From positions 7,203 to 71,202 of the forward strand of contig CALRFU010000001.1 in assembly GCA_943356775.1 (NCBI GenBank): a stretch of DNA of 64,000 nt, written 5' to 3'. The notes under the pieces are model-generated. The model ran no database searches, was not told the origin of the DNA, and saw nothing but the letters and a program-made list of their open reading frames with translations. The stretch is from Candidatus Nomurabacteria bacterium (GTDB lineage Bacteria > Patescibacteriota > Minisyncoccia > Phycocordibacterales > UBA2100). Of this stretch, positions 1 through 64,000 are shown piece by piece (the stretch's first letter is position 1; each line of letters opens with the position of its first letter). A program made the position numbers and the translations under genes.

Positions 1-81
1 TGCAATCAATGCGGCAGAATATCGACGTACTCACCGAAGCGCAACAAAAGTATCTCGCAAGCTGGCAAGAGGGGACGTAAT

Positions 82-798
82 ATGGATGGGATACGTAATG
101 GCTCTGAAGTACCAGACCGTCGGAGAGAAATTCTCGAAGCGCTTACCAAGAGAATTACGATAGAGAAAAAAAATGGTGCGCCCTACGTCATCGCGATAGA
201 TGGTAAGACGGGCGTAGGGAAGACGGAGATCGCAAACGATCTCGCCGCAACACTCATAACGCATGGTAAAAAAGTTCAGATTATTCACATGGATGATTAT
301 CTGAACCCTTCGTCGATTCGCTATGGTATTGACGAGTCCACGGACTTTTATACGAGAAGCTTCAATTTTCGAAAGTTACTGAGTGTGTTATCGGAGATTA
401 GGAAAAATGGTTGTTTACAGCGGGTGATGCCGTTGTTTGATACGCGCGCGGATACTGACTCCAAACCAGTACCATACGACATAGACAAAGATACCGTTGT
501 CATTGTTGAAGGCGTGTTTCTTCACAAAGATATATTTGAAAACTGTTTTAATTTGAGTGTATTTCTTACTGCCCCTTCGCCGGCGGCCTTGCGGCGTGCA
601 CAGGATAGAAACGCTGCCGACCCTCTCGATAGAAACGTGCTTTCTCCCGAGGAAATGGAACGTCGATACTGGGAGAAATACGATCCGGGTTTCAATATGT
701 ATGCGGAACGCGCGAACCCGGTAGGTAATTCAACGGTGCTCTTGGATTTCGAAGATCCTAAGCATCCTCGAGTATTGGCCGCTCGCCAGAAAATATGA
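82..798 (+). CDS. P-loop kinase, phosphoribulokinase/uridine-kinase family
   Basis: Walker A IDGKTGVGKTE near the N-terminus. Following DDY, a hydrophobic VIVEGVF strand and an RR..D lid are laid out as in uridine/cytidine kinases. Confidence 0.55.
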   Translation: MDGIRNGSEVPDRRREILEALTKRITIEKKNGAPYVIAIDGKTGVGKTEIANDLAATLITHGKKVQIIHMDDYLNPSSIRYGIDESTDFYTRSFNFRKLLSVLSEIRKNGCLQRVMPLFDTRADTDSKPVPYDIDKDTVVIVEGVFLHKDIFENCFNLSVFLTAPSPAALRRAQDRNAADPLDRNVLSPEEMERRYWEKYDPGFNMYAERANPVGNSTVLLDFEDPKHPRVLAARQKI

Positions 799-1766
799 AC
801 ATCGATAATACACATCCCAACCTGACACAGCTTGCGGACCAAAATGGGCAAATGCGGATCCTCGCCATCGATCACGTCAACGGGCTTCGAAAGCAACTCA
901 ACATGCTGCGCAACAATTCAGATGTTACGAATGATGAGATACTCATGGTCAAGTCTATGATAATTCGCACGTTAAAAGAAAGTGTAACCGGGATTTTAAT
1001 TGACCCCTTTACGTACACTCATTCAGCAAGAGAAATGTATGGAGCGTGCGGTGTACTGATAAAGCTCGACGATGGCTTTGATTCGTCGCCGTGGAATTCA
1101 AAAGAACGCATTACGAAGATTGCAGACGTGGATTATGCGGAGTTGAAGACGCTCGGTATTGCAGGTGTAAAATTGATGCTCTATTATCGACACGACATGT
1201 CTCCGGCAACAAAAAGAGCACAGGAAGATATTGTTCTTCAGATTGCCAAAAAAACGGCGGCACACGGCCTCTTGCTTTGCTTGGAACCGTGGTGGTATGC
1301 GTGTAAAGACGATGAAACGGACACCCTTGAGGGTAAGCGAATAATCGCAGAACGTCGACCCGCAATGGTTATTGAGCCATTGAGAGAATTTGCCAAAAAA
1401 GAGTACGGTGTAGGCTTGTTTAAACTTGAGGTGCCCGTCGATAGCACATTTTATAGATTTACGCATCGCAGCAGCGAGGGAGATGCGACTTTTCTGTATG
1501 GCGAAGACGATGCACGAAAAATGTTTGTCGCAATAGACGATATAGTTTCGGTGCCCTGGGTGATAATGAGCAGCGGCGTAACGGCGCGAGAATTCGCGGA
1601 GTACGTGTCTTTAGCGACTCGAGCGGGGTCGAGTGGATACATATGCGGGCAGGCGATATGGCAGGAGGGGGTGCGCAGTTTCCCCGACGCGAAAAAAATG
1701 GAGGCGGTGCTCGCAAGCACATGCCGAGACAACGCAGCCATTATTAATGCTGCATTTACCGTTTGA
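795..1766 (+). CDS. Class I aldolase, tagatose-1,6-bisphosphate aldolase (LacD) family
   Basis: Blocks ILAIDHVNGLRK, GVKLMLYYRHD and GLFKLEVPVD align with the LacD motifs ISALAFDQRGALK, AVKFLLYYDVD and DVLKVEVPVN. The start overlaps the upstream stop (ATGA). Confidence 0.7.
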   Translation: MNIDNTHPNLTQLADQNGQMRILAIDHVNGLRKQLNMLRNNSDVTNDEILMVKSMIIRTLKESVTGILIDPFTYTHSAREMYGACGVLIKLDDGFDSSPWNSKERITKIADVDYAELKTLGIAGVKLMLYYRHDMSPATKRAQEDIVLQIAKKTAAHGLLLCLEPWWYACKDDETDTLEGKRIIAERRPAMVIEPLREFAKKEYGVGLFKLEVPVDSTFYRFTHRSSEGDATFLYGEDDARKMFVAIDDIVSVPWVIMSSGVTAREFAEYVSLATRAGSSGYICGQAIWQEGVRSFPDAKKMEAVLASTCRDNAAIINAAFTV

Positions 1767-2266
1767 GTATGACTATATATCTAGCAGCAGATCATGCGGG
1801 GTTTGAGTTGAAAAGTAATTTAGTGGATTTTTTGCAGAAGTTGGGTTACGACGTGCTCGATTGCGGAGCGTACACGTATAAAAAAGATGACGATTATCCG
1901 CGGATATTAAAACAAGCGGCGATACTGCTTTTGGAAGATGTAAAAAATCACGTCGAAAGTTATGCGATTGTGATCGGTGGATCGGCGCAAGGGGAGGCTG
2001 TTGCGATGAACCGGTTTCGTGGAATTCGTTGTGGCGTTTTGTACGCGCCTGACATGCAGCTTAAGACAGATTCGAGCGGCCGTGATTTAAGTGTCGTCGA
2101 GAGTATGAAAGTGCACGACAACACAAACGCGCTTGCACTTGCGAGCCGCGCGCTCAACGTCGAGGACGCGCAGACGGCAGTCTCGCGGTGGCTTCGGTCG
2201 AACTTTACACACGAAGAGCGGCATGTACGAAGAATTAAACAGATTGACGACCTACCCCTTTCATAA
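1763..2266 (+). CDS. rpiB: Ribose-5-phosphate isomerase B / LacAB-family sugar-phosphate isomerase
   Basis: N-terminus IYLAADHAGFELK...LGYDVLDCG and an internal GGS..GEA..N...G are typical of RpiB/LacAB. It overlaps the upstream gene by 4 nt. Confidence 0.8.
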   Translation: MSMTIYLAADHAGFELKSNLVDFLQKLGYDVLDCGAYTYKKDDDYPRILKQAAILLLEDVKNHVESYAIVIGGSAQGEAVAMNRFRGIRCGVLYAPDMQLKTDSSGRDLSVVESMKVHDNTNALALASRALNVEDAQTAVSRWLRSNFTHEERHVRRIKQIDDLPLS

Positions 2267-2267
2267 T

Positions 2268-2939
2268 ATGAAAGCTGTTATTTTCGACATGGACGGAGTG
2301 TTGGTTGACACTGAAGACATTTACTATTCTTTTTTACGCAATCATCTTCATGATATGGGGATTTCAACCGGTCAGGAGTTTGATTCGTTTCGTGACGAAT
2401 TTCGAGGAAGTTCAACATTTGATCTCTGGGATAAAATAAAAGAGACGTACGATCTGTCGCATTCGGTCCGGGATGATCTTGTGCCGACCGCGAGAAAAGC
2501 CTACCTCGAGCATATCCACGCGCTACCTTCCCTTGATGCTATCCCTGGCGTCCAGTCGCTACTAGAAAGAGTTGTTGCAGCAGGTTTTCCCCTCGCCGTC
2601 GTCTCATCGAGTAGTCGAGCGCGGATGCCGGTCATGCTACAAAAGATAGGACTGCTTAAATTTTTTTGCCACATAGTGAGTAGTGACGATGTAAAAAAGG
2701 GGAAGCCAGATCCGGAATGTTACTTATTGGCTGCCAACAAATTGGGTGTCAATCCTACCGAATGCGTGGTAATCGAAGACGCTATACACGGTGTTTCTGC
2801 AGCTAAAGGCGCACGAATGAAAACTGTTGCATTTAATGGACTAAAGATTGACGAGTCACAATACGCTCGAGGGGACATAGATGTGATGAGTTTTGACGAA
2901 GTGACAATAGAGAAATTAAAAAAACTTTTTGACGAGTAG
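2268..2939 (+). CDS. HAD-superfamily hydrolase, subfamily IA (beta-phosphoglucomutase-like)
   Basis: Motif I is AVIFDMDGVLVDTE, motif II is AVVSSS, motif III K and motif IV EDAIHG. The start is taken at internal Met 2268 because the ORF-track start at 2133 overlaps rpiB. Confidence 0.75.
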   Translation: MKAVIFDMDGVLVDTEDIYYSFLRNHLHDMGISTGQEFDSFRDEFRGSSTFDLWDKIKETYDLSHSVRDDLVPTARKAYLEHIHALPSLDAIPGVQSLLERVVAAGFPLAVVSSSSRARMPVMLQKIGLLKFFCHIVSSDDVKKGKPDPECYLLAANKLGVNPTECVVIEDAIHGVSAAKGARMKTVAFNGLKIDESQYARGDIDVMSFDEVTIEKLKKLFDE

Positions 2940-3807
2940 CGTCAATACACAGCGTATGAATTCTGCGGTGGTCACTATTCAAACTCCACGTAATGTACTT
3001 CTCAATGGGATACTTCTTGGTCCGAGCAAACCGAATACTGTAATTGTGTGGGTTCATGGTCTTGGGAGCTCGCTTTTTAGCAAGCGTGCGATTGCTGAAT
3101 TGCTTGTCGATGAAACTACCGCAGTACTGCTGTTCAATAACCGTGGGCACGACGTTGTCGCACGAGTGGGGCACGTTACTAGGGAAAAAGGTCTGATGGC
3201 GGGCGCGGCGCATGAGGTGTTTACTGATTGTGTTGACGATATTGAGGGAGCAGTAAATTTTGCCCGGAAGATGGGAGTAAAAAGGGTATATATTGCAGGG
3301 CATTCGACAGGGTGCCAAAAAAGTATCTATTGGGCTGCAAAAAAAAGACGAGGGGTGAAGGGGATTATTCTTCTAGCGCCAGTTTCCGATTGGGCTGCTG
3401 AGACGTATCTTAAAGGAAAAAAGAAACTGGTGCGCGTCGAAAAAGTCGCGAGGTCGTACGTTGCACAGGGTCAGAGACACCGATTATTACCTCCCGAAGT
3501 GTGGCCTGATATTCTTGATGCGCAGCGGTTCTTAAGTTTGTGTACACCTACGAGCGTGGAAGAGATTTTCACCTACGCTCAGCCAGGGAAAAATCCTCGC
3601 ATCCTGGGATCTATAAAAATCCCCGTTCTGGTCTTGTGGGCCCAGAAAGACGAGTTTGCAGATCGTCCTGCCAAAGAAATCGCACATTGGTTTGATACGA
3701 ATATTCGTGCACTGCATTCTGTGATTGTTATCCCGAAGGTTGGGCACAGTTTCAAAGGCGGGGAAAAGGCGGTAGTCACACACATCCGGCGCTTCATTGC
3801 AGCCTGA
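2929..3807 (+). CDS. Alpha/beta-fold hydrolase
   Basis: Nucleophile elbow GHSTG, an upstream HG-type oxyanion hole (VHGLGSS) and a C-terminal His (VGHSF). Confidence 0.65.
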   Translation: MTSSVNTQRMNSAVVTIQTPRNVLLNGILLGPSKPNTVIVWVHGLGSSLFSKRAIAELLVDETTAVLLFNNRGHDVVARVGHVTREKGLMAGAAHEVFTDCVDDIEGAVNFARKMGVKRVYIAGHSTGCQKSIYWAAKKRRGVKGIILLAPVSDWAAETYLKGKKKLVRVEKVARSYVAQGQRHRLLPPEVWPDILDAQRFLSLCTPTSVEEIFTYAQPGKNPRILGSIKIPVLVLWAQKDEFADRPAKEIAHWFDTNIRALHSVIVIPKVGHSFKGGEKAVVTHIRRFIAA

Positions 3808-3830
3808 GGTGTGTTACTATATCGGCACTT

Positions 3831-4625
3831 ATGGCTGTCGAAGAAGCTGTGCAGCATGCGGGAGAAGCGGTGGAGCATGCCGCTCCGGCCATTCACGTCG
3901 CTCTTGCTCCCGAGCAGATCGCAGCTCTCTGGGGGTTTCCTATCACCAACACCCTCCTCACGAGCTGGGTTGTAATGCTGCTTTTGGCCGTGCTCACTTT
4001 CTACGTGCGACGCAATCTGAGCATGATACCGGGCAAGTTCCAGACATTCATCGAGCTTCTTTTCGGATACGTTCACGACTTTATCGAGACGACACTTGAG
4101 AACGCGGTATGGGCGCGGCGTATGTTCCCGCTTCTCCTCACGCTTTTCCTCTTTATCGCTACCGCCAACCTTATTGAATTTACACCCGGTATCGGATCGA
4201 TTTTGGTGCACTACGGAGGCGAGACCGTTCCGCTTCTCCGGAGCATGAATACGGACTTGAACGTAACGCTCGCGCTGACCGTGATTGCGGTGCTTGCGAT
4301 TGAGATTGCGGGCATCGTTGCGCTCGGCTTTTGGCGCTATGCGGGTAAATTCTTCAACTTCTCTTCACCGCTCAATTTTGTCGTCGGAATCATCGAATTC
4401 ATTTCAGAGCTTTCGCGTTTCGTCTCGTTCTCCTTCCGTCTCTTCGGCAACATTTTCGCGGGCGAAGTACTCATCGCGGTGGTCGCTTTCTTCGTACCGT
4501 ACTTCCTCCCGGTCCCGCTTATGGCCTTTGAGCTCTTTGTCGGAGTGGTGCAAGGAGCGGTTTTTGCGCTTCTCACGCTCTTCTTCGTGAAGATGGCCAT
4601 TATGGAACCGCACGGGAGCCACTAA
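3831..4625 (+). CDS. atpB: F-type ATP synthase Fo subunit a
   Basis: Polytopic membrane protein. C-terminal FRLFGNIFAGE contains the conserved Arg of subunit a. Confidence 0.9.
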   Translation: MAVEEAVQHAGEAVEHAAPAIHVALAPEQIAALWGFPITNTLLTSWVVMLLLAVLTFYVRRNLSMIPGKFQTFIELLFGYVHDFIETTLENAVWARRMFPLLLTLFLFIATANLIEFTPGIGSILVHYGGETVPLLRSMNTDLNVTLALTVIAVLAIEIAGIVALGFWRYAGKFFNFSSPLNFVVGIIEFISELSRFVSFSFRLFGNIFAGEVLIAVVAFFVPYFLPVPLMAFELFVGVVQGAVFALLTLFFVKMAIMEPHGSH

Positions 4626-4698
4626 GAAGTGGCTTCGGTGCGGCTCTGTGATACAGTAGAGCCAATAATTAACAAGTAATAGTAGAAATCATCACGTT

Positions 4699-4926
4699 AT
4701 GGATATCGAATCAGCACGACTCATCGGTATGGCAATCGCAGCCGGTGTTGGGGTAATCGGGCCGGGCATCGGCGTAGGTCTTATCGGCGGGCGCGCAATG
4801 GATGCAATCGGACGAAATCCAGATGCGGCAGGTAAAATTGTTTCAAACATGATCCTCCCGATCGTGTTCACGGAAGCGCTCGGCATTCTCGCGCTTGTGG
4901 TCGCTTTCATTATCAAATTCGTTTAG
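4699..4926 (+). CDS. atpE: F-type ATP synthase Fo subunit c
   Basis: 75-aa two-helix proteolipid. GxGxGxG helix 1 (GVGVIGPGIGVG), polar loop GRNPD and the conserved carboxylate in FTEALGILALV. Confidence 0.9.
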   Translation: MDIESARLIGMAIAAGVGVIGPGIGVGLIGGRAMDAIGRNPDAAGKIVSNMILPIVFTEALGILALVVAFIIKFV

Positions 4927-4941
4927 TCCTACGAGAGCTTC

Positions 4942-5391
4942 ATGGATGGACTGATTAGTGCGTTCGGAATTGATTGGAGACTCCTCGTCATACAGGGCGT
5001 CAATTTCGCCGCGCTTTTGGCGGGCCTTACGTACTTCTTGTATACGCCCGTCATGAAACTTATCGACGAGCGGCGTGAACGTGTCGCCGAGGGCGTACGC
5101 TCTGCCGCAGAAGCCGACAGGAAACTCGCGGATGCCAAGACCACAGGTGAAGGTATTGTAGGTACCGCAGCACGCGAAGCGGAGGTCTTGGTCGCGACGG
5201 CGCGAAGCCGCGCAGACGAGAAGGGAAATGAAATTCTAAAAGCGGCAGAGGTCCGCGCAGCCGGTGTGCTCGCGGAGGCGGCCGTTAATGCCGAAGAGGC
5301 AAAACGTAAGGCGCTCGCGGAGAGTTCAAAGGAAATCGCGCGGACTGCAGTCTTGGCAGCGGAGAAAATATTGAGGGAGAAATCAGCATAG
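4942..5391 (+). CDS. atpF: F-type ATP synthase Fo subunit b
   Basis: N-terminal TM helix followed by a long Ala/Glu/Arg/Lys-rich coiled-coil. Position between atpE and atpH. Confidence 0.75.
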   Translation: MDGLISAFGIDWRLLVIQGVNFAALLAGLTYFLYTPVMKLIDERRERVAEGVRSAAEADRKLADAKTTGEGIVGTAAREAEVLVATARSRADEKGNEILKAAEVRAAGVLAEAAVNAEEAKRKALAESSKEIARTAVLAAEKILREKSA

Positions 5392-5392
5392 T

Positions 5393-5779
5393 ATGGAAAC
5401 GGCATACGCACAGGCATTGTGGAAGATGGTGGAGGGCGGCATGACTCCCTCAAAAGCAGTGCATGCGCTTCACGGCGTTCTCAAAGCAAATGGTCGCGAG
5501 GTGCTCCTGCCCCGTATTGCCAAAGCTTTTGCGCGAATCGCAGAGCGTGAGACCAAACGCACCGACGTAGTGCTCACGGTCGCGCGCGAGAAAGATGAGC
5601 GATACGCACACAAAGAAGTGAAAGAGATTCTCGCAGGTATGGGAGTCGAGACAAAGGACCTCAAGACGGAAGTCGACGATACGCTTATCGGCGGCTGGCG
5701 CCTCGAGGGCAGAGAGCGGTTGGTAGACGCAAGTTACAAAAATCAATTATTGGAATTATTTAACCGCGCGACCGCATAG
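5393..5779 (+). CDS. atpH: F-type ATP synthase delta subunit (OSCP), short form
   Basis: Position between b and alpha. N-terminal YAQALW... helical domain. Only 128 aa. Confidence 0.65.
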   Translation: METAYAQALWKMVEGGMTPSKAVHALHGVLKANGREVLLPRIAKAFARIAERETKRTDVVLTVAREKDERYAHKEVKEILAGMGVETKDLKTEVDDTLIGGWRLEGRERLVDASYKNQLLELFNRATA

Positions 5780-5782
5780 CAT

Positions 5783-7354
5783 ATGGATTCATCAACGATA
5801 GAGAAAATCATCAAGGAGATAGGGAACATCGCTCCCGCACACGAGGGCGAACATGTCGGACGCGTGGTAGCGGTCGGCGACGGAGTTGTAGCTATCGACG
5901 GTCTTTCAAAGGCGGTCATGAGCGAAGTCCTCATTTTTGAAGAAGGTAAAGGAAAAAAGCTTGCGGGTGCAATGGAAGACCAAGCCGAACTTTTGGGTCT
6001 TGTCCTCAACCTCGAAGAAGACGGTGTACGTGCGACGATTCTCGGGGACACATCCCGTGTGAGCGAGGGAATGACCGTCAAATCGACCGGCAAAATTCTT
6101 TCGGTCCCATCAAGCGAAGAGTTCCTCGGTCGCGTGGTGAATGCACTCGGTGAGCCAATCGACGGCAAGGGCCCTTTCAAGAAAACTACCCTCATGCCAA
6201 TTGAGCGACAGGCGGCCGGCGTCATCGACCGTAAATCAGTATCGGTACCGCTCGCGACGGGTACCAAAGCAATTGACGCCATGATTCCAATCGGTCGCGG
6301 TCAGCGCGAACTCATCATCGGAGACCGCGGTACCGGCAAGACGACCGTCGCCATCGACGCCATCATCAACCAAAAGTACGAACCCGAAGAGACGCGCCCT
6401 ATTTGTATTTACGTCGCTATCGGCCAGAAGGAATCTAAGACCGCGCGCATCTCACAGCAGCTCCGCGAGCAGGGAGCGATGGAGTACACAATCATTGTCG
6501 ACGCTCCCGCATCTGCTCCGGCCGCACTCCAGTACTTGGCCCCGTTCGCCGGTGTCGCCATCGGAGAATATTTCATGGACAAGGGGCGCGATGTCCTCAT
6601 CGTCTACGACGACCTTTCGAAGCAGGCGGTCGCATACCGCCAGCTCTCGCTTCTCCTGCGACGTCCGCCGGGCCGCGAAGCATATCCGGGCGACGTCTTC
6701 TATTTACACTCACGACTTCTCGAGCGCGCATGTCGCCTCAGTGAGGAGAAGGGCGGCGGCTCTATCACGGCGCTTCCTATCATCGAGACACAGGAGGGCG
6801 ACGTCTCCGGCTACATTCCGACCAACGTTATTTCCATCACAGACGGTCAGATGTTCCTCGTGACCGACCTCTTCAACAAAGGCATCAAACCGGCTATTGA
6901 TGTGGGTATCTCAGTCTCCCGCGTCGGCTCCGCCGCGCAGACCAAGGCGATGAAAGGCGTTGCCGGCGGTATCAAACTCGAGCTCGCGCAATTCCGCGAA
7001 CTCGAAGCCTTTATGCAATTCGCATCCGACCTTGATAAGGCCACTGCCGACCGCATCGAATCCGGCCGTCGCATGGTGGAAGTCTTGAAGCAGAAGAACG
7101 GTGCGCCGATACCTCTGGAGAAGCAAGTCGCCGCGTTGTACGCTGCAGGCAAAGCGTTCTTCATCAATGCTCCGGTCAACAAAGTCACTGAAGTTGAAAA
7201 ACAGTACATTGATTTTCTCGACGGTCAGTATTCGAAGACGCTTGCCGCGATTAAGAAGACAGGACAGCTCTCTGATGACACCAAAGCGGAACTAAACAAG
7301 GCAATGGAGGAATTCAAACTGGCACACGCGGAGCTCTTTAGTGTGGGAAAGTAG
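5783..7354 (+). CDS. atpA: F-type ATP synthase alpha subunit
   Basis: P-loop [15 protein letters not shown] plus conserved [23 protein letters not shown] and the [10 protein letters not shown] block. Confidence 0.95.
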
Positions 7355-7419
7355 ACAACCCTTCGACAAGCTCAGGGTACAAGAGCTTGTAGTTCGTAAA
7401 ACTCACAACAATCTCTCGT

Positions 7420-8334
7420 ATGGCAAACCTGAAAAGCATAAAATCAAAAATATTCTCGTATAAAAAGACGGGGACGGTGACGCATGCGATGGAAGCGGTC
7501 TCTGCGGTCAAGATGCGTAAGGGCCAAGAGCGCGCGCTTTCCGCCCGCGCGTATGCGGCCGCGGCACTTTCGGTACTTGAGCGCCTCTCCGGTACTGCCG
7601 ACATTGCCCGGCATCCGCTTATGCAAGAGAGGGAGGGGAAAACCGCCGTCATCGTCGTCACGAGCGACAAGGGACTCGCCGGCGCACTCAACAGCGGCGT
7701 TATCCGCAAAGTAGAGGCGGAGCTTCGTGAAAGGAATTTAAGAATCGAAGATGTTGTGGTCTACGCATTTGGGCGGCGTGGTGGTGAATATTTCACATCC
7801 CGCGGATATACGGTAGACAGCATTCAGACAAACGTAAGCGACGCAATTTCGGAAAGTGAAATGTCCGAAATGACCAAGGCGGTGCTCGGTCGCTCTGACG
7901 TCGCTTCCGTCATTGTCGGGTATCAGAATTTCGTTTCAACGTTCGAGCAGGCTCCCACGGTGCGGCAAATTGTGCCGATTCGCCCCGAGACGATGAAAGA
8001 AATTGTCGCAGGTATCCGCCCGGCAAAGGGTAAGTACGCTCCCGCCGCCGCAGAGGCTTCGGCTGAAGCAAAGCCCGTTGCCTACACCATCGAACCGGAC
8101 GCGGATTCTGTACTCTCCGTACTCTTGCCGAAACTCCTCAGCATCGCCGTATTCCATGCGCTGCTCGAAACAAAAGCTTCCGAACACTCAGCCCGCATGG
8201 TCGCGATGAAGAGCGCGACAGACAAAGCACGCGACATGGCCAAAGGCCTCACGCGAACATTCAACAAAGTCCGTCAGGCGGCAATCACACGCGAAGTTTC
8301 GGAGATAACATCCGGTATTGAAGCGATGAAATGA
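7420..8334 (+). CDS. atpG: F-type ATP synthase gamma subunit
   Basis: N-terminal IKSKIFSYKKT.ITHAMEAVSAVKMRK and C-terminal NKVRQAAITREVSEI helix typical of gamma. Confidence 0.9.
   Translation: MANLKSIKSKIFSYKKTGTVTHAMEAVSAVKMRKGQERALSARAYAAAALSVLERLSGTADIARHPLMQEREGKTAVIVVTSDKGLAGALNSGVIRKVEAELRERNLRIEDVVVYAFGRRGGEYFTSRGYTVDSIQTNVSDAISESEMSEMTKAVLGRSDVASVIVGYQNFVSTFEQAPTVRQIVPIRPETMKEIVAGIRPAKGKYAPAAAEASAEAKPVAYTIEPDADSVLSVLLPKLLSIAVFHALLETKASEHSARMVAMKSATDKARDMAKGLTRTFNKVRQAAITREVSEITSGIEAMK
8284..8330 (+). repeat. 47-nt direct repeat, copy 1 (last 15 codons of atpG)
   Basis: ATCACACGCGAAGTTTCGGAGATAACATCCGGTATTGAAGCGATGAA is identical to 9280..9326. Confidence 0.9.
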
Positions 8335-8337
8335 TGT

Positions 8338-8772
8338 ATGAAAGAAGAACCTGAAAACCCGAATGTTCGTCAGCTAGACGACAGACGGACTGTAAACCGT
8401 CTCGTTACTCTTGGAGAAGTCAGTGAAATCGCGGAACTTCTTAATTCAGCAGTTGTATCTGTTCTGGAAAAAGAAAAAAGAGAAGCTGAAATAAAAGAAA
8501 TCGTTGCACGGATCGGTGAAATGGGCGTCGGTGCCGAAAATAAGTCAATTTTTGAAACACTCGAGAATATAAACCTTATTACGTCCACTATTGCTGCACG
8601 CGAAAATGCCTCGATACCGGAAAAACGTGTTGCCGTTGGTCTTAAAGAGCTTGTTGCGGCGTTGGCGGTAACGCCCAAAGATCAGACTACCCAAGATACC
8701 GTTGAATTTTTACGCGCTCGTCTCGAGACGATTCAATGGTATGCGACGCGTAAAGACGGGCATACAAAATAA
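8338..8772 (+). CDS. Hypothetical protein (acidic, helical), cargo gene 1 inside atp operon
   Basis: 144-aa ORF directly after the atpG stop, in the same orientation as the operon. No recognisable motif. Confidence 0.4.
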   Translation: MKEEPENPNVRQLDDRRTVNRLVTLGEVSEIAELLNSAVVSVLEKEKREAEIKEIVARIGEMGVGAENKSIFETLENINLITSTIAARENASIPEKRVAVGLKELVAALAVTPKDQTTQDTVEFLRARLETIQWYATRKDGHTK

Positions 8773-8773
8773 C

Positions 8774-9226
8774 ATGAAGGAAGCTGTAGAGAAGATTGGT
8801 GCCAAGTATGAGCAGGCTATCAATGCCGCAACTGCGTCGCTGCTCGTTGAACTCTCCGAATCTCTTAATGTAATTATGGACACACTTCGGAAAACGCTGA
8901 ATCCACCGCCTGACGAAGTCTTTGTATCGCAGTTTGAGGAGCAGGTATTAGGTGTCATCGCACAAGCCTTTCAGGCGGCGTTGACGGACTGTGTCTCGAG
9001 CTTGAAACCACCAAAAATTAGACGGAGCAATGATGCCTTTTCGACCGCGGAAAAGAACCTCATCGAGGTAACGGTGGGACGTTTTCAGTCATGGAAATCA
9101 GATAATTTGAAGGAGGAAACAGGCGGGATCGCTGTGGTACTCAAAAAACCAGAATATCGAGACGAGGTTACGGCAATTCTCGCTCGCCATTTGAATGATG
9201 CTAGAAAGACTCTCCAAAGTTTGTAG
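8774..9226 (+). CDS. Hypothetical protein, cargo gene 2 inside atp operon
   Basis: 150-aa ORF from internal Met 8774, one nucleotide after the stop of the previous ORF. Predicted helical, no recognisable motif. Confidence 0.4.
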   Translation: MKEAVEKIGAKYEQAINAATASLLVELSESLNVIMDTLRKTLNPPPDEVFVSQFEEQVLGVIAQAFQAALTDCVSSLKPPKIRRSNDAFSTAEKNLIEVTVGRFQSWKSDNLKEETGGIAVVLKKPEYRDEVTAILARHLNDARKTLQSL

Positions 9227-9267
9227 ACATTGAAAATCTCCACATTACACGATAAAGTAGTGCACAT

Positions 9268-9330
9268 ATGAAAGGCACCATCACACGCGAAGTTTCGGAG
9301 ATAACATCCGGTATTGAAGCGATGAAGTAG
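9268..9330 (+). other. Chimeric 20-codon mini-ORF: atpD 5' head fused to atpG 3' tail (recombination junction)
   Basis: The ORF reads ATGAAAGGCACCATCAC|ACGCGAAG...GCGATGAAGTAG, encoding MKGTIT|REVSEITSGIEAMK*. Its first part matches the atpD start (ATGTCAAAAGGCACCATCAC, 9964..9983). The rest is the exact 47-nt atpG tail repeat. Confidence 0.8.
9280..9326 (+). repeat. 47-nt direct repeat, copy 2 (duplicate of atpG 3' end)
   Basis: Identical to 8284..8330. The stop codon changes from TGA to TAG. Confidence 0.9.
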
Positions 9331-9335
9331 CTCGT

Positions 9336-11341
<2,006 letters not shown>

Positions 11342-11343
<2 letters not shown>

Positions 11344-11395
11344 GTTCTAGGTTGAATTCAAAATGCATCTATATTTTCCCTAGCACCTAGAACCT
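11342..11395 (+). repeat. Perfect 11-bp inverted repeat (AGGTTCTAGGT / ACCTAGAACCT) with 32-nt loop in the atpD-atpC spacer
   Basis: Arms at 11342..11352 and 11385..11395. They are followed by tandem CACCTAG motifs that run into the atpC start codon. Confidence 0.6.
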
Positions 11396-11409
11396 GACAC
11401 CTAGCACCT

Positions 11410-11670
11410 ATGAATACCTTCCATCTCACGATAGCGAGCGTTGGAGAAACGCGCTTTGACGGTGCTGCCGTTTCCGCCACACTTCCGGGTACCGCCGGAG
11501 AATTTACGATTCTCCCGCATCACGAACCCATCGTCACGACCCTAAAGCCGGGGACAATCACGGTGCGCCTGCCTGCGCAGGCAGGCGAAAGTGAAGGGGA
11601 ACAAAAGACATTTGAGATAGAAAGTGGCGTGCTTGAGTGTTCGGGCAGCCGCGTGGTCGTGTTGCTCTAG
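11410..11670 (+). CDS. atpC: F-type ATP synthase epsilon subunit (short, beta-sandwich only)
   Basis: 86 aa. LTIASVGETRFDG...EFTILPHHEPIVTTLKPG matches the epsilon N-terminal beta-sandwich. Confidence 0.85.
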   Translation: MNTFHLTIASVGETRFDGAAVSATLPGTAGEFTILPHHEPIVTTLKPGTITVRLPAQAGESEGEQKTFEIESGVLECSGSRVVVLL

Positions 11671-11727
11671 AGGAGTGTTTTCAACACAGATGCCGATTTC
11701 TGTCATCGCAGGCCGTATACTGGCCAG

Positions 11728-12918
11728 ATGTCAGCGATGCATAAAGTAGAGGCAACTGCTTTGATTGTGAGCGTTCTACTCGCGCCATTCGTGCTTTCGG
11801 CTGCACAAGCCATTGATGCCGGATGCCGGGCGGCTACTCCGTCTGACCAGGCCCAACGCGCTGCCCGAGGAATACCGGAGACGTTTCAAGTCTGCCCAGG
11901 CGATGTACAAGCGCTCGGTATTGGGCAAAATTTCGAGCAGTGGTACGACCGGCTCAAGACCCAATCGCCTTGTAACAGAAATACGTGCACTCTGTCGTGT
12001 CGGACTCGCAATACAGGAGCACAAGTGTGTGGTCCGACGGCGACACGATGGAATTCGATCGGGTGTCATCCCAACAATAGAACCGCGATCTTCCCGACCG
12101 TTTCTCATGGATTCGCTGCGCACATTGAGCTGCTTCGCCGCTACTGCGGTGAGCGTGGACGCTGTACTATTGGAAGTGTTGTCCAACAGTGGACCGCAAC
12201 GGTTGGTGACCGACCGGCCTATGCTAACTTCGTTTCCAGAAACGCTGGCATTCCGGCGAATCAGGTGTATGACCCAAACGATATTGATCTGGTCGGAAGA
12301 CTTGCTCTCGCGATGTCGTGTTTCGAGGCAGGTTCCATGCCGTACAGCGCCGCCGAACTCAAGCAAGGCCTCGCTATGGCTGCGGGCGGAGCCAGAGTAC
12401 CCGTTCCTGCCAACGTCGGACAGTTGCTGGAAGAAAGTCTACAGGGAGGCTACGCCTCCAATCCGGGCTATTCGCCGAACTCTAGTCCGGGGAGCTGGGC
12501 GTATCCTCCCTCTAGTGCCAGTCAGAGCAATTACAGACCTCCACCTCCGCCGCCGATGCAACCGCTGATTCAATCACCATCTCGGCCGGAGCCCAAACCA
12601 GACCTGCCACTGACGCTTCCGCCGACTAATAATCTAGGCGCATCAGGAACGAACGTCCCATCTGCGTTACTCATCATCGCCCAGTCTCCACGGATTTCTC
12701 GTGGCGGCACAGCCCTTATCTCGTGGGTCTCGGTGGGGATGAAGCCCGATTCGTGTTCCGTCACACAAAACGGCTCCTTATTTGCGCGGGGGAATCAGGG
12801 CAGCAAAATATTTTCTTCGGCACTTACGGGTAGCCCAGGGTCAGCACGTGTCGTTCTGAGTTGCGTTTCGATCTCGGGTTCCACTCTTGAAAGAGACATC
12901 ACGATAACAGTTTTATGA
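11728..12918 (+). CDS. Secreted protein of unknown function (paralog 1): signal peptide, Cys-rich core, Pro-rich linker, C-terminal beta-rich domain
   Basis: Signal peptide with AQA cleavage site. Conserved blocks shared with 13235..15058 (C.R.N.GA, FP.V.HG.AA.I.L, GIP.NQ..DP, G.NQGS). Confidence 0.6.
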   Translation: MSAMHKVEATALIVSVLLAPFVLSAAQAIDAGCRAATPSDQAQRAARGIPETFQVCPGDVQALGIGQNFEQWYDRLKTQSPCNRNTCTLSCRTRNTGAQVCGPTATRWNSIGCHPNNRTAIFPTVSHGFAAHIELLRRYCGERGRCTIGSVVQQWTATVGDRPAYANFVSRNAGIPANQVYDPNDIDLVGRLALAMSCFEAGSMPYSAAELKQGLAMAAGGARVPVPANVGQLLEESLQGGYASNPGYSPNSSPGSWAYPPSSASQSNYRPPPPPPMQPLIQSPSRPEPKPDLPLTLPPTNNLGASGTNVPSALLIIAQSPRISRGGTALISWVSVGMKPDSCSVTQNGSLFARGNQGSKIFSSALTGSPGSARVVLSCVSISGSTLERDITITVL

Positions 12919-13035
12919 GCGTTATTCGACATACTGCGCGTACGCGAGGGTCTACTGATACTGATAGGGGTTGCCCTTATTTTTCCTGCAGTTGCGCTGG
13001 GTGCAATGCAGAAAGTGGTGTGCAATCCGGGGACA

Positions 13036-13186
13036 ACTCACGATTCTCCCGCATCACGAACCCATCGTCACGACCCTGAAGCCGGGGACAATCACGGTGC
13101 GCCAGGCAGAAGCTGAACCGACCGAGTTTAAAATAGAAAATGGCGTGCTTGAGTGTTCGGGCAGCCGTGTCGTTGTGTTGCTCTAG
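13036..13186 (+). pseudogene. 5'-truncated, diverged copy of atpC 3' half
   Basis: Encodes ILPHHEPIVTTLKPGTITVR...GVLECSGSRVVVLL*. The first 59 nt and last 37 nt are near-identical to atpC 11506..11670 and the middle has diverged. No atpC N-terminus is present. Confidence 0.75.
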
Positions 13187-13234
13187 ACATTGTTTTCAAC
13201 AGCAAGGGAAAAGTACGAGCTCAAGAAGGGTACA

Positions 13235-15058
13235 ATGAACGCAATGCGATTGGCGGCTCTATTTTTTGTTGCGCTCCTTTGTATCCTGCCCGCGGCACTA
13301 TTTGCAGCGGAGAAATTTGATCCGAAGGCGTATAACGGAAGTGACGACCAATGTCTGGATGAGAAGATTGTTATCACTAACGGGAAGGTGGGCACTCAAA
13401 AAGGTCGCACAGACACCGAACGATACAAAACCTGCAAAAATATCTCTGGTGGCTGTTCGCTCGCAAAGGAGAAGCTACAACCACCGGAATGCATTTGTGG
13501 AAAATTATACTACCCTCGCGAGGGAAAGAGTCCCGTCCCACTCGATAAATGCGATCCAGACATAAAAAAGAAGCTAGCGAAAGCGATGGCGGGAGGTATC
13601 GAGGGCATGGCCGCTTTTGCGACGCAGGAAAGGATAGCGGAGCGAATCGGGGAAATAGATGCATCGACGGCGGACGGCAGAGGTAAGCTCTCCCAGATAC
13701 TTCAGAGCTATGGAGTGACTAAAGCCGAGGCTGACGCGAAAGTGAACGACACAGATAAGGCCGCCGACGTACAGGCCCAGCTGCAAAAATTCGTCGGCAC
13801 ATCCGATACTGCTGAGGCAAAAAAAGTCGCGGACGACCTTGGACTCAAACTCAACGAAAACCTTACAGACGCGGTGCGCCTCGATCCAAAAAAGTACGAA
13901 GCAATTTTTTCCAAAGAAGAACTCGAGCGTGAGCAAATCGTCGTGCCGACGACCTTCCAAGAAGTCGTGCGGGGAGTAGTTGCTGGTACCCTCGCTCCTC
14001 TCTGCGGCAACTTGGGGGGATGTAGCGATGTTGCCTGTCAGAGCAATCCCGGCTCACTCACGTGTCGCACCAACAATCCCGGCGCCCTCACGTGGGCACC
14101 GTGGGAAGCAAAGTATGGCGGGCAGCCGTGTGGTGAGCGGAACAACACGGCTTGTTTTCCTAGTCTTGAGCATGGCCTTGCCGCAAAGATTGACCTCATT
14201 ACCGGCTCCAAATATCTCGGCGGTAGCAACAATACGATTCTCTCAATGCTGTGTAATGGATATGCTCCGAATTCGGACGGCAACAATTGCGGTTCTTATG
14301 CCACGTTCGTCCAGAATCAAACAGGCATCCCTATGAACCAAACCATCGACCCAAAGAATCCGGAACAAATAGGGAAGATAGCGATGGCGATGGCGCGTAT
14401 GGAAAACGGAAAATTCGTGCCGTTTACTCCCCAGCAGCTCGAAAATGCGATGGCCATGGTCTATGGCGGGACATTGCCCAATGGCACCCCGGGGTTCATA
14501 CCGCAAACAGCTTACGGCACGAATAATGGCAACGGATTCAACTCACCATTCAATTTTAGTTCTCCACCTTCGCCCACCAATGTAGGCTACGGCAGCCCGT
14601 TTGCAGGCACTTCTCAGGCTCCTGTCGCTCAAGCTTCGTACTCACAGCCACAGCCAACGCAGGCGGCGACACCTGTCTCGCAAACTATCGCGCAGCCAAC
14701 GTCTATTACTCAAACGCAAACGACCACCTCCGGCACGTCGAGCGTCGCCCAAAAGCTTCAACTAGCGCTCCAAGACGGGACGGGAACCACTGGTCAATCT
14801 CCGGCGACCGTCATCGCAGAGCCCAAAGATGTGACGAGAGGCAATCCGATTACTGTTGCTTGGACCAGCGTCGGCATGAGTGCAGACACTCCTTGTACGC
14901 TCCGAGCCAACTCGACCTTTATCGCCGAGGGTAATCAGGGCTCCAGGGTGGTGCCAACTACTGCGGCAACGCGAGTCGGCTCGCTCATCTTTACGCTCTC
15001 GTGCACCACCGCCTCAGGTACGAAATACCAAAGAACGGCGGCTGTTATGGTACGCTAG
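13235..15058 (+). CDS. Secreted protein of unknown function (paralog 2), with long Ser/Thr/Pro/Gln-rich linker
   Basis: Signal peptide MRLAALFFVALLCILPAALFA. Shares the Cys-rich core, the GIPMNQ block and the C-terminal domain (W.SVGM...C....N..F...GNQGS) with 11728..12918. The start is chosen at an internal Met. Confidence 0.6.
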   Translation: MNAMRLAALFFVALLCILPAALFAAEKFDPKAYNGSDDQCLDEKIVITNGKVGTQKGRTDTERYKTCKNISGGCSLAKEKLQPPECICGKLYYPREGKSPVPLDKCDPDIKKKLAKAMAGGIEGMAAFATQERIAERIGEIDASTADGRGKLSQILQSYGVTKAEADAKVNDTDKAADVQAQLQKFVGTSDTAEAKKVADDLGLKLNENLTDAVRLDPKKYEAIFSKEELEREQIVVPTTFQEVVRGVVAGTLAPLCGNLGGCSDVACQSNPGSLTCRTNNPGALTWAPWEAKYGGQPCGERNNTACFPSLEHGLAAKIDLITGSKYLGGSNNTILSMLCNGYAPNSDGNNCGSYATFVQNQTGIPMNQTIDPKNPEQIGKIAMAMARMENGKFVPFTPQQLENAMAMVYGGTLPNGTPGFIPQTAYGTNNGNGFNSPFNFSSPPSPTNVGYGSPFAGTSQAPVAQASYSQPQPTQAATPVSQTIAQPTSITQTQTTTSGTSSVAQKLQLALQDGTGTTGQSPATVIAEPKDVTRGNPITVAWTSVGMSADTPCTLRANSTFIAEGNQGSRVVPTTAATRVGSLIFTLSCTTASGTKYQRTAAVMVR

Positions 15059-15073
15059 CGCGGCAGGACGAAC

Positions 15074-15364
15074 ATGGCCTTCAAGAGAACAATAGAGGAT
15101 TTTGTTTGTGAGCATTGCGGCACTTCCGTGAAAGGCGATGGGTACACCAATCATTGCCCGCAATGCCTGTGGAGCAAGCATGTGGATGTAGAGCCAGGAG
15201 ATAGGGCGGCTACGTGCGGGGGGATGATGGAACCAATCGCGCTCGAAGGCGGGACCGGCAAGTATCGCATCATCCAAAGGTGTGAACGGTGCGAAATCTC
15301 GCGCCCCATAGCGGTAGGGAAGAACGATGATATGAAGGCAGTATTGGCTCTTGCGGGAAATTGA
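15074..15364 (+). CDS. RNHCP-domain zinc-ribbon protein
   Basis: 96 aa with CEHC, the signature TNHCPQC and the pair CERC. This matches the RNHCP-domain pattern as I recall it. Confidence 0.5.
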   Translation: MAFKRTIEDFVCEHCGTSVKGDGYTNHCPQCLWSKHVDVEPGDRAATCGGMMEPIALEGGTGKYRIIQRCERCEISRPIAVGKNDDMKAVLALAGN

Positions 15365-15384
15365 TAGCGTGTCATCATACTGAT

Positions 15385-15963
15385 ATGTCAGACGGCGGAG
15401 ATGGAGACGGCGGAAGCGGTGGTGGAGACGGCGGATTAGTCGACTTTTTTTGGGGTCCACTAAGCGGAGGTCCTCGCTCCATCCCTCATTACTACGGAGA
15501 TTACGTGCGCCAGCTCTTGTTGGGGGCTGCGGCACTCATGATGATATTTTCACCGCTGTACAGTGATGTGTTGCGCCAACAATTTCCTTTCATTATCATA
15601 GGTGCGGTTTTAGCCGTGTCGTTTGCCGCTTTGATGAACCCTCGTGATAAGTGGGTCGTCATCGGCAGTGCCGTCGTATCAGGAGGAGGTCTCGTTATCT
15701 ATGCGATGTGGGGTATGTTCGGATACGAAAACATAAGCCCTGTGGCGTTTATGCTGCGACTTGCCGTCGCGGTGATATTTCTCTTCGCATTCTATTTCAG
15801 CATGAAGACTCTTCGCGCATTTATGATGCGCCAGATAGGAAAGCGGGAGACGATTGATGAGTTTGAAGAGCCGGACGTAAAAATAGAGCAGGAAATGATT
15901 GAGCGTGAGGAAGTGCTCCGGGCGAAGGACGGTTCAGACGGATCACGTGGGCACAAGAAGTAA
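15385..15963 (+). CDS. Membrane protein with Gly/Asp-rich N-terminus (hypothetical)
   Basis: N-terminal MSDGGDGDGGSGGGDGG followed by about 4 hydrophobic helices. Confidence 0.4.
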   Translation: MSDGGDGDGGSGGGDGGLVDFFWGPLSGGPRSIPHYYGDYVRQLLLGAAALMMIFSPLYSDVLRQQFPFIIIGAVLAVSFAALMNPRDKWVVIGSAVVSGGGLVIYAMWGMFGYENISPVAFMLRLAVAVIFLFAFYFSMKTLRAFMMRQIGKRETIDEFEEPDVKIEQEMIEREEVLRAKDGSDGSRGHKK

Positions 15964-16167
15964 GAAGATATCCGTGCTTCTCGGGCACCCGGATAAGAAT
16001 GTTTTTTGCGGGGAGATGGCCAATGCCTACCGCGCGAGCGCAGTTGCTGCGGGGCACACCCACTCCTCGTCCGCCTCTTGCCGGGCAACGTCAATGCGCA
16101 GCTCAAGTGGGGAATACTGTGATTTGCGGATTTCCGACGCTGTTCGGGCGTATGGTACCATCGTACG

Positions 16168-18843
16168 GTGACCAAATCTTGGTACAAAGAAGAGTTGCCC
16201 GCGGTCTTTGAAGCGCTTCATTCGAATGAAGACGGACTCACGGTCGCGGACGCCGCACGGCGGTTGAAAGAAGATGGTCCCAATGCATTGCCGGAGGCAA
16301 AAGCTCCGGGTCTCGTCGTTACGTTCTTCCGGCAATTCCAGAGTCCGCTCATCTACATTCTGCTCGCCGCAAGCGGAATTGTATTTCTCTTGGGTGAAGT
16401 TGTGGATGCCGCCATCATTCTCTCGGTACTTCTCTTTAATGCGATTGTGGGCACTGTTCAGGAGGGAAGAGCGCAGAACACCCTCCTTGCGCTCAAGAAA
16501 TTTGTGGAGACTACCGCCACCGTGGTGCGAGACGGGCAAGAATTTATTATTCCGGACCGTGAAGTGGTGCGGGGCGATGTACTTCTATTGCAGGAGGGCG
16601 AAAAGATACCCGCGGATGCACGCGTGACCGCTTCGAGCGGTCTGAAGGTCGACGAGGCGTCTCTTACGGGGGAGTCCGAGCCGGTGAACAAAATACCGGA
16701 AGTTATAGAGGCAGAGATGCTCTCTACCCCCGAGCAACGCAATATGGTATTCAAGGGCTCAAACATTGTTGCCGGCAGCGGCAGAGCGGTTGTGGTGGGG
16801 ATTGGTCAGAATACGGTTATCGGCACCATCGCCACAGAAATATCCGCAATGGATTCCGAGATACCTCTGAAGGCGAGTATCCGGCATCTTTCCCGCGCCA
16901 TTATCATGGTCGTGGCGGTCATAAGCGTCATTCTTTTTATACTCGGACTTTGGAGGGGAGAGGAGATTGTCACCATCTTTACCACAGTGGTCTCTCTCGC
17001 AGTATCGGTAATCCCCGAAGGACTTCCTATCGTAATTACCCTCGTACTTGCGACAGGGGTCTGGCGCATGTCCAAGCGCAACGTTCTTGTAAAGAAGCTG
17101 CAGGCCGTCGAAGCTTTGGGGCAGGCGCGTGTCATTGCCGTCGACAAGACGGGTACGATTACTAAAAACGAACTCGTTATCCGCGAAGTGTGGACCGAGG
17201 GGAAGTCATTCAAAATCGGAGGCATCGGGTACGAACCGAAAGGAAGCATAGAATTTGGTGGTTCAGTAGTGGATGCCGCCAATCACCCGGAGTTACTCTA
17301 CGCCGGTAAAATGGGCGTTTTCTCCGCCAATGCGCGCGTGTCATTCTCAGAGGCGGAAGAACGGTGGCGTGTTGCGGGCGACCCGACTGAGGCGGCGATG
17401 CGCGTCTTTGGGGAGAAGGTTGGATTTTTTAAAGATGATTTAGTGCGTGAATGTCCGCTGGTATCCGAAATTCCTTTCGACTACCGTCTTAAATATCACG
17501 CTACCACGCACAACATTGAGGGAAAGAATTTCCTTACTGTGGAGGGCGCGCCCGAGGCGGTTCTTGCTCTGTGTACGCACATCCGCCGCGACGGAGGAAG
17601 ACATCCGTTGACCAAGAAAGACCGCGAAGAGCTTGAGGAGGTTCTCGTGCAGATGTCTGAGCGGGGTCTGCGCGTCGTAGCGGGAGCAATGCACGAGCAT
17701 ATCCCGGCATCTCTTACTCCGGAATCTCTGCGAGACCTCACCTTCGTAAGTCTTTTTGCTATGCAGGATGTACTGCGGCCTGAGGTGGCTGAGGCCATGA
17801 AGCGTGCGGCTTCTGCAGGCATCAAAGTGGTCATGATTACCGGCGACCACCGAATTACCGCGCGTGCTATCGCACAAGAGGCAGGCATCTGGAAGGAAGG
17901 AGATGAGGTACTCACCGCGACGGAAATAGACGCCATGTCCGATCTGCAGCTTGCGGAAAAGTTGACGACCGTCTCCGTCTTCGCGCGAGTGACGCCCGAA
18001 CACAAAATGCGCATTATTAATGCGTATAAGAAACGCGGAGAAATCGTCGCCATGACGGGCGATGGCGTAAACGATGCACCGCCCCTGGTCGCTGCCGACC
18101 TTGGTGTCGCCATGGGTAAAATCGGCACGGAGGTCGCCAAAGAGGCCGCGGACATTGTGCTTCTGGATGATAATTTCGGCAGTATTATTTCGGCCGTTGA
18201 GGAGGGGAGAAGTATCTACAAGACCATAAAGAAGGTGATTCTGTACCTATTTTCGACCAGTCTCGGGGAAGTGCTGGTAATTACGGGAGCGCTTGTGCTC
18301 GGGTATCCGCTGCCGGTCCTCGCGGCACAAATTATCTGGCTGAATTTCGTTACCGACGGATTTCTCGATGTATCGCTCGCGATGGAGCCCAGGGAGGAGG
18401 GTTTGCTTTCGGGCACGTTCAAGCATCCGAACAAATACATCGTGGACAAACTTATGGTGCAGCGCATGATTGTGATGGCGCTTCCGATGATGGTGGGAAC
18501 ACTCTTCATGTTCCAGGCATACTATGAGACCGACCTTACAAAAGCGTGGACGATATCCCTTACGACACTCGCAATCTTCCAGTGGTTTAACGCATGGAAT
18601 TGTCGCTCCGAGAGTAAGTCTATATTTCAGATGAATTTCTTCTCCAATATGTACCTCATCGGGGCAACGGCGCTCGTCATCTTCTTTCAAATACTCGCGG
18701 TGTACAACCCTTTCCTGCAGAGTATTCTCCGCACCGTTCCGCTCGAACTTTCAGAGTGGCTTATAATCGCGCTCATCGCCACCTCTATTATTGCGGCGGA
18801 AGAGACCCGCAAATATTTCTACCGTAAAACCCTGAACACTTGA
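16168..18843 (+). CDS. Cation-transporting P-type ATPase (type II, Ca2+/Mg2+-like)
   Basis: Phosphorylation motif DKTGTIT, TGES, hinge MTGDGVNDAPPLVAADLGVAMG, and 10 TM segments. Confidence 0.9.
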   Translation: MTKSWYKEELPAVFEALHSNEDGLTVADAARRLKEDGPNALPEAKAPGLVVTFFRQFQSPLIYILLAASGIVFLLGEVVDAAIILSVLLFNAIVGTVQEGRAQNTLLALKKFVETTATVVRDGQEFIIPDREVVRGDVLLLQEGEKIPADARVTASSGLKVDEASLTGESEPVNKIPEVIEAEMLSTPEQRNMVFKGSNIVAGSGRAVVVGIGQNTVIGTIATEISAMDSEIPLKASIRHLSRAIIMVVAVISVILFILGLWRGEEIVTIFTTVVSLAVSVIPEGLPIVITLVLATGVWRMSKRNVLVKKLQAVEALGQARVIAVDKTGTITKNELVIREVWTEGKSFKIGGIGYEPKGSIEFGGSVVDAANHPELLYAGKMGVFSANARVSFSEAEERWRVAGDPTEAAMRVFGEKVGFFKDDLVRECPLVSEIPFDYRLKYHATTHNIEGKNFLTVEGAPEAVLALCTHIRRDGGRHPLTKKDREELEEVLVQMSERGLRVVAGAMHEHIPASLTPESLRDLTFVSLFAMQDVLRPEVAEAMKRAASAGIKVVMITGDHRITARAIAQEAGIWKEGDEVLTATEIDAMSDLQLAEKLTTVSVFARVTPEHKMRIINAYKKRGEIVAMTGDGVNDAPPLVAADLGVAMGKIGTEVAKEAADIVLLDDNFGSIISAVEEGRSIYKTIKKVILYLFSTSLGEVLVITGALVLGYPLPVLAAQIIWLNFVTDGFLDVSLAMEPREEGLLSGTFKHPNKYIVDKLMVQRMIVMALPMMVGTLFMFQAYYETDLTKAWTISLTTLAIFQWFNAWNCRSESKSIFQMNFFSNMYLIGATALVIFFQILAVYNPFLQSILRTVPLELSEWLIIALIATSIIAAEETRKYFYRKTLNT

Positions 18844-18876
18844 ATTTTGGAGCAAAACAAGCGATAGTCAGGCATC

Positions 18877-19977
18877 ATGGGACTTTCAATAGGCATCGTC
18901 GGTCTTCCCAACGTCGGTAAATCGACGCTTTTTAATGCATTGACCAAGAAGGGCGTACCCGCCGAGAATTATCCTTTTTGTACGATTGACCCGTCCGTAG
19001 GCGTCGTGGCGGTTCCGGATTTCCGGCTCGATAAATTGGCCGTTATGTCCAACACGCAAAAAGTCGTATCCGCGATTGTTGAATTCGTGGATATTGCGGG
19101 TTTGGTGAAAGGAGCGTCGCAGGGTGAGGGATTGGGTAATCAATTTCTCACGCATATTCGCGAGGTGGATGCGATAGCGGAAGTAGTACGCATGTTTGAT
19201 GACGACGACGTCCATCACGTACAGGGTGAGACCGACCCGCTGCGCGACATTGAAACGATTGATTTGGAGCTTGTGCTTGCGGACATGCAGAGTGTCGAGA
19301 AGCGTCTTGAGCGTGCCGAGCGCGACTCAAAGGGTGGAGACAAGGAAATTATTGCCGAGCGTGACGTCCTGCAAAAAATACTTCCCGTGTTGAAGGTGGG
19401 GAAGGCGGCTCGCACGGTCGAGTTTACTGAAAAGGAAAAGCCGGTGGCAAAAGGCCTGCAGCTCCTTACCATGAAGCCGATTTTGTATGTGCTCAACAGA
19501 AAGAGCGGGACCGTGAATGTCGATGCGGAAAACGGAGAACGCTGGAGAGTTTTGCGGGAATTTCTCGAACGCGAGAAGGCACAGTATGTAGTGGTAGACG
19601 CCGGGGTCGAGAACGACCTCTCGGACGTGCATGACGACGAGCGCGCGGATTTCCGTCGTGAACTCGGCGTCGCCAATGACGGCCTCGATGATCTCATCAA
19701 GGGCGGATACAGCCTCCTCGACCTCATCTCATTCTTTACGACAGGAGAAAAGGAAACCCGTGCCTGGACGATAAAAAGAGGTTCGACTGCCCCCGAAGCA
19801 GGCGCCGCCATCCACACAGATTTCTTGAATAAGTTCATACGCGCGGAAGTCGTTCGCTGGGACGTGTTGCTTGAGGCTACCTCGTGGTCAAAAGCGCGTG
19901 AAAAGGGCACGCTTCGCACAGAAGGGAAAGAATATATCGTGCAAGATGGCGACGTAATGGAGTTTTTGCATAGCTAA
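18877..19977 (+). CDS. ychF: Ribosome-binding ATPase YchF (Obg-like GTPase family)
   Basis: G1 GIVGLPNVGKSTLFNALT, and a C-terminal TGS domain with the RAWTI block. Confidence 0.9.
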   Translation: MGLSIGIVGLPNVGKSTLFNALTKKGVPAENYPFCTIDPSVGVVAVPDFRLDKLAVMSNTQKVVSAIVEFVDIAGLVKGASQGEGLGNQFLTHIREVDAIAEVVRMFDDDDVHHVQGETDPLRDIETIDLELVLADMQSVEKRLERAERDSKGGDKEIIAERDVLQKILPVLKVGKAARTVEFTEKEKPVAKGLQLLTMKPILYVLNRKSGTVNVDAENGERWRVLREFLEREKAQYVVVDAGVENDLSDVHDDERADFRRELGVANDGLDDLIKGGYSLLDLISFFTTGEKETRAWTIKRGSTAPEAGAAIHTDFLNKFIRAEVVRWDVLLEATSWSKAREKGTLRTEGKEYIVQDGDVMEFLHS

Positions 19978-19988
19978 ACCTGTCTCGC

Positions 19989-20990
19989 TTGCGGTATCTA
20001 CCCCAAGTGCCATACTTTGGTCATATGGAGAAAGCAAAGGTAACGCCCAAGGACTTCGTTCTCTGGCTCGGTGCTATGGCCGCGCTGTATGCGGGAGTCG
20101 TGGCTTTTATTACGCTCGTGTTTGAGTATATTAATCACGCGTTTCCGAATCCCGTCACGAATTTGTATTATTACGATGCGTATTCAAATAGCAGCAGCAT
20201 CAGCTACGAGACAGCATCGCTCATCGTACTCACGCCCGTCTTCCTCGTCCTCATGCGATTGATACGGCGCGGTATTGCCGCTGACCCGTCACGCAATGAG
20301 ATTTGGGTTCGCCGTTGGGCGCTCTTCCTCACGCTCTTCTTGGCCGGCGCAACGATGGTCATCGATCTCATCATTCTTCTTAATACCTTTTTGCAGGGCG
20401 AGGACCTTACTACCGGATTCCTCCTCAAGGTGCTGACGGTGCTTCTCGTGATGGGGTTGGGCTTCATGCACTTCATGGCAGACCTCTGGGGATACTGGGA
20501 ACGCGAGAAAACACGTGCCCGCATGGTCAATTGGGCCGCGGGCGTACTCGTCCTCATCACGATAATCGCCGGATTCTTCATCATCGGCACTCCTCAGCAG
20601 ATGCGCGCTCAGAAACAAGACGCTATCCGCTTGCAGGATCTGCAAAACATTCAGTGGCAGATTGTGAATTATTGGCAGCAGAAAGAATCGCTTCCCGTAT
20701 CTCTCAATGATGTATTGGATCCGATTTCGGGCATCACAATCCCTGTTGACCCTGCAACGGGTGCGCCTTACGCGTACAAGCGCAACAGCCCGCTTGATTT
20801 TGTTCTCTGTGCGACTTTCGCGACCGAGGGGGGTACGAATGCGGGATACAACCTCCCTATGCCGGGGAAGACAGACCCTACGATGGGAGGCGAGCCGATT
20901 GAGGACAATTGGCTGCATGGCAAAGGAGAAGTCTGTTTTGACCGCTCCATTGACCCGCAACGTTACCCACCATACAGCAAGACGCAGTAG
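19989..20990 (+). CDS. Polytopic membrane protein, hypothetical
   Basis: Several hydrophobic helices. An alternative start at Met 20025 is possible. Confidence 0.4.
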   Translation: MRYLPQVPYFGHMEKAKVTPKDFVLWLGAMAALYAGVVAFITLVFEYINHAFPNPVTNLYYYDAYSNSSSISYETASLIVLTPVFLVLMRLIRRGIAADPSRNEIWVRRWALFLTLFLAGATMVIDLIILLNTFLQGEDLTTGFLLKVLTVLLVMGLGFMHFMADLWGYWEREKTRARMVNWAAGVLVLITIIAGFFIIGTPQQMRAQKQDAIRLQDLQNIQWQIVNYWQQKESLPVSLNDVLDPISGITIPVDPATGAPYAYKRNSPLDFVLCATFATEGGTNAGYNLPMPGKTDPTMGGEPIEDNWLHGKGEVCFDRSIDPQRYPPYSKTQ

Positions 20991-21095
20991 CGTCTTGCTC
21001 TGAGAACCCTCGGTTCTCAGCGGGTTTCACCCTGCTCTCCGACACGGGAAAACTACAGTTTTCCCGATCCCTTTCGCACGGCGCGTTCCGCGCCG
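20976..21095 (+). promoter_or_regulatory. Four consecutive perfect hairpins in the spacer upstream of leuS (terminator/leader candidate)
   Basis: The four hairpins are GCAAGACGC-agta-GCGTCTTGC (spans the upstream stop), GAGAACC-ctc-GGTTCTC, GGGAAAAC-taca-GTTTTCCC and CGGCGCG-ttc-CGCGCCG. Confidence 0.35.
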
Positions 21096-21152
21096 CAAAG
21101 CCATGCACTTTTGGTGACTTTCATTCAATTCGGTCTGTGTTAGTCTATTCCA

Positions 21153-24100
21153 ATGAAGTCCTACGAACACAAATCGATAGAAAAGAAGTGGGCAAAACGC
21201 TGGGAAAAAGACGGCCTCTACAAGACTAAGGATGTGGTAAAAGGCAAAGAGAATTTCAATCTTCTCGTCGAATTCCCGTATCCCTCAGGCAATCTTCACG
21301 TCGGACACTGGTACGCTTTTGCGGTGCCCGATATCCTCGCGCGGTTCCAGCGTATGCGGGGCAAAAACGTCCTGTATCCGATAGGTTTCGATGCCTTCGG
21401 TCTTCCGGCTGAAAACGCGGCCATCAAAAACAAACTTAACCCGCGCACGTGGACGCTGAGCAACATCGAGTACATGAAGAAGCAGATTCGCTCAATGGGT
21501 ACTTCATTTGATTGGTCGCGTGAAGTCGTGACCTGCGACCCTGCGTACTACAAGTGGACACAATGGCTCTTCCTTCAATTCTTCAAGGCAGGACTCGTCT
21601 ACCGCAAAGAGACGGCGGTGAATTGGTGTCTTTCCTGTAAGACGGTACTCGCCAATGAACAAGTTGTAAACGGAACATGTGAACGCTGTGACAGCGAAGT
21701 GGAGCAGAGGCAAATGCTCCAGTGGAATATCAAGATTACCGATTACGCGGACCGTCTTGTCGACGACCTCGATGCGCTTGATTGGCCGAAGGAGATAAAA
21801 GAATCGCAGAAAAATTGGATAGGCCGCTCCGAAGGTGCGGAGATAGATTTTCCGCTCGACCTCGGTATCAAATACAAGTATGTGCTTTTGCACGGCTTCG
21901 AAGGTGCCCCCGATATGCCCCGTTTCCATTTCTGGAAAGAAGAACTCGAAAAACTCGGCCATGAAGTAATCATCCCCGCTCTACCAGACACAAAGAATCC
22001 TTCCGAGGAAGAACAAGTCGCGGCCGCGCTCGCGGCTACCGAGTACGACGAACGCACCGTGCTCTTCGGGCACAGTCTGGGAGCCGTTGTCGCGCTCAAG
22101 GTCCTGGAGCGTCTCCAGAAGCCCATCGGACGCCTTGTTGTGGCGGGCGGATTTATAGACCCTGAGTTCAAGGATAAGCGGAGGAATTTCGAAAAGCGAT
22201 TTTCCTGGAAGTTTGACGTCAAGAAAATAAAATCGAACACCCCCGTGATTCACGTGTTGCATGAGACAAAAGACTACGGGGTGAGCGACAAGCAATTGCA
22301 ACGTCTGGAGGATTTCCTCGGTGTCAAAGCAACGCACATAGAAGGCGAAGCGCCTCACTTCACGGGACAGAAAGAGCGCTCAGTACTCATGTGGCTTCGT
22401 GCGACCATCCGGGTCTTTACGACGCGTCCCGACACCCTCTATGGCGCCACGTATCTCGTACTTGCTCCGGAGCATCCTCTCCTTCGCCAAGGCTTCGAAG
22501 GGCAAGCGTGGCTGAGCACTCTTCAAAATAAAGACGAGGTTAAGAAATATATCGAGTCATCGAAGAAGAAAACGGAAATGGAGCGTCTCGCGCTGAAGAA
22601 GAAGACGGGTGTTCAGTTGAAAGCAATTACGGCGATTAACCCCGCAACGGGCAAAGCAATTCCCGTATACATTGCCGATTATGTGCTCGGACACTATGGT
22701 ACGGGCGCCGTCATGGGCGTGCCCGCGCACGACGAGCGGGACAACGAATTTGCAAAGAAGTACGAACTCCCGATTATTGAGGTGATAGAACCTGCAGTGA
22801 CGCAGAGAGCGGGGCTCGATGCCGTCCGCGAAGAAGAGCCGTTCACAGAGCGTCCCGCGATTCTCGCCGTCGTCAAACACTGGTCCGAAGATACCTACCT
22901 GTGCCTTGCGTATAAAGCCAATGACGCCCGTGGATTTATTTCGGGCGGCGTAGATGCGGGGGAAGACTTCCTGGTTGCAGCTCAGAGGGAAATCCGCGAA
23001 GAAAGCGGATACAAGAATGTCGTTTTGGTTAAAAGCCTCGGAAGCGTTATCCATAGTAAATTTTATAGCCCGACCAAGCAGAAGAATCTTTCCGCGCACT
23101 TCACACCGTTTTTGTTTGAATTAAAAGACGGGGAACAGGAGGAAGTATCCGAGAGGGAGAAAAGGATTCAAGAGATGTGTTGGATGAAGAAAGAAGAAGT
23201 TGCCAATTTTGTAAACCGCGACGACTCCAGGATTGCATGGCGACGTGCCATGGGCATGGATGTATATGACGGCGAAGGTACGTTAGTGAATTCGGGTGAC
23301 TTCAACGGACAGTCGACTGAGAGTGCGCGGGAGGCAATCACGGAGAAACTTGGTACGGTAAAGACCACCTACAAACTACGTGATTGGATAGTTTCGCGCC
23401 AACGGTACTGGGGAGTTCCGATACCAATCGTTCACTGCGCGTCCTGCGGTCCTGTCGCGGTCAAAGACAGCGAGCTTCCGGTAAAGCTCCCGGAGGTGAA
23501 AGATTATCTCCCCGAGGGCAGCGGGAAATCGCCGCTCGCCAAGGCAAAGAAGTGGGTGCAAGTGAAATGCCCGAAGTGCAAAGGAAAAGCCGAGCGCGAG
23601 ACCGACACCCTCGACACGTTCGTCGATTCTTCCTGGTACTACCTGCGCTATACGGATCCGAAGAACAAAAAGAAATTCGCCGACGCAAAGAAACTGCAGA
23701 GCTGGATGCCCGTCGATTTGTACTCGGGTGGGGCTGAGCACACGACCATGCACGTCTTGTATTCGCGTTTCTGGCACAAAGCGCTCTTTGACCTCGGTCT
23801 TACCAAAGAGCCCGAGCCGTACACGCGCCGCATGAATCGCTCTCTCATTCTCGGGCCGGACGGGCAGAAGATGAGCAAATCCAAAGGCAATGTCATCGAT
23901 CCCGATGAGGTGGTGGGGCGCCTGGGAGCGGATACGGTGCGTATGTATCTCGCGTTTATCGGTCCTTATAACGAGATCAATACATATCCGTGGAGTCCTG
24001 ACAGCGTCGTCGGCGTCCGCCGCTTCTTGGAGCGTGTCTGGCGCGCCCAGGAGTATGTAGGGGAGGCAGATAGTCCCGCGCTTGAGAATCTTCTCCATAA

Positions 24101-24560
24101 GACGATTAAGAAAGTCGGGGAAGATATCGCCACAATGAAATTCAACACTGCCATCAGCACCCTTATGATATTCCTCAATGCCTTGGAAAAAGAAACCCTT
24201 CGACAGGCTCAGGGTAAAAAGACACTCGGTAAAGCGCAGTGGGAGAACTTCTTGAGACTCCTTGCGCCGTTTGCTCCGCACATCACGGAAGAATTGTGGG
24301 CTGCGGGAGGGCAAAAAAAATCGGTGCACAAAACAGTCTGGCCCGAATACGATGCATCAAAACTTAAAGAAGAAACGATATCGATAGCCGTACAAATCAA
24401 CGGAAAGACACGCGCAGAAGCTCAGGTGTCCGGTGACGCTGACAAGAAGACACTTGAAAAAGCCGCTCGCGAGGCCGCTGCCACGCGCTTGGAAGGTAAG
24501 AAAATCCTGCGCACGATTATAGTGACCGGCAGACTCGTTAACTTTGTCGTGGAAGAATAG
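21153..24560 (+). CDS. leuS: Leucyl-tRNA synthetase carrying two inserted hydrolase domains (RBBP9/YdeN-like alpha/beta serine hydrolase and NUDIX)
   Basis: HVGH (HIGH variant) and KMSKS are present, with a CP1 editing region (TTRPDT, GTGAVMGVPAHDERD), an LSIIa-like region and an anticodon-binding tail. Residues about 235-417 (nt about 21856..22403) are an alpha/beta-hydrolase insertion (VLLHGF, GHSLG, APHF). Residues about 548-702 (nt about 22794..23258) are a NUDIX insertion (GGVDAGEDFLVAAQREIREESGY). Confidence 0.9.
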   Translation: MKSYEHKSIEKKWAKRWEKDGLYKTKDVVKGKENFNLLVEFPYPSGNLHVGHWYAFAVPDILARFQRMRGKNVLYPIGFDAFGLPAENAAIKNKLNPRTWTLSNIEYMKKQIRSMGTSFDWSREVVTCDPAYYKWTQWLFLQFFKAGLVYRKETAVNWCLSCKTVLANEQVVNGTCERCDSEVEQRQMLQWNIKITDYADRLVDDLDALDWPKEIKESQKNWIGRSEGAEIDFPLDLGIKYKYVLLHGFEGAPDMPRFHFWKEELEKLGHEVIIPALPDTKNPSEEEQVAAALAATEYDERTVLFGHSLGAVVALKVLERLQKPIGRLVVAGGFIDPEFKDKRRNFEKRFSWKFDVKKIKSNTPVIHVLHETKDYGVSDKQLQRLEDFLGVKATHIEGEAPHFTGQKERSVLMWLRATIRVFTTRPDTLYGATYLVLAPEHPLLRQGFEGQAWLSTLQNKDEVKKYIESSKKKTEMERLALKKKTGVQLKAITAINPATGKAIPVYIADYVLGHYGTGAVMGVPAHDERDNEFAKKYELPIIEVIEPAVTQRAGLDAVREEEPFTERPAILAVVKHWSEDTYLCLAYKANDARGFISGGVDAGEDFLVAAQREIREESGYKNVVLVKSLGSVIHSKFYSPTKQKNLSAHFTPFLFELKDGEQEEVSEREKRIQEMCWMKKEEVANFVNRDDSRIAWRRAMGMDVYDGEGTLVNSGDFNGQSTESAREAITEKLGTVKTTYKLRDWIVSRQRYWGVPIPIVHCASCGPVAVKDSELPVKLPEVKDYLPEGSGKSPLAKAKKWVQVKCPKCKGKAERETDTLDTFVDSSWYYLRYTDPKNKKKFADAKKLQSWMPVDLYSGGAEHTTMHVLYSRFWHKALFDLGLTKEPEPYTRRMNRSLILGPDGQKMSKSKGNVIDPDEVVGRLGADTVRMYLAFIGPYNEINTYPWSPDSVVGVRRFLERVWRAQEYVGEADSPALENLLHKTIKKVGEDIATMKFNTAISTLMIFLNALEKETLRQAQGKKTLGKAQWENFLRLLAPFAPHITEELWAAGGQKKSVHKTVWPEYDASKLKEETISIAVQINGKTRAEAQVSGDADKKTLEKAAREAAATRLEGKKILRTIIVTGRLVNFVVEE

Positions 24561-24562
24561 CG

Positions 24563-26014
24563 TTATTGTTTGAAGACCCGCGAAGAGCCCCCGCTGTCCT
24601 CCAATGTGTATCCTGCCGCCTCAACCTGAGTGCGAAGTTCATCGGCACGTTGCCAATTTTTCGCGCTACGCGCCTTTTCGCGCTCTCTGAGGAAAGCCTG
24701 AATCTGGGCGGGGATATCATCTTCGGCGACCTCTTCTTGCAGATGCTGGGCAGCGAGTTTGCGGGCCGCTCCGTCCGGTTCCTCGAGTTGGAGTCCGAAT
24801 ACGCTGTCTACATAGAACAGTGTTGCCAAGAGGTCAGCAGGCGAGAGAGAACCGTCTTTGGTCATTTCCCATACGAAAGCAAGAGCGCCCGGAGTATCGA
24901 GGTCGTCGTTGATGCGGTGCATCATCTGGAGTCCCCAATGCCGGGAAACAGTGCCGGGGGTGACATCTGCATGAGAGAGACGGAGCGCCACGAGTTTGCC
25001 GAAAGCGGTCTGAGCAGCGTTCAAGGCTTCCCATGTGAAATTGGAATTCGTGCGGTAGTGCGCTCCGAGGAGAAGATAGCGGAGGGCGAGCGGATGAAAC
25101 CCGCGCTCAAGAATGTCGGACAGGTAGACGGCGTTGCCCCCGGACTTGGCAATCTTGGCGCCTTCCAGCTGCAGGTGCGCGCGATGGAGCCAAAAACGTG
25201 CGAGCGGTTTTTTGCCCGTCGCGGATTCCGACTGCGCTATTTCGTTGTTGTGATGTACGGGAATATGCTCGATGCCGCCTGTGTGTATATCTATCTGTGT
25301 GCCAAGAGTCGCACGTATCATCGCGGAGCACTCAATGTGCCAGCCGGGAAAACCAAGCCCCCAGGGGCTTTCCCACCCAAGTTTCTTGTCTGATTTCCAC
25401 AAGAGGAAATCCGTCGGGCCGCGTTTATCGTCGGCCGCAGCTACACGGGCGCCTTTTCGGAGACCTTCCAGATTGATATCACCCAATTTTCCGTATTCGG
25501 GAAAGCGTGAAGTATCAAAGTACACACCACCTTTTCCTTGATAGGCGTATCCCTTTTCTTCAAGCGCTTGAATCATCGCTATCTGCGCGGGAATGTAATC
25601 GCTTGCGCGGGGGAAGACTATTTTATCGACTTGCACATTGAGGGTGCGGATGTCTTCGAGGAAAAGCTCTGCATATTTCTCACCGAGCGCACGCATATTC
25701 TCGAGCGTCTGCTTGAGTCCTTCACGCTTGAGGCCTGTCGTCATCTTGTCGTCACCGTCGTCACCGTCGGAGGTCAGGTGGCCGAAGTCCGTAAAATTAA
25801 TGACCTGCTTCACCTGGAATTCGTTTACTTGGAGGGTGCGGCGCAGCACATCTGTGAAGACAAACATCGATAAGTTGCCGATGTGTTGACGGCCGTAGAC
25901 GGTAGGGCCGCAGTTGTACATGCGGACGTGGTTTGCTTGCGGCGGCAACAAAAATCGCTGCTTTTCATTTCCCAGAGTGTTGTGGAAATACAAGGGGAGG
26001 GAAGTCTGTTTCAT
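24563..26014 (-). CDS. cysS: Cysteinyl-tRNA synthetase
   Basis: MYNCGPTVYGRQHIGN (HIGH region), a KMSKS variant KIAKSGGN, and the CysRS anticodon-binding C-terminus. The start is chosen by alignment to E. coli CysS. Confidence 0.85.
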   Translation of the reverse strand: MKQTSLPLYFHNTLGNEKQRFLLPPQANHVRMYNCGPTVYGRQHIGNLSMFVFTDVLRRTLQVNEFQVKQVINFTDFGHLTSDGDDGDDKMTTGLKREGLKQTLENMRALGEKYAELFLEDIRTLNVQVDKIVFPRASDYIPAQIAMIQALEEKGYAYQGKGGVYFDTSRFPEYGKLGDINLEGLRKGARVAAADDKRGPTDFLLWKSDKKLGWESPWGLGFPGWHIECSAMIRATLGTQIDIHTGGIEHIPVHHNNEIAQSESATGKKPLARFWLHRAHLQLEGAKIAKSGGNAVYLSDILERGFHPLALRYLLLGAHYRTNSNFTWEALNAAQTAFGKLVALRLSHADVTPGTVSRHWGLQMMHRINDDLDTPGALAFVWEMTKDGSLSPADLLATLFYVDSVFGLQLEEPDGAARKLAAQHLQEEVAEDDIPAQIQAFLREREKARSAKNWQRADELRTQVEAAGYTLEDSGGSSRVFKQ

Positions 26015-26100
26015 CCGCTTGAATAAAGAGTCGAACCACATGTCCAGGTATTATACCTAAATCACGACGCACTACACAGCCGGATTCAGGGAGCGTATAC

Positions 26101-27813
26101 CTACCGTGAATGATTGAGATCCGGGTGTTCCTGGTGCCGAGCAGTCCGCGCCAAAAGGTGCGCGATATGTTTCTCGCGAATTGTCTGGAGCTTCGACGCG
26201 TGCTCGGTGAATTGGTGAACAAGATTTGTTGCGTACGAACCCCCGAGGAAATGCGGGAGGATGACGTAGTCCGCACCCGCTTCATAGAGCTCAAGGGCGT
26301 CGTCGATGCGGTGCGCCACGAGCATAACGACAGGGTCCTTATCGTCCCGCTTCGCTCCTGCAAGTACCATACGGTTGGTTTCGAGCTCCGGGACCGTCGA
26401 GACCACGATGCTTGCCTGCCCGAGATTGAGCTCATCGAGGAAGTCGGGGTCGCCCGCATCCCCGAATTCATGCGGCACTTTGTCGTGTACCAGCTGCGCG
26501 ATTATTTCCGGGTCGTGTTCGATAACGAGGAAGGGAAGTCCTTGCTCTTTGAAGAGCGTGATGAAATCAAATCCGATACGTCCGCCACCAATCAGGATAG
26601 CCGAGTAGGATTTCTTGCGGAGAGAGCGTTCCCTGGCGTCTGTGCGCTCAAAGATACGCAGGTACGGAGCAAGGTATTTATAAATTGTATCGGAATGCAG
26701 AATGAGATAACTCGAAATAAAGATGGTCACGAGACCGACGACCGTGACCATGGTGAGGATGTTGGGCGCGATCTGATTGAGCGAGACGCCGAGCGCCACC
26801 AAGATGAGCGAGAATTCGCTGATTTGTGCGGCCATCATGCCGGTCTGGAAGCCCGTCTTTTTGCGGTAGCCGAGTGCACCCATAACGATGAGTTGGAGGA
26901 GGGGATTGCCGACCAATACGAAGACGGAAAGGATGAGGGCGGGGATGAGGACTTCGCTGAAATTTTCGATGACCATCCGGGCACCGAGCAAGATAAAGAA
27001 GAGGACGATAAAGAAGTCGCGCAAGGGTGCGAGGCGTGCGGCTATCTCGCGCCGGCTCGGAATCGTCGAAAGCGCGACGCCGGCGATGAGCGCTCCTCCT
27101 TCCAGTGAGAAGCCGATGCCCGAAAAGAGCGCCGATATGCCCATACCCCAGGAGACCGCAAAGAGGAAAAGGAGTTCGTGCGAACGCGTAAGGTACGTGT
27201 GGAGGTGCCGCACAACGTAGTGCGAAAAGAGAAAGACGGCAAGCCCCGCGCAGATGCCGAGGGCGAGCATACGGACCAGGTCAAATCCGTTGCCTTGTGC
27301 ACCGGAGACGAAGGGTATCGCGAAAAGAAGAACGATTGCAATAAGGTCCTGTAGCAAGAGGGAGCCAATGGAGAGCTTCACATACAATTTGTCGAGGTCA
27401 CCTTTATCCGAGAGGAGCTTCATCACGATGACCGTGCTGCTGAATGCGAGCGCGACTCCCACATAGAGCGAGGCAATCCAGCCGAATCCGAGGAACATAC
27501 AGAGTGCGACACCGACGCCGCCTGTGAGGATGACCTGCCCGAATCCTGTCGCAATCGAGACCCATCCGTAATCGCGAAAGAGCTTCGGATTCAAGCTCAA
27601 ACCGACAGTGAAGAGCAGGAAGGAAATACCCAGTTGACTAAAAAGCTCGAGGGTTTCCATATCCTGAAAGAGGCCAAGGGCATAGCGGCCGACGAGGAAT
27701 CCCGTAATGATGTGCCCGACGATGAGCGGCTGCCGGAGAAGCCGCATAACGAGGGAGACGACTGTTGCGATTCCTATGAGGATTCCGATTTGCGCGAATG
27801 TGTCGAGCGTCAT
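26101..27813 (-). CDS. Monovalent cation:proton antiporter (CPA2/Kef-type) with C-terminal RCK/TrkA-N domain
   Basis: About 12 TM helices, then a Rossmann motif LIGGGRIGFDF. Start set at internal MTLDTF. Confidence 0.8.
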   Translation of the reverse strand: MTLDTFAQIGILIGIATVVSLVMRLLRQPLIVGHIITGFLVGRYALGLFQDMETLELFSQLGISFLLFTVGLSLNPKLFRDYGWVSIATGFGQVILTGGVGVALCMFLGFGWIASLYVGVALAFSSTVIVMKLLSDKGDLDKLYVKLSIGSLLLQDLIAIVLLFAIPFVSGAQGNGFDLVRMLALGICAGLAVFLFSHYVVRHLHTYLTRSHELLFLFAVSWGMGISALFSGIGFSLEGGALIAGVALSTIPSRREIAARLAPLRDFFIVLFFILLGARMVIENFSEVLIPALILSVFVLVGNPLLQLIVMGALGYRKKTGFQTGMMAAQISEFSLILVALGVSLNQIAPNILTMVTVVGLVTIFISSYLILHSDTIYKYLAPYLRIFERTDARERSLRKKSYSAILIGGGRIGFDFITLFKEQGLPFLVIEHDPEIIAQLVHDKVPHEFGDAGDPDFLDELNLGQASIVVSTVPELETNRMVLAGAKRDDKDPVVMLVAHRIDDALELYEAGADYVILPHFLGGSYATNLVHQFTEHASKLQTIREKHIAHLLARTARHQEHPDLNHSR

Positions 27814-27917
27814 GCCACTACTATAACGTATTCCGCAGACCCACACTTGTGATGTCGGGAAAACAATCCACCCGCTCTGATTTTTACCTTCCCCGTTCTT
27901 ATGCGATAATCGTACGA

Positions 27918-29186
27918 ATGTACGGAAATGACGGCAGGTACGCATTTTCACTCACTGCGGTAGTGGCGGGCGGTATCCTCGTTGCGGTACTCGCCTTTGG
28001 CGGGGGACTCTTGGTCGGAGGAGAACGGGCGGGCATGGCGGCGGCTGCAGCGCTTTCGCTCTCCGCAACTCCGCCATCAGATGTGGATTTTTCCGCCGTG
28101 TGGAAAGCGTGGGCTGTCATAGACGAGAAATTCGTCCCCGTGCCGGTAGCAAGCTCTACGCCGATTGTCGCGAGCTCCACTTCAAGCTCACAGGACAACC
28201 AGAAGCGTGTCTGGGGCATGATAAGCGGACTCGCCGCATCCTTGGATGACCCGTACACATTTTTCCTGCCACCGACTGAGAACGAACAGTTTGCCTCCGA
28301 AATGAGCGGCTCCTTCGAGGGGGTGGGTATGGAAATCGCGGTACGAGAAAAAGTACTCACCGTCGTATCGCCGCTGAAGGGTACTCCGGCCGAGCGCGCG
28401 GGAATGCGGAGTGGGGACCGGGTGCTTAAAATCGACGGCGCCTCTACCGAAGGATTGGATGTAGCACAGGCGGTGAAGAAAATTCGCGGACCAAAAGGCA
28501 CTACCGTCACGTTTGAGGTTGCGCGTGAAGGTTGGAGCGAACCCCGTGAAATAAAAGTAACGCGAGAGGTCATCAACGTCCCCGTCGTCACACCGACCGC
28601 GCGCCCGGATGGGATATACGTCATTGCTGTCTCCACATTTACATCTACATCGCCGGATTTGTTCCGCAATGCGCTTCGGAAATTCGTCGAATCAGGCAAT
28701 ACGAAACTCATTCTCGATTTGCGCGGGAATCCCGGCGGATACCTAGGGGCTGCGGTAGACATGGCGAGCTGGTTCTTACCGCTCGGCAAGGTCATCGTGA
28801 CCGAGGATTATGCGGGACATGCGGCCAACGTCGTCCATCGTTCACTCGGATATAATATATTCAACAGTAACCTCAAAATGGTCATACTTGTCGACCGCGG
28901 CTCGGCATCGGCCTCTGAAATACTCGCGGACGCGCTCCACGACCATGGCATTGCGAAAATCGTGGGTACCAATACCTTCGGCAAAGGTTCTGTGCAGGAA
29001 CTCGTCGAGATAACCCCCGGCACGGCGCTCAAGATTACCGTCGCGCGATGGCTTGCTCCCAACGGCGCCCACATTCCGCAAGACGGTATAAAGCCGGACG
29101 TCGAGGTGAAGATAAGCGAAGAAGATATGAAGGCCGGCAAGGACCCTCAAATGGATAAGGCGGTGGAGATGGTGAAAGAGATGTAG
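27918..29186 (+). CDS. Carboxyl-terminal processing protease (S41 family, PDZ-containing)
   Basis: N-terminal membrane anchor, a PDZ domain with GMRSGDRVLKIDG, and an S41 catalytic region LVDRGSASASE. Confidence 0.8.
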   Translation: MYGNDGRYAFSLTAVVAGGILVAVLAFGGGLLVGGERAGMAAAAALSLSATPPSDVDFSAVWKAWAVIDEKFVPVPVASSTPIVASSTSSSQDNQKRVWGMISGLAASLDDPYTFFLPPTENEQFASEMSGSFEGVGMEIAVREKVLTVVSPLKGTPAERAGMRSGDRVLKIDGASTEGLDVAQAVKKIRGPKGTTVTFEVAREGWSEPREIKVTREVINVPVVTPTARPDGIYVIAVSTFTSTSPDLFRNALRKFVESGNTKLILDLRGNPGGYLGAAVDMASWFLPLGKVIVTEDYAGHAANVVHRSLGYNIFNSNLKMVILVDRGSASASEILADALHDHGIAKIVGTNTFGKGSVQELVEITPGTALKITVARWLAPNGAHIPQDGIKPDVEVKISEEDMKAGKDPQMDKAVEMVKEM

Positions 29187-29238
29187 GTGAAGCTCTTCTC
29201 TGTTTTGCCGAAAATCCTTTTTCATATAGGATAAGGGG

Positions 29239-29685
29239 ATGAAGGTCATATTTCTCAAAGATGTCGCAAAGGTAGGGCAGCACGGGACGATGAAAGAAGT
29301 CTCCGACGGCTACGCGCTCAATTTCTTGATTCCACGCAAGCTTGCGGTGCAGGCTACTCCCGATAAAGTCGCGGCACACATGGCGACCCAAAAGAGGGAA
29401 GGGGAGGCGAAGGAACAACACAATAAGATGATTACAGAAGCGGTTCACGGCCTTAAGGGTGTGCGTATTGAAATTGCCGCAAAAGCTACGAAAAAAGGCG
29501 GACTCTTTAAATCAATTACGGGGGCGGATATTGTGCGGGCGATTCACGAACAAAGAAAGGTGAGCATCCCACTTGAAAGCGTTGCACTTCCGAAGCCGAT
29601 TAAAGAAACAGGGGAGCACGGGATACACATCGCCTTCGGCGCAGCGAAAGTGGAAATGACACTCGCGATTATCGCCAGTGCTTAA
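29239..29685 (+). CDS. rplI: Ribosomal protein L9
   Basis: MKVIFLKDVAKVGQHGTMKEVSDGYALNFLIPRKLA. Confidence 0.9.
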   Translation: MKVIFLKDVAKVGQHGTMKEVSDGYALNFLIPRKLAVQATPDKVAAHMATQKREGEAKEQHNKMITEAVHGLKGVRIEIAAKATKKGGLFKSITGADIVRAIHEQRKVSIPLESVALPKPIKETGEHGIHIAFGAAKVEMTLAIIASA

Positions 29686-29691
29686 ATTGAC

Positions 29692-29964
29692 TTACGTTAC
29701 GTCAACGATGCGGCGGGTTACGCTGCGTCCGTCAAAATTTGTCTTGCGCTTGGATCGGAAATGCACGGTACCTGCAGTTTGTGCGTAGAGAGTGTGGTCC
29801 ACACCGACACCGATGTTCTTGCCTGCCATGATTGCAGTGCCTCGTTGGCGGACGATAATCTCGCCGATACCGACTTTCTGACCGTCTGCGCGCTTAACGC
29901 CGAGGTACTTCGGATTTGAAGTTGAAAGGTTAGTGGCGGATCCGCCTGCTTTTGTATGTGCCAT
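29692..29964 (-). CDS. rpmA: Ribosomal protein L27
   Basis: MAHTKAGGS...GVKR.DGQ....GEIIVRQRGT. Confidence 0.9.
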   Translation of the reverse strand: MAHTKAGGSATNLSTSNPKYLGVKRADGQKVGIGEIIVRQRGTAIMAGKNIGVGVDHTLYAQTAGTVHFRSKRKTNFDGRSVTRRIVDVT

Positions 29965-29991
29965 GGTGCTGCCGTTGTATGATTAACTAAC

Positions 29992-30360
29992 ATGGGGAAT
30001 ATACACGAATGGGGTCAAAAAATCAAGGTCGTGGCCGAAGACTGGGTGGCTGATTGGGGGCTTATAGCCATTGTCTTCTTGGTCGCATTGGCATCGTTTG
30101 GCCTGGGCAGACTCTCGGCCATGGAGGAGGCGCGCCCGCCGGTATCCATCGTGCAGGCTCCTACCGACACGAAAGAGCGCGCTATGGATCCGGGTGGCCT
30201 CCTGGTGGCCGCACGGACGGGAAGTGTCTACTACTATCCCTGGTGTACGGGAGCATCAAAGATTTTGACTCAAAATCAGAAGTGGTTTCAAAGCGAGGCG
30301 GCGGCGAAAAAGGCCGGGTATGCGCCCGCAAAAAACTGCAAAGGTTTGGCGCCGCGGTGA
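29992..30360 (+). CDS. Small membrane-anchored protein with C-terminal Cys-pair domain (hypothetical)
   Basis: N-terminal TM anchor, and a C-terminal YYYPWC...FQSEAAAKKAGYAPAKNC. Confidence 0.35.
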   Translation: MGNIHEWGQKIKVVAEDWVADWGLIAIVFLVALASFGLGRLSAMEEARPPVSIVQAPTDTKERAMDPGGLLVAARTGSVYYYPWCTGASKILTQNQKWFQSEAAAKKAGYAPAKNCKGLAPR

Positions 30361-30379
30361 TTCAGGCTACAATAGAGCC

Positions 30380-30970
30380 ATGATTGTCCTCGATGTGGAA
30401 GCGAGCGGTGTAGAAGCGAAGATTCACTCCATAGTGAGTATCGGCGCACTCGACATCGCGAACCCTACCAATCGCTTCTATATGGAATGCAAGGTATGGG
30501 ACGGAGCGCATATCATGGATGAAGCGCTCGGCGTGAATGGCTTTACGAGAGAGCAAATCACAGACGCTTCAAAGCCCTCGGAAGCCGACCTCACCCACGC
30601 CTTCTTGGCCTGGAGCGAGAGCGTGGAGGAGCGGACATTCGCGGGACAAAACGTATCCTTCGACCGGGACTTTTTGAAAGAAGCAGCGGAGCGCGCGGGG
30701 CATACCAACTGGCCGTTTGCACACCGCACATTCGATGTGCATACGATGGCCTACATGCATATGGTGCACAAAGGTCTCCAGCCGCCCGTCAAACACCATC
30801 GCTCCGCACTCAATCTGGACGCCGTACTCAATTATTGCGGCATACCCGAAGAGCCGTCGCCGCACAACGCTCTTACGGGAGCTCTGTCACACGCAGAGGT
30901 CATCGCACGTCTACTGTATGGGCGCAAGCTGCTCCCCGAGTTCATGCAGTTCGAGATACCTTGGAAGTAG
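30380..30970 (+). CDS. DEDD-family 3'-5' exonuclease domain protein
   Basis: IVLDVEASG (Exo I motif) and a downstream Hx4D-like segment. Start at internal Met. Confidence 0.55.
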   Translation: MIVLDVEASGVEAKIHSIVSIGALDIANPTNRFYMECKVWDGAHIMDEALGVNGFTREQITDASKPSEADLTHAFLAWSESVEERTFAGQNVSFDRDFLKEAAERAGHTNWPFAHRTFDVHTMAYMHMVHKGLQPPVKHHRSALNLDAVLNYCGIPEEPSPHNALTGALSHAEVIARLLYGRKLLPEFMQFEIPWK

Positions 30971-30991
30971 ACTGAAGTTCCACATAATCAT

Positions 30992-31486
30992 ATGCATACC
31001 CTCCGGAAAATCGGGATGTATCTTTCGCTCACTCTCATGTCCGTAGTCCACGCGGTGCGCTACTGGACCAATTTCAGCACCAACAGCATCCATGGCGTGC
31101 GCATCATCGTGGTGCAGGACCGCAAGGTAGTACTTGTCTCTCATTGGTATGCCCCATGGACGTGGACGCTTCCTGGCGGAGGGGTAAATAAAAATGAAAC
31201 CCCGGAAGATGCTGCGATACGCGAGACGCGCGAAGAAACAGGACTTATTGTGAAATCACTTGCGGGAGAAATTGGTATTTATAGGGGAACGTGGGGGAAG
31301 GGGGATATGGTAGCGGTGTATTACACGGGCGATTTCGAGGGCTCGCTCACGCTTACCCCGAATATTGAAATCATGGGACGCAGCTGGTTTGATATTGATA
31401 ATCTGCCGGAAGAAATTTCTCCGGCCAACCGCCGCCGCATCGAAGCGTATCGAGGTGGCGTGCGAGGGGAGACAGGGAAGTGGTAA
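30992..31486 (+). CDS. NUDIX hydrolase
   Basis: Nudix box LPGGGVNKNETPEDAAIRETREETGL. Confidence 0.8.
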   Translation: MHTLRKIGMYLSLTLMSVVHAVRYWTNFSTNSIHGVRIIVVQDRKVVLVSHWYAPWTWTLPGGGVNKNETPEDAAIRETREETGLIVKSLAGEIGIYRGTWGKGDMVAVYYTGDFEGSLTLTPNIEIMGRSWFDIDNLPEEISPANRRRIEAYRGGVRGETGKW

Positions 31487-31499
31487 TTTTTCAAACTTG

Positions 31500-31730
31500 T
31501 GGCGTAGTGTTGTAATACTTTGTTCTTCCTATTGGCACGTCGCACAATGTTTGTTTTGCGACGTATGGCTTAGTATAAAAAAGCGCCTGCCTAGACTCAG
31601 CTTCCGAGCATGAGCAAAGGCCTCGACTCCTGCCACCCCCGTGTCTCCCAGAGGCTTATAAGAGGTCGAAGTAGCCTCCTACTTAGCATTGGCTTGTAGG
31701 CACACGGAGAGGCGGTTAGGCCTTTTTTAC
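31500..31730 (+). ncRNA. Candidate structured non-coding RNA (unclassified)
   Basis: A 230-nt GC-rich spacer with several perfect hairpins (GAGGCT...AGCCTC and CCTAC...GTAGG). It ends in a weak stem plus T6 (GAGAGGCGGTTAGGCCTTTTTT) and has no credible ORF. Confidence 0.2.
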
Positions 31731-31744
31731 CATATACTCGCAAT

Positions 31745-32392
31745 ATGTACGCCGACAAGCTCAAACAACTATTCTCCCCTACCGAGAAGAAAATTTTTGC
31801 CAAACTCAACACCCCGCAAAAGATTCAAGATTATCTCGACACACTTCCGATAAATTACGAGCACAGCGGAGAGACCTACATGTCTCCGCGACGCATGATA
31901 CGGGCAAAGACCGCGCACTGTTTCGAGGCGGCTCTCTTTGCGGCTGCGGCATTTGCGTACCACGGCAAAAAGCCGTTGCTTATGGATTTGCGCACCGCTA
32001 TCCCCTACGAAGACCACGTGATTACCTTATTCCGTGTGAACGGATTGTGGGGAGCCATCAGCAAAACCAATCATGTAATATTGCGCTACCGCGATGCGGT
32101 ATATCGCTCGCCGCGCGAGCTCGCGATGTCGTACTTTCACGAATACGTCGAATCAGACGGCAAGAAATCATTGCGAGAATATTCGAGCCCGATTGACCTC
32201 GCCCGCTTTAAGCCCGAGCTCTGGGTGGCGGCGCAGGAAGACCTCTACTGGCTTGTCGAGGCGCTCGATACTGCGCGCCACTTCCCTATCGCACCCGACA
32301 AAAGTATGCAGACACTCCGGAAAGCATCAAAAATAGAGATGAAAGCTCTCGACCTCGAGGAGTGGCAATCTAAACAGACAAAAGGGCGCTAA
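31745..32392 (+). CDS. Transglutaminase-like cysteine-protease fold protein (hypothetical)
   Basis: AHCFEAALFAAAAF (Cys) and a downstream DHVITLF (His), spaced as in the transglutaminase-like core. Confidence 0.45.
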   Translation: MYADKLKQLFSPTEKKIFAKLNTPQKIQDYLDTLPINYEHSGETYMSPRRMIRAKTAHCFEAALFAAAAFAYHGKKPLLMDLRTAIPYEDHVITLFRVNGLWGAISKTNHVILRYRDAVYRSPRELAMSYFHEYVESDGKKSLREYSSPIDLARFKPELWVAAQEDLYWLVEALDTARHFPIAPDKSMQTLRKASKIEMKALDLEEWQSKQTKGR

Positions 32393-33687
32393 GGCAGGTA
32401 GGGCAAAGGGTTGAGGAAGCCTGCGGGAGGGGTAATCGGAATGAGGGCTCGGGCACAATTGGATACCCGGCCTGTCGCCTCCTGGAAGGTAATAATCTTG
32501 GTCACAGAGGTCACATAGACGCTTATGTGGAGGTGCGGACCTGTGGCATAGCCCGTCGCGCCGACGTTGCCGATTATTTGCCCGGTGGCTACCGCCTGAC
32601 CCGTGCTTACGCTGATTACCGAAAGGTGCCCGTACATCGTGGAGAGACCATTGGCATGCTTTATCATTATCCATTTTCCTGCCGAGTAGCAGCCGCGATA
32701 GGCGTCTGTGTTTCCCGTCCCGATAACGATGCCGGACAGCGCGGCTTTGACGGGCGTACCCGTTGGTGCGCCGAGGTCGATGCCGTTGTGACCTTTTCCG
32801 TTGTATGCCCCGCTCCTTGCAAAATCTGATTGCCCGAAGGTCTGTGTGAGGCGGATTTTTTCGAGCGGCCACTGGAGGATGCCCTTCTTTGCCGAAAGAA
32901 TTTGAGAAGGGTCCACGGCCTGGAGGAACTGCGCTTTTAGATTATTCAGCTCCGCTTCGGAAGCGGCCTTTCCCGCTATCTTTTGTGCGAGTATCTTTTG
33001 GTATGTTGATTCCTGTGATTTGGTCTCGGCAAGGAATTCGCTTTGCGTCTTCTTGGTGGCACTTAGAGAGCCTTGCTCTGCGAGGAGCGTCTTTTGTTGG
33101 GTAATTAATTCAGTCCGTTTTCCCTCGGTCTTTGCTTTGACTTCCGCGAGCGATTGCTTTTCGGCGGACAGTTTACGCATCTGTTCGGCGACCGCTTCCC
33201 GCAAGGTCGCATGCGAATCGAGGTCGCGCCATGCGGCTGCGAGGTCGTCGGAGGCGAGTATTTGCACGGCGAGCGACGATGCGTCGGATTCGTTCATCGT
33301 GCGGAACGATTGGGCAAGGCCGGCTGCATCAATATCAATGGAATCCTGCTTCACCGCTATCCCCTGCGCGAGCTGTTGTATCTGTAATTGTGTTGAGCTG
33401 ACCTTTCTCTTAGATACCGCCACCGAAGCCGTTGTTTTTTTGAGTGACAGATTGATTTCAGAAAGTGTATTTTGAAGTGTTTTCTTTTGAGTCCCTACGG
33501 CATTCAACTGCTTTTCGTATTCGACGATTTCTTTATCCAGTTGGGAAATTTGAGCGTTCTGGGCGTCGATGAGCGCTTGCACTTCCGCCGGTGTGCTCTC
33601 TGCACCGGATATAAGCGGATAGACCGCCAATGTACAAAACATCGCGGTAGCCACCAGGGTGGCTATTTTTTTCGTCGCGGCGTTCAT
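32389..33687 (-). CDS. M23 family metallopeptidase with N-terminal coiled-coil (EnvC-like)
   Basis: Signal peptide, a long coiled-coil, HNGIDLGAP and a second His motif GPHLHISVY. Confidence 0.8.
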   Translation of the reverse strand: MNAATKKIATLVATAMFCTLAVYPLISGAESTPAEVQALIDAQNAQISQLDKEIVEYEKQLNAVGTQKKTLQNTLSEINLSLKKTTASVAVSKRKVSSTQLQIQQLAQGIAVKQDSIDIDAAGLAQSFRTMNESDASSLAVQILASDDLAAAWRDLDSHATLREAVAEQMRKLSAEKQSLAEVKAKTEGKRTELITQQKTLLAEQGSLSATKKTQSEFLAETKSQESTYQKILAQKIAGKAASEAELNNLKAQFLQAVDPSQILSAKKGILQWPLEKIRLTQTFGQSDFARSGAYNGKGHNGIDLGAPTGTPVKAALSGIVIGTGNTDAYRGCYSAGKWIMIKHANGLSTMYGHLSVISVSTGQAVATGQIIGNVGATGYATGPHLHISVYVTSVTKIITFQEATGRVSNCARALIPITPPAGFLNPLPYLP

Positions 33688-35033
33688 ATTTTTGAAATCG
33701 CCAGGAGAGCGGCATCTATACGCCGGAGAGTCGCCTCTTTGCCGATGAGGTGTGCGACTTCAAAGGGATCCGGGCTGCGCTCGAGCCCTGTCAGAGAGTA
33801 GCGTAGAGGCCACAAAACGGCCCCACGGCCTTCTGTACCCGCGTACTCCCACACAGCAGCCTTTATGCGTTCAGGGTCGTCGTAAGTGTCTAGGGGGGCA
33901 GCGGTAAGGAATTGCTTCACACTTTCAAGATGACGTATGGTATCGGCTGTACTTACCTTGCCTTGCGGGATACGTGAAGAGTCCAGGCGGGGCTCGGCGA
34001 AGAAAAAATCATACTCACCCGCTTGTGCGTGCTCCCGGAGTTCTTCCCACACGGCTATGCGTTCGCGGGTGAGTGGGGCGAGTGAAGTCGCTGCCGCCTC
34101 GTTCCACGCGATGTCCCGCGCCCCCAAAGATGCTTTGAGGATGGCGTTGGATTCCGCCGCGAAGTCAGGGAGGGGCAAAGCCTGCAGATAGTGACGGTTG
34201 TACCAATTGAGCTTTTCTACATCGAAGACCGCGCCGCTTTTGTGAATGTCGGCAAGCTCAAATTCCCCTATCATTTCTTCGAGCGAAAGAATCTCCTTTC
34301 CCGAGGGAGCCGTCCAGCCAAGCGTTGCAAGGTAATTCAGAAGTGCGGGAGCGAGGTAGCCTTTTTCGCGGTAGGAGCGCACGGCGACGTCGCCTTTCCG
34401 TTTGGAGAGCTTGGATCGGTCGGCCGCCAGGTGGAGCGGGTAATGCGCATAGACGGGGCGCGGGAGTCCGAGCGCTTCCTGGATAAGTATCTGTCGCGGA
34501 GTGTTTGATATATGGTCTTCGCCGCGGATGACATGCGTGATGCCCATATCGCCGTCGTCGACGACGACCGCAAGGTGGTAAAGCGGGTCGTTTTCGGCGC
34601 GCGCAATCGCAAAATCCCCGAGCTCCGTCGTATCAAAGGTGATGTCGCCGCGTATCGTGTCGGTAAAGGTAATCTTCGTCCCCGGATTTTTGAGACGGAT
34701 TATTTTTACCATCACACTCGCGTCTTTTTTGCTCTCCTCGTCGGATATGTAGGCCTTGCCTTCCGCGATGAGCTTGTGAATAGCCGCGCGGTATATTTCG
34801 GTGCGCTCCGACTGACGGTAAAATTCATCCCAGGAGAGTCCGAGCCAGGTCAGATTGTCGGTGATATCTTCCTCGAATTCTTTGGTGCTGCGCTCCTTAT
34901 CGGTGTCTTCGCTCCGGAAGATGATGACGCCGCCGTGCTTTCGTGCAAACAGGTAATTCAAAACCGCCATGCGGGCGGTGCCGACGTGGCAAAAGCCCGT
35001 CGGGCTTGGCGGGAATCGTACGCGAATATTCAT
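33684..35033 (-). CDS. gltX: Glutamyl-tRNA synthetase
   Basis: RFPPSPTGFCHVGTARMAVLNYLFA (HIGH region) and a KLSKR (KMSKS) motif. Confidence 0.9.
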   Translation of the reverse strand: MNIRVRFPPSPTGFCHVGTARMAVLNYLFARKHGGVIIFRSEDTDKERSTKEFEEDITDNLTWLGLSWDEFYRQSERTEIYRAAIHKLIAEGKAYISDEESKKDASVMVKIIRLKNPGTKITFTDTIRGDITFDTTELGDFAIARAENDPLYHLAVVVDDGDMGITHVIRGEDHISNTPRQILIQEALGLPRPVYAHYPLHLAADRSKLSKRKGDVAVRSYREKGYLAPALLNYLATLGWTAPSGKEILSLEEMIGEFELADIHKSGAVFDVEKLNWYNRHYLQALPLPDFAAESNAILKASLGARDIAWNEAAATSLAPLTRERIAVWEELREHAQAGEYDFFFAEPRLDSSRIPQGKVSTADTIRHLESVKQFLTAAPLDTYDDPERIKAAVWEYAGTEGRGAVLWPLRYSLTGLERSPDPFEVAHLIGKEATLRRIDAALLAISKI

Positions 35034-36172
35034 ACGGGTTCGTGCGCAATCGCGGTCTCAAGGAGCGTCAAAGCGATTTTCCGTGCGGCATCGGGGCGTG
35101 CGAATGAACGTGCGGCTTCGGACATCTTTGTACGCAAAGCCTCGTCTCCTGCTATGCGTTGAATCTCTGCGACGAGGAGGTGCGGCGAAAGGTTGCGCTG
35201 CTCGATGACGACGGCTGCGCCCGACCGGGCGTATGAGAAGGCGTTTTCTGTCTGGTCGTGAGAGACGTCTTCCGGTATCGGCACGAGTATGGAAGGCAGT
35301 CCCCAATTGGCTATTTCAAAAATGGTGCCCGAACCGGCACGGGCGACGAGCAGAGTTGTGATGCCTGCGGTCATACGCAAGGCGAGTGTATTAAGAAGGC
35401 CGAAGACTTTGTATCGCTCGGCGAAGCGAGAATCCTTGAGAATCACAGAGGCGATACCGGCCGTCTCGGTAAGATTGGCGGTGCCTACCTGGTGTACGAC
35501 ATTGAATTCGGAGAGGAGTGCGGGAAGAGCGTCGAGTATGACCTGATTGATGGACACCGCGCCTTGTGAACCGCCCATGATAAAGACGGTCGGGACAGAG
35601 GCATCGAGTTTCAGGAATTCGTGCCCGCCTTCTTTTGCGGGCTGAATTATTTCTTTGCGTACCGGGTGGCCGACCGCGGCGATTCTGTCGCGGACCTTTG
35701 CGGGAAATTTCGCAGCGGCGGTCGAGTGTGCGACGGCTATCCACTGTGCGAATTTCGACGACCACAGAGACACGCGTCCCGGGGAGGCGTCGGCATCGTA
35801 AATGATGACGGGTATGCTCAAAATCCGCGCGGCAAAGAGTGTCGGGAATGCGGCGTATCCGCCGGTAGAGAAAACCACATCGGGATACAAGCGGAAGAGC
35901 TGCGTTGTGGAGCGTACGATGCCCACGGCATTGCTGAATACACTCAACACATTGAGGATACTGCGGTACCGGCGGACCTTTCCTGCGGTACCGGGCAGGT
36001 ACGTGATGTCGTGCTCGAGCAGGGCTTCGGCATCGAAGGCTGGCGGGCCGATGTAAAAGAGTTCGGGCTCGATGAGCGTGCGTTCAAGGCACACATCCTC
36101 TATGGCTTCCGCGACCGCGATGAGCGGATAAAAGTGTCCGCCCGTTCCTCCCCCGACTAACACAATACGCAT
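35030..36172 (-). CDS. murG: UDP-GlcNAc:undecaprenyl-PP-MurNAc-pentapeptide GlcNAc transferase
   Basis: MRIVLVGGGTGGHFYPLIAVAEAI and a C-terminal GGSQGA. Confidence 0.9.
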   Translation of the reverse strand: MRIVLVGGGTGGHFYPLIAVAEAIEDVCLERTLIEPELFYIGPPAFDAEALLEHDITYLPGTAGKVRRYRSILNVLSVFSNAVGIVRSTTQLFRLYPDVVFSTGGYAAFPTLFAARILSIPVIIYDADASPGRVSLWSSKFAQWIAVAHSTAAAKFPAKVRDRIAAVGHPVRKEIIQPAKEGGHEFLKLDASVPTVFIMGGSQGAVSINQVILDALPALLSEFNVVHQVGTANLTETAGIASVILKDSRFAERYKVFGLLNTLALRMTAGITTLLVARAGSGTIFEIANWGLPSILVPIPEDVSHDQTENAFSYARSGAAVVIEQRNLSPHLLVAEIQRIAGDEALRTKMSEAARSFARPDAARKIALTLLETAIAHEPV

Positions 36173-36211
36173 CGCTCTATTCTATCGTTCTCTCACACAA
36201 TCACAAACGGG

Positions 36212-37306
36212 CTATGTGCGACGGGACTTTGAAATGTTGAGCAAAATTCCCGCGCTTGCGAGCGATATAAGCATCGCGCTCCCCCCCTGGCTGACAAATG
36301 TAAGTGGTACTCCCGTGAGAGGTGCCAAGCCCATTGCAGCCGCGATGTTAATGAAGGCCTCCCCCGCTAGGTAGGTCGAAATGCCCACAGCGAGTAACCC
36401 CCCAAACATATCGGTCGTACGGGCCGCGACGACGTATCCCCGCAGCGCAAGACTCAAAAATAAAAGGACAATGACTGTCGAGCCGATGAACCCGAGTTCT
36501 TCTCCCGCTACCGCGAATATAGAATCTCCCATCGGTTCCGGGAGGTACGTGAACTTCTGCACGCTTTGTCCGTAGCCGCGTCCGAAGAATTGTCCCGAAC
36601 CTATCGCCATGAGTGACTGAGATATCTGATACCCTTCGGCAAGTTGATTTTCGGCGGGATAAAAGAAGGTCACGATGCGCTCTTTTACGTGCGGCTTGGT
36701 ATACGCGAGCGCGCCGAGAGAGAGAAGCGCGATGCAGATAATGATGGCAATGTCGCGGGCCCGCGCGCCCGCTGCGAAGAAAACGCCGAGTACGCTCATA
36801 CAAATGATACCGAGGGTGCCGATATCAGGTTGTATGACGAGGAGAATAATAGGTGCCGCGAGTATCGCGACGAGGCCGCCCACACCCCAGGTGAAAGTCT
36901 CGGATTTTGCACGAATGGTCGAGTAATATGCAGCTGCAATCATGATAGCGGCGATCTTGAGGAATTCAGACGGTTGGAAGGAAACCCCGAAGATGACTAT
37001 CCACCTTTGTCCCCCGCCGTGGGCGAATCCCAGATTCGGCACAAAGACGAGAAGCATTCCCACAATCGCTAATCCGAAAATATACGGCGCGAATTTCCGC
37101 CAATGCCGGTAATTACTATTGAGAGTAATGAGGAGGAGAACAACCCCGCCGCCGACACCCAATACCAAGTGACTGAAAGCTACAGAGGTGATACCGGAAA
37201 ACCCGCGGCCAAGGATGCCGAACGCGGCCGAGACGAATATCATGCAGCCTCCTAAAACAAGCGATGCGATGAGAAAAGCGAGCGGTTTGTCGATGTGCTG
37301 TTTCAT
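36212..37306 (-). CDS. ftsW: SEDS-family peptidoglycan glycosyltransferase (FtsW/RodA)
   Basis: 10-TM SEDS topology with conserved FQPSEF.K and PEP.GDSIFAV blocks. Confidence 0.85.
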   Translation of the reverse strand: MKQHIDKPLAFLIASLVLGGCMIFVSAAFGILGRGFSGITSVAFSHLVLGVGGGVVLLLITLNSNYRHWRKFAPYIFGLAIVGMLLVFVPNLGFAHGGGQRWIVIFGVSFQPSEFLKIAAIMIAAAYYSTIRAKSETFTWGVGGLVAILAAPIILLVIQPDIGTLGIICMSVLGVFFAAGARARDIAIIICIALLSLGALAYTKPHVKERIVTFFYPAENQLAEGYQISQSLMAIGSGQFFGRGYGQSVQKFTYLPEPMGDSIFAVAGEELGFIGSTVIVLLFLSLALRGYVVAARTTDMFGGLLAVGISTYLAGEAFINIAAAMGLAPLTGVPLTFVSQGGSAMLISLASAGILLNISKSRRT

Positions 37307-38367
37307 CGTACGGGCAATGCGGAGAGCGCAAAGATGACTCCTGCGAACGCAAGGACTATGGAGAGCACCCAGTACCGCATGACCACCTTCTGTCCCGGCC
37401 AGCCGATTGCCTCAAAGTGGTGGTGCAAGGGCGCGATGCGTAAAAGCTTGCGACCGAAGAATTTCTTTGAAATGACCTGCGCCACGTCGGAGAGAACGGT
37501 GATAACGAGGAGTCCTCCGATGAGGGGCAATACCGATATGCCCACTCCTCCTCCGAGATGGTCTGTCATGAATGCGACGGTTCCGATGGTCAGTGTCAGC
37601 CCCATGGTACCGGTGTCGCTCATGTAAAACCGTGCGGGAGGAATATTGAACCACAAGAATGCGAGCAGTCCTCCCACGACACAGGCGGTAAATGCCGCGA
37701 GATCTATCTGATTTTGCGAGAACGCAATGATGGTATACGAGGCGAATATCGAACCGAATACTCCGCCCGAGAGGCCGTCGATGCCGTCGATGACACCCGA
37801 AGCGTAGAGCGCGAGTGACACAAGGACAAAGAGCGGAATAATGAGCCATCCGATTTCCAGCGGACCCGAATGCGGAATGTTGACTGCCGTTATCGCAAGC
37901 TTCTCCCAAAACCACCATCCGATGAAAGAGGACAGGACGATGACAATCGTAATACGGTGACGCAGACGCAAGCCCTCTCCGTTTTCGCGGATTACCATAA
38001 GGTCGTCAATCAGTCCGACGAAAGCTCCGGCGAGCAGTGTCGCAAAAGGAAGCCATGTCTGGTTGCGGCTCAAAAAATTAATGCTTTCAAATACGGGGAA
38101 GAGCTGCGCGAGTCCCGCAAGGCCGAAGATGGTGAGGAGGACGCTTCCCCATATGACGATTCCTCCCATGCGCGGGGCGCGTACTTCATTCAGGTTGTGA
38201 AGCCGGTTAAATTCATGTGCGGTCTCTCCGTCGTAGGCGATTTTGCCCGGCCGCTTTTTCCAGGCTTTGAACTTGTACAGGTAGTGTGTGACGAGCGGAG
38301 TGATTGCCATCCCCACGAGGAATGCGATGGCTGCGGGAAGGAGTATGTGAACGAGAGGCGGGAGCAT
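37303..38367 (-). CDS. mraY: Phospho-N-acetylmuramoyl-pentapeptide transferase
   Basis: DDLMVI, GLIDD (as VIDGIDGLSGG) and the HHHFE motif. Confidence 0.9.
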   Translation of the reverse strand: MLPPLVHILLPAAIAFLVGMAITPLVTHYLYKFKAWKKRPGKIAYDGETAHEFNRLHNLNEVRAPRMGGIVIWGSVLLTIFGLAGLAQLFPVFESINFLSRNQTWLPFATLLAGAFVGLIDDLMVIRENGEGLRLRHRITIVIVLSSFIGWWFWEKLAITAVNIPHSGPLEIGWLIIPLFVLVSLALYASGVIDGIDGLSGGVFGSIFASYTIIAFSQNQIDLAAFTACVVGGLLAFLWFNIPPARFYMSDTGTMGLTLTIGTVAFMTDHLGGGVGISVLPLIGGLLVITVLSDVAQVISKKFFGRKLLRIAPLHHHFEAIGWPGQKVVMRYWVLSIVLAFAGVIFALSALPVR

Positions 38368-38402
38368 ACGATGATTGTACTACGTTGATTTTCCGCCTGT
38401 AT

Positions 38403-39479
38403 CTATTGCCCCGCAGAGATGGCGGCTACTGTGGCGGCCACGATTTTTTTCATGTCTTCAAAACGACCGTCTTTGGTGGAGCGCAATATTACGGCGACGA
38501 TGGGACGCGCGGGCCCCACTTCAAAGACGATGGCGAGGTTGCCTCCCGCGAGCGCCGTGTAGCCGGTTTTTCCCATGATGAGTCCCGGTATCGCGGGCAA
38601 TGCTTCGTCGGTATTCGTCGCGGTCACGGTCTCGCCGGTTGCCGCCCGTATTTTGATGGTATTCCGGGAAGTCTGTCCGAAGGTAGCGGGAGCGGTCTGC
38701 GAAGCGTATGCGAAGAGAGCCGCCACATCATGAGCAGAACCGAAGGCGCCTGCCCGAGTGTCGCTCTGGTCGAGGCCGTGCGTATTGAGGAATACCATGT
38801 CGCTGAGTCCCAGGTTTTTTGCAATATCATTCATACGCCACAAAACGGCGCTCCCCGGCGTTGCGAGTGGGTACTTAATCCGGAGAGCATCTTCGGCCGC
38901 TTCCGCGAGGATGGCAGCTCCTTCGTTTGAAGAAGCGGCAAGGGTGAAGCCGATGAGGTCTTGTGCCGTGAAGCGCAGCCCCGCCGGAAGACGGATTCCG
39001 GCACCGTCGGGCGGTGTATGCGGCGGTATCGTTATGTCCGCACCGGAATCCAGTCCTTCAGAGGCGGCGAGTACGAGCGGCACCTTGGTGAGTGAGGCGA
39101 GGGGTAATTGCGCGCTGGCATTTTTGGAATATAAAACGCGGTTTGTCGTCAGGTCGAGTACGTACGCGCCTTCCGCCAGGAGCGATATCGAATCAAAAAA
39201 GTTTTCGGCCGTTGCAGCGGCGGCTTTCTGAGAGGCCGCGGAGGCTATTTTGCCTCCCGGAGACAGGTATGCGACGGTGAAGGATGCGCTCGCAAAGAAT
39301 AAGAGGGTAAGAGTCGCCACACCGGAAAGGTATTGCAGTGAACTGCGATACCCCTCCGCGTGCTCGGGCAGAAGCAGGAGCGGTGGTGCGGGCTGCGGTT
39401 CCACCGGAACGGCGAGCAGGGGCTCTGATGCATTCGGCGTGTAGGATATTTCGCTTTGTGCAAGAGGTTCACCTGTCAT
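38403..39479 (-). CDS. D-alanyl-D-alanine carboxypeptidase (S11, PBP5/6-like)
   Basis: N-terminal anchor, SxxK as ASLTK, SxN as SSN, and KTG as GKTGYT. Confidence 0.7.
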   Translation of the reverse strand: MTGEPLAQSEISYTPNASEPLLAVPVEPQPAPPLLLLPEHAEGYRSSLQYLSGVATLTLLFFASASFTVAYLSPGGKIASAASQKAAAATAENFFDSISLLAEGAYVLDLTTNRVLYSKNASAQLPLASLTKVPLVLAASEGLDSGADITIPPHTPPDGAGIRLPAGLRFTAQDLIGFTLAASSNEGAAILAEAAEDALRIKYPLATPGSAVLWRMNDIAKNLGLSDMVFLNTHGLDQSDTRAGAFGSAHDVAALFAYASQTAPATFGQTSRNTIKIRAATGETVTATNTDEALPAIPGLIMGKTGYTALAGGNLAIVFEVGPARPIVAVILRSTKDGRFEDMKKIVAATVAAISAGQ

Positions 39480-40033
39480 ACGTGCGTATCGGAAGGAGTT
39501 TCTGTGGGCTGCGCTTCGAAGGCAGTAAGTTCGGCGACGATTTCGGTATGATTCGGGAGCTCTGTTCTGTCGCGTACACCGAGGTGCGAGAGCAGCTCAA
39601 CGGTCGGCCGGTACAAATATTCGCGCCCGTCCTCCGGATTGCCGGTGCGCTCCAGAAGTCCGCGTGCGAGGAGGTTGCGGATGCTTGAGCTGGTGTTTAC
39701 TCCGCGGATGTAATCAATCTGCGCGCGCGTCGAGGGCCCTCGGTAGAGGACGATGGCGAGTACTTCAAGACCCGCATCCCCTATCTCGTGCCCCAGTTCG
39801 CGCTCGTACGCTTTTTGGATAGCGGGAGAGGTTTCTTTTGCGACCGCGAGTGAGACTTCGGCATCTGTCTTGATGAGTGCGAGTCCTGTGCCCTCCAGCC
39901 GTGCGGAGAGTGAGGTGAGCGCTTCCTGCAGTTGCGGCTCCTGTACCTCCAAGAGTTGTGCGAGTTTACGGAGTGTTAATGTCCCTCCCTCGCTAAAGAG
40001 AAATGATTCTGCGCGTGCTGATAGGGTATCCAT
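39476..40033 (-). CDS. scpB: Segregation and condensation protein B
   Basis: Tandem winged-helix, ESFLFSEGGTLTLRKLAQLL. Adjacent to scpA. Confidence 0.8.
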   Translation of the reverse strand: MDTLSARAESFLFSEGGTLTLRKLAQLLEVQEPQLQEALTSLSARLEGTGLALIKTDAEVSLAVAKETSPAIQKAYERELGHEIGDAGLEVLAIVLYRGPSTRAQIDYIRGVNTSSSIRNLLARGLLERTGNPEDGREYLYRPTVELLSHLGVRDRTELPNHTEIVAELTAFEAQPTETPSDTHV

Positions 40034-40035
40034 AT

Positions 40036-40764
40036 TTATGTTCCGTAGCGCGGAGCGGCTACGTTTTCCAATTCAATAGTGATATCTTCAAAAAGGCGTT
40101 CCTGGGTGACGCTCGCACTTCCCGAGCGCACGAGCTCGAGCATCGCGAGAAAGTAGACGATTGTCTCGCTTCGGTCACGCGATTTTGTGAGCTCACGGAA
40201 GCTTGCGCGGATTGCGGTCAAGAGGCGGGCACGGACGCTCTGCATCACATCTTCAAGCGCCAGTACGGGGGCTACTGCCGCTTGAGCTATTGCTTCAGGC
40301 TTTGGCAAGATGCTGACGAGGCGCGCCGCGGCAGCCGCAATCGTCGCGAGCGCGGAGTTGGCGGGGCTGAATATAGGTGCGCGCAACGGAGTCCGGTGAG
40401 CAAGCAGGAGCGGGCTCTTGCCCCACGAACCGCGGAGGAGTTTGGCGACTTTACGTATCAAGGCATACCGCGCGAGACGCTGCTCGAGCTCCTGCACGCT
40501 TTCGCGTTCGTCTGTCGAAAGTTCGAGCGTGGGGAGGAGCGCGCGGGATTTAATAAGCAAAAGGGTGGAGGCGACGAGAATAAATTGTGCCGTTTCTCCG
40601 AGCGGGAGCTCTGGCAACTTTTCGACATAGGCGAGGTATGCATCCGTGACTTCGGCGAGAGAGATGTCGGAAATCGACATTTTCCTCTCTTCAATCAGGT
40701 TGAGGAGCGTTTCCAGTGGTCCTTCAAACGCTTCAGTGCTCAACGCGAACCTTTCATTGTCCAT
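40036..40764 (-). CDS. scpA: Segregation and condensation protein A
   Basis: FEGPLETLLNLIEERKMSISDISLAEVTDAY. Confidence 0.8.
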   Translation of the reverse strand: MDNERFALSTEAFEGPLETLLNLIEERKMSISDISLAEVTDAYLAYVEKLPELPLGETAQFILVASTLLLIKSRALLPTLELSTDERESVQELEQRLARYALIRKVAKLLRGSWGKSPLLLAHRTPLRAPIFSPANSALATIAAAAARLVSILPKPEAIAQAAVAPVLALEDVMQSVRARLLTAIRASFRELTKSRDRSETIVYFLAMLELVRSGSASVTQERLFEDITIELENVAAPRYGT

Positions 40765-42157
40765 GTTTCTTTTCAGGATTTATCCGGATACCGAGTTCGG
40801 CGAGCTGCTCCGCTGTAAGCTCTTTCGGAGCTTTCATGACGGCGGTCTGTCCGCCGCGCGTCATCGGAAACGCCTGGACTTCGCGCAGCTGCGATTCGCC
40901 CGTGAGATTCATGACGAGGCGCTCTACTCCAAGTGCAATACCCCCGTGCGGCGGTACGCCGAATCCGAAGGCGGTGAGCATGTGTCCGATGCGTCCCTGT
41001 ATTTCCTCTTCGCTGTAGCCCATGACTTCATATGCGGCCTTCAGAATCTCAGGTTTGTGCGCGCGGATGCTGCCTCCTCCGGCTTCGTATCCGTTGCAGA
41101 CCAAGTCGTACTGCGTGGTTAGAATCTCGCCGACGTCTTTCTTCGCGAGGAGTTGTTCTACGTGTTCAGGTACCGGCATTGAAAACGGATTGTGAGTGAA
41201 AGTCCATGCGCCATCGGAGGTCTTCTCGAAGAACGGGAATTTGTGCACCCATGCGTATGCCATGACGCCGTTCTCCTTGTCCTCCGGTGTACGCAAATCG
41301 AATTTGTCCGCGCCAAATTTTTCCGTTGCTTCCGCGTACGTGAAGCGTGGAAATGGTTTTTCTTTTATGGTGAAGCCCATTCCCTCGACGGTAGTCGTAA
41401 TCATCTCTTCGACAGTGCGCATGACGTCTTCTTGTGTCACGAAAGACATCTCGATATCTATCTGTGTGTGTTCAAATCCGCGGTCTGCACGAAGATCTTC
41501 ATCACGCACTGCACGCGCTATCTGGAAATAGCGTTCGAAGCCACCGACCATGAGGAGTTGTTTGTATTGCTGGGGTGATTGCGGGAGTGCATAAAACTTG
41601 CCGGGGTTGAGACGCGAGGGTACGACGAAATCGCGTGAACCCTCGGGAGTCGATTCTGTGAGAAGAGGCGTCTCTATCTCGGTGAAGAGTTTTCCGAAAA
41701 GATATTCTCTGCAGCGTCGTACGAGTTCGCTGCGAAGTCTGATGTTGCGTTGCATACGTTCGCTGCGCAGGTCCAGATAGCGGTGTGCAAGACGGGTCTC
41801 TTCTCCGATGCCCGCGGTATCCTCGTTGACTTCAAACGGTAAGACAGCAGCGGGACTCAAGACCTCTATTGATTCTATGAGCAGTTCAATGCCGCCATTT
41901 ATCTTGTCTGCTTGTGCGTTCTTACTCGGCCGCTCCTGGACGGTCGCAGTGACGGCAACGACGGATTCCCGGGATGTATTCTTCGCTGTTTCCATTGCCG
42001 CACCTCCGGGAATCACAAGACCTTGCACCATGCCCGTCATGTCTCTAAAATCAAAAAAGACCATCTTGCCCTGGTCGCGGCGTACCGATACCCAACCCTT
42101 GATGAGCACCGACTCCCCTTTGTGCTCCTGCAAGTCTTTGATGAATGTTCTTTCCAT
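40754..42157 (-). CDS. aspS: Aspartyl-tRNA synthetase, short form lacking the GAD insertion domain
   Basis: N-terminal OB fold, motif 2 FRDEDLRADRGFEHTQID and motif 3 GGGSIR. Only 467 aa. Confidence 0.85.
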   Translation of the reverse strand: MERTFIKDLQEHKGESVLIKGWVSVRRDQGKMVFFDFRDMTGMVQGLVIPGGAAMETAKNTSRESVVAVTATVQERPSKNAQADKINGGIELLIESIEVLSPAAVLPFEVNEDTAGIGEETRLAHRYLDLRSERMQRNIRLRSELVRRCREYLFGKLFTEIETPLLTESTPEGSRDFVVPSRLNPGKFYALPQSPQQYKQLLMVGGFERYFQIARAVRDEDLRADRGFEHTQIDIEMSFVTQEDVMRTVEEMITTTVEGMGFTIKEKPFPRFTYAEATEKFGADKFDLRTPEDKENGVMAYAWVHKFPFFEKTSDGAWTFTHNPFSMPVPEHVEQLLAKKDVGEILTTQYDLVCNGYEAGGGSIRAHKPEILKAAYEVMGYSEEEIQGRIGHMLTAFGFGVPPHGGIALGVERLVMNLTGESQLREVQAFPMTRGGQTAVMKAPKELTAEQLAELGIRINPEKKHGQ

Positions 42158-42158
42158 A

Positions 42159-43094
42159 TTAAATACTTACCCCAACTTTCTGCCGCACATCAACCATTTT
42201 CTTTTCCGCCTGCTCGCGCGCACGTGCCGCTCCGTCTCGCAAGATTTCTTTGACATCTGCATCCGAGAGACTCGCACGTTTCTCGCGCATCGGACTGATC
42301 ATGGCTTCGATATCTTCGACGAGTGCATCTTTGAGCGCCTTGTATTTTCCTTTGTGCTCCGTATAGAGTGCATCGAGCTCTTCTTCGCTCTTGAACAGGC
42401 GGTGGATGTTGTAGACATTTTCTGGCCTATCCCCTGTCGAGTCTGTCACAATGCTCATCACGGCTTTCTGAATTTCTTCTTTTGTCCCGAAGAGCGGAAT
42501 GGTGTTTCCGTAGCTCTTGCTCATCTTCTTGCCGTCGGTACCCGGTACGACCGCGACTGATTCCAGGATTTTTTCCTGCGGCGTTTTGAACGTTTCGCCG
42601 AATGCTGTATTGAATTTAGCGGCCGCTTCGCGTGCGTATTCCACGTGCTGACGCTGATCTGCGCCCACGGGCACAATGTCCGTGTCATACAGCAAGATGT
42701 CTGCGGCCATGAGCATCGGATAGGTGAAGAGTCCGGCATTCGCTTCGAGGCCTTTTGCGACTTTGTCTTTATATGCATGTGCCTGCATCAGAAACGGCAC
42801 GGTGACGAGGCAATCAAATATCCAGGCGAGCTCTGCATGCTGTGAGACGGATGATTGCTGAAATATGATCGTCTTCTTTGGGTCCATCCCGACCGCAACA
42901 TAATCACGAACGACCTCGGGGATGTTCTTCCGCAGCTGCTCAGTATCTTTGAGGGTAGTGAGTGCGTGATAATCGGCAATCATGACCAATCCATCAGCGT
43001 CTTTCAGCAATTCCACGGTCTGTTTGAGAGCGCCGAGGTAGTTGCCAATGTGGAGCGATCCAGAGGGCTGAAGACCGGTAAAAAGTCGTTGCAT
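42159..43094 (-). CDS. trpS: Tryptophanyl-tRNA synthetase
   Basis: TGLQPSGSLHIGNYLGAL and KMSKS. Confidence 0.9.
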   Translation of the reverse strand: MQRLFTGLQPSGSLHIGNYLGALKQTVELLKDADGLVMIADYHALTTLKDTEQLRKNIPEVVRDYVAVGMDPKKTIIFQQSSVSQHAELAWIFDCLVTVPFLMQAHAYKDKVAKGLEANAGLFTYPMLMAADILLYDTDIVPVGADQRQHVEYAREAAAKFNTAFGETFKTPQEKILESVAVVPGTDGKKMSKSYGNTIPLFGTKEEIQKAVMSIVTDSTGDRPENVYNIHRLFKSEEELDALYTEHKGKYKALKDALVEDIEAMISPMREKRASLSDADVKEILRDGAARAREQAEKKMVDVRQKVGVSI

Positions 43095-43126
43095 CGGCCT
43101 ATAATACCAGAAAAATGAGCCCCTTT

Positions 43127-44632
43127 TTATAGAGCGGGGAATTCCACGATAAAGCGCGAACCCCTGCCTGCCCCCTCTGATTCCGCCGATATTTTGCCGC
43201 CGTGGGCTTCCACGACCTGCTTGGCGATGAAGAGGCCGTAGCCTGTCGAATGCACGTTGACCTTGATGGAATCTTTGCCGCGGCCGCCTTCGGCGAAGAG
43301 ATTGCTCATGTCTTCTGGGGTGATACCGACACCGCTGTCTTTGACTGAAAAGTGGATTTTTCCATCTCCGTCGGAGAGCTCGACTTGAATTGTGCCGGTG
43401 GGGGTGTATCTGATTGCATTATCGATGAGGTTGCGTATCACATGCTCGCGAATTTTTTCTTCGTCACCGTTTAACTTGTATTCCCCTTCCGCAATATGTA
43501 CTTCGAGCTCAATATTTTTTGCATGCGCTGCTGCTTGTTGCTCGCTCACAATCGTCTGGACCGCAGAACGGAAATCAAATGCGGCTTTGTTGAACGTGAC
43601 CGTACCTTTTTTTAGATTTGAGGCACTTAGAATATTCATGACTGTCGCCACACCTTTGCGCACATCGGTGAGTGCCGCTTTCGACATTGTTTTCAATTCA
43701 TCTGATATTACTCCGTAATCCCCTTCCGCAATTGCGGCGAAGCCCGCCTCGCTCTTCGTGAGGTATCCCTTAATCTCGTGACTAATGAAGTGGAGGAGAT
43801 TATCCTGCTGTTCGTTTGCAATCTCCAGCTCTCTCGAAAGTTTTGCGAGCATCTCCGCACGATGCTTCCAGATTAAAATAAGAGATATTGCCAAGATTGC
43901 AATGATGGCTATCAAACTAGCGATGAATTTCAGGAACGGATAGAGTGTTTGCGTCGTAACCGTGAAAAAGTCGTCGGCTTTAATATCAGTCGCCAAAATT
44001 GCAACGGTGTTTCCGTTGTCGTCTTTGATTGGCGCATAGCCAGTGAGGACTTGCCCATAGGCGTCTTCATAGAGCTCGGCTACAGTCAAAGGTCCGTTGT
44101 ATGCTTCAAACGCTTCTGGTATATGATCAGCGGGGTCGGGATTTGGTTGTCCTGGCCACTGCAATTTATCTGCTCCATCGGGTTCGACAGCACCGTCTTT
44201 ATTTGAATCAACGTTATTCGTCGGGTTGTCATCAGTGTTTGCATACGGATTGATTGACTCTGCGTCCGCCACAAACTCCATTTCTGCCGGATTACTCTTT
44301 ACTTTACGAATGATATACATGAAGACGATGTCCGAATTAGCATCTTTTGCCTTCTTGAGTTGCGTGACGACTTTTGCCCACTCCGGCTTGACCCAATCCT
44401 CCTCGGCTTGCAGTACTTCAAGATCTTTTGCATCTATGTTTGCTGCTTGCGTTATAGAAATAGACAACAGTCTTTCCCGCAGATTTTCTGTGAGAAGATT
44501 AATGGTGTGGTCGTACAAAAACCAAGAGGCTCCAACGGCAATTAAAACCGCAAGGAGCGCGATGATGCTGCCCAACCACACCAAAGCTCTAAACCGTAGG
44601 GTTTTCGTATTCTTTTGGGGACTTGCTCTCAT
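43127..44632 (-). CDS. Sensor histidine kinase with extracytoplasmic sensor domain
   Basis: Two TM segments flank a roughly 230-aa [11 protein letters not shown] domain. H-box HEIKGYL. HATPase_c N, G1 and G2 boxes (DNAIRYT, DSGVGI, GYGLFI). Confidence 0.8.
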   Translation of the reverse strand: MRASPQKNTKTLRFRALVWLGSIIALLAVLIAVGASWFLYDHTINLLTENLRERLLSISITQAANIDAKDLEVLQAEEDWVKPEWAKVVTQLKKAKDANSDIVFMYIIRKVKSNPAEMEFVADAESINPYANTDDNPTNNVDSNKDGAVEPDGADKLQWPGQPNPDPADHIPEAFEAYNGPLTVAELYEDAYGQVLTGYAPIKDDNGNTVAILATDIKADDFFTVTTQTLYPFLKFIASLIAIIAILAISLILIWKHRAEMLAKLSRELEIANEQQDNLLHFISHEIKGYLTKSEAGFAAIAEGDYGVISDELKTMSKAALTDVRKGVATVMNILSASNLKKGTVTFNKAAFDFRSAVQTIVSEQQAAAHAKNIELEVHIAEGEYKLNGDEEKIREHVIRNLIDNAIRYTPTGTIQVELSDGDGKIHFSVKDSGVGITPEDMSNLFAEGGRGKDSIKVNVHSTGYGLFIAKQVVEAHGGKISAESEGAGRGSRFIVEFPAL

Positions 44633-44665
44633 AACGCTTTCCTCAATATAGTACCCTCATCTGGT

Positions 44666-46531
44666 CTAGACGTCTAATAGCCTCAATACTTTTGTTTTGT
44701 CTATATCCAAGAGGAACTGTGACAGGCGTGGTCCCGTATGCTTTCCCAAGAGTAATTGATACACATTTTCGAAGAATGCCCGTTGGCGGGTTTGGTTTTG
44801 ATGTTCCGTTGCTCCAGGCTTCACGACGAGCGCGTACAGCAACGTTGTAAGTTTTTCCGGAGACATTTTAGAGCGACGACGTACGAGCTTGGAGAGAGCA
44901 CGAATTGATTCCAGAGCTGCGTGACTCAATTCCGTTATATGCTCAACATTTGGCTGTGCCAGCAGATGATGAGTGTGTTTCTCGTCAACTGTCACGTAGC
45001 GTGTCCCCTTCACTTTTTTGAGAGAGTGCATATCCACATAGGTGACGTCCGCAGCAGATGCTTCTCTGTGCTCCTCCGTTCCTCTGGACGTTAACTGTAG
45101 AAGTTTCTCAACGCCCTTTTCCTGCACCCGCGTACATTCGAGCAATTTTTGTATACGCGCTTGAAGTGATTGACCGTGCATGAGCGGTTCTACAATCTCC
45201 TCAAATATATCGCGCTGCGGCAATGTCGGTTTGCAAATAAGTTTTCCATTAATACTTACGCTTGAAGAGTTGCGACCGCACCCCCCGTACGGTTGCGTTC
45301 CTCGTTCTATACCTACATCATGTGGGTTAGCGTTGTGCAGCACGGAGGCTTTATCATGAAGCACCTTTCCGTTGAATAACCGATCCACGAGGCTCTCAAT
45401 GTATGCACTGGCTCCATAGAGCGAGATGTACATCGCGTTCTGTGCATAATGAGGATTCTCGAAATACAGAGCGAGTTCCGAATCGTTCTCATATTTTTGC
45501 ACGAAAATAATTGGAGCAAATATTTCAGCGAAGTTTCCGCCTTCTGTAAGGGGTTTACAAATAATTGTAGGTTCTATGATGGCATCATGGGTTCGAATTA
45601 TCCCTTGGGTAGATTGATCAATCCACGCTTTATGGTGAACGAGAAAATCCTGTACCCGCACGAGATCCTTTGGATCACTATTGGGACCGACCCGACATAA
45701 TTTGTCGGCATATTCTCCGACATGGATTGTACGGATTTGCTCACGCAACAACCGCAGGAAGTCTGAATATACATCCGCATGAACGAGCGTTGCGTTCGGA
45801 GCTGCACAGTCTTGCCCTTGATTATAAAATTGCAGAGAAATAATCGCATCTACTGCTTTTTGCACGTCAGCGTTCTTACTAACAACGAAAGGATTATGCC
45901 CCGATCCATTTGAGATGAAGAGCGTGCGGTGGTCAAAAATGAGTCGCAGCTGATCTGCATGAGCAGAAGTTCCTGTAAAAATTACGACATCCGTACCGGG
46001 CAGAGTTTCTTCAGTTTTTGGATTGATACGTAGGGCAGAGCGCTTACGCAAGAACTCAAGGCGCGTGTCGTGGGAAACCGTTATGTTGGGAAACCGTGTG
46101 TGCACCTCGAGTAGTGCGAGCATTTTGGGGAAAAAATGCCGCATGCCGTGTGGTATCCGGAAGTGCACCTTGCTCGCCATAAGAGATGGTATGACAACGA
46201 AACAGGTAAAGGCATAGAGAGGTTGATTTCTCGGTAGAAATGCAGCGACTTCATTGACTCGTAAACGGAAGTACTCATTGTTGTCCTTAATGTTCTGCAA
46301 GAGATCAAGTGTGCGCTCGGTTTCGTCTTTTACTACTTCATAACTCTCATATTCAAGCAGTATTTCTGTCAGCGCTTCAAATTTACTTTCAATTAATTCT
46401 GCCCATGACCGCGTCTGGTCCTCAATGTAGAAAGTCGAAAGTGGTGTATAGGGAGGATATTTTCCGCTAATCGAAGTAATGTGCGTTGTACGGGTACGTT
46501 TAGGAGTGACGACCGCATTGGCAGTTTTCAT
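44666..46531 (-). CDS. Aldehyde-dehydrogenase superfamily protein (LuxC/acyl-CoA-reductase-like) with about 200-aa C-terminal extension
   Basis: Catalytic-Cys motif FYNQGQDCAAPN and an upstream Rossmann-like FTGTS. The C-terminal third is unassigned. Confidence 0.45.
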   Translation of the reverse strand: MKTANAVVTPKRTRTTHITSISGKYPPYTPLSTFYIEDQTRSWAELIESKFEALTEILLEYESYEVVKDETERTLDLLQNIKDNNEYFRLRVNEVAAFLPRNQPLYAFTCFVVIPSLMASKVHFRIPHGMRHFFPKMLALLEVHTRFPNITVSHDTRLEFLRKRSALRINPKTEETLPGTDVVIFTGTSAHADQLRLIFDHRTLFISNGSGHNPFVVSKNADVQKAVDAIISLQFYNQGQDCAAPNATLVHADVYSDFLRLLREQIRTIHVGEYADKLCRVGPNSDPKDLVRVQDFLVHHKAWIDQSTQGIIRTHDAIIEPTIICKPLTEGGNFAEIFAPIIFVQKYENDSELALYFENPHYAQNAMYISLYGASAYIESLVDRLFNGKVLHDKASVLHNANPHDVGIERGTQPYGGCGRNSSSVSINGKLICKPTLPQRDIFEEIVEPLMHGQSLQARIQKLLECTRVQEKGVEKLLQLTSRGTEEHREASAADVTYVDMHSLKKVKGTRYVTVDEKHTHHLLAQPNVEHITELSHAALESIRALSKLVRRRSKMSPEKLTTLLYALVVKPGATEHQNQTRQRAFFENVYQLLLGKHTGPRLSQFLLDIDKTKVLRLLDV

Positions 46532-46535
46532 AGCA

Positions 46536-46901
46536 TCAAACTTCAGTTTTAAGAGAAATTTGCAAAAGTATGATTCCCACGAGCACGAACGCTAATCCGG
46601 CGTATTGGTACATAGAAAGTTTGCTCCACTCCTGAAACAAGACCAACCCCATCATGACAGTACCCAGCGTGAGGAGCGCATCAATCGTTCCCGATCCTAC
46701 CGCCACGCCGATCCGAGAAGTAACAAGCCCGAAGGTGATAAAAACGAATGGAGAGACAATCACAACGGCCAAGAGTAAAAGGGAAAATTTGTTGTCTTTA
46801 CTTGCCCACGTTGCAGCCAGATAATTAGCAAAAAGCGCCACAGCAACAGCGCCAATTACATATAGCCAGATCTCCAGTTTTTCCATCACGGGAGATACCA
46901 T
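46536..46901 (-). CDS. Small 4-TM membrane protein (DMT/SMR-like)
   Basis: 121 aa with four hydrophobic helices, 4 nt downstream of the ALDH-like gene. Confidence 0.4.
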   Translation of the reverse strand: MVSPVMEKLEIWLYVIGAVAVALFANYLAATWASKDNKFSLLLLAVVIVSPFVFITFGLVTSRIGVAVGSGTIDALLTLGTVMMGLVLFQEWSKLSMYQYAGLAFVLVGIILLQISLKTEV

Positions 46902-47280
46902 ATCACAACATTATTGTTTGCAAAGGGGTAAGAAATGCTCCAGACCAAGCATCCACCCAAGCGTGGCAATCGGTGCAATAAGGAGTTTTTGCGACATATA
47001 CAAGCAGTAAGAATAAGTACACCACAGGTCCAATTTCCTACAAGCACCTGGTGTGCATAAGATACTCATCAACCCGCTTCGCCTTATAATCGAGTGATTA
47101 TATGAAAGACATGCAACATCTTATCCTCTAGCGATTTCTATGTCAGGGATTATCTTTACCGAAGGAAGGACTGCTGCCTTTGAGTAGACGGGGCGGCTAA
47201 TTTTTTGAATCCATGTGTCGTTCTATTTCTAAATACATATCCGCACCCCCTTTGCCAATGAGTGTAAGCGGCACAGCTGA

Positions 47281-47769
47281 TCAACTTCGGACTGCAGCGA
47301 GAACGACGTAAGAGCCTACTAGCCACCAGAAACGGTAGGCCACTCCAAACACGGTGTGTACCTGATCGCCGAAGTGCCATAGTACATCAAGGCTCGGCAC
47401 TTGGAGCCATACGATAAGGAGCACCGCTGTTGCGGCTAATCCCACGACAAGAGCTTGAATGGGTCCGATACCGTTAGAGAATGTGAATATGAGTCGGTGT
47501 GTAGCGATAAACAAGAGGACTGCTACCGCACCGAACATTGCAAGTTGAGCAACGGGAGACGTGAATTGTGCGAATAGACCACCGAGGAAGAATGCCTGTG
47601 GGAGTTGTTGCATTACGAGGAGTGATGCGGGTAAACTGAGCACCAACGCCGTTGCGCGGGCGGGACCAGTACGCATTGCGTCGAGGGAGGTGAGAACCGC
47701 AAAGGCGAAGATGAGTATCCAATCCATTGGCCAATGAGCCAGTATCGAAGAAATCGATGATAGATCCAT
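47281..47769 (-). CDS. Membrane protein, hypothetical
   Basis: 162-aa ORF with about 5 hydrophobic helices. Confidence 0.35.
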   Translation of the reverse strand: MDLSSISSILAHWPMDWILIFAFAVLTSLDAMRTGPARATALVLSLPASLLVMQQLPQAFFLGGLFAQFTSPVAQLAMFGAVAVLLFIATHRLIFTFSNGIGPIQALVVGLAATAVLLIVWLQVPSLDVLWHFGDQVHTVFGVAYRFWWLVGSYVVLAAVRS

Positions 47770-47814
47770 CGGTACAGTATACGTGCTCTGGAGACTGTCG
47801 CGGCTGCGAGGTGT

Positions 47815-48882
47815 TTACAGACCTTCTTGTCGCAATTTTTCGATGAGCTCCCGTGCATTCTTCGAGAGTTTCTTGGGGAATTCAATATCTACGCGGACAA
47901 GCAAGTCGCCGCGAGCGCGTCCCGCCGGTACTCCTTTGCCTCGTACGCGAATGACCTCACCGTGCGAAATGCCCGGAGCGACACTCAGGGTCTCTTCACC
48001 ATCAAGAGTCGTGATGCGGTATTCTCCACCCAGAAGTGCGTCTGAGAGTTTGATAGGAAGTGAGGTAAGGAGATTGTTGCCTTCGCGCGAGAATTTTGTA
48101 TCGGCTTTAATATGCAATTTCACGTAGAGGTCGCCTGCGCCGCCGCCTTGCACCGCTTCTCCGCGACCGGGCATACGTATCATTTCTCCGTCTTCTACAC
48201 CCGCGGGTACCACGATGTGTATTTCTTCCTGGCGTTTACGGACACCCGCTCCCTGGCAGGCTTCGCAGAGTGTTTCGGGTATCTGTCCCCGTCCGTGGCA
48301 TCGCGGGCACGGACGTGCCGAGGTAAACGTCCCGAAGAATGAATTACGAGATTCACGGATCTCGCCTTTTCCGTTGCAGCTTGAGCAGGTGATCATTTTC
48401 GAACCTTTCTTCGCCCCTGACCCGTCACAGGTATCGCAGGCGCTCGTCTTGGAAAGTAATACACGACGCTCTGTACCGAATACGGATTCACGGAACGAAA
48501 GTTCTATATCTATTGAAATGTCGCGGCCGCGCTTCGCACGCGCTTGCCCGCCGCCGAATACATCGCCGAAGATGTCGCCGAGGTCGAATTCGACGCTGCC
48601 CCCTTGCCCGCCGAATCCTTGGAAGTTTGAGAAATCGAATCCGCCGAAGCCTCCCTGCTGCGGGCCTCCCCCTCCGGCAAACGTTTTGCCGTAGGTATCG
48701 TATTCCGCACGCTTCTTTTTATCGGAAAGTACCGAGTAAGCCTCACTCACCTCTTTGAATTTAGCCTCGTCACCGCCTTTTTTGTCGGGATGATACTTGT
48801 GCGCCAATTTCCGGAAAGCTTTTTTGATATCCTCGTCAGTCGCCGTCTTTGGAATACCAAGTAAATCGTAATAGTTTTTCAT
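47815..48882 (-). CDS. dnaJ: Chaperone DnaJ
   Basis: J-domain [30 protein letters not shown], a G/F region and four CxxCxGxG zinc repeats. Confidence 0.9.
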
Positions 48883-48948
48883 AACGAGGAATTATAGTAC
48901 TCGCAAAGTGTTTACAAAGCAAAAGCCGCTCTGAAGCGGCTCTTGTCT

Positions 48949-50817
48949 TTATTGCTTCGGGGCTTCTTCTGGGGGCGTTTGTTCGTCTTTAGGTGCTTCT
49001 GGAGGCGGTGTCTGTTGATTTTGATTCATGGCCTGACCGATTTTGCTCATCTCTGTGGAAAGCGCTTCGGCCGCAGACTTGATAGCTGCTGCGTCGCTAC
49101 CACCTCGAGCTGCTTTAGCTGCATCTATTTTCTCCTGTACACCTTTCTTGATATCTTCGCTCACCTTATCGCCGTGCTCTTTGAGCGCCTTCTCGGCGGC
49201 GTAGACGACTTGGTCGGCCCCGTTTTGTGCCTCCACGAGCTCGCGCTTCTTTGTGTCGGCATCGGCGTTGACCTCGGCGTCTTTGCGCATCTTTTCTACC
49301 TCAGTATCAGAGAGACCGGATGTCGCTTCAATGCGGATGGATTGTTCTTTGTTTGTTGATTTATCTTTGGCCTTCACCGAGAGAATTCCGTTGGCATCGA
49401 TGTCAAAAGAGACTTCGACTTGTGGCGTACCGCGCGATGCCGGCGGAATGCCGTCGAGGTTGAAGCGGCCGAGCGATTTGTTGTCGGTAGCCATGGGGCG
49501 CTCACCTTGGACGACGTGAATTTCTACAGACGGCTGGTTGTCGGAGGCGGTCGAGAATGTCTGTGAGCGCGAGGTTGGAATCGTGGTATTGCGCTCGATG
49601 AGCTTTGTCGCGACGCCGCCCATGGTCTCGATACCGAGCGAAAGTGGAATGACGTCGAGCAAGAGCACGTCTTTGACGTCTCCCTGCAGAATGCCGCCCT
49701 GAATCGCTGCGCCGATTGCGACGACTTCGTCGGGATTCACGCTGAGATTCGGCTTTTTACTAAAGAAATCTTCCACAGCCTTTTGCATCGCCGGCATGCG
49801 TGTCTGTCCGCCGACGAGCACGACTTCGTTGATGTCCGCTACCTTGAATGGCGACGCTTCCACAGCGCGCTTGGTGATTGCCATTGCGCGGTCTAGAAAC
49901 TCGCGGGAGAGCTCCTCAAGCTTTCCGCGTGTCATCTTAATGAGAAGGTGCTGCGGACCCGCATCGGTCGAGGTGATGAATGGAATGTTTATCTCGGTCT
50001 CAAGTGCTGTCGAGAGTTCAATCTTGGCCTTCTCTGCGGCCTCATCCAAGCGTTGGCGCGCAAGCGGGTCTTTGCTCACATCCACACCTGACTCTTTTTT
50101 GAATTCATCGGCTATCCAGGTCATTATCTTCTGGTCGATATCCTTGCCGCCCAAGTGCGCGTCGCCGTCGGTCGAACGTACCTCTATCACGTCGTCTCCG
50201 ACTTCGAGCACTGAAATATCGAATGTTCCACCGCCGAAATCGAATACCACTATCTTCTCGTCTTTCTTTTTGTTGAATCCGTATGCGAGCGCCGCAGCAG
50301 TCGGCTCGTTGATGATGCGCTTTACGTCGAGACCTGCAATTTTGCCGGCGTCCTTTGTAGCCTGTCGTTGTGAGTCATTGAAATATGCCGGTACGGTGAT
50401 GACCGCCTCGGTGATAGTCTCCCCGAGTCTGGCTTCGGCATCCTGCTTCAGCTTCTGCAATATCATCGCAGAGAGTTCTTCGGGACGGTACCATTTGTCG
50501 GCCATCTTAATCTCAATTCCGCCGTTTGCGGACTTCTGTGTCTCAAACGGAACCGCCGCCCGGTCCTTGGCCGCCGCAGGTTCGTCAAAATTATGCCCGA
50601 TAAAACGCTTGATTTGATATATGGTGTTCTTCGGATTGGTGACGCCCTGACGCTTTGCAAGTAGCCCAACGAGTTTCTCTCCCGTTTTCGATAGTGCAAC
50701 GACCGAGGGGGTCGTGCGTGCACCTTCGGCGTTCTCGATTATCTGAGGTTCCCCTCCTTTTACGATAGCTATTGCTGAATTTGTAGTTCCCAAATCTATT
50801 CCGAGTATTTTTGACAT
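48949..50817 (-). CDS. dnaK: Chaperone DnaK (Hsp70)
   Basis: [24 protein letters not shown] and a C-terminal Pro/Glu-rich tail. Confidence 0.95.
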
Positions 50818-50900
50818 AGTTGAGTTTAGTGAATGAGTAATTGGGTCTCCGTGCAGATATTTGTATACACCTCCAGGAGGTGTTTGTCAAATCTAGAGGG

Positions 50901-51443
50901 CTACTTTTTGACGATGACTTGCGCCGGTCGTAGTACCTTGCCGTTCATTTTGTATCCTGAACGGAGGATTTTTACGACAGTGCCGGATTCACCGGGAATT
51001 TCTTCGGTCTCTTCGACTGCTTCATGGGTCATGTGGTCGAGCACTTCGCCGACCGTACCGAATCTCTCTACCCCGTGGCGTGAGAGGACATCAATAAGTT
51101 GATTGCGTATGTGTTCGATGCCGCTTCGCCAGCCCGCGTCCATTGTTTGCCATGCGGGTGAGCTTGCCGCCATATCGAAGCCGTCGAGAGCCGGAATGAT
51201 ATCCTCAATGAGGCCTTCTTTTGCGCGTTCCCCCATACGCTGCGCCTCCGCGAGCGTCTCTTTGCGGGAATTCACGCTATCCGCTTTGGAGCGTTGCCAG
51301 CCGTCGAGATATTCTTGTCGTTGCGCTTTTACTTCGGCGAGCTCGTCTTTGAGCTTCTTCACTTTTGCGCCCGCGGACGCAGCGTCACCGAGCTCCTCGT
51401 CGGGTTCGAAATTGATATCTTCGTCGGGAGCTATATCGTTCAT
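50901..51443 (-). CDS. grpE: Nucleotide exchange factor GrpE
   Basis: Coiled-coil followed by a GrpE beta-domain (VLRSGYKMNGKVLRPAQVIV). Start taken at internal MND. Confidence 0.8.
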   Translation of the reverse strand: MNDIAPDEDINFEPDEELGDAASAGAKVKKLKDELAEVKAQRQEYLDGWQRSKADSVNSRKETLAEAQRMGERAKEGLIEDIIPALDGFDMAASSPAWQTMDAGWRSGIEHIRNQLIDVLSRHGVERFGTVGEVLDHMTHEAVEETEEIPGESGTVVKILRSGYKMNGKVLRPAQVIVKK

Positions 51444-51619
51444 CAGGTGTGCAGTATAGCAAACATCGTCATCTATAAAAAGAAATTGCGGCGGCTTGTC
51501 TGTCAGGGGAAATGACAAACGAAGCCGCCGCTCCTCCGTGCCCTAGGGGGGGTATTTAGGACAGGAGGTATTCAGCAGTGGCAAGTATGCTACTGATTGC
51601 TAGTAATTGCAATAGTACC

Positions 51620-51676
51620 AAAAGCCGCCCATCGGTCATGATGGGCACCTGTAGACGGCCTGTTTCGCGGCTTTTT
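51620..51676 (-). terminator. Compound hairpin downstream of rpsI (bidirectional-terminator-like)
   Basis: Outer stem AAAAGCCGC/GCGGCTTTT encloses an inner GCCCAT/ATGGGC stem. It is flanked by an A-run on one side and a T-run on the other. Confidence 0.35.
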
Positions 51677-51692
51677 GAAGATAGAGGCGTTA

Positions 51693-52091
51693 CTAGCGCT
51701 TGGACCATTGTGGCGCACGACGTGCTGCCTTGAGGCCGAACTTTTTACGTTCCTTGGCTCGTGGGTCACGTTTGAGGAATCCGCGAACCTTGAGGTCCTT
51801 TCGCTGCTCTGGAGTGATTTCAATCATTGCACGTGAGATTCCGAGTCTTACAGCTTCTGCCTGCGCCTTGAGTCCTCCGCCTCGTACATGTGCCGAGACT
51901 GCGTATGTTGCTCCCATGAGCTGAAGCGGAGAGAATGCCATCTTAACCATGACGTCGAGTGGAAAATACTCGTCAGCCATCTTGCCGTTGACCAACATAG
52001 AAGAGGTTTTTGCTTCGGTAAGGCGCACACGTGCGGTTGCCGTCTTGCGTCGTCCTACTGCTTCTGTGTACCGTGCTGTCTCTTTTGCCAT
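51693..52091 (-). CDS. rpsI: Ribosomal protein S9
   Basis: C-terminal GGGLKAQAEAVRLGISRA...KKFGLKAARRAPQWSKR. Confidence 0.9.
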   Translation of the reverse strand: MAKETARYTEAVGRRKTATARVRLTEAKTSSMLVNGKMADEYFPLDVMVKMAFSPLQLMGATYAVSAHVRGGGLKAQAEAVRLGISRAMIEITPEQRKDLKVRGFLKRDPRAKERKKFGLKAARRAPQWSKR

Positions 52092-52117
52092 AATTACTTG
52101 TGGTGAGTATTATCGAA

Positions 52118-52474
52118 CTATTCGGTAACGGATAAATTCTTCAAGCGAGGTGTGTGCATCGTGTTGCGCGGGAGCATTCGTGCGACAGCGCGGCGGATGA
52201 CCTCGGAATTTCCTTTGCGTGCGGCGAGGGATGCGAGGCTCTCACTCTTGAGTCCTCCCGGATATCCTGAGTACGTCGTGTAGATGATGCGCGAGCGCTT
52301 GCGGTCGCGAATGTAGAGCTTGCCTGCGTTTGCGACGGTAACTTTAATATTTGAATTCTTGTTTGGGGTGTAGTCCGCGCGCATCTTACCCATGAGGGCT
52401 TTTGCGGCTTCAGATGCGACGCGACCGAGTGTGCGTCCTGCAGCGTCTATTTCGTATGTGTTTTTAGCTTCCAT
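52118..52474 (-). CDS. rplM: Ribosomal protein L13
   Basis: IDAAGRTLGRVASEAAKALMGK...YTPN. Confidence 0.85.
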   Translation of the reverse strand: MEAKNTYEIDAAGRTLGRVASEAAKALMGKMRADYTPNKNSNIKVTVANAGKLYIRDRKRSRIIYTTYSGYPGGLKSESLASLAARKGNSEVIRRAVARMLPRNTMHTPRLKNLSVTE

Positions 52475-52478
52475 ATTG

Positions 52479-52853
52479 CTATTTTTTGTCGCCTTCGGCC
52501 TGTACAAATTCAATACGTGCCGCTTCAAGGACCCGCTTCCCAATTCTTCCGAGTAATACAATACGGGTGTAACCGCCTGCACGATTGGCGTAGCGGGGAC
52601 CGTATACTTCATGGAGCTTCTTCACCACCTCCTTGGAGCCGCCCATGCGCGTATCAATGATTCGCCGTGATGCGAGGGTGTTCTTCTTGCTCATAGAAAC
52701 CATGCGCTCCACAAACGGACGCAATTCTTTTGCTTTGGCGACCGTGGTCGTTATCCCCTCCTGGAGAACGAGAGAACGGGCGAGGCTGCGCAAAAGCGCC
52801 ACGCGTTCGCCCCTCTTGCGTCCCAATGCTCTGTTTTTCTTGTGATGCCGCAT
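52479..52853 (-). CDS. rplQ: Ribosomal protein L17
   Basis: MRHHKKNRALGRKRGERVALLRSLARSL. Confidence 0.9.
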   Translation of the reverse strand: MRHHKKNRALGRKRGERVALLRSLARSLVLQEGITTTVAKAKELRPFVERMVSMSKKNTLASRRIIDTRMGGSKEVVKKLHEVYGPRYANRAGGYTRIVLLGRIGKRVLEAARIEFVQAEGDKK

Positions 52854-52861
52854 AGAAAGTA

Positions 52862-53839
52862 TTACTTGTCGTTGCGGAGTGTGAGACCCATGTTGGAAAG
52901 AGCGCGCTTGATATCCTGCAATCCTTTCTGGCCGAGACCTTCGATGGCGAGGAGGTCGTCTTCGCGTTTACGGACGAGTCCGCCGACGGTGCGGATGGAT
53001 GCGTTATCAAGAGCCATTTCCACACGTTGCGGCATGCTAAGCTCGGTGATACGTGTCTTCAATACTTCGGAATCAAGAGCTCCGCTCTTGTCTTCGCGCA
53101 TACCTCCAACACCTTCCGGTATGCCCATCAAAGCCTCAGGGACTTCATCTTCCTTGAATCCGACAACAGCCTTGAGCTGATGAATCATGGTCTCGATGGA
53201 GCGCTCCAAAGCTTCACGGGGTGCGAGTGTACCGTCGGTCTCGATAACGATTCGAAGACGGTTGAAATCAGTACGGTCTCCGACGCGCATGTTTTCGACT
53301 TCGTAGTTGACTCGGCGTATCGGAGAAAATATCGCATCGAGTGCGATGGTGCCGATTTCTACGCGCTCCTTCTGGTGCATTTCTTTTGCAATGTAGCCGA
53401 GTCCACGTTCTGCACGCAATTCAATCTCGAGGTTTATTTTTCCGGAGACGTCCGCGATGTGCTGTTCTGGATTTAATATTTCGACTTGCCCGGGAAGCGT
53501 GAGGTCTGCCGCGGTGACTTCTTTTGGACCTTTCACAGAGAGTGTGATGGTCTGCGGTTCGTCGGTGAGAAGCTTCAGGCGGATTTTGCGGACATTGAGG
53601 AGAATCGTGACCACGTCTTCCTTGACACCCTCGATGGTAGAAAACTCGTGGGCGACTCCCGGAAGTTTGACGTGCGTAACAGCGGCTCCGGGAAGAGACG
53701 AGAGGATTATCCGGCGCAATGAGTTGCCCAAAGTGTAGCCGTATCCCGGGTACAGCCCATCAACTTCGTAGGTACCACTTCTCTCAGACTCGGAGACGAC
53801 GCGTGGCTTGCTGGGGAGTGCGATGTGGTAGTCGGACAT
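52862..53839 (-). CDS. rpoA: DNA-directed RNA polymerase alpha subunit
   Basis: GYGYTLGNSLRRIILSSLPGAAV and a C-terminal alpha-CTD. Confidence 0.95.
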   Translation of the reverse strand: MSDYHIALPSKPRVVSESERSGTYEVDGLYPGYGYTLGNSLRRIILSSLPGAAVTHVKLPGVAHEFSTIEGVKEDVVTILLNVRKIRLKLLTDEPQTITLSVKGPKEVTAADLTLPGQVEILNPEQHIADVSGKINLEIELRAERGLGYIAKEMHQKERVEIGTIALDAIFSPIRRVNYEVENMRVGDRTDFNRLRIVIETDGTLAPREALERSIETMIHQLKAVVGFKEDEVPEALMGIPEGVGGMREDKSGALDSEVLKTRITELSMPQRVEMALDNASIRTVGGLVRKREDDLLAIEGLGQKGLQDIKRALSNMGLTLRNDK

Positions 53840-53929
53840 ATAAATAGCTTGAATCTTTAGCTCTGTTAAGTAGGTTGGCGTCTAATAATTAAAATACCGG
53901 TGAACGTAAAAGTGGACAACAGTATACCA

Positions 53930-54550
53930 TTATCTGCTGTAGAACTCAAACACTGTCGGGTAATCGAGTCCAGTCTCAACCGTGTTGTAGGATGGCTCCC
54001 CTACGACCGCCGCCTGAAGAAGGCTGAGATCAACAGTGAGCCACGAAGGAATGGAGCGGGTGTTTTCCGCTTTGTTCTCGAGAAGACCGGCAAATAGTGG
54101 GCTCTGACGGCTTCCTTCGCGGATGCCGATGACATCTCCTTTGCGGACACGGTATGAGGGGACGGTCGTGCGCTTGCCGTTTATGGTGATATGGCCGTGG
54201 GAGACCGCCTGGCGTGCTGCGCGACGAGTCGGCAAAAGGCCTGCGCGATATGCGGCGCTGTCTGCGCGCATTTCGAGGGACTTGTGAAGGGCTCCTGAAG
54301 GATCGGCTTCTTCGTATGCGAGCTCGGCATAGTTCGACAGCTGCCTCTCCGAGATACCGTAGGTGAAGCGGACGCGCTGCTTCTCCAGGAGCTGACGGCC
54401 GTAATCGCTGCCTCCGCGGCCTCCGCGTGAATTCTTTTTGTTGGCGGATGAGCGTGCCTCGGAAAGCGCAAATTTCTGAGATTGCGTCTTTTCAAAGATG
54501 GCAGCACCAAGTCTCTTTGCGATTTTAAATTTTGATTTAATCAATAGCAT
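53930..54550 (-). CDS. rpsD: Ribosomal protein S4
   Basis: Zinc-less S4 N-terminus and an S4 RNA-binding domain (RRAARQAVSHGHITING). Confidence 0.9.
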   Translation of the reverse strand: MLLIKSKFKIAKRLGAAIFEKTQSQKFALSEARSSANKKNSRGGRGGSDYGRQLLEKQRVRFTYGISERQLSNYAELAYEEADPSGALHKSLEMRADSAAYRAGLLPTRRAARQAVSHGHITINGKRTTVPSYRVRKGDVIGIREGSRQSPLFAGLLENKAENTRSIPSWLTVDLSLLQAAVVGEPSYNTVETGLDYPTVFEFYSR

Positions 54551-54563
54551 ATTTTATATATGT

Positions 54564-54998
54564 TTATACGCGACGAGGCTTCGGTGGTCGCGGACCATTA
54601 TGTGGGACCGGAGTATCGTCGGCGATGCGGGTGACGTCTATCCCCTTGCCTGCGAATCCGCGAAGTGCTGATTCACGACCGGCACCTACTCCACGGATGA
54701 CAACATCAACCTCTTTGACACCGATGATGATTGCTTTGTCGCCCACGAGCTCGCCTACCTTTGCCGCTGCAAAAGGAGTCCCTTTCTTAGCGCCCGCAAA
54801 GCCAAGCGCTCCCGATGAGGACCATGCTACTGTGTTTCCGTTCTTGTCGGTAAGAAGGACCTTGGTGTTGTTGTAAGTCGCATGTATATGAAGAGTACCC
54901 GCGAGGATATTCTTCTTGGCAATACGTGCGAGTGAACGGGACTTGAGGCCCTGGTCTACGCTGCCGCCACTTTTTCTTATGATTCTCTTTTTTCCCAT
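54564..54998 (-). CDS. rpsK: Ribosomal protein S11
   Basis: ATYNNTKVLLTDKNGNTVAWSSSGALGF.G.KK.TPFAA. Confidence 0.9.
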   Translation of the reverse strand: MGKKRIIRKSGGSVDQGLKSRSLARIAKKNILAGTLHIHATYNNTKVLLTDKNGNTVAWSSSGALGFAGAKKGTPFAAAKVGELVGDKAIIIGVKEVDVVIRGVGAGRESALRGFAGKGIDVTRIADDTPVPHNGPRPPKPRRV

Positions 54999-55023
54999 AC
55001 TTTTACAAAAATAAATTTTTTGA

Positions 55024-55404
55024 TTATGTTTTCTCCAACTTGCGACGGCCCGAAGTCATCGTCTTCCTAACGTTGCCACGAACAGTGCGTGAATTGGTTT
55101 TAGAACGTTGACCCCGGACCGGGAGGTGTTTGGCATGGCGGCTTCCCCGGTAGGATTTGATGTCTTTCAAACGGCGTATGTTGGCGCTGGTGTCGCGACG
55201 GAGCTCTCCTTCCACGACGAATTTCTCAATCGCTTCGCGGAGTAGCGCTTCTTCCTTGTCGGAGACATCCTTCGGCTTCTTACCTGCGTCGATATTTAAA
55301 GCAGCAAGTGTGCTGAGGGCGCGCGGCCGGCCGACGCCATAAATAGCGGTCAGCCCTATTTCAAGGCGCTTCTCTTCGGGTATGGTGATTCCAGCTATAC
55401 GCAT
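55024..55404 (-). CDS. rpsM: Ribosomal protein S13
   Basis: MRIAGITIPEEKRLEIGLTAIYGVG. Confidence 0.9.
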   Translation of the reverse strand: MRIAGITIPEEKRLEIGLTAIYGVGRPRALSTLAALNIDAGKKPKDVSDKEEALLREAIEKFVVEGELRRDTSANIRRLKDIKSYRGSRHAKHLPVRGQRSKTNSRTVRGNVRKTMTSGRRKLEKT

Positions 55405-55409
55405 ATAAA

Positions 55410-55523
55410 TTAACCTTGTCTTTGTTTATGTCTTGGATTCTTGCAGATAACCCACAACCGGCCACGACGCTTAACGGAGCGGCAGTGCGTGCAGATTTTT
55501 TTGACTGAAGACTTTACTTTCAT
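55410..55523 (-). CDS. rpmJ: Ribosomal protein L36
   Basis: I translated the minus strand by hand and obtained [37 protein letters not shown]. This 37-aa zinc-ribbon ORF falls below the ORF-track length cut-off. Confidence 0.8.
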
Positions 55524-55598
55524 GTATATAAGTTTCGAAAACGTGAGGGAGAATCCCGTCTCCGGACTCCGGAGTGCGCGACTCTACATTAATTGGCC

Positions 55599-55805
55599 TC
55601 AGGTGCGTCTGACGATGCGCGCTCGTCCTCCGTAAGGGTCGAGTCGCACTTCAACTTTGTCACCGACTAACACTTTGATTCTATGCAGACGCATCTTTCC
55701 GGCGAGATATGCGAGCACCCGCTCGCCACCTTCAATCTTTACCTGAAAGAGGGTGTTCGGAAGCGCCTCATCGACGACCCCATTAACAACCTCTAGTTCA
55801 GACAT
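55599..55805 (-). CDS. infA: Translation initiation factor IF-1
   Basis: LPNTLFQVKIEGGERVLAYLAGKMRLHRIKVLVGDKVEVRLDPY. Start at internal MSELE. Confidence 0.85.
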   Translation of the reverse strand: MSELEVVNGVVDEALPNTLFQVKIEGGERVLAYLAGKMRLHRIKVLVGDKVEVRLDPYGGRARIVRRT

Positions 55806-55857
55806 ATCTGCGTTGGTGAGAATAGCAGTTCTAAACGAGTTAGTCAAATCCCTGCTG

Positions 55858-57363
55858 CTACTTTGCAGCAGACGGACTGGCTATCTTCACTTTAATGTCG
55901 GAAGCGTCCGTAGGGAAGTTATTTTTCCAGAAGGGCGCTATGCGCGCGTGTGCCTCAAGGATACTTGGAAACCCGTTTACAATTGCTTTGAAAGCCGAGT
56001 CATTCTTGCCTTGAAGTGCTGTTGTGAGGGCGTTTGTGTCGATGTGCCAGATGATGAGTGCTTGTCCGGAGGCTACGAGGTTTATGGTACCCGCTTCTGT
56101 CTGGTCACCCGGGGCGAGGACGTGCACTGAGAAATCGTCCATGGGCTCCATACTGACGGGCGTGTTCTCAAAATCGGTAAAAGCAACTTGTGCCAGAGCT
56201 TGTGCAAAAGCGTCTTTGGGGAAGGCGGGAATCTCCATATGAGCTTTCTCGTGTATTCTCACTGAATTACCGGCCTCGTTGGTAACGGGAAGCGATTGGT
56301 ATGTGATGACCATCAGCTCCGGAAAAACAAAAGTGTCGTCTTTGTTCTGGCCGGCAAGAGCCTCGTGGGCTTTTGTTTCAAGCCTTCCGCGAACCAGCGC
56401 GACTGCGGCTTCAAGGGCTCCGGGTGCGGTCCCCGCCTTCTCTCCAAGGAAGCCGCCGGACATTGCCCCGCTCGATTTTGCGGAAACTCCCGCATACATA
56501 GGAGGTGTCGATTTGAGGCCGGGAACCGTGAATTTTTCCGTGGGCCCGATGTTGTACTCCGCTCCCGGTTGATCGGCAACGACAGCGACGCTTACCGTCC
56601 CTGGCGCGGAGCCTTTTTTGCCAGGCACCACGACGTCGGAGAGCACGCGGAATATCAGGCCGTCGGGCGACTCAAAACGGGTGTTCTTTACGAGTTTTAC
56701 CGCGGAAGCGGAGTAGGCATTGGAAACGGTGACGCTTCCCGAAGCTTTTGTCTCTACGTGAGCTGTCCCCTTGGCTTCAACTACTTCAGAGTCCTCAAGG
56801 TCAAAGGTTTGGAGGGTGTATGAAAGGCTTCCTTCGAGGGCACTTGCTCCCTCTCGTGCGGTGAGGGCGGCGGAAGTGAGGACGGCTGTACGGGACTTAG
56901 GTGTGAGGGTAATGGTCGTTGAGCCGAAGAAGAAGAGCAATGCGGCGGCAATAGAGAAGAGGAAGACCGAGGCCGCTGCCCATATCCAAAGCCGCGAAGA
57001 GGGAGGCGGGGATCGTCGAAGCATCCCGCTCGTTATCGGCGGAGACTCTCGGATATCCATATCCATACGATTCGGTGCCCCTCCTACGCGCACAGGAGGA
57101 CGTGACCGGGCCGGTGCCGATATACTGCGAATACCGCGTATCGTATCCATTTCGTTCGGTGCGTCTGTAGAGACGCTTCCGGCTCGTATCGGGATGTCAC
57201 GTGCATCCGACTGAGAGGGGGTCGTGTCGATGTGCTCATCGGGCTCCAACGGAAGCGGCTTGAACTGCCGGGGAGGATTTGTATCGGGGGTGGGCGGAGT
57301 AATATCTTGAAAATAATCTTTTGCCATATGTAATTTTATGAAATTATTGCGCGTACTGTCCAT
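55858..57363 (-). CDS. Single-pass membrane protein with Pro-rich cytoplasmic N-terminus and large extracytoplasmic domain (hypothetical)
   Basis: About 125-aa Pro/Ser-rich N-terminus, a TM helix LWIWAAASVFLFSIAAALLFFF and a 350-aa Ala/Gly/Ser/Thr-rich ectodomain. Confidence 0.4.
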   Translation of the reverse strand: MDSTRNNFIKLHMAKDYFQDITPPTPDTNPPRQFKPLPLEPDEHIDTTPSQSDARDIPIRAGSVSTDAPNEMDTIRGIRSISAPARSRPPVRVGGAPNRMDMDIRESPPITSGMLRRSPPPSSRLWIWAAASVFLFSIAAALLFFFGSTTITLTPKSRTAVLTSAALTAREGASALEGSLSYTLQTFDLEDSEVVEAKGTAHVETKASGSVTVSNAYSASAVKLVKNTRFESPDGLIFRVLSDVVVPGKKGSAPGTVSVAVVADQPGAEYNIGPTEKFTVPGLKSTPPMYAGVSAKSSGAMSGGFLGEKAGTAPGALEAAVALVRGRLETKAHEALAGQNKDDTFVFPELMVITYQSLPVTNEAGNSVRIHEKAHMEIPAFPKDAFAQALAQVAFTDFENTPVSMEPMDDFSVHVLAPGDQTEAGTINLVASGQALIIWHIDTNALTTALQGKNDSAFKAIVNGFPSILEAHARIAPFWKNNFPTDASDIKVKIASPSAAK

Positions 57364-57407
57364 TAAAACGCGACCTAAGCGCGACTCTAGTATTCTACAT
57401 CACTGAA

Positions 57408-58568
57408 TCACGCCCGCCTTTCTTCGATGTTAACAAGTGCCGCAGCTATCAAGATACCCGTGTCCGTGTGAGTGTCTGTCTCGGGAAGCGCGAGATGTGC
57501 CAAGTCGACGGGCTTCAGCGGCGTTACCACGAATGGTTGGGTGCTGGTGGTGAACTGCGCGAAATCAATGCGTGAGAAGAATGAAGAGAGCCATGGGACG
57601 AGGTCTGCGTGAGTCGCAAGAATCAGTTGATTCGGCAGACGCTGTTGTCCGACGAGTTTTGTTATCGCTTCTCCGAAAGCGCGTACTAATTCGGGCTCGG
57701 CTCTCGCCATTGCGACATTCACCGCTTCACATGCGGGGTCTTGACACTCGCCGCGCGCGATGAGACGCAGCAAGGTCAAAGTCTCCTCGGTCATTCCGTT
57801 GCCGCTAATTCTTCTCAAAATAGAATTCTTGCCTTCGGAGATAGTCGCATGGTCCGTCGTAATGCCGTCGCGTATGACGACGAAATTAGTTCCTTCGCTT
57901 GCCATATCCACGACGAGGAAATTCTTATTGGATGCATCGGCTTTGCTGCGAAGGATGGAGAGTATGGCGTGGACTCCTGAGCGGATAATAACCTTTTGGC
58001 CTCCGAAGAGTTGTTGGAAAGCGCCCGTGAGGTTTGCTTTGAATGCCGGGTCACAACTACTGATGAGTGCCGCTACCGAGAGACGATGTCCGGATGCGCC
58101 TTCCGGCTCGCTCGTCGCGTAGCCATTGATCTTGATTCGTACGACCCCCGCTTCAAGAATGTGTGCCCTTTCGAATTCCGTGTCGCTTGCAAGCGCCTGC
58201 TGGGCGAGGCCGCCTATCATTTTGTCCGTAATTTCGGTGGTTTCCGGGAAAGAAGTCTGCGCCTCCACGGTCTTGGAGCGTGTCCAAGGCGCGCGGACGA
58301 TTGCGTACACGGATTTGGGTGCCGGGCCCCCACTCTTTTGATAAGCGGCGAGCACCCGTTGCCCCACTTCGACAAGGTGCATGCCGAGTGCGGCAGTAAT
58401 AGCTTCAGGTGTCCTCACTTCAAGCGGCAAAAAACGGCGTTCTGCACACAGCACGCGCACCGGGCCTTTTGCGGGCACCGAAACAATCGCAACAGCCGCG
58501 CTCCCGCTTCCAATATCCGCGACGGCGATTATTTTCTCGCGCGCTCGCCCGAGATGCATTCCAAACAT
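57408..58568 (-). CDS. Actin-like (ASKHA) ATPase, FtsA/PilM-like
   Basis: Phosphate-1 IIAVADIGSGSAAVAIV and phosphate-2 FLVVDMASEGTNFVVI motifs. Start at internal MFGMHLG avoids overlap with alaS. Confidence 0.45.
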   Translation of the reverse strand: MFGMHLGRAREKIIAVADIGSGSAAVAIVSVPAKGPVRVLCAERRFLPLEVRTPEAITAALGMHLVEVGQRVLAAYQKSGGPAPKSVYAIVRAPWTRSKTVEAQTSFPETTEITDKMIGGLAQQALASDTEFERAHILEAGVVRIKINGYATSEPEGASGHRLSVAALISSCDPAFKANLTGAFQQLFGGQKVIIRSGVHAILSILRSKADASNKNFLVVDMASEGTNFVVIRDGITTDHATISEGKNSILRRISGNGMTEETLTLLRLIARGECQDPACEAVNVAMARAEPELVRAFGEAITKLVGQQRLPNQLILATHADLVPWLSSFFSRIDFAQFTTSTQPFVVTPLKPVDLAHLALPETDTHTDTGILIAAALVNIEERRA

Positions 58569-58629
58569 TGCGTAAGTATATCGCGCGATACGAGCGACGT
58601 ACGTGACAACTTCAGATATCTGTGAGTAA

Positions 58630-60570
58630 TCAGACGAGTACCGCTTTGATACGGCGGATACCCGCAGCGACCGCTTCTTCTTTTTGAATCTTGAAAGGTC
58701 CAATGTTCGACTTCGTAAGTCGAACATCTAGCTCGGAGGTGTTTGAGACGTGCGGTCCGCCGCAGAATTCTATCGAAAAGGCTTTATCGAATTGCGGGTT
58801 TTCCACCGATGCGTCCTTGGGTCCGAGTGAATACACGGAGACCATATCGGGATACTTCGCGCCGAATTCGTGTTCTGCGCCGAGCTTTTCCGCTTCTTCT
58901 TTCGGAAGCGTGGAGCGGGTCATCGGCAATTCTTCTGCAATCTTTTCATTCACAATGCGCTCGACTTCTTTTTTCTGTTCGTCAGTCATCTTTGCGCCGT
59001 ACGAGAAGTCGATACGAAGACGCTCTTGCGTGATGTTACTTCCGCGTTGCTTCACGGTCGGGCCGAGTACAAGCTGCAACGCTTTCAAGAGTACATGGTG
59101 TGCGGTATGTAGGCGCGTCGTCTTTTCCGAGGTGTCGGCAAGGCCTCCCTTGAACTTTTGTTCACTTCCCGCACGTGAGAGAGCGCGATGTTTGAGCATT
59201 TCTTTTTTAAACCCTTCGGTATCCACGTCGAGCCCGCGTTCTGCGGCCAGCTCAAGCGTCATCTCAAATGGAAAGCCGTGAGTCGTGAAGAGTGTGTAGG
59301 CTTCCTGCGCTTCGATGTGGCCTGTCGCAGCAATCTTTTCAAACTCCTTCATTCCCGCCTCAAGGGTATGTGCGAATTGCATCTCTTCCCTCCAAATCTC
59401 GTCGGTAATCTGCTGGTACACATCCTCGCTCTGTAATTCTGTGTACGCCTGCTTGTATTTTTCGATAAATATCGAGGCGCACTTCACGAGCATGCTGTCC
59501 TTACCTTGCCCGTGCTCAACACCGAGCTTCTGCGCATGCTGCGCTGCGCGGCGGATGAGTCTGCGAAGGACGTACCCGCGTTCGGTGTTGCTCGGGCGCA
59601 CCCCGGCTTCGAGCATAAATGTCGCCGCACGCATGTGGTCGGCGACAATGCGGAAACTTCGCTTGTAGCGACTGTCTTCGTACTCTTTGCCCGAAAAGTG
59701 GATTAAAAGCCCGATAGTGTCTGCAAAAACGTCGATGGCAAACACATCAGGATTCCCTTGGGCTGCTGCAGCAATGCGTTCGAGTCCTCCACCGAAATCC
59801 ACGTTTTGTTTGGGGAGAAGTCCAAACGTGTCATCTTCCTTCTTGATGTATTGCATGAAAACCGAATTACCTATTTCCAAAAACCGTCCGCAATCGCAGT
59901 TCGGGTGGCACTCCTTTCCCCACTTTGGATCATGAAGTGTTGCGAAATCGTAAAATACTTCTGAATCTGGTCCTCCTATTTCGCCAACAGGCATGTTCTC
60001 GGGCACTCCTGCGCGGCTCCACCAATTCTTCCGAGCTTCGTAATAGAAAATGCGTCCCCCTTGCATACCAAGTCGGTATCCGTCTGCCTCCGAACCGATG
60101 GCAACCACCTTGGCATCAATACCTTTCTCGGCAAAAAGCTTGGTCCAGATGGCGGCGGATTCAACATCTTGCGGCACGTTATTTTTCTCATCACCAATAA
60201 AAGCAGTCACATACAAATTCTTTGGATCAAGACCGATCTCTTCGGTCAAGAACTTAAAGAAGAACGGAAGCTGCTCTTGTTTGAAATAATCACCGAGTGA
60301 CCAATTGCCGAGCATTTCGAAAAATGTGGTGTGGCGGTTGTCGCCCACCTCTTCGATGTCCTCTGCACGAAAACTCTTCTGGCTGTTGACCAAACGATTG
60401 CCTTGGGGATGCGGTTCGCCGAGGAGATACGGTACAAGGGGCTGCATGCCGCTTCCGGTGAACAAAGTCGTGGGGTCGTTTTGCGGGACTATCGGTGCGG
60501 ACGGAATTATCGTGTGGCCGTTCGCTTTGAAAAATTCGAGATATTTTGTCCGTATTTCGTTAATCGTCAT
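58630..60570 (-). CDS. alaS: Alanyl-tRNA synthetase, short form (catalytic, tRNA-recognition and editing domains only)
   Basis: MTINEIRTKYLEFFKANGHTIIPSAPIV, FTGSGM, and an editing-domain HxxxH/CxxxH region. About 647 aa. Confidence 0.9.
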   Translation of the reverse strand: MTINEIRTKYLEFFKANGHTIIPSAPIVPQNDPTTLFTGSGMQPLVPYLLGEPHPQGNRLVNSQKSFRAEDIEEVGDNRHTTFFEMLGNWSLGDYFKQEQLPFFFKFLTEEIGLDPKNLYVTAFIGDEKNNVPQDVESAAIWTKLFAEKGIDAKVVAIGSEADGYRLGMQGGRIFYYEARKNWWSRAGVPENMPVGEIGGPDSEVFYDFATLHDPKWGKECHPNCDCGRFLEIGNSVFMQYIKKEDDTFGLLPKQNVDFGGGLERIAAAAQGNPDVFAIDVFADTIGLLIHFSGKEYEDSRYKRSFRIVADHMRAATFMLEAGVRPSNTERGYVLRRLIRRAAQHAQKLGVEHGQGKDSMLVKCASIFIEKYKQAYTELQSEDVYQQITDEIWREEMQFAHTLEAGMKEFEKIAATGHIEAQEAYTLFTTHGFPFEMTLELAAERGLDVDTEGFKKEMLKHRALSRAGSEQKFKGGLADTSEKTTRLHTAHHVLLKALQLVLGPTVKQRGSNITQERLRIDFSYGAKMTDEQKKEVERIVNEKIAEELPMTRSTLPKEEAEKLGAEHEFGAKYPDMVSVYSLGPKDASVENPQFDKAFSIEFCGGPHVSNTSELDVRLTKSNIGPFKIQKEEAVAAGIRRIKAVLV

Positions 60571-60598
60571 TTGAGTAAAAGTAACGTGTCTGAGCCGT

Positions 60599-61906
60599 TT
60601 GTGCAACAGAGAGAAAGGTACTATGCTCAGAAAAATGAAGTACGATATCCGCTCACTAAAAAATGGTCTCCGCGTCGTACTCGTCCCTATGCCACAGACC
60701 GCGACTGCAACCGTCGTCGTGATGACCGGCACGGGCTCCAGATATGAGAATGAAAAGGAGAATGGTCTGGCGCACTTCCTCGAGCACATGTTTTTCAAGG
60801 GTACAAAGAAGCGTGGGAGCGCACGCGCTATCAGCGAAGAGCTCGACGCGGTCGGTAGTATCTACAACGCTTTCACCGCAAAAGACCGCACTGCGTATTA
60901 TGCCAAGGTGAGCGGTCGTTACGTCGATACCGCACTTGATGTGATAAGCGACATATTTCTCAACTCCACTTTGCCCGGCAAAGAGATAACAAAAGAACGC
61001 GGCGCCATCATTCAAGAGATCGACATGTACGAGGATATGCCCATGCACACGATAGACAACGTTTTCGATGCACTTATCTTTGGGCAAGAACATCCGCTCG
61101 GTCGCACGATACTCGGGCCCAAAGAAAACATCCGCGCATTTTCACGTACGGACTTCTCCGCCTACCTTAAGCGAAATTACGTCCCCGCAAACACAGTCGT
61201 TTGTATCGCTGGTGCTTTCAATTCGTCAAAAGTGTTCGCCAAGATACAAAAAGAGTTCGGGCGAGTGAAAAAGGCGGAAGCACCGGGACTCATTCCCTTT
61301 ACCACGACTCAAGATACTCCTCGTGTCTCTATAAAAGAGAAGGCAACGGACCAGACACAGCTCATGCTTGGCGTGCCTGCCTATCCGTATTTGCATAAAG
61401 ATGAGTATACGCTCTCCGTACTTGCAACTATTCTTGGCGGTGGCATGAGCAGCAGGCTATTTATGGAAGTCCGCGAGAAGCGCGGCCTCGCGTACTCGGT
61501 ACACGCATCGGTAGACAAGTATCCCGACACGGGCTCTTTCGTTGTCCAGGCGGGCGTAGAGCATGGGAAACTCGAAAAAGCGGTGGAGACGATTCTTGCC
61601 GAATTTCGCAAAATAAAGCGTACAAAAGTCTCCAAAACAGAGCTAGAAAAAGCAAAGTCATACATGAAAGGTACAATGACGCTCGCGCTCGAAACGAGCG
61701 ATGCGGTAGCTCAGCATGCGAGCACTTCACTCATAGCCCTCGGCCGCGTACGCCCTCTTGAGGATGTCATCAAGGCGATAGACAAAGTTACTGTGGCTGA
61801 CATTCAGCGAGTGGCAAAAGACATCCTTCAGACCAACAAACTCAATCTAGCCATTATCGGCCCGCATTTGCATAAAGACAAACTGCTACATCTCCTACAT
61901 ATATAA
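60599..61906 (+). CDS. M16-family zinc peptidase (insulinase/pitrilysin-like)
   Basis: Inverted zinc motif HFLEHMFFKGT with a downstream Glu. Confidence 0.8.
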   Translation: MCNREKGTMLRKMKYDIRSLKNGLRVVLVPMPQTATATVVVMTGTGSRYENEKENGLAHFLEHMFFKGTKKRGSARAISEELDAVGSIYNAFTAKDRTAYYAKVSGRYVDTALDVISDIFLNSTLPGKEITKERGAIIQEIDMYEDMPMHTIDNVFDALIFGQEHPLGRTILGPKENIRAFSRTDFSAYLKRNYVPANTVVCIAGAFNSSKVFAKIQKEFGRVKKAEAPGLIPFTTTQDTPRVSIKEKATDQTQLMLGVPAYPYLHKDEYTLSVLATILGGGMSSRLFMEVREKRGLAYSVHASVDKYPDTGSFVVQAGVEHGKLEKAVETILAEFRKIKRTKVSKTELEKAKSYMKGTMTLALETSDAVAQHASTSLIALGRVRPLEDVIKAIDKVTVADIQRVAKDILQTNKLNLAIIGPHLHKDKLLHLLHI

Positions 61907-61948
61907 GGGGTTACAACCAACCAATTGTTTTTTGTTGTGCTCTACACC

Positions 61949-61963
61949 GCAGGTTAAACCTAC
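61949..61963 (+). repeat. Palindromic hairpin GCAGGTTAAACCTAC (5' flank of HUH gene)
   Basis: Near-palindrome. It is related to the 3' flank palindrome in inverted orientation (CAGCTGTAGGTTTAACCTGCGG versus CAGCCGCAGGTTTAACCTGCTGG). Confidence 0.6.
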
Positions 61964-61981
61964 AGCTGAAAGAGCGCTATA

Positions 61982-62668
61982 ATGCTGGGCATGGCGACAC
62001 GTATTCCCTGTTCAACCGACGAGTGGTACCACTGCTACAACAGAGGAGTGGATAAGCGCAGCGTCTTTCGGCACAAACAAGACTACGAGCGCTTTCTTGC
62101 TTTACTCTACACAAGCAACGGAAGTAACACGGACGCGATATCCAATCGCTTCAACCTCGACTTGCGCTCTATCTTGACCGAAAAGGACGATCGCGGAGAT
62201 GCGCTCGTGGATATTGCTGTCTACTGCCTGATGCCAAGCCACGTACATCTTGTATTGAAGCAGTTGGTCGACGGCGGGATAGCGAAGTTCATGCAAAAAG
62301 TGTTTACCGCATACACGATGTATTTCAACTCACGGAGCGATCGTACAGGAGCGCTCTTCGCTGGTACCTACAAAGCCAAGCACATCGACGACGACAGGTA
62401 TCTCAAATGCGCAATTCCTTACGTTCTGCTCAACCCCATAGAAATATTCCAGCCAAAATGGAAGGAGGGGGTTCGAGACTTTGTCGCCGCAAAAAAACAA
62501 CTTCTCGAATACGAGTTTTCTAGTGCAGCGTCCTTCGCGGGCGGAAAGAGTATGACAACCAAAATTACAGGAACCGCAATCCGAGATTATTACGACAAGC
62601 TACCCACCCTCGATCAGATGCTAAAAGACGCTACTGAATATCATAAGGAATATCGTCCAGATTATTAG
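61982..62668 (+). CDS. HUH (Y1) transposase-like protein, IS200/RAYT (COG1943) family
   Basis: YHCYNRG near the N-terminus, the HUH motif CLMPSHVHLVL, the Tyr region MQKVFTAYTMYFNSR, and GALFAGTYKAKHIDDDRYLKCAIPYVLLNP. Confidence 0.65.
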   Translation: MLGMATRIPCSTDEWYHCYNRGVDKRSVFRHKQDYERFLALLYTSNGSNTDAISNRFNLDLRSILTEKDDRGDALVDIAVYCLMPSHVHLVLKQLVDGGIAKFMQKVFTAYTMYFNSRSDRTGALFAGTYKAKHIDDDRYLKCAIPYVLLNPIEIFQPKWKEGVRDFVAAKKQLLEYEFSSAASFAGGKSMTTKITGTAIRDYYDKLPTLDQMLKDATEYHKEYRPDY

Positions 62669-62682
62669 CCATATTCCAGCCG

Positions 62683-62697
62683 CAGGTTTAACCTGCT
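62683..62697 (+). repeat. Perfect palindrome GCAGGTTTAACCTGC (3' flank of HUH gene)
   Basis: 15-nt perfect hairpin 15 nt after the HUH gene stop. Confidence 0.7.
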
Positions 62698-62712
62698 GGC
62701 TTACTGCGGGAT

Positions 62713-63456
62713 TCAGAGCCAGTTGATGGGTTTTTTGTTGTGGGCGATGAGATAGGCGTCGGTCTTACTAAAAGGTTTGGAGCCGAAGAAACCGCCGTAG
62801 GCCGAGAATGGTGACGGGTGCGCGGATTCGATGACGAGGTGTTTTGTGCGGTCTATGTAGGCACCTTTGGCTTTGGCATAGTTGCCCCAGAGGATGAATA
62901 CGAGATTTTTGCGCTTTTCGGAGAGCTTACGGATGACCGCGTCGGTGAATTCTTCCCATCCTTTGCCCTGATGTGAGCCAGCTGTTCGCGCTCGCACGGT
63001 GAGTGTTGCGTTGAGAAGTAATACGCCCTGCTTCGCCCAACGTTCCAAATCCCCCTCCTTCGCCAAGGCTTCGAAGGGCGCGCCCGTATCAGCAGAAAGT
63101 TCTTTAAAAATATTTTGAAGGGATGGGGGTAGCGGCACTCCTTCACTCACCGCAAAGCAGAGGCCGTTGGCTTGCCGTGGACCGTGATACGGGTCTTGGC
63201 CTAGGATGACGACTTGTACTTTGCCGAATGGTGTCAGTCCGAAAGCGCGGAAGATATGCTTCGGTGCGGGGTACACGATAGCGTGTTGGTTCTCGCCTTT
63301 TACAAATTTCCGTAGTGCCTTGAAATACTCTAGCCCCAACTCCCCCTTGAGCACCTCTTTCCACGAAGCCTCTATCTTTACATCATCCGGCTCAACCATG
63401 CCGAACAGTATATAATCCTTCAATGAAAGCGTCCTGTTTTGGGACTGATCCCACAT
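62713..63456 (-). CDS. ung: Uracil-DNA glycosylase, family 1
   Basis: GQDPYHGPRQANGLCFAV (water-activating loop) and a C-terminal HPSPFSA. Confidence 0.9.
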   Translation of the reverse strand: MWDQSQNRTLSLKDYILFGMVEPDDVKIEASWKEVLKGELGLEYFKALRKFVKGENQHAIVYPAPKHIFRAFGLTPFGKVQVVILGQDPYHGPRQANGLCFAVSEGVPLPPSLQNIFKELSADTGAPFEALAKEGDLERWAKQGVLLLNATLTVRARTAGSHQGKGWEEFTDAVIRKLSEKRKNLVFILWGNYAKAKGAYIDRTKHLVIESAHPSPFSAYGGFFGSKPFSKTDAYLIAHNKKPINWL

Positions 63457-63588
63457 AGAGACCGGGAAAGGAGCTTATCGGCTCGCACAAGACTTCGTAT
63501 CTCATCGTTGGCGGAGGCATAGGAGGAACATTCGTCGCCACTTCCTTCTCAAAGCGGGAATAAAAGGCATCACGATAGCCGAGAGATT

Positions 63589-63831
63589 TTGCGTTTTATC
63601 AAAAAATTCCTGAAGGATACATTCGGGCCTCACTTGCGCATCGAGTACGCTTGGTCTGCCGCCTACGCGCTCTCCAAGCAATTATTGCCCATCGTACATG
63701 TCAGAATGAATGGAGGAGTGGTAGCGGGCGCAGGCACGCAGCTTACTACCATCGCCGGCGCTTTTCTCCTCGTTAGTACGTTGCTCAACAAGCCGCACTA
63801 CCGTAGCCCCCTCTTTGAGGTACGCAAGTAA
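63589..63831 (+). CDS. Small hypothetical ORF (80 aa)
   Basis: The only ORF in a 400-nt gap. It is followed by a strong terminator but has no recognisable motif. Confidence 0.25.
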   Translation: MRFIKKFLKDTFGPHLRIEYAWSAAYALSKQLLPIVHVRMNGGVVAGAGTQLTTIAGAFLLVSTLLNKPHYRSPLFEVRK

Positions 63832-63849
63832 CGTGTTTGACAGTAACGG

Positions 63850-63882
63850 GCCCCGCGCAGCGTCGCGGGGCTGGATGTTTTT
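63850..63882 (+). terminator. Rho-independent terminator
   Basis: GCCCCGCG-cagcgt-CGCGGGGC, followed by TGGATGTTTTT. Confidence 0.55.
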
Positions 63883-63895
63883 AAATAATTTCGTT

Positions 63896-64000
<105 letters not shown>

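Follow-up and report, generated by a model that had tools for sequence, protein, structure and literature searches.

The two secreted-protein genes that lie one after the other behind the ATP synthase genes in an uncultured Candidatus Kaiserbacteria (CPR/Patescibacteria) probably owe their arrangement to a recombination between lineages, the scar of which is still visible at the locus, and probably encode secreted peptidoglycan hydrolases with promoter-like elements of their own. In the 64-kb stretch of DNA analysed here (the window), the order at the locus is atpC, gene 1, a 5'-truncated copy of atpC, gene 2 and an RNHCP gene, and all of the elements described in an earlier note were recovered at or near the places it had assigned to them. 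The layout represents a clear but ordinary gene gain by recombination, and its best fit is DNA imported from a related lineage by way of a homologous crossover on the left-hand side and an illegitimate junction on the right, at 13029/13030. The parts are listed below, the gene names of the first tract being taken from the gene table of L022.

5202..11289, + strand: divergent donor-like tract with the atpF 3' part, atpH, atpA, atpG, two unannotated ORFs, Ham1/ITPase and atpD (from the identity profile and mismatch lists against L008/L073)
11290..11465, + strand: patch with the atpD 3' end, the atpD-atpC intergenic region and atpC codons 1-19 (zero mismatches to the sister strain)
11410..11670, + strand: functional atpC, 86 aa, beta-sandwich domain only (PF02823 at 1.1e-15)
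11676..11727, + strand: promoter-like motif before gene 1
11728..12918, + strand: gene 1 (type 1, 396 aa), absent from the sister strain
12919..13029, + strand: 112-nt spacer that would have arrived with gene 1, its right end being the proposed illegitimate junction
13030..13201, + strand: putative displaced 3' part of the resident atpC, a pseudogene remnant (codons 30-80 plus stop, to 13186, plus 15 nt)
13191..13243, + strand: promoter-like motif before gene 2
13235..15058, + strand: gene 2 (type 2, 607 aa from 13235; likely start 13244), the putative resident gene of the slot
15074..15364, + strand: RNHCP-domain gene, conserved right border of the variable slot (PF12647 at 4.7e-28; synteny in relatives)

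The comparison with a sister strain (L073/L008), in which an intact 80-aa atpC lies directly before gene 2 and gene 1 is missing, carries most of the argument. The window is 99.55% identical to L073 over 993..5201 (19 mismatches) and 99.48% identical over 13030..25058, but between these flanks of about 99.5% the tract 5202..11289 is only 75-95% identical to L073/L008, with a sharp switch inside atpF at 5202 from 0 mismatches to about 25% divergence. The region 11466..13029 consists of divergent atpC sequence followed by gene 1 and the spacer, the latter two being absent from L073, so that the strains differ only within 5202..13029 (the divergent stretch from the atpF 3' end to atpC, gene 1 and the 112-nt spacer). 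The right-hand junction at 13029/13030 is abrupt, and the net gain is 1.56 kb. Beyond it, the fragment 13030..13201 is identical to the atpC 3' end in L008-L011 and L073 (100% over the last 171 nt of the intact sister-strain gene), and gene 2 is 100% identical in the same strains, where the intact 80-aa atpC directly precedes it. In the atpC gene alignment, the functional gene of the window is chimeric: codons 1-19 are identical to those of the sister strain, and from codon 20 the sequence diverges, with a loop six codons longer and ESG where the sister strain has ENG. Codons 20-29 of the L008 gene have no counterpart in the window, i.e. the resident codons 20-29 are missing, and the single-gene form is therefore not a simple deletion between the repeats.

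Since the mismatch-free patch 11290..11465 lies inside the divergent tract, the import would have been either discontinuous (mosaic) or the product of two separate events. The patch may be recipient sequence that was kept, or it may be the left crossover in the case of a shorter import, for which an alternative donor/recipient switch is present at 11465/11466 inside atpC. As to which strain changed over 5202..11289, the polarity is suggested by the truncated atpC. The donor lineage was not found in the collections searched, where identity to the closest type-1 genes is no more than 69-70%; an exact-sequence look-up of the window AtpD returned no record, and the GC and GC3 of gene 1 are not distinctive relative to its surroundings. 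The loop insertion and the Ser of atpC were considered as a signature of type-1 lineages and set aside as weak: atpC is mosaic among lineages, and the type-1 locus L005 does not carry the insertion.

The segment between the two genes, read in the earlier note as a 3' fragment of atpC, is indeed one, as its homology is shown by the repeat blocks as well as by the complete match to the sister-strain gene. The repeat (11497..11686 versus 13031..13201) comprises a block of 73 nt at 95% identity and another of 61 nt at 90%, separated by a diverged middle with an 18-nt length difference, and its longest exact stretch is 37 nt. The copy keeps its stop codon and 15 nt 3' of it, as had been noted of the stop; its beginning, placed previously at codon 31 (13036), moves to codon 30 according to the alignment. 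No homolog of the spacer 12919..13029 was detected in any fetched locus, and no inverted repeats or transposon ends were found around the insert. A 14-nt atpC-like match at 13010..13023 of the spacer is regarded as chance, because its shuffle p is about 0.017 and equal or better matches occur elsewhere in the window.

These features probably record a recent exchange within a Candidatus Kaiserbacteria population. The resident genome would have carried atpD, an 80-aa atpC, gene 2 and RNHCP, and it would have taken up DNA from a related lineage in which a type-1 gene filled the slot behind atpC. Pairing would have taken place in the ATP synthase operon, the left boundary lying near 5202 in atpF. 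The non-homologous right end of the incoming DNA (the 3' part of the donor atpC, followed by gene 1 and 112 nt) would then have been joined illegitimately inside the resident atpC at 13029/13030, leaving, in order, a chimeric intact atpC, gene 1, the final 51 resident atpC codons as an orphan and the resident gene 2. Two hydrolase genes would thus stand in tandem because the imported DNA pushed the resident gene and the atpC tail downstream.

The pattern is that of homology-facilitated illegitimate recombination, also called displacement: one boundary lies within homologous sequence (5202 in atpF, or 11465/11466 in atpC), and the other is non-homologous, with the foreign gain of 1.56 kb accompanied by the loss of resident codons 20-29. 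The process has been described for the T6SS effector-immunity arrays of Vibrio cholerae (PMC5361080, which also cites the displacement of rhs C-termini and homology-facilitated illegitimate recombination in Acinetobacter, Streptococcus and Pseudomonas). As in those systems, a conserved upstream gene provides the homology anchor and the opposite end is joined illegitimately; the new module takes the first place, and the old one moves downstream along with a 3' piece of the upstream gene, now orphaned. However, homology here is provided by the ATP synthase operon, the cargo is a cell-wall hydrolase rather than a toxin-immunity pair, displacement is observed for a single round, and the bacterium is an uncultured member of the CPR. 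For natural transformation, mosaic donor tracts like those at this locus are reported, as outlined in PMC13344027.

The interval between atpC and RNHCP is a variable slot across Kaiserbacteria. Relatives carry exactly one gene of either type in it, and at 39 further loci it is empty, holds one to three genes, or is occupied by other proteins with the common C-terminal domain.

The direction of the change might be reversed, the tandem being the older backbone and the single-gene strains having arisen later by an import that recombined between atpF and the orphan tail, deleted gene 1 and rebuilt one atpC; the tandem itself would then go back to a prior event of this type that has not been seen. 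A single contiguous differing tract with flanks of about 99.5% identity is symmetrical as to direction, and the orphan tail would offer 171 nt of homology as a right anchor. We nevertheless consider this reversal unlikely, as it requires more events as well as a third lineage with an atpC tail identical to the orphan one. Even so, the orphan tail would still have been made by joining foreign atpC and gene 1 upstream of a resident atpC, and the nature of the scar is therefore unchanged.

A site-specific integration of a small mobile cassette, with an attachment site in atpC and a replacement 3' end, would resemble the islands in tRNA and tmRNA genes, in which the 3' end of the target is likewise duplicated, the insert supplying the functional copy and the old copy persisting as a partial repeat. 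Direct repeats with a 37-nt exact core do flank the insert, the target gene is regenerated, and the slot is hypervariable among lineages. However, 11466..13029 contains gene 1 alone and no integrase or recombinase ORF, its neighbours being atp genes and RNHCP, and a defined att core is lacking; the repeats are as divergent from each other as the two lineages are, including an indel, and donor-type divergence runs kilobases upstream to 5202, well past any cassette boundary. Unlike the tRNA and tmRNA islands, the target is protein-coding and the insertion does not recur: a second atpC tail was present in none of about 60 related loci (searched with tblastn and by self-blastn with the atpC of each locus). 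Neither Rfam nor tRNA scans of the window returned anything, and there is therefore no tRNA-type integration site in it. Such an integration is accordingly quite improbable, and of the earlier suggestion of an insertion that regenerates a gene 3' end one half survives, as the incoming DNA appears to have brought its own atpC 3' part, while the site-specific event is contradicted by the lack of a recombinase, the donor tract of about 6 kb and the lack of recurrence.

The ancient intragenomic duplication of a unit of atpC tail plus secreted gene, also put forward in the earlier note, would account for a direct repeat of the tail followed by a paralog, provided that gene conversion kept the tails alike while the genes diverged. 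Such a duplication implies comparable divergence of both parts and no allele match elsewhere, whereas the tails share 90-95% of their nucleotides and the genes only 29% of their amino acids, and a sister strain of about 99.5% identity, which has no gene 1, possesses an intact atpC to which the second tail is identical. In addition, each gene type occurs alone in the same slot in other lineages, and the difference between the strains reaches 6 kb upstream of the repeat; we therefore regard this origin as very improbable.

The tandem is not an assembly artefact, being present in four other assemblies (L021-L024, 99.6-99.97% identity), and five Logan unitigs from other runs (L016-L020) cover gene 1 and the spacer and extend 39 nt into the fragment. 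A chimera of two co-occurring strains (atpC-gene 1 and atpC-gene 2) joined at their common atpC sequence is hardly credible: both allele types are present in public metagenomes and Logan contigs with gene 1 break at the repeat, but the junction from gene 1 through the spacer to the fragment is unbroken in those unitigs, two of the four assemblies with the whole tandem are k141 contigs, the longest exact repeat of 37 nt is shorter than the k141 k-mer, and a 112-nt spacer followed by a truncated atpC would not arise in this way.

For the regulation of the two genes, the motif that had been noted after both atpC stops, TGTTTTCAACA, does occur at 11676 and 13191, with exactly two matches in 64 kb against 0.04 expected by chance, and it is part of a slot-specific promoter-like motif before both genes. 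Before gene 1, (TG)TTTTCAACA at 11676..11686 is followed by a 29-nt spacer, TATACT at 11716..11721, 6 nt and the ATG at 11728; before gene 2, TGTTTTCAACA at 13191..13201 is followed by a 29-nt spacer, TACAAT at 13231..13236, 7 nt and an ATG at 13244, which is a likelier start than the ORF start at 13235, given the conserved promoter architecture and the homolog P0084. The composite motif follows atpC in 24 of 36 loci and is found only twice in the window. As the TATACT/TACAAT element lies 6-7 nt before the ATG, leaderless mRNAs are predicted, and the motif may function as a promoter. At neither site did a consensus sigma-70 scan detect a promoter, and a consensus promoter/terminator scan of 11300..15400 was uninformative, giving fewer matches than shuffled sequence. 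Expression driven by the ATP synthase operon, as previously supposed, is not needed, since both genes have their own conserved promoter-like element.

The two proteins are paralogs, as had been claimed, with 29% identity over 352 columns (BLASTP E 9e-35). In the gene 1 product, an apparent signal peptide precedes a lysozyme-fold core of the Enc34 type (about aa 82-230), which a linker rich in Pro and Ser connects to a C-terminal Ig/PKD-like domain (about aa 313-396). In gene 2, the apparent signal peptide is followed by a Cys-containing, charged and helical N-terminal region of about 230 aa, the Enc34-type core (about aa 268-420), a Ser/Thr/Pro/Gln-rich linker and the Ig/PKD-like domain. An AF2 model of the core (pLDDT 90.6) searched against the PDB with Foldseek retrieved the Enc34 endolysin first and second (7q47_B and 7q47_A; prob 1.00, E 2.8e-3; TM 0.65 on target and 0.50-0.52 on query), with the next match at prob 0.09. 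The family (A1) profile matched 9vvp_L Gp29 at E 1.3e-8 and 7Q47 weakly (E 0.05), PHROG 873 'endolysin' was matched at 1.1e-10 by gene 1 and 2.2e-13 by gene 2, the BFVD matches were virion and lysozyme proteins, and Pfam and NCBIfam gave no meaningful match for either protein. The proposed catalytic Glu131 of the Enc34 endolysin, together with Tyr95 and Trp79 (Cernooka et al. 2022, PMC8943055), aligns with the predicted catalytic E200/Y165/W155 of gene 1 and with E390/Y355/Y343 of gene 2; the E and Y are invariant in 87 family sequences, and the third position is aromatic. Fold model and sequence thus point to a muralytic domain of the Enc34/PHA02564 type, probably a glycosidase using the conserved Glu, and the family is not novel in kind, contrary to the earlier impression based on the letters alone.

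The likeness to the Enc34 endolysin (PHA02564; 7Q47) extends to the all-helical lysozyme-like fold and to the NNPG..., F..(x)HG.AA and W/Y...Y...E motifs, but identity is only about 19% and the activity here is a predicted one. In contrast to that phage protein with its C-terminal transmembrane domain, the genes are cellular (CPR) rather than parts of a phage lysis cassette or virion, and their products begin with a signal peptide, contain additional conserved cysteines and end in an Ig-like domain after a long linker of low complexity. The combination of a secreted catalytic domain with an accessory one recalls modular autolysins and lytic transglycosylases (SLT/GH23, RlpA/DPBB plus binding modules), and in homologs from sister genomes SLT or DPBB/RlpA domains replace the Enc34-type core, the N- and C-terminal scaffold staying the same. 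The catalytic domain is nevertheless of another family, and the Ig/PKD-like module is not a known peptidoglycan-binding domain (LysM, SPOR, PG_binding_1). Both genes would accordingly encode secreted modular peptidoglycan hydrolases in which a flexible linker joins the catalytic domain to the Ig/PKD-like one, and which would act on either the own wall or a host wall; the genome itself encodes MurG, FtsW, MraY, a DD-carboxypeptidase and an M23 peptidase.

None of these findings overturns current understanding. They provide a natural gene gain resolved to the base pair in an uncultured CPR bacterium, with the 'before' and 'after' alleles both in public metagenomes and an import that would have swapped much of the ATP synthase operon for a 10-25% divergent version, and they give two 'hypothetical' CPR protein families a likely, predicted function as Enc34-endolysin-type peptidoglycan hydrolases. 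The variable slot with its conserved regulatory motif may bear on wall remodelling or host interaction. It is conceivable, if rather doubtful, that atpC-RNHCP is a dedicated, recombination-driven diversification locus for secreted wall-degrading enzymes, which would decide which host walls can be breached by the episymbiont or how its own wall is remodelled, under a slot-specific operator and leaderless promoter (GTTTTCAACA-N29/30-TACAAT-N6/7-ATG), with Enc34-type, SLT and RlpA/DPBB modules swapped between lineages like polymorphic toxin or T6SS effector cassettes; the window would then have caught one displacement step underway in a natural population.

The arrangement described in the earlier note, in which atpC is followed by a secreted-protein gene (gene 1, of type 1), an atpC-like segment and a second such gene (gene 2, of type 2), was borne out by the ORF map and alignment with slight corrections of coordinates, as follows:

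up to 11343, + strand: end of atpD (ORF map and sequence)
11410..11670, + strand: atpC, 86 aa (PF02823 at 1.1e-15)
11676..11727, + strand: composite promoter-like element of gene 1 (alignment of post-stop regions)
11728..12918, + strand: gene 1, 396 aa (ORF map)
between gene 1 and the atpC-like segment, + strand: spacer of 112 nt (ORF map and sequence)
13191..13243, + strand: composite promoter-like element of gene 2 (alignment of post-stop regions)
13235 to 15058, + strand: ORF of gene 2 (ORF map)
15074..15364, + strand: RNHCP-domain gene (PF12647 at 4.7e-28)

By local alignment and a repeat finder, the atpC repeat pairs 11497..11686 with 13031..13201. Two blocks, one of 73 nt at 95% and one of 61 nt at 90% in which the stop codon lies, flank a diverged middle whose length differs by 18 nt between the copies. 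The two secreted genes are indeed paralogs, with 29% identity over 352 columns (E 9e-35), and the motif TGTTTTCAACA claimed behind both atpC stops was seen in both copies of the repeat.

The origin of this tandem is best approached through a sister strain (L008-L011 and the 71.6-kb contig L073), in which gene 1 is missing, an intact 80-aa atpC lies immediately 5' of gene 2, and the encoded gene 2 product is 100% identical to that of the window. Over 171 nt, the atpC fragment of the window matches the 3' end of the sister-strain atpC without a difference. Zero mismatches separate the two strains from 13030 to 13519, and the fragment and gene 2 together show a single mismatch in 2,049 nt to L008/L073, which argues that the recombination event is recent. 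Along the window, the similarity to L073 is distributed as follows:

993..5201: backbone, 99.55% (19 mismatches)
5202..11289: 3' part of atpF to atpD, about 75-95%
11290..11465: end of atpD, intergenic region and atpC codons 1-19, no mismatch
11466..13029: divergent atpC codons 20-86, then gene 1 and spacer, which are absent in L073
13030..25058: backbone, 99.48%

The switch at 5202 is abrupt and falls within atpF (4942..5391), and the counterpart of window positions 8335..9335 is missing in L073. The two strains therefore share one species-level backbone with one differing tract. Two clusters of mismatches to L073 were also observed in backbone that is otherwise 99.5% identical, namely 22 in 135 nt at the 5' end of the RNHCP gene (15079..15213) and 9 in 37 nt in a P-type ATPase gene (16365..16401); these look like further small tracts of mosaic recombination, one of them at the right edge of the atpC-RNHCP interval.

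The most economical history would be that an L073-like genome took in DNA with a type-1 gene from a related lineage, about 9-25% divergent. On the left, the crossover would have been homologous and within the atp operon, and the right end would be an illegitimate joint inside the resident atpC (13029|13030), with loss of its codons 20-29 and a downstream shift of codons 30-80 together with gene 2. The divergence between the two atpC tails would then reflect divergence of lineages, not the age of a duplication. The mismatch-free patch at 11290..11465 may be recipient sequence retained in a mosaic import, and natural transformation is reported to leave such interrupted donor tracts (PMC13344027); alternatively, the patch may be where a second, shorter import had its left crossover. 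The import history fits both homology-facilitated illegitimate recombination and the 'displacement' model, which was put forward for T6SS effector-immunity arrays and rhs loci (PMC5361080).

Other explanations fare less well. Integration that regenerates a gene 3' end, as the earlier note proposed, describes the outcome correctly, but its site-specific mechanism is disfavored, since neither tblastn nor a blastn comparison of each locus with its own atpC detected a second atpC tail in any of the other loci. That the assembly is chimeric is very unlikely, as the tandem recurs at 99.6-99.97% identity in four other assemblies (L021-L024), of which two are NCBI MAG contigs and two are ENA k141 contigs. 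In addition, five Logan unitigs from other runs begin inside the first tail, cover gene 1 and the spacer and end at 13069, 39 nt inside the fragment, an end that would be expected from k=31 graph branching on a 37-nt exact repeat. Derivation of the single-gene form by simple deletion between the window's repeats is excluded because codons 20-29 of the L073 atpC have no counterpart in the window. Nor can a truncated atpC have given rise to an intact one. The ancient tandem duplication suggested earlier is refuted by the identity of the fragment to the sister-strain atpC end and the absence of gene 1 there.

Under the import model, the window strain would have a chimeric ATP synthase, with atpB, atpE and the 5' part of atpF of resident origin, and the 3' part of atpF, atpH, atpA, atpG, atpD and most of atpC, at 10-25% nucleotide divergence, from the donor. 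Two ORFs of 144 and 161 aa without Pfam match (8338..9226, + strand), located between atpG and a Ham1/ITPase gene, probably belong to this imported tract; the otherwise ~99.5%-identical L073 has an unrelated 110-aa ORF at the same place. The Ham1/ITPase gene itself (9336..9926, + strand) lies within the operon, in the atpG-atpD interval, and its position is occupied by a NUDIX hydrolase gene in the related locus L001 (5875..6282) and by nothing in L005. Further downstream, a 1135-aa leucyl-tRNA synthetase (21153..24560, + strand) has additional internal Pfam matches, to NUDIX at aa 590-692 (E 4.5e-12) and, at cut-off, to an alpha/beta-hydrolase-like stretch at aa 244-346 (E 1.4e-5); both matches are also listed for L001 and L014 in their gene tables.

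Homologs and related loci are labeled as Candidatus Kaiserbacteria or other Parcubacteria/Paceibacterota MAGs. Relatives have one gene between atpC and RNHCP, either of type 1 (about 390 aa; 69% identity in L001, 60% in L005) or of type 2 (about 600-630 aa; 68% in L012, 65% in L014). A survey of 39 further Kaiserbacteria-like loci revealed this slot to be hypervariable: it is empty in L027, L047 and L053, contains a single type-2 gene in many loci and three genes in the fullest case (L034), and in some loci encodes other proteins that have only the C-terminal ~85 residues in common with the paralogs. SLT (L032, L051), DPBB_1 (L056) or PG_binding_1 (L051) domains are present in some slot proteins.

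The motif TGTTTTCAACA occurs exactly twice in the 64 kb, versus 0.04 expected. Alignment of the regions past the atpC stop identified a composite element of GTTTTCAACA, 29-30 non-conserved nt, (G)G/C-TACAAT, 6-7 nt and ATG, with TATACT as the -10-like box ahead of gene 1 and no -35-like hexamer. In the window it is present only at 11679 and 13194, ahead of the two genes. Just past the atpC stop it was found in 24 of 36 distinct Kaiserbacteria-like loci (L001, L008, L012, L014, L026, L028, L030, L032-L043, L046, L048-L050 and L056), and it is almost missing elsewhere in related loci. The element thus appears to be a conserved regulatory feature of the slot, brought by each lineage's cassette, rather than an attachment site, and it predicts an upstream binding site for some factor. 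A -10-like box 6-7 nt before ATG predicts a leaderless transcript, and with this spacing gene 2 probably starts at 13244, not 13235, as the N-terminus of the homologous protein P0084 also suggests. As each paralog probably keeps its own promoter, the atp-operon-driven expression suggested earlier would not be needed.

Although the protein family had been considered novel, fold, profile and PHROG matches place it in a known family of phage muralytic domains, as a divergent branch found in cells and joined to an Ig-like module. For the gene 1 core (aa 29-240), an AlphaFold2 model (pLDDT 90.6) built from a family alignment of 87 sequences had its only convincing PDB fold match in the catalytic domain of phage Enc34 endolysin (7Q47; prob 1.00, TM 0.65 on target). 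The family profile matched a phage Gp29 chain (9vvp_L) at 1.3e-8 and 7Q47 at 0.05; PHROG 873 'endolysin' was matched at 1e-10 by gene 1 and at 2e-13 by gene 2, weaker matches being to a tape-measure family, and BFVD matches comprised virion proteins, a tail-fiber/lysozyme protein and internal virion protein D. For the Enc34 endolysin, N-acetylglucosaminidase activity has been argued, the PHA02564 family was assigned a lysozyme-like fold, and the catalytic role was ascribed to Glu131, with Tyr95 and Trp79 likewise important (PMC8943055). Their equivalents in an HMM alignment are E200/Y165/W155 in gene 1 and E390/Y355/Y343 in gene 2, and the Glu and Tyr of this presumed catalytic set are invariant (87/87 sequences). 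The C-terminal domain was modeled (pLDDT 92.7) as a seven-strand Ig/PKD-like sandwich with generic matches only. Modules are exchanged among homologs: P0084 shares 62% identity with gene 2 over the N-terminal 266 residues and 52% over the C-terminal domain, with an RlpA-type DPBB domain in place of the Enc34-type core, and P0062 has an SLT domain together with a C-terminal domain resembling that of gene 1 (51%). When the core was searched by phmmer against 1.84 billion cluster representatives, 359 were retrieved at E up to 1e-3 and only 32 at up to 1e-10, suggesting that the domain is widespread and its CPR subfamily small.

With N-termini that by inspection are signal-peptide-like, both products may be read as predicted secreted modular peptidoglycan hydrolases, whose target may be either the cell's own wall or that of a host. 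Genes for an M23 peptidase, a GltX-like tRNA synthetase, MurG, FtsW, MraY and a DD-carboxypeptidase were also noted in the window (32389..39479, - strand), and the wall-related ones among them indicate that the organism makes peptidoglycan. The locus is a well-resolved case, from an uncultured CPR lineage, of processes that are already known, and what is modestly new is that the hydrolase slot is variable and has a promoter-like motif specific to it.
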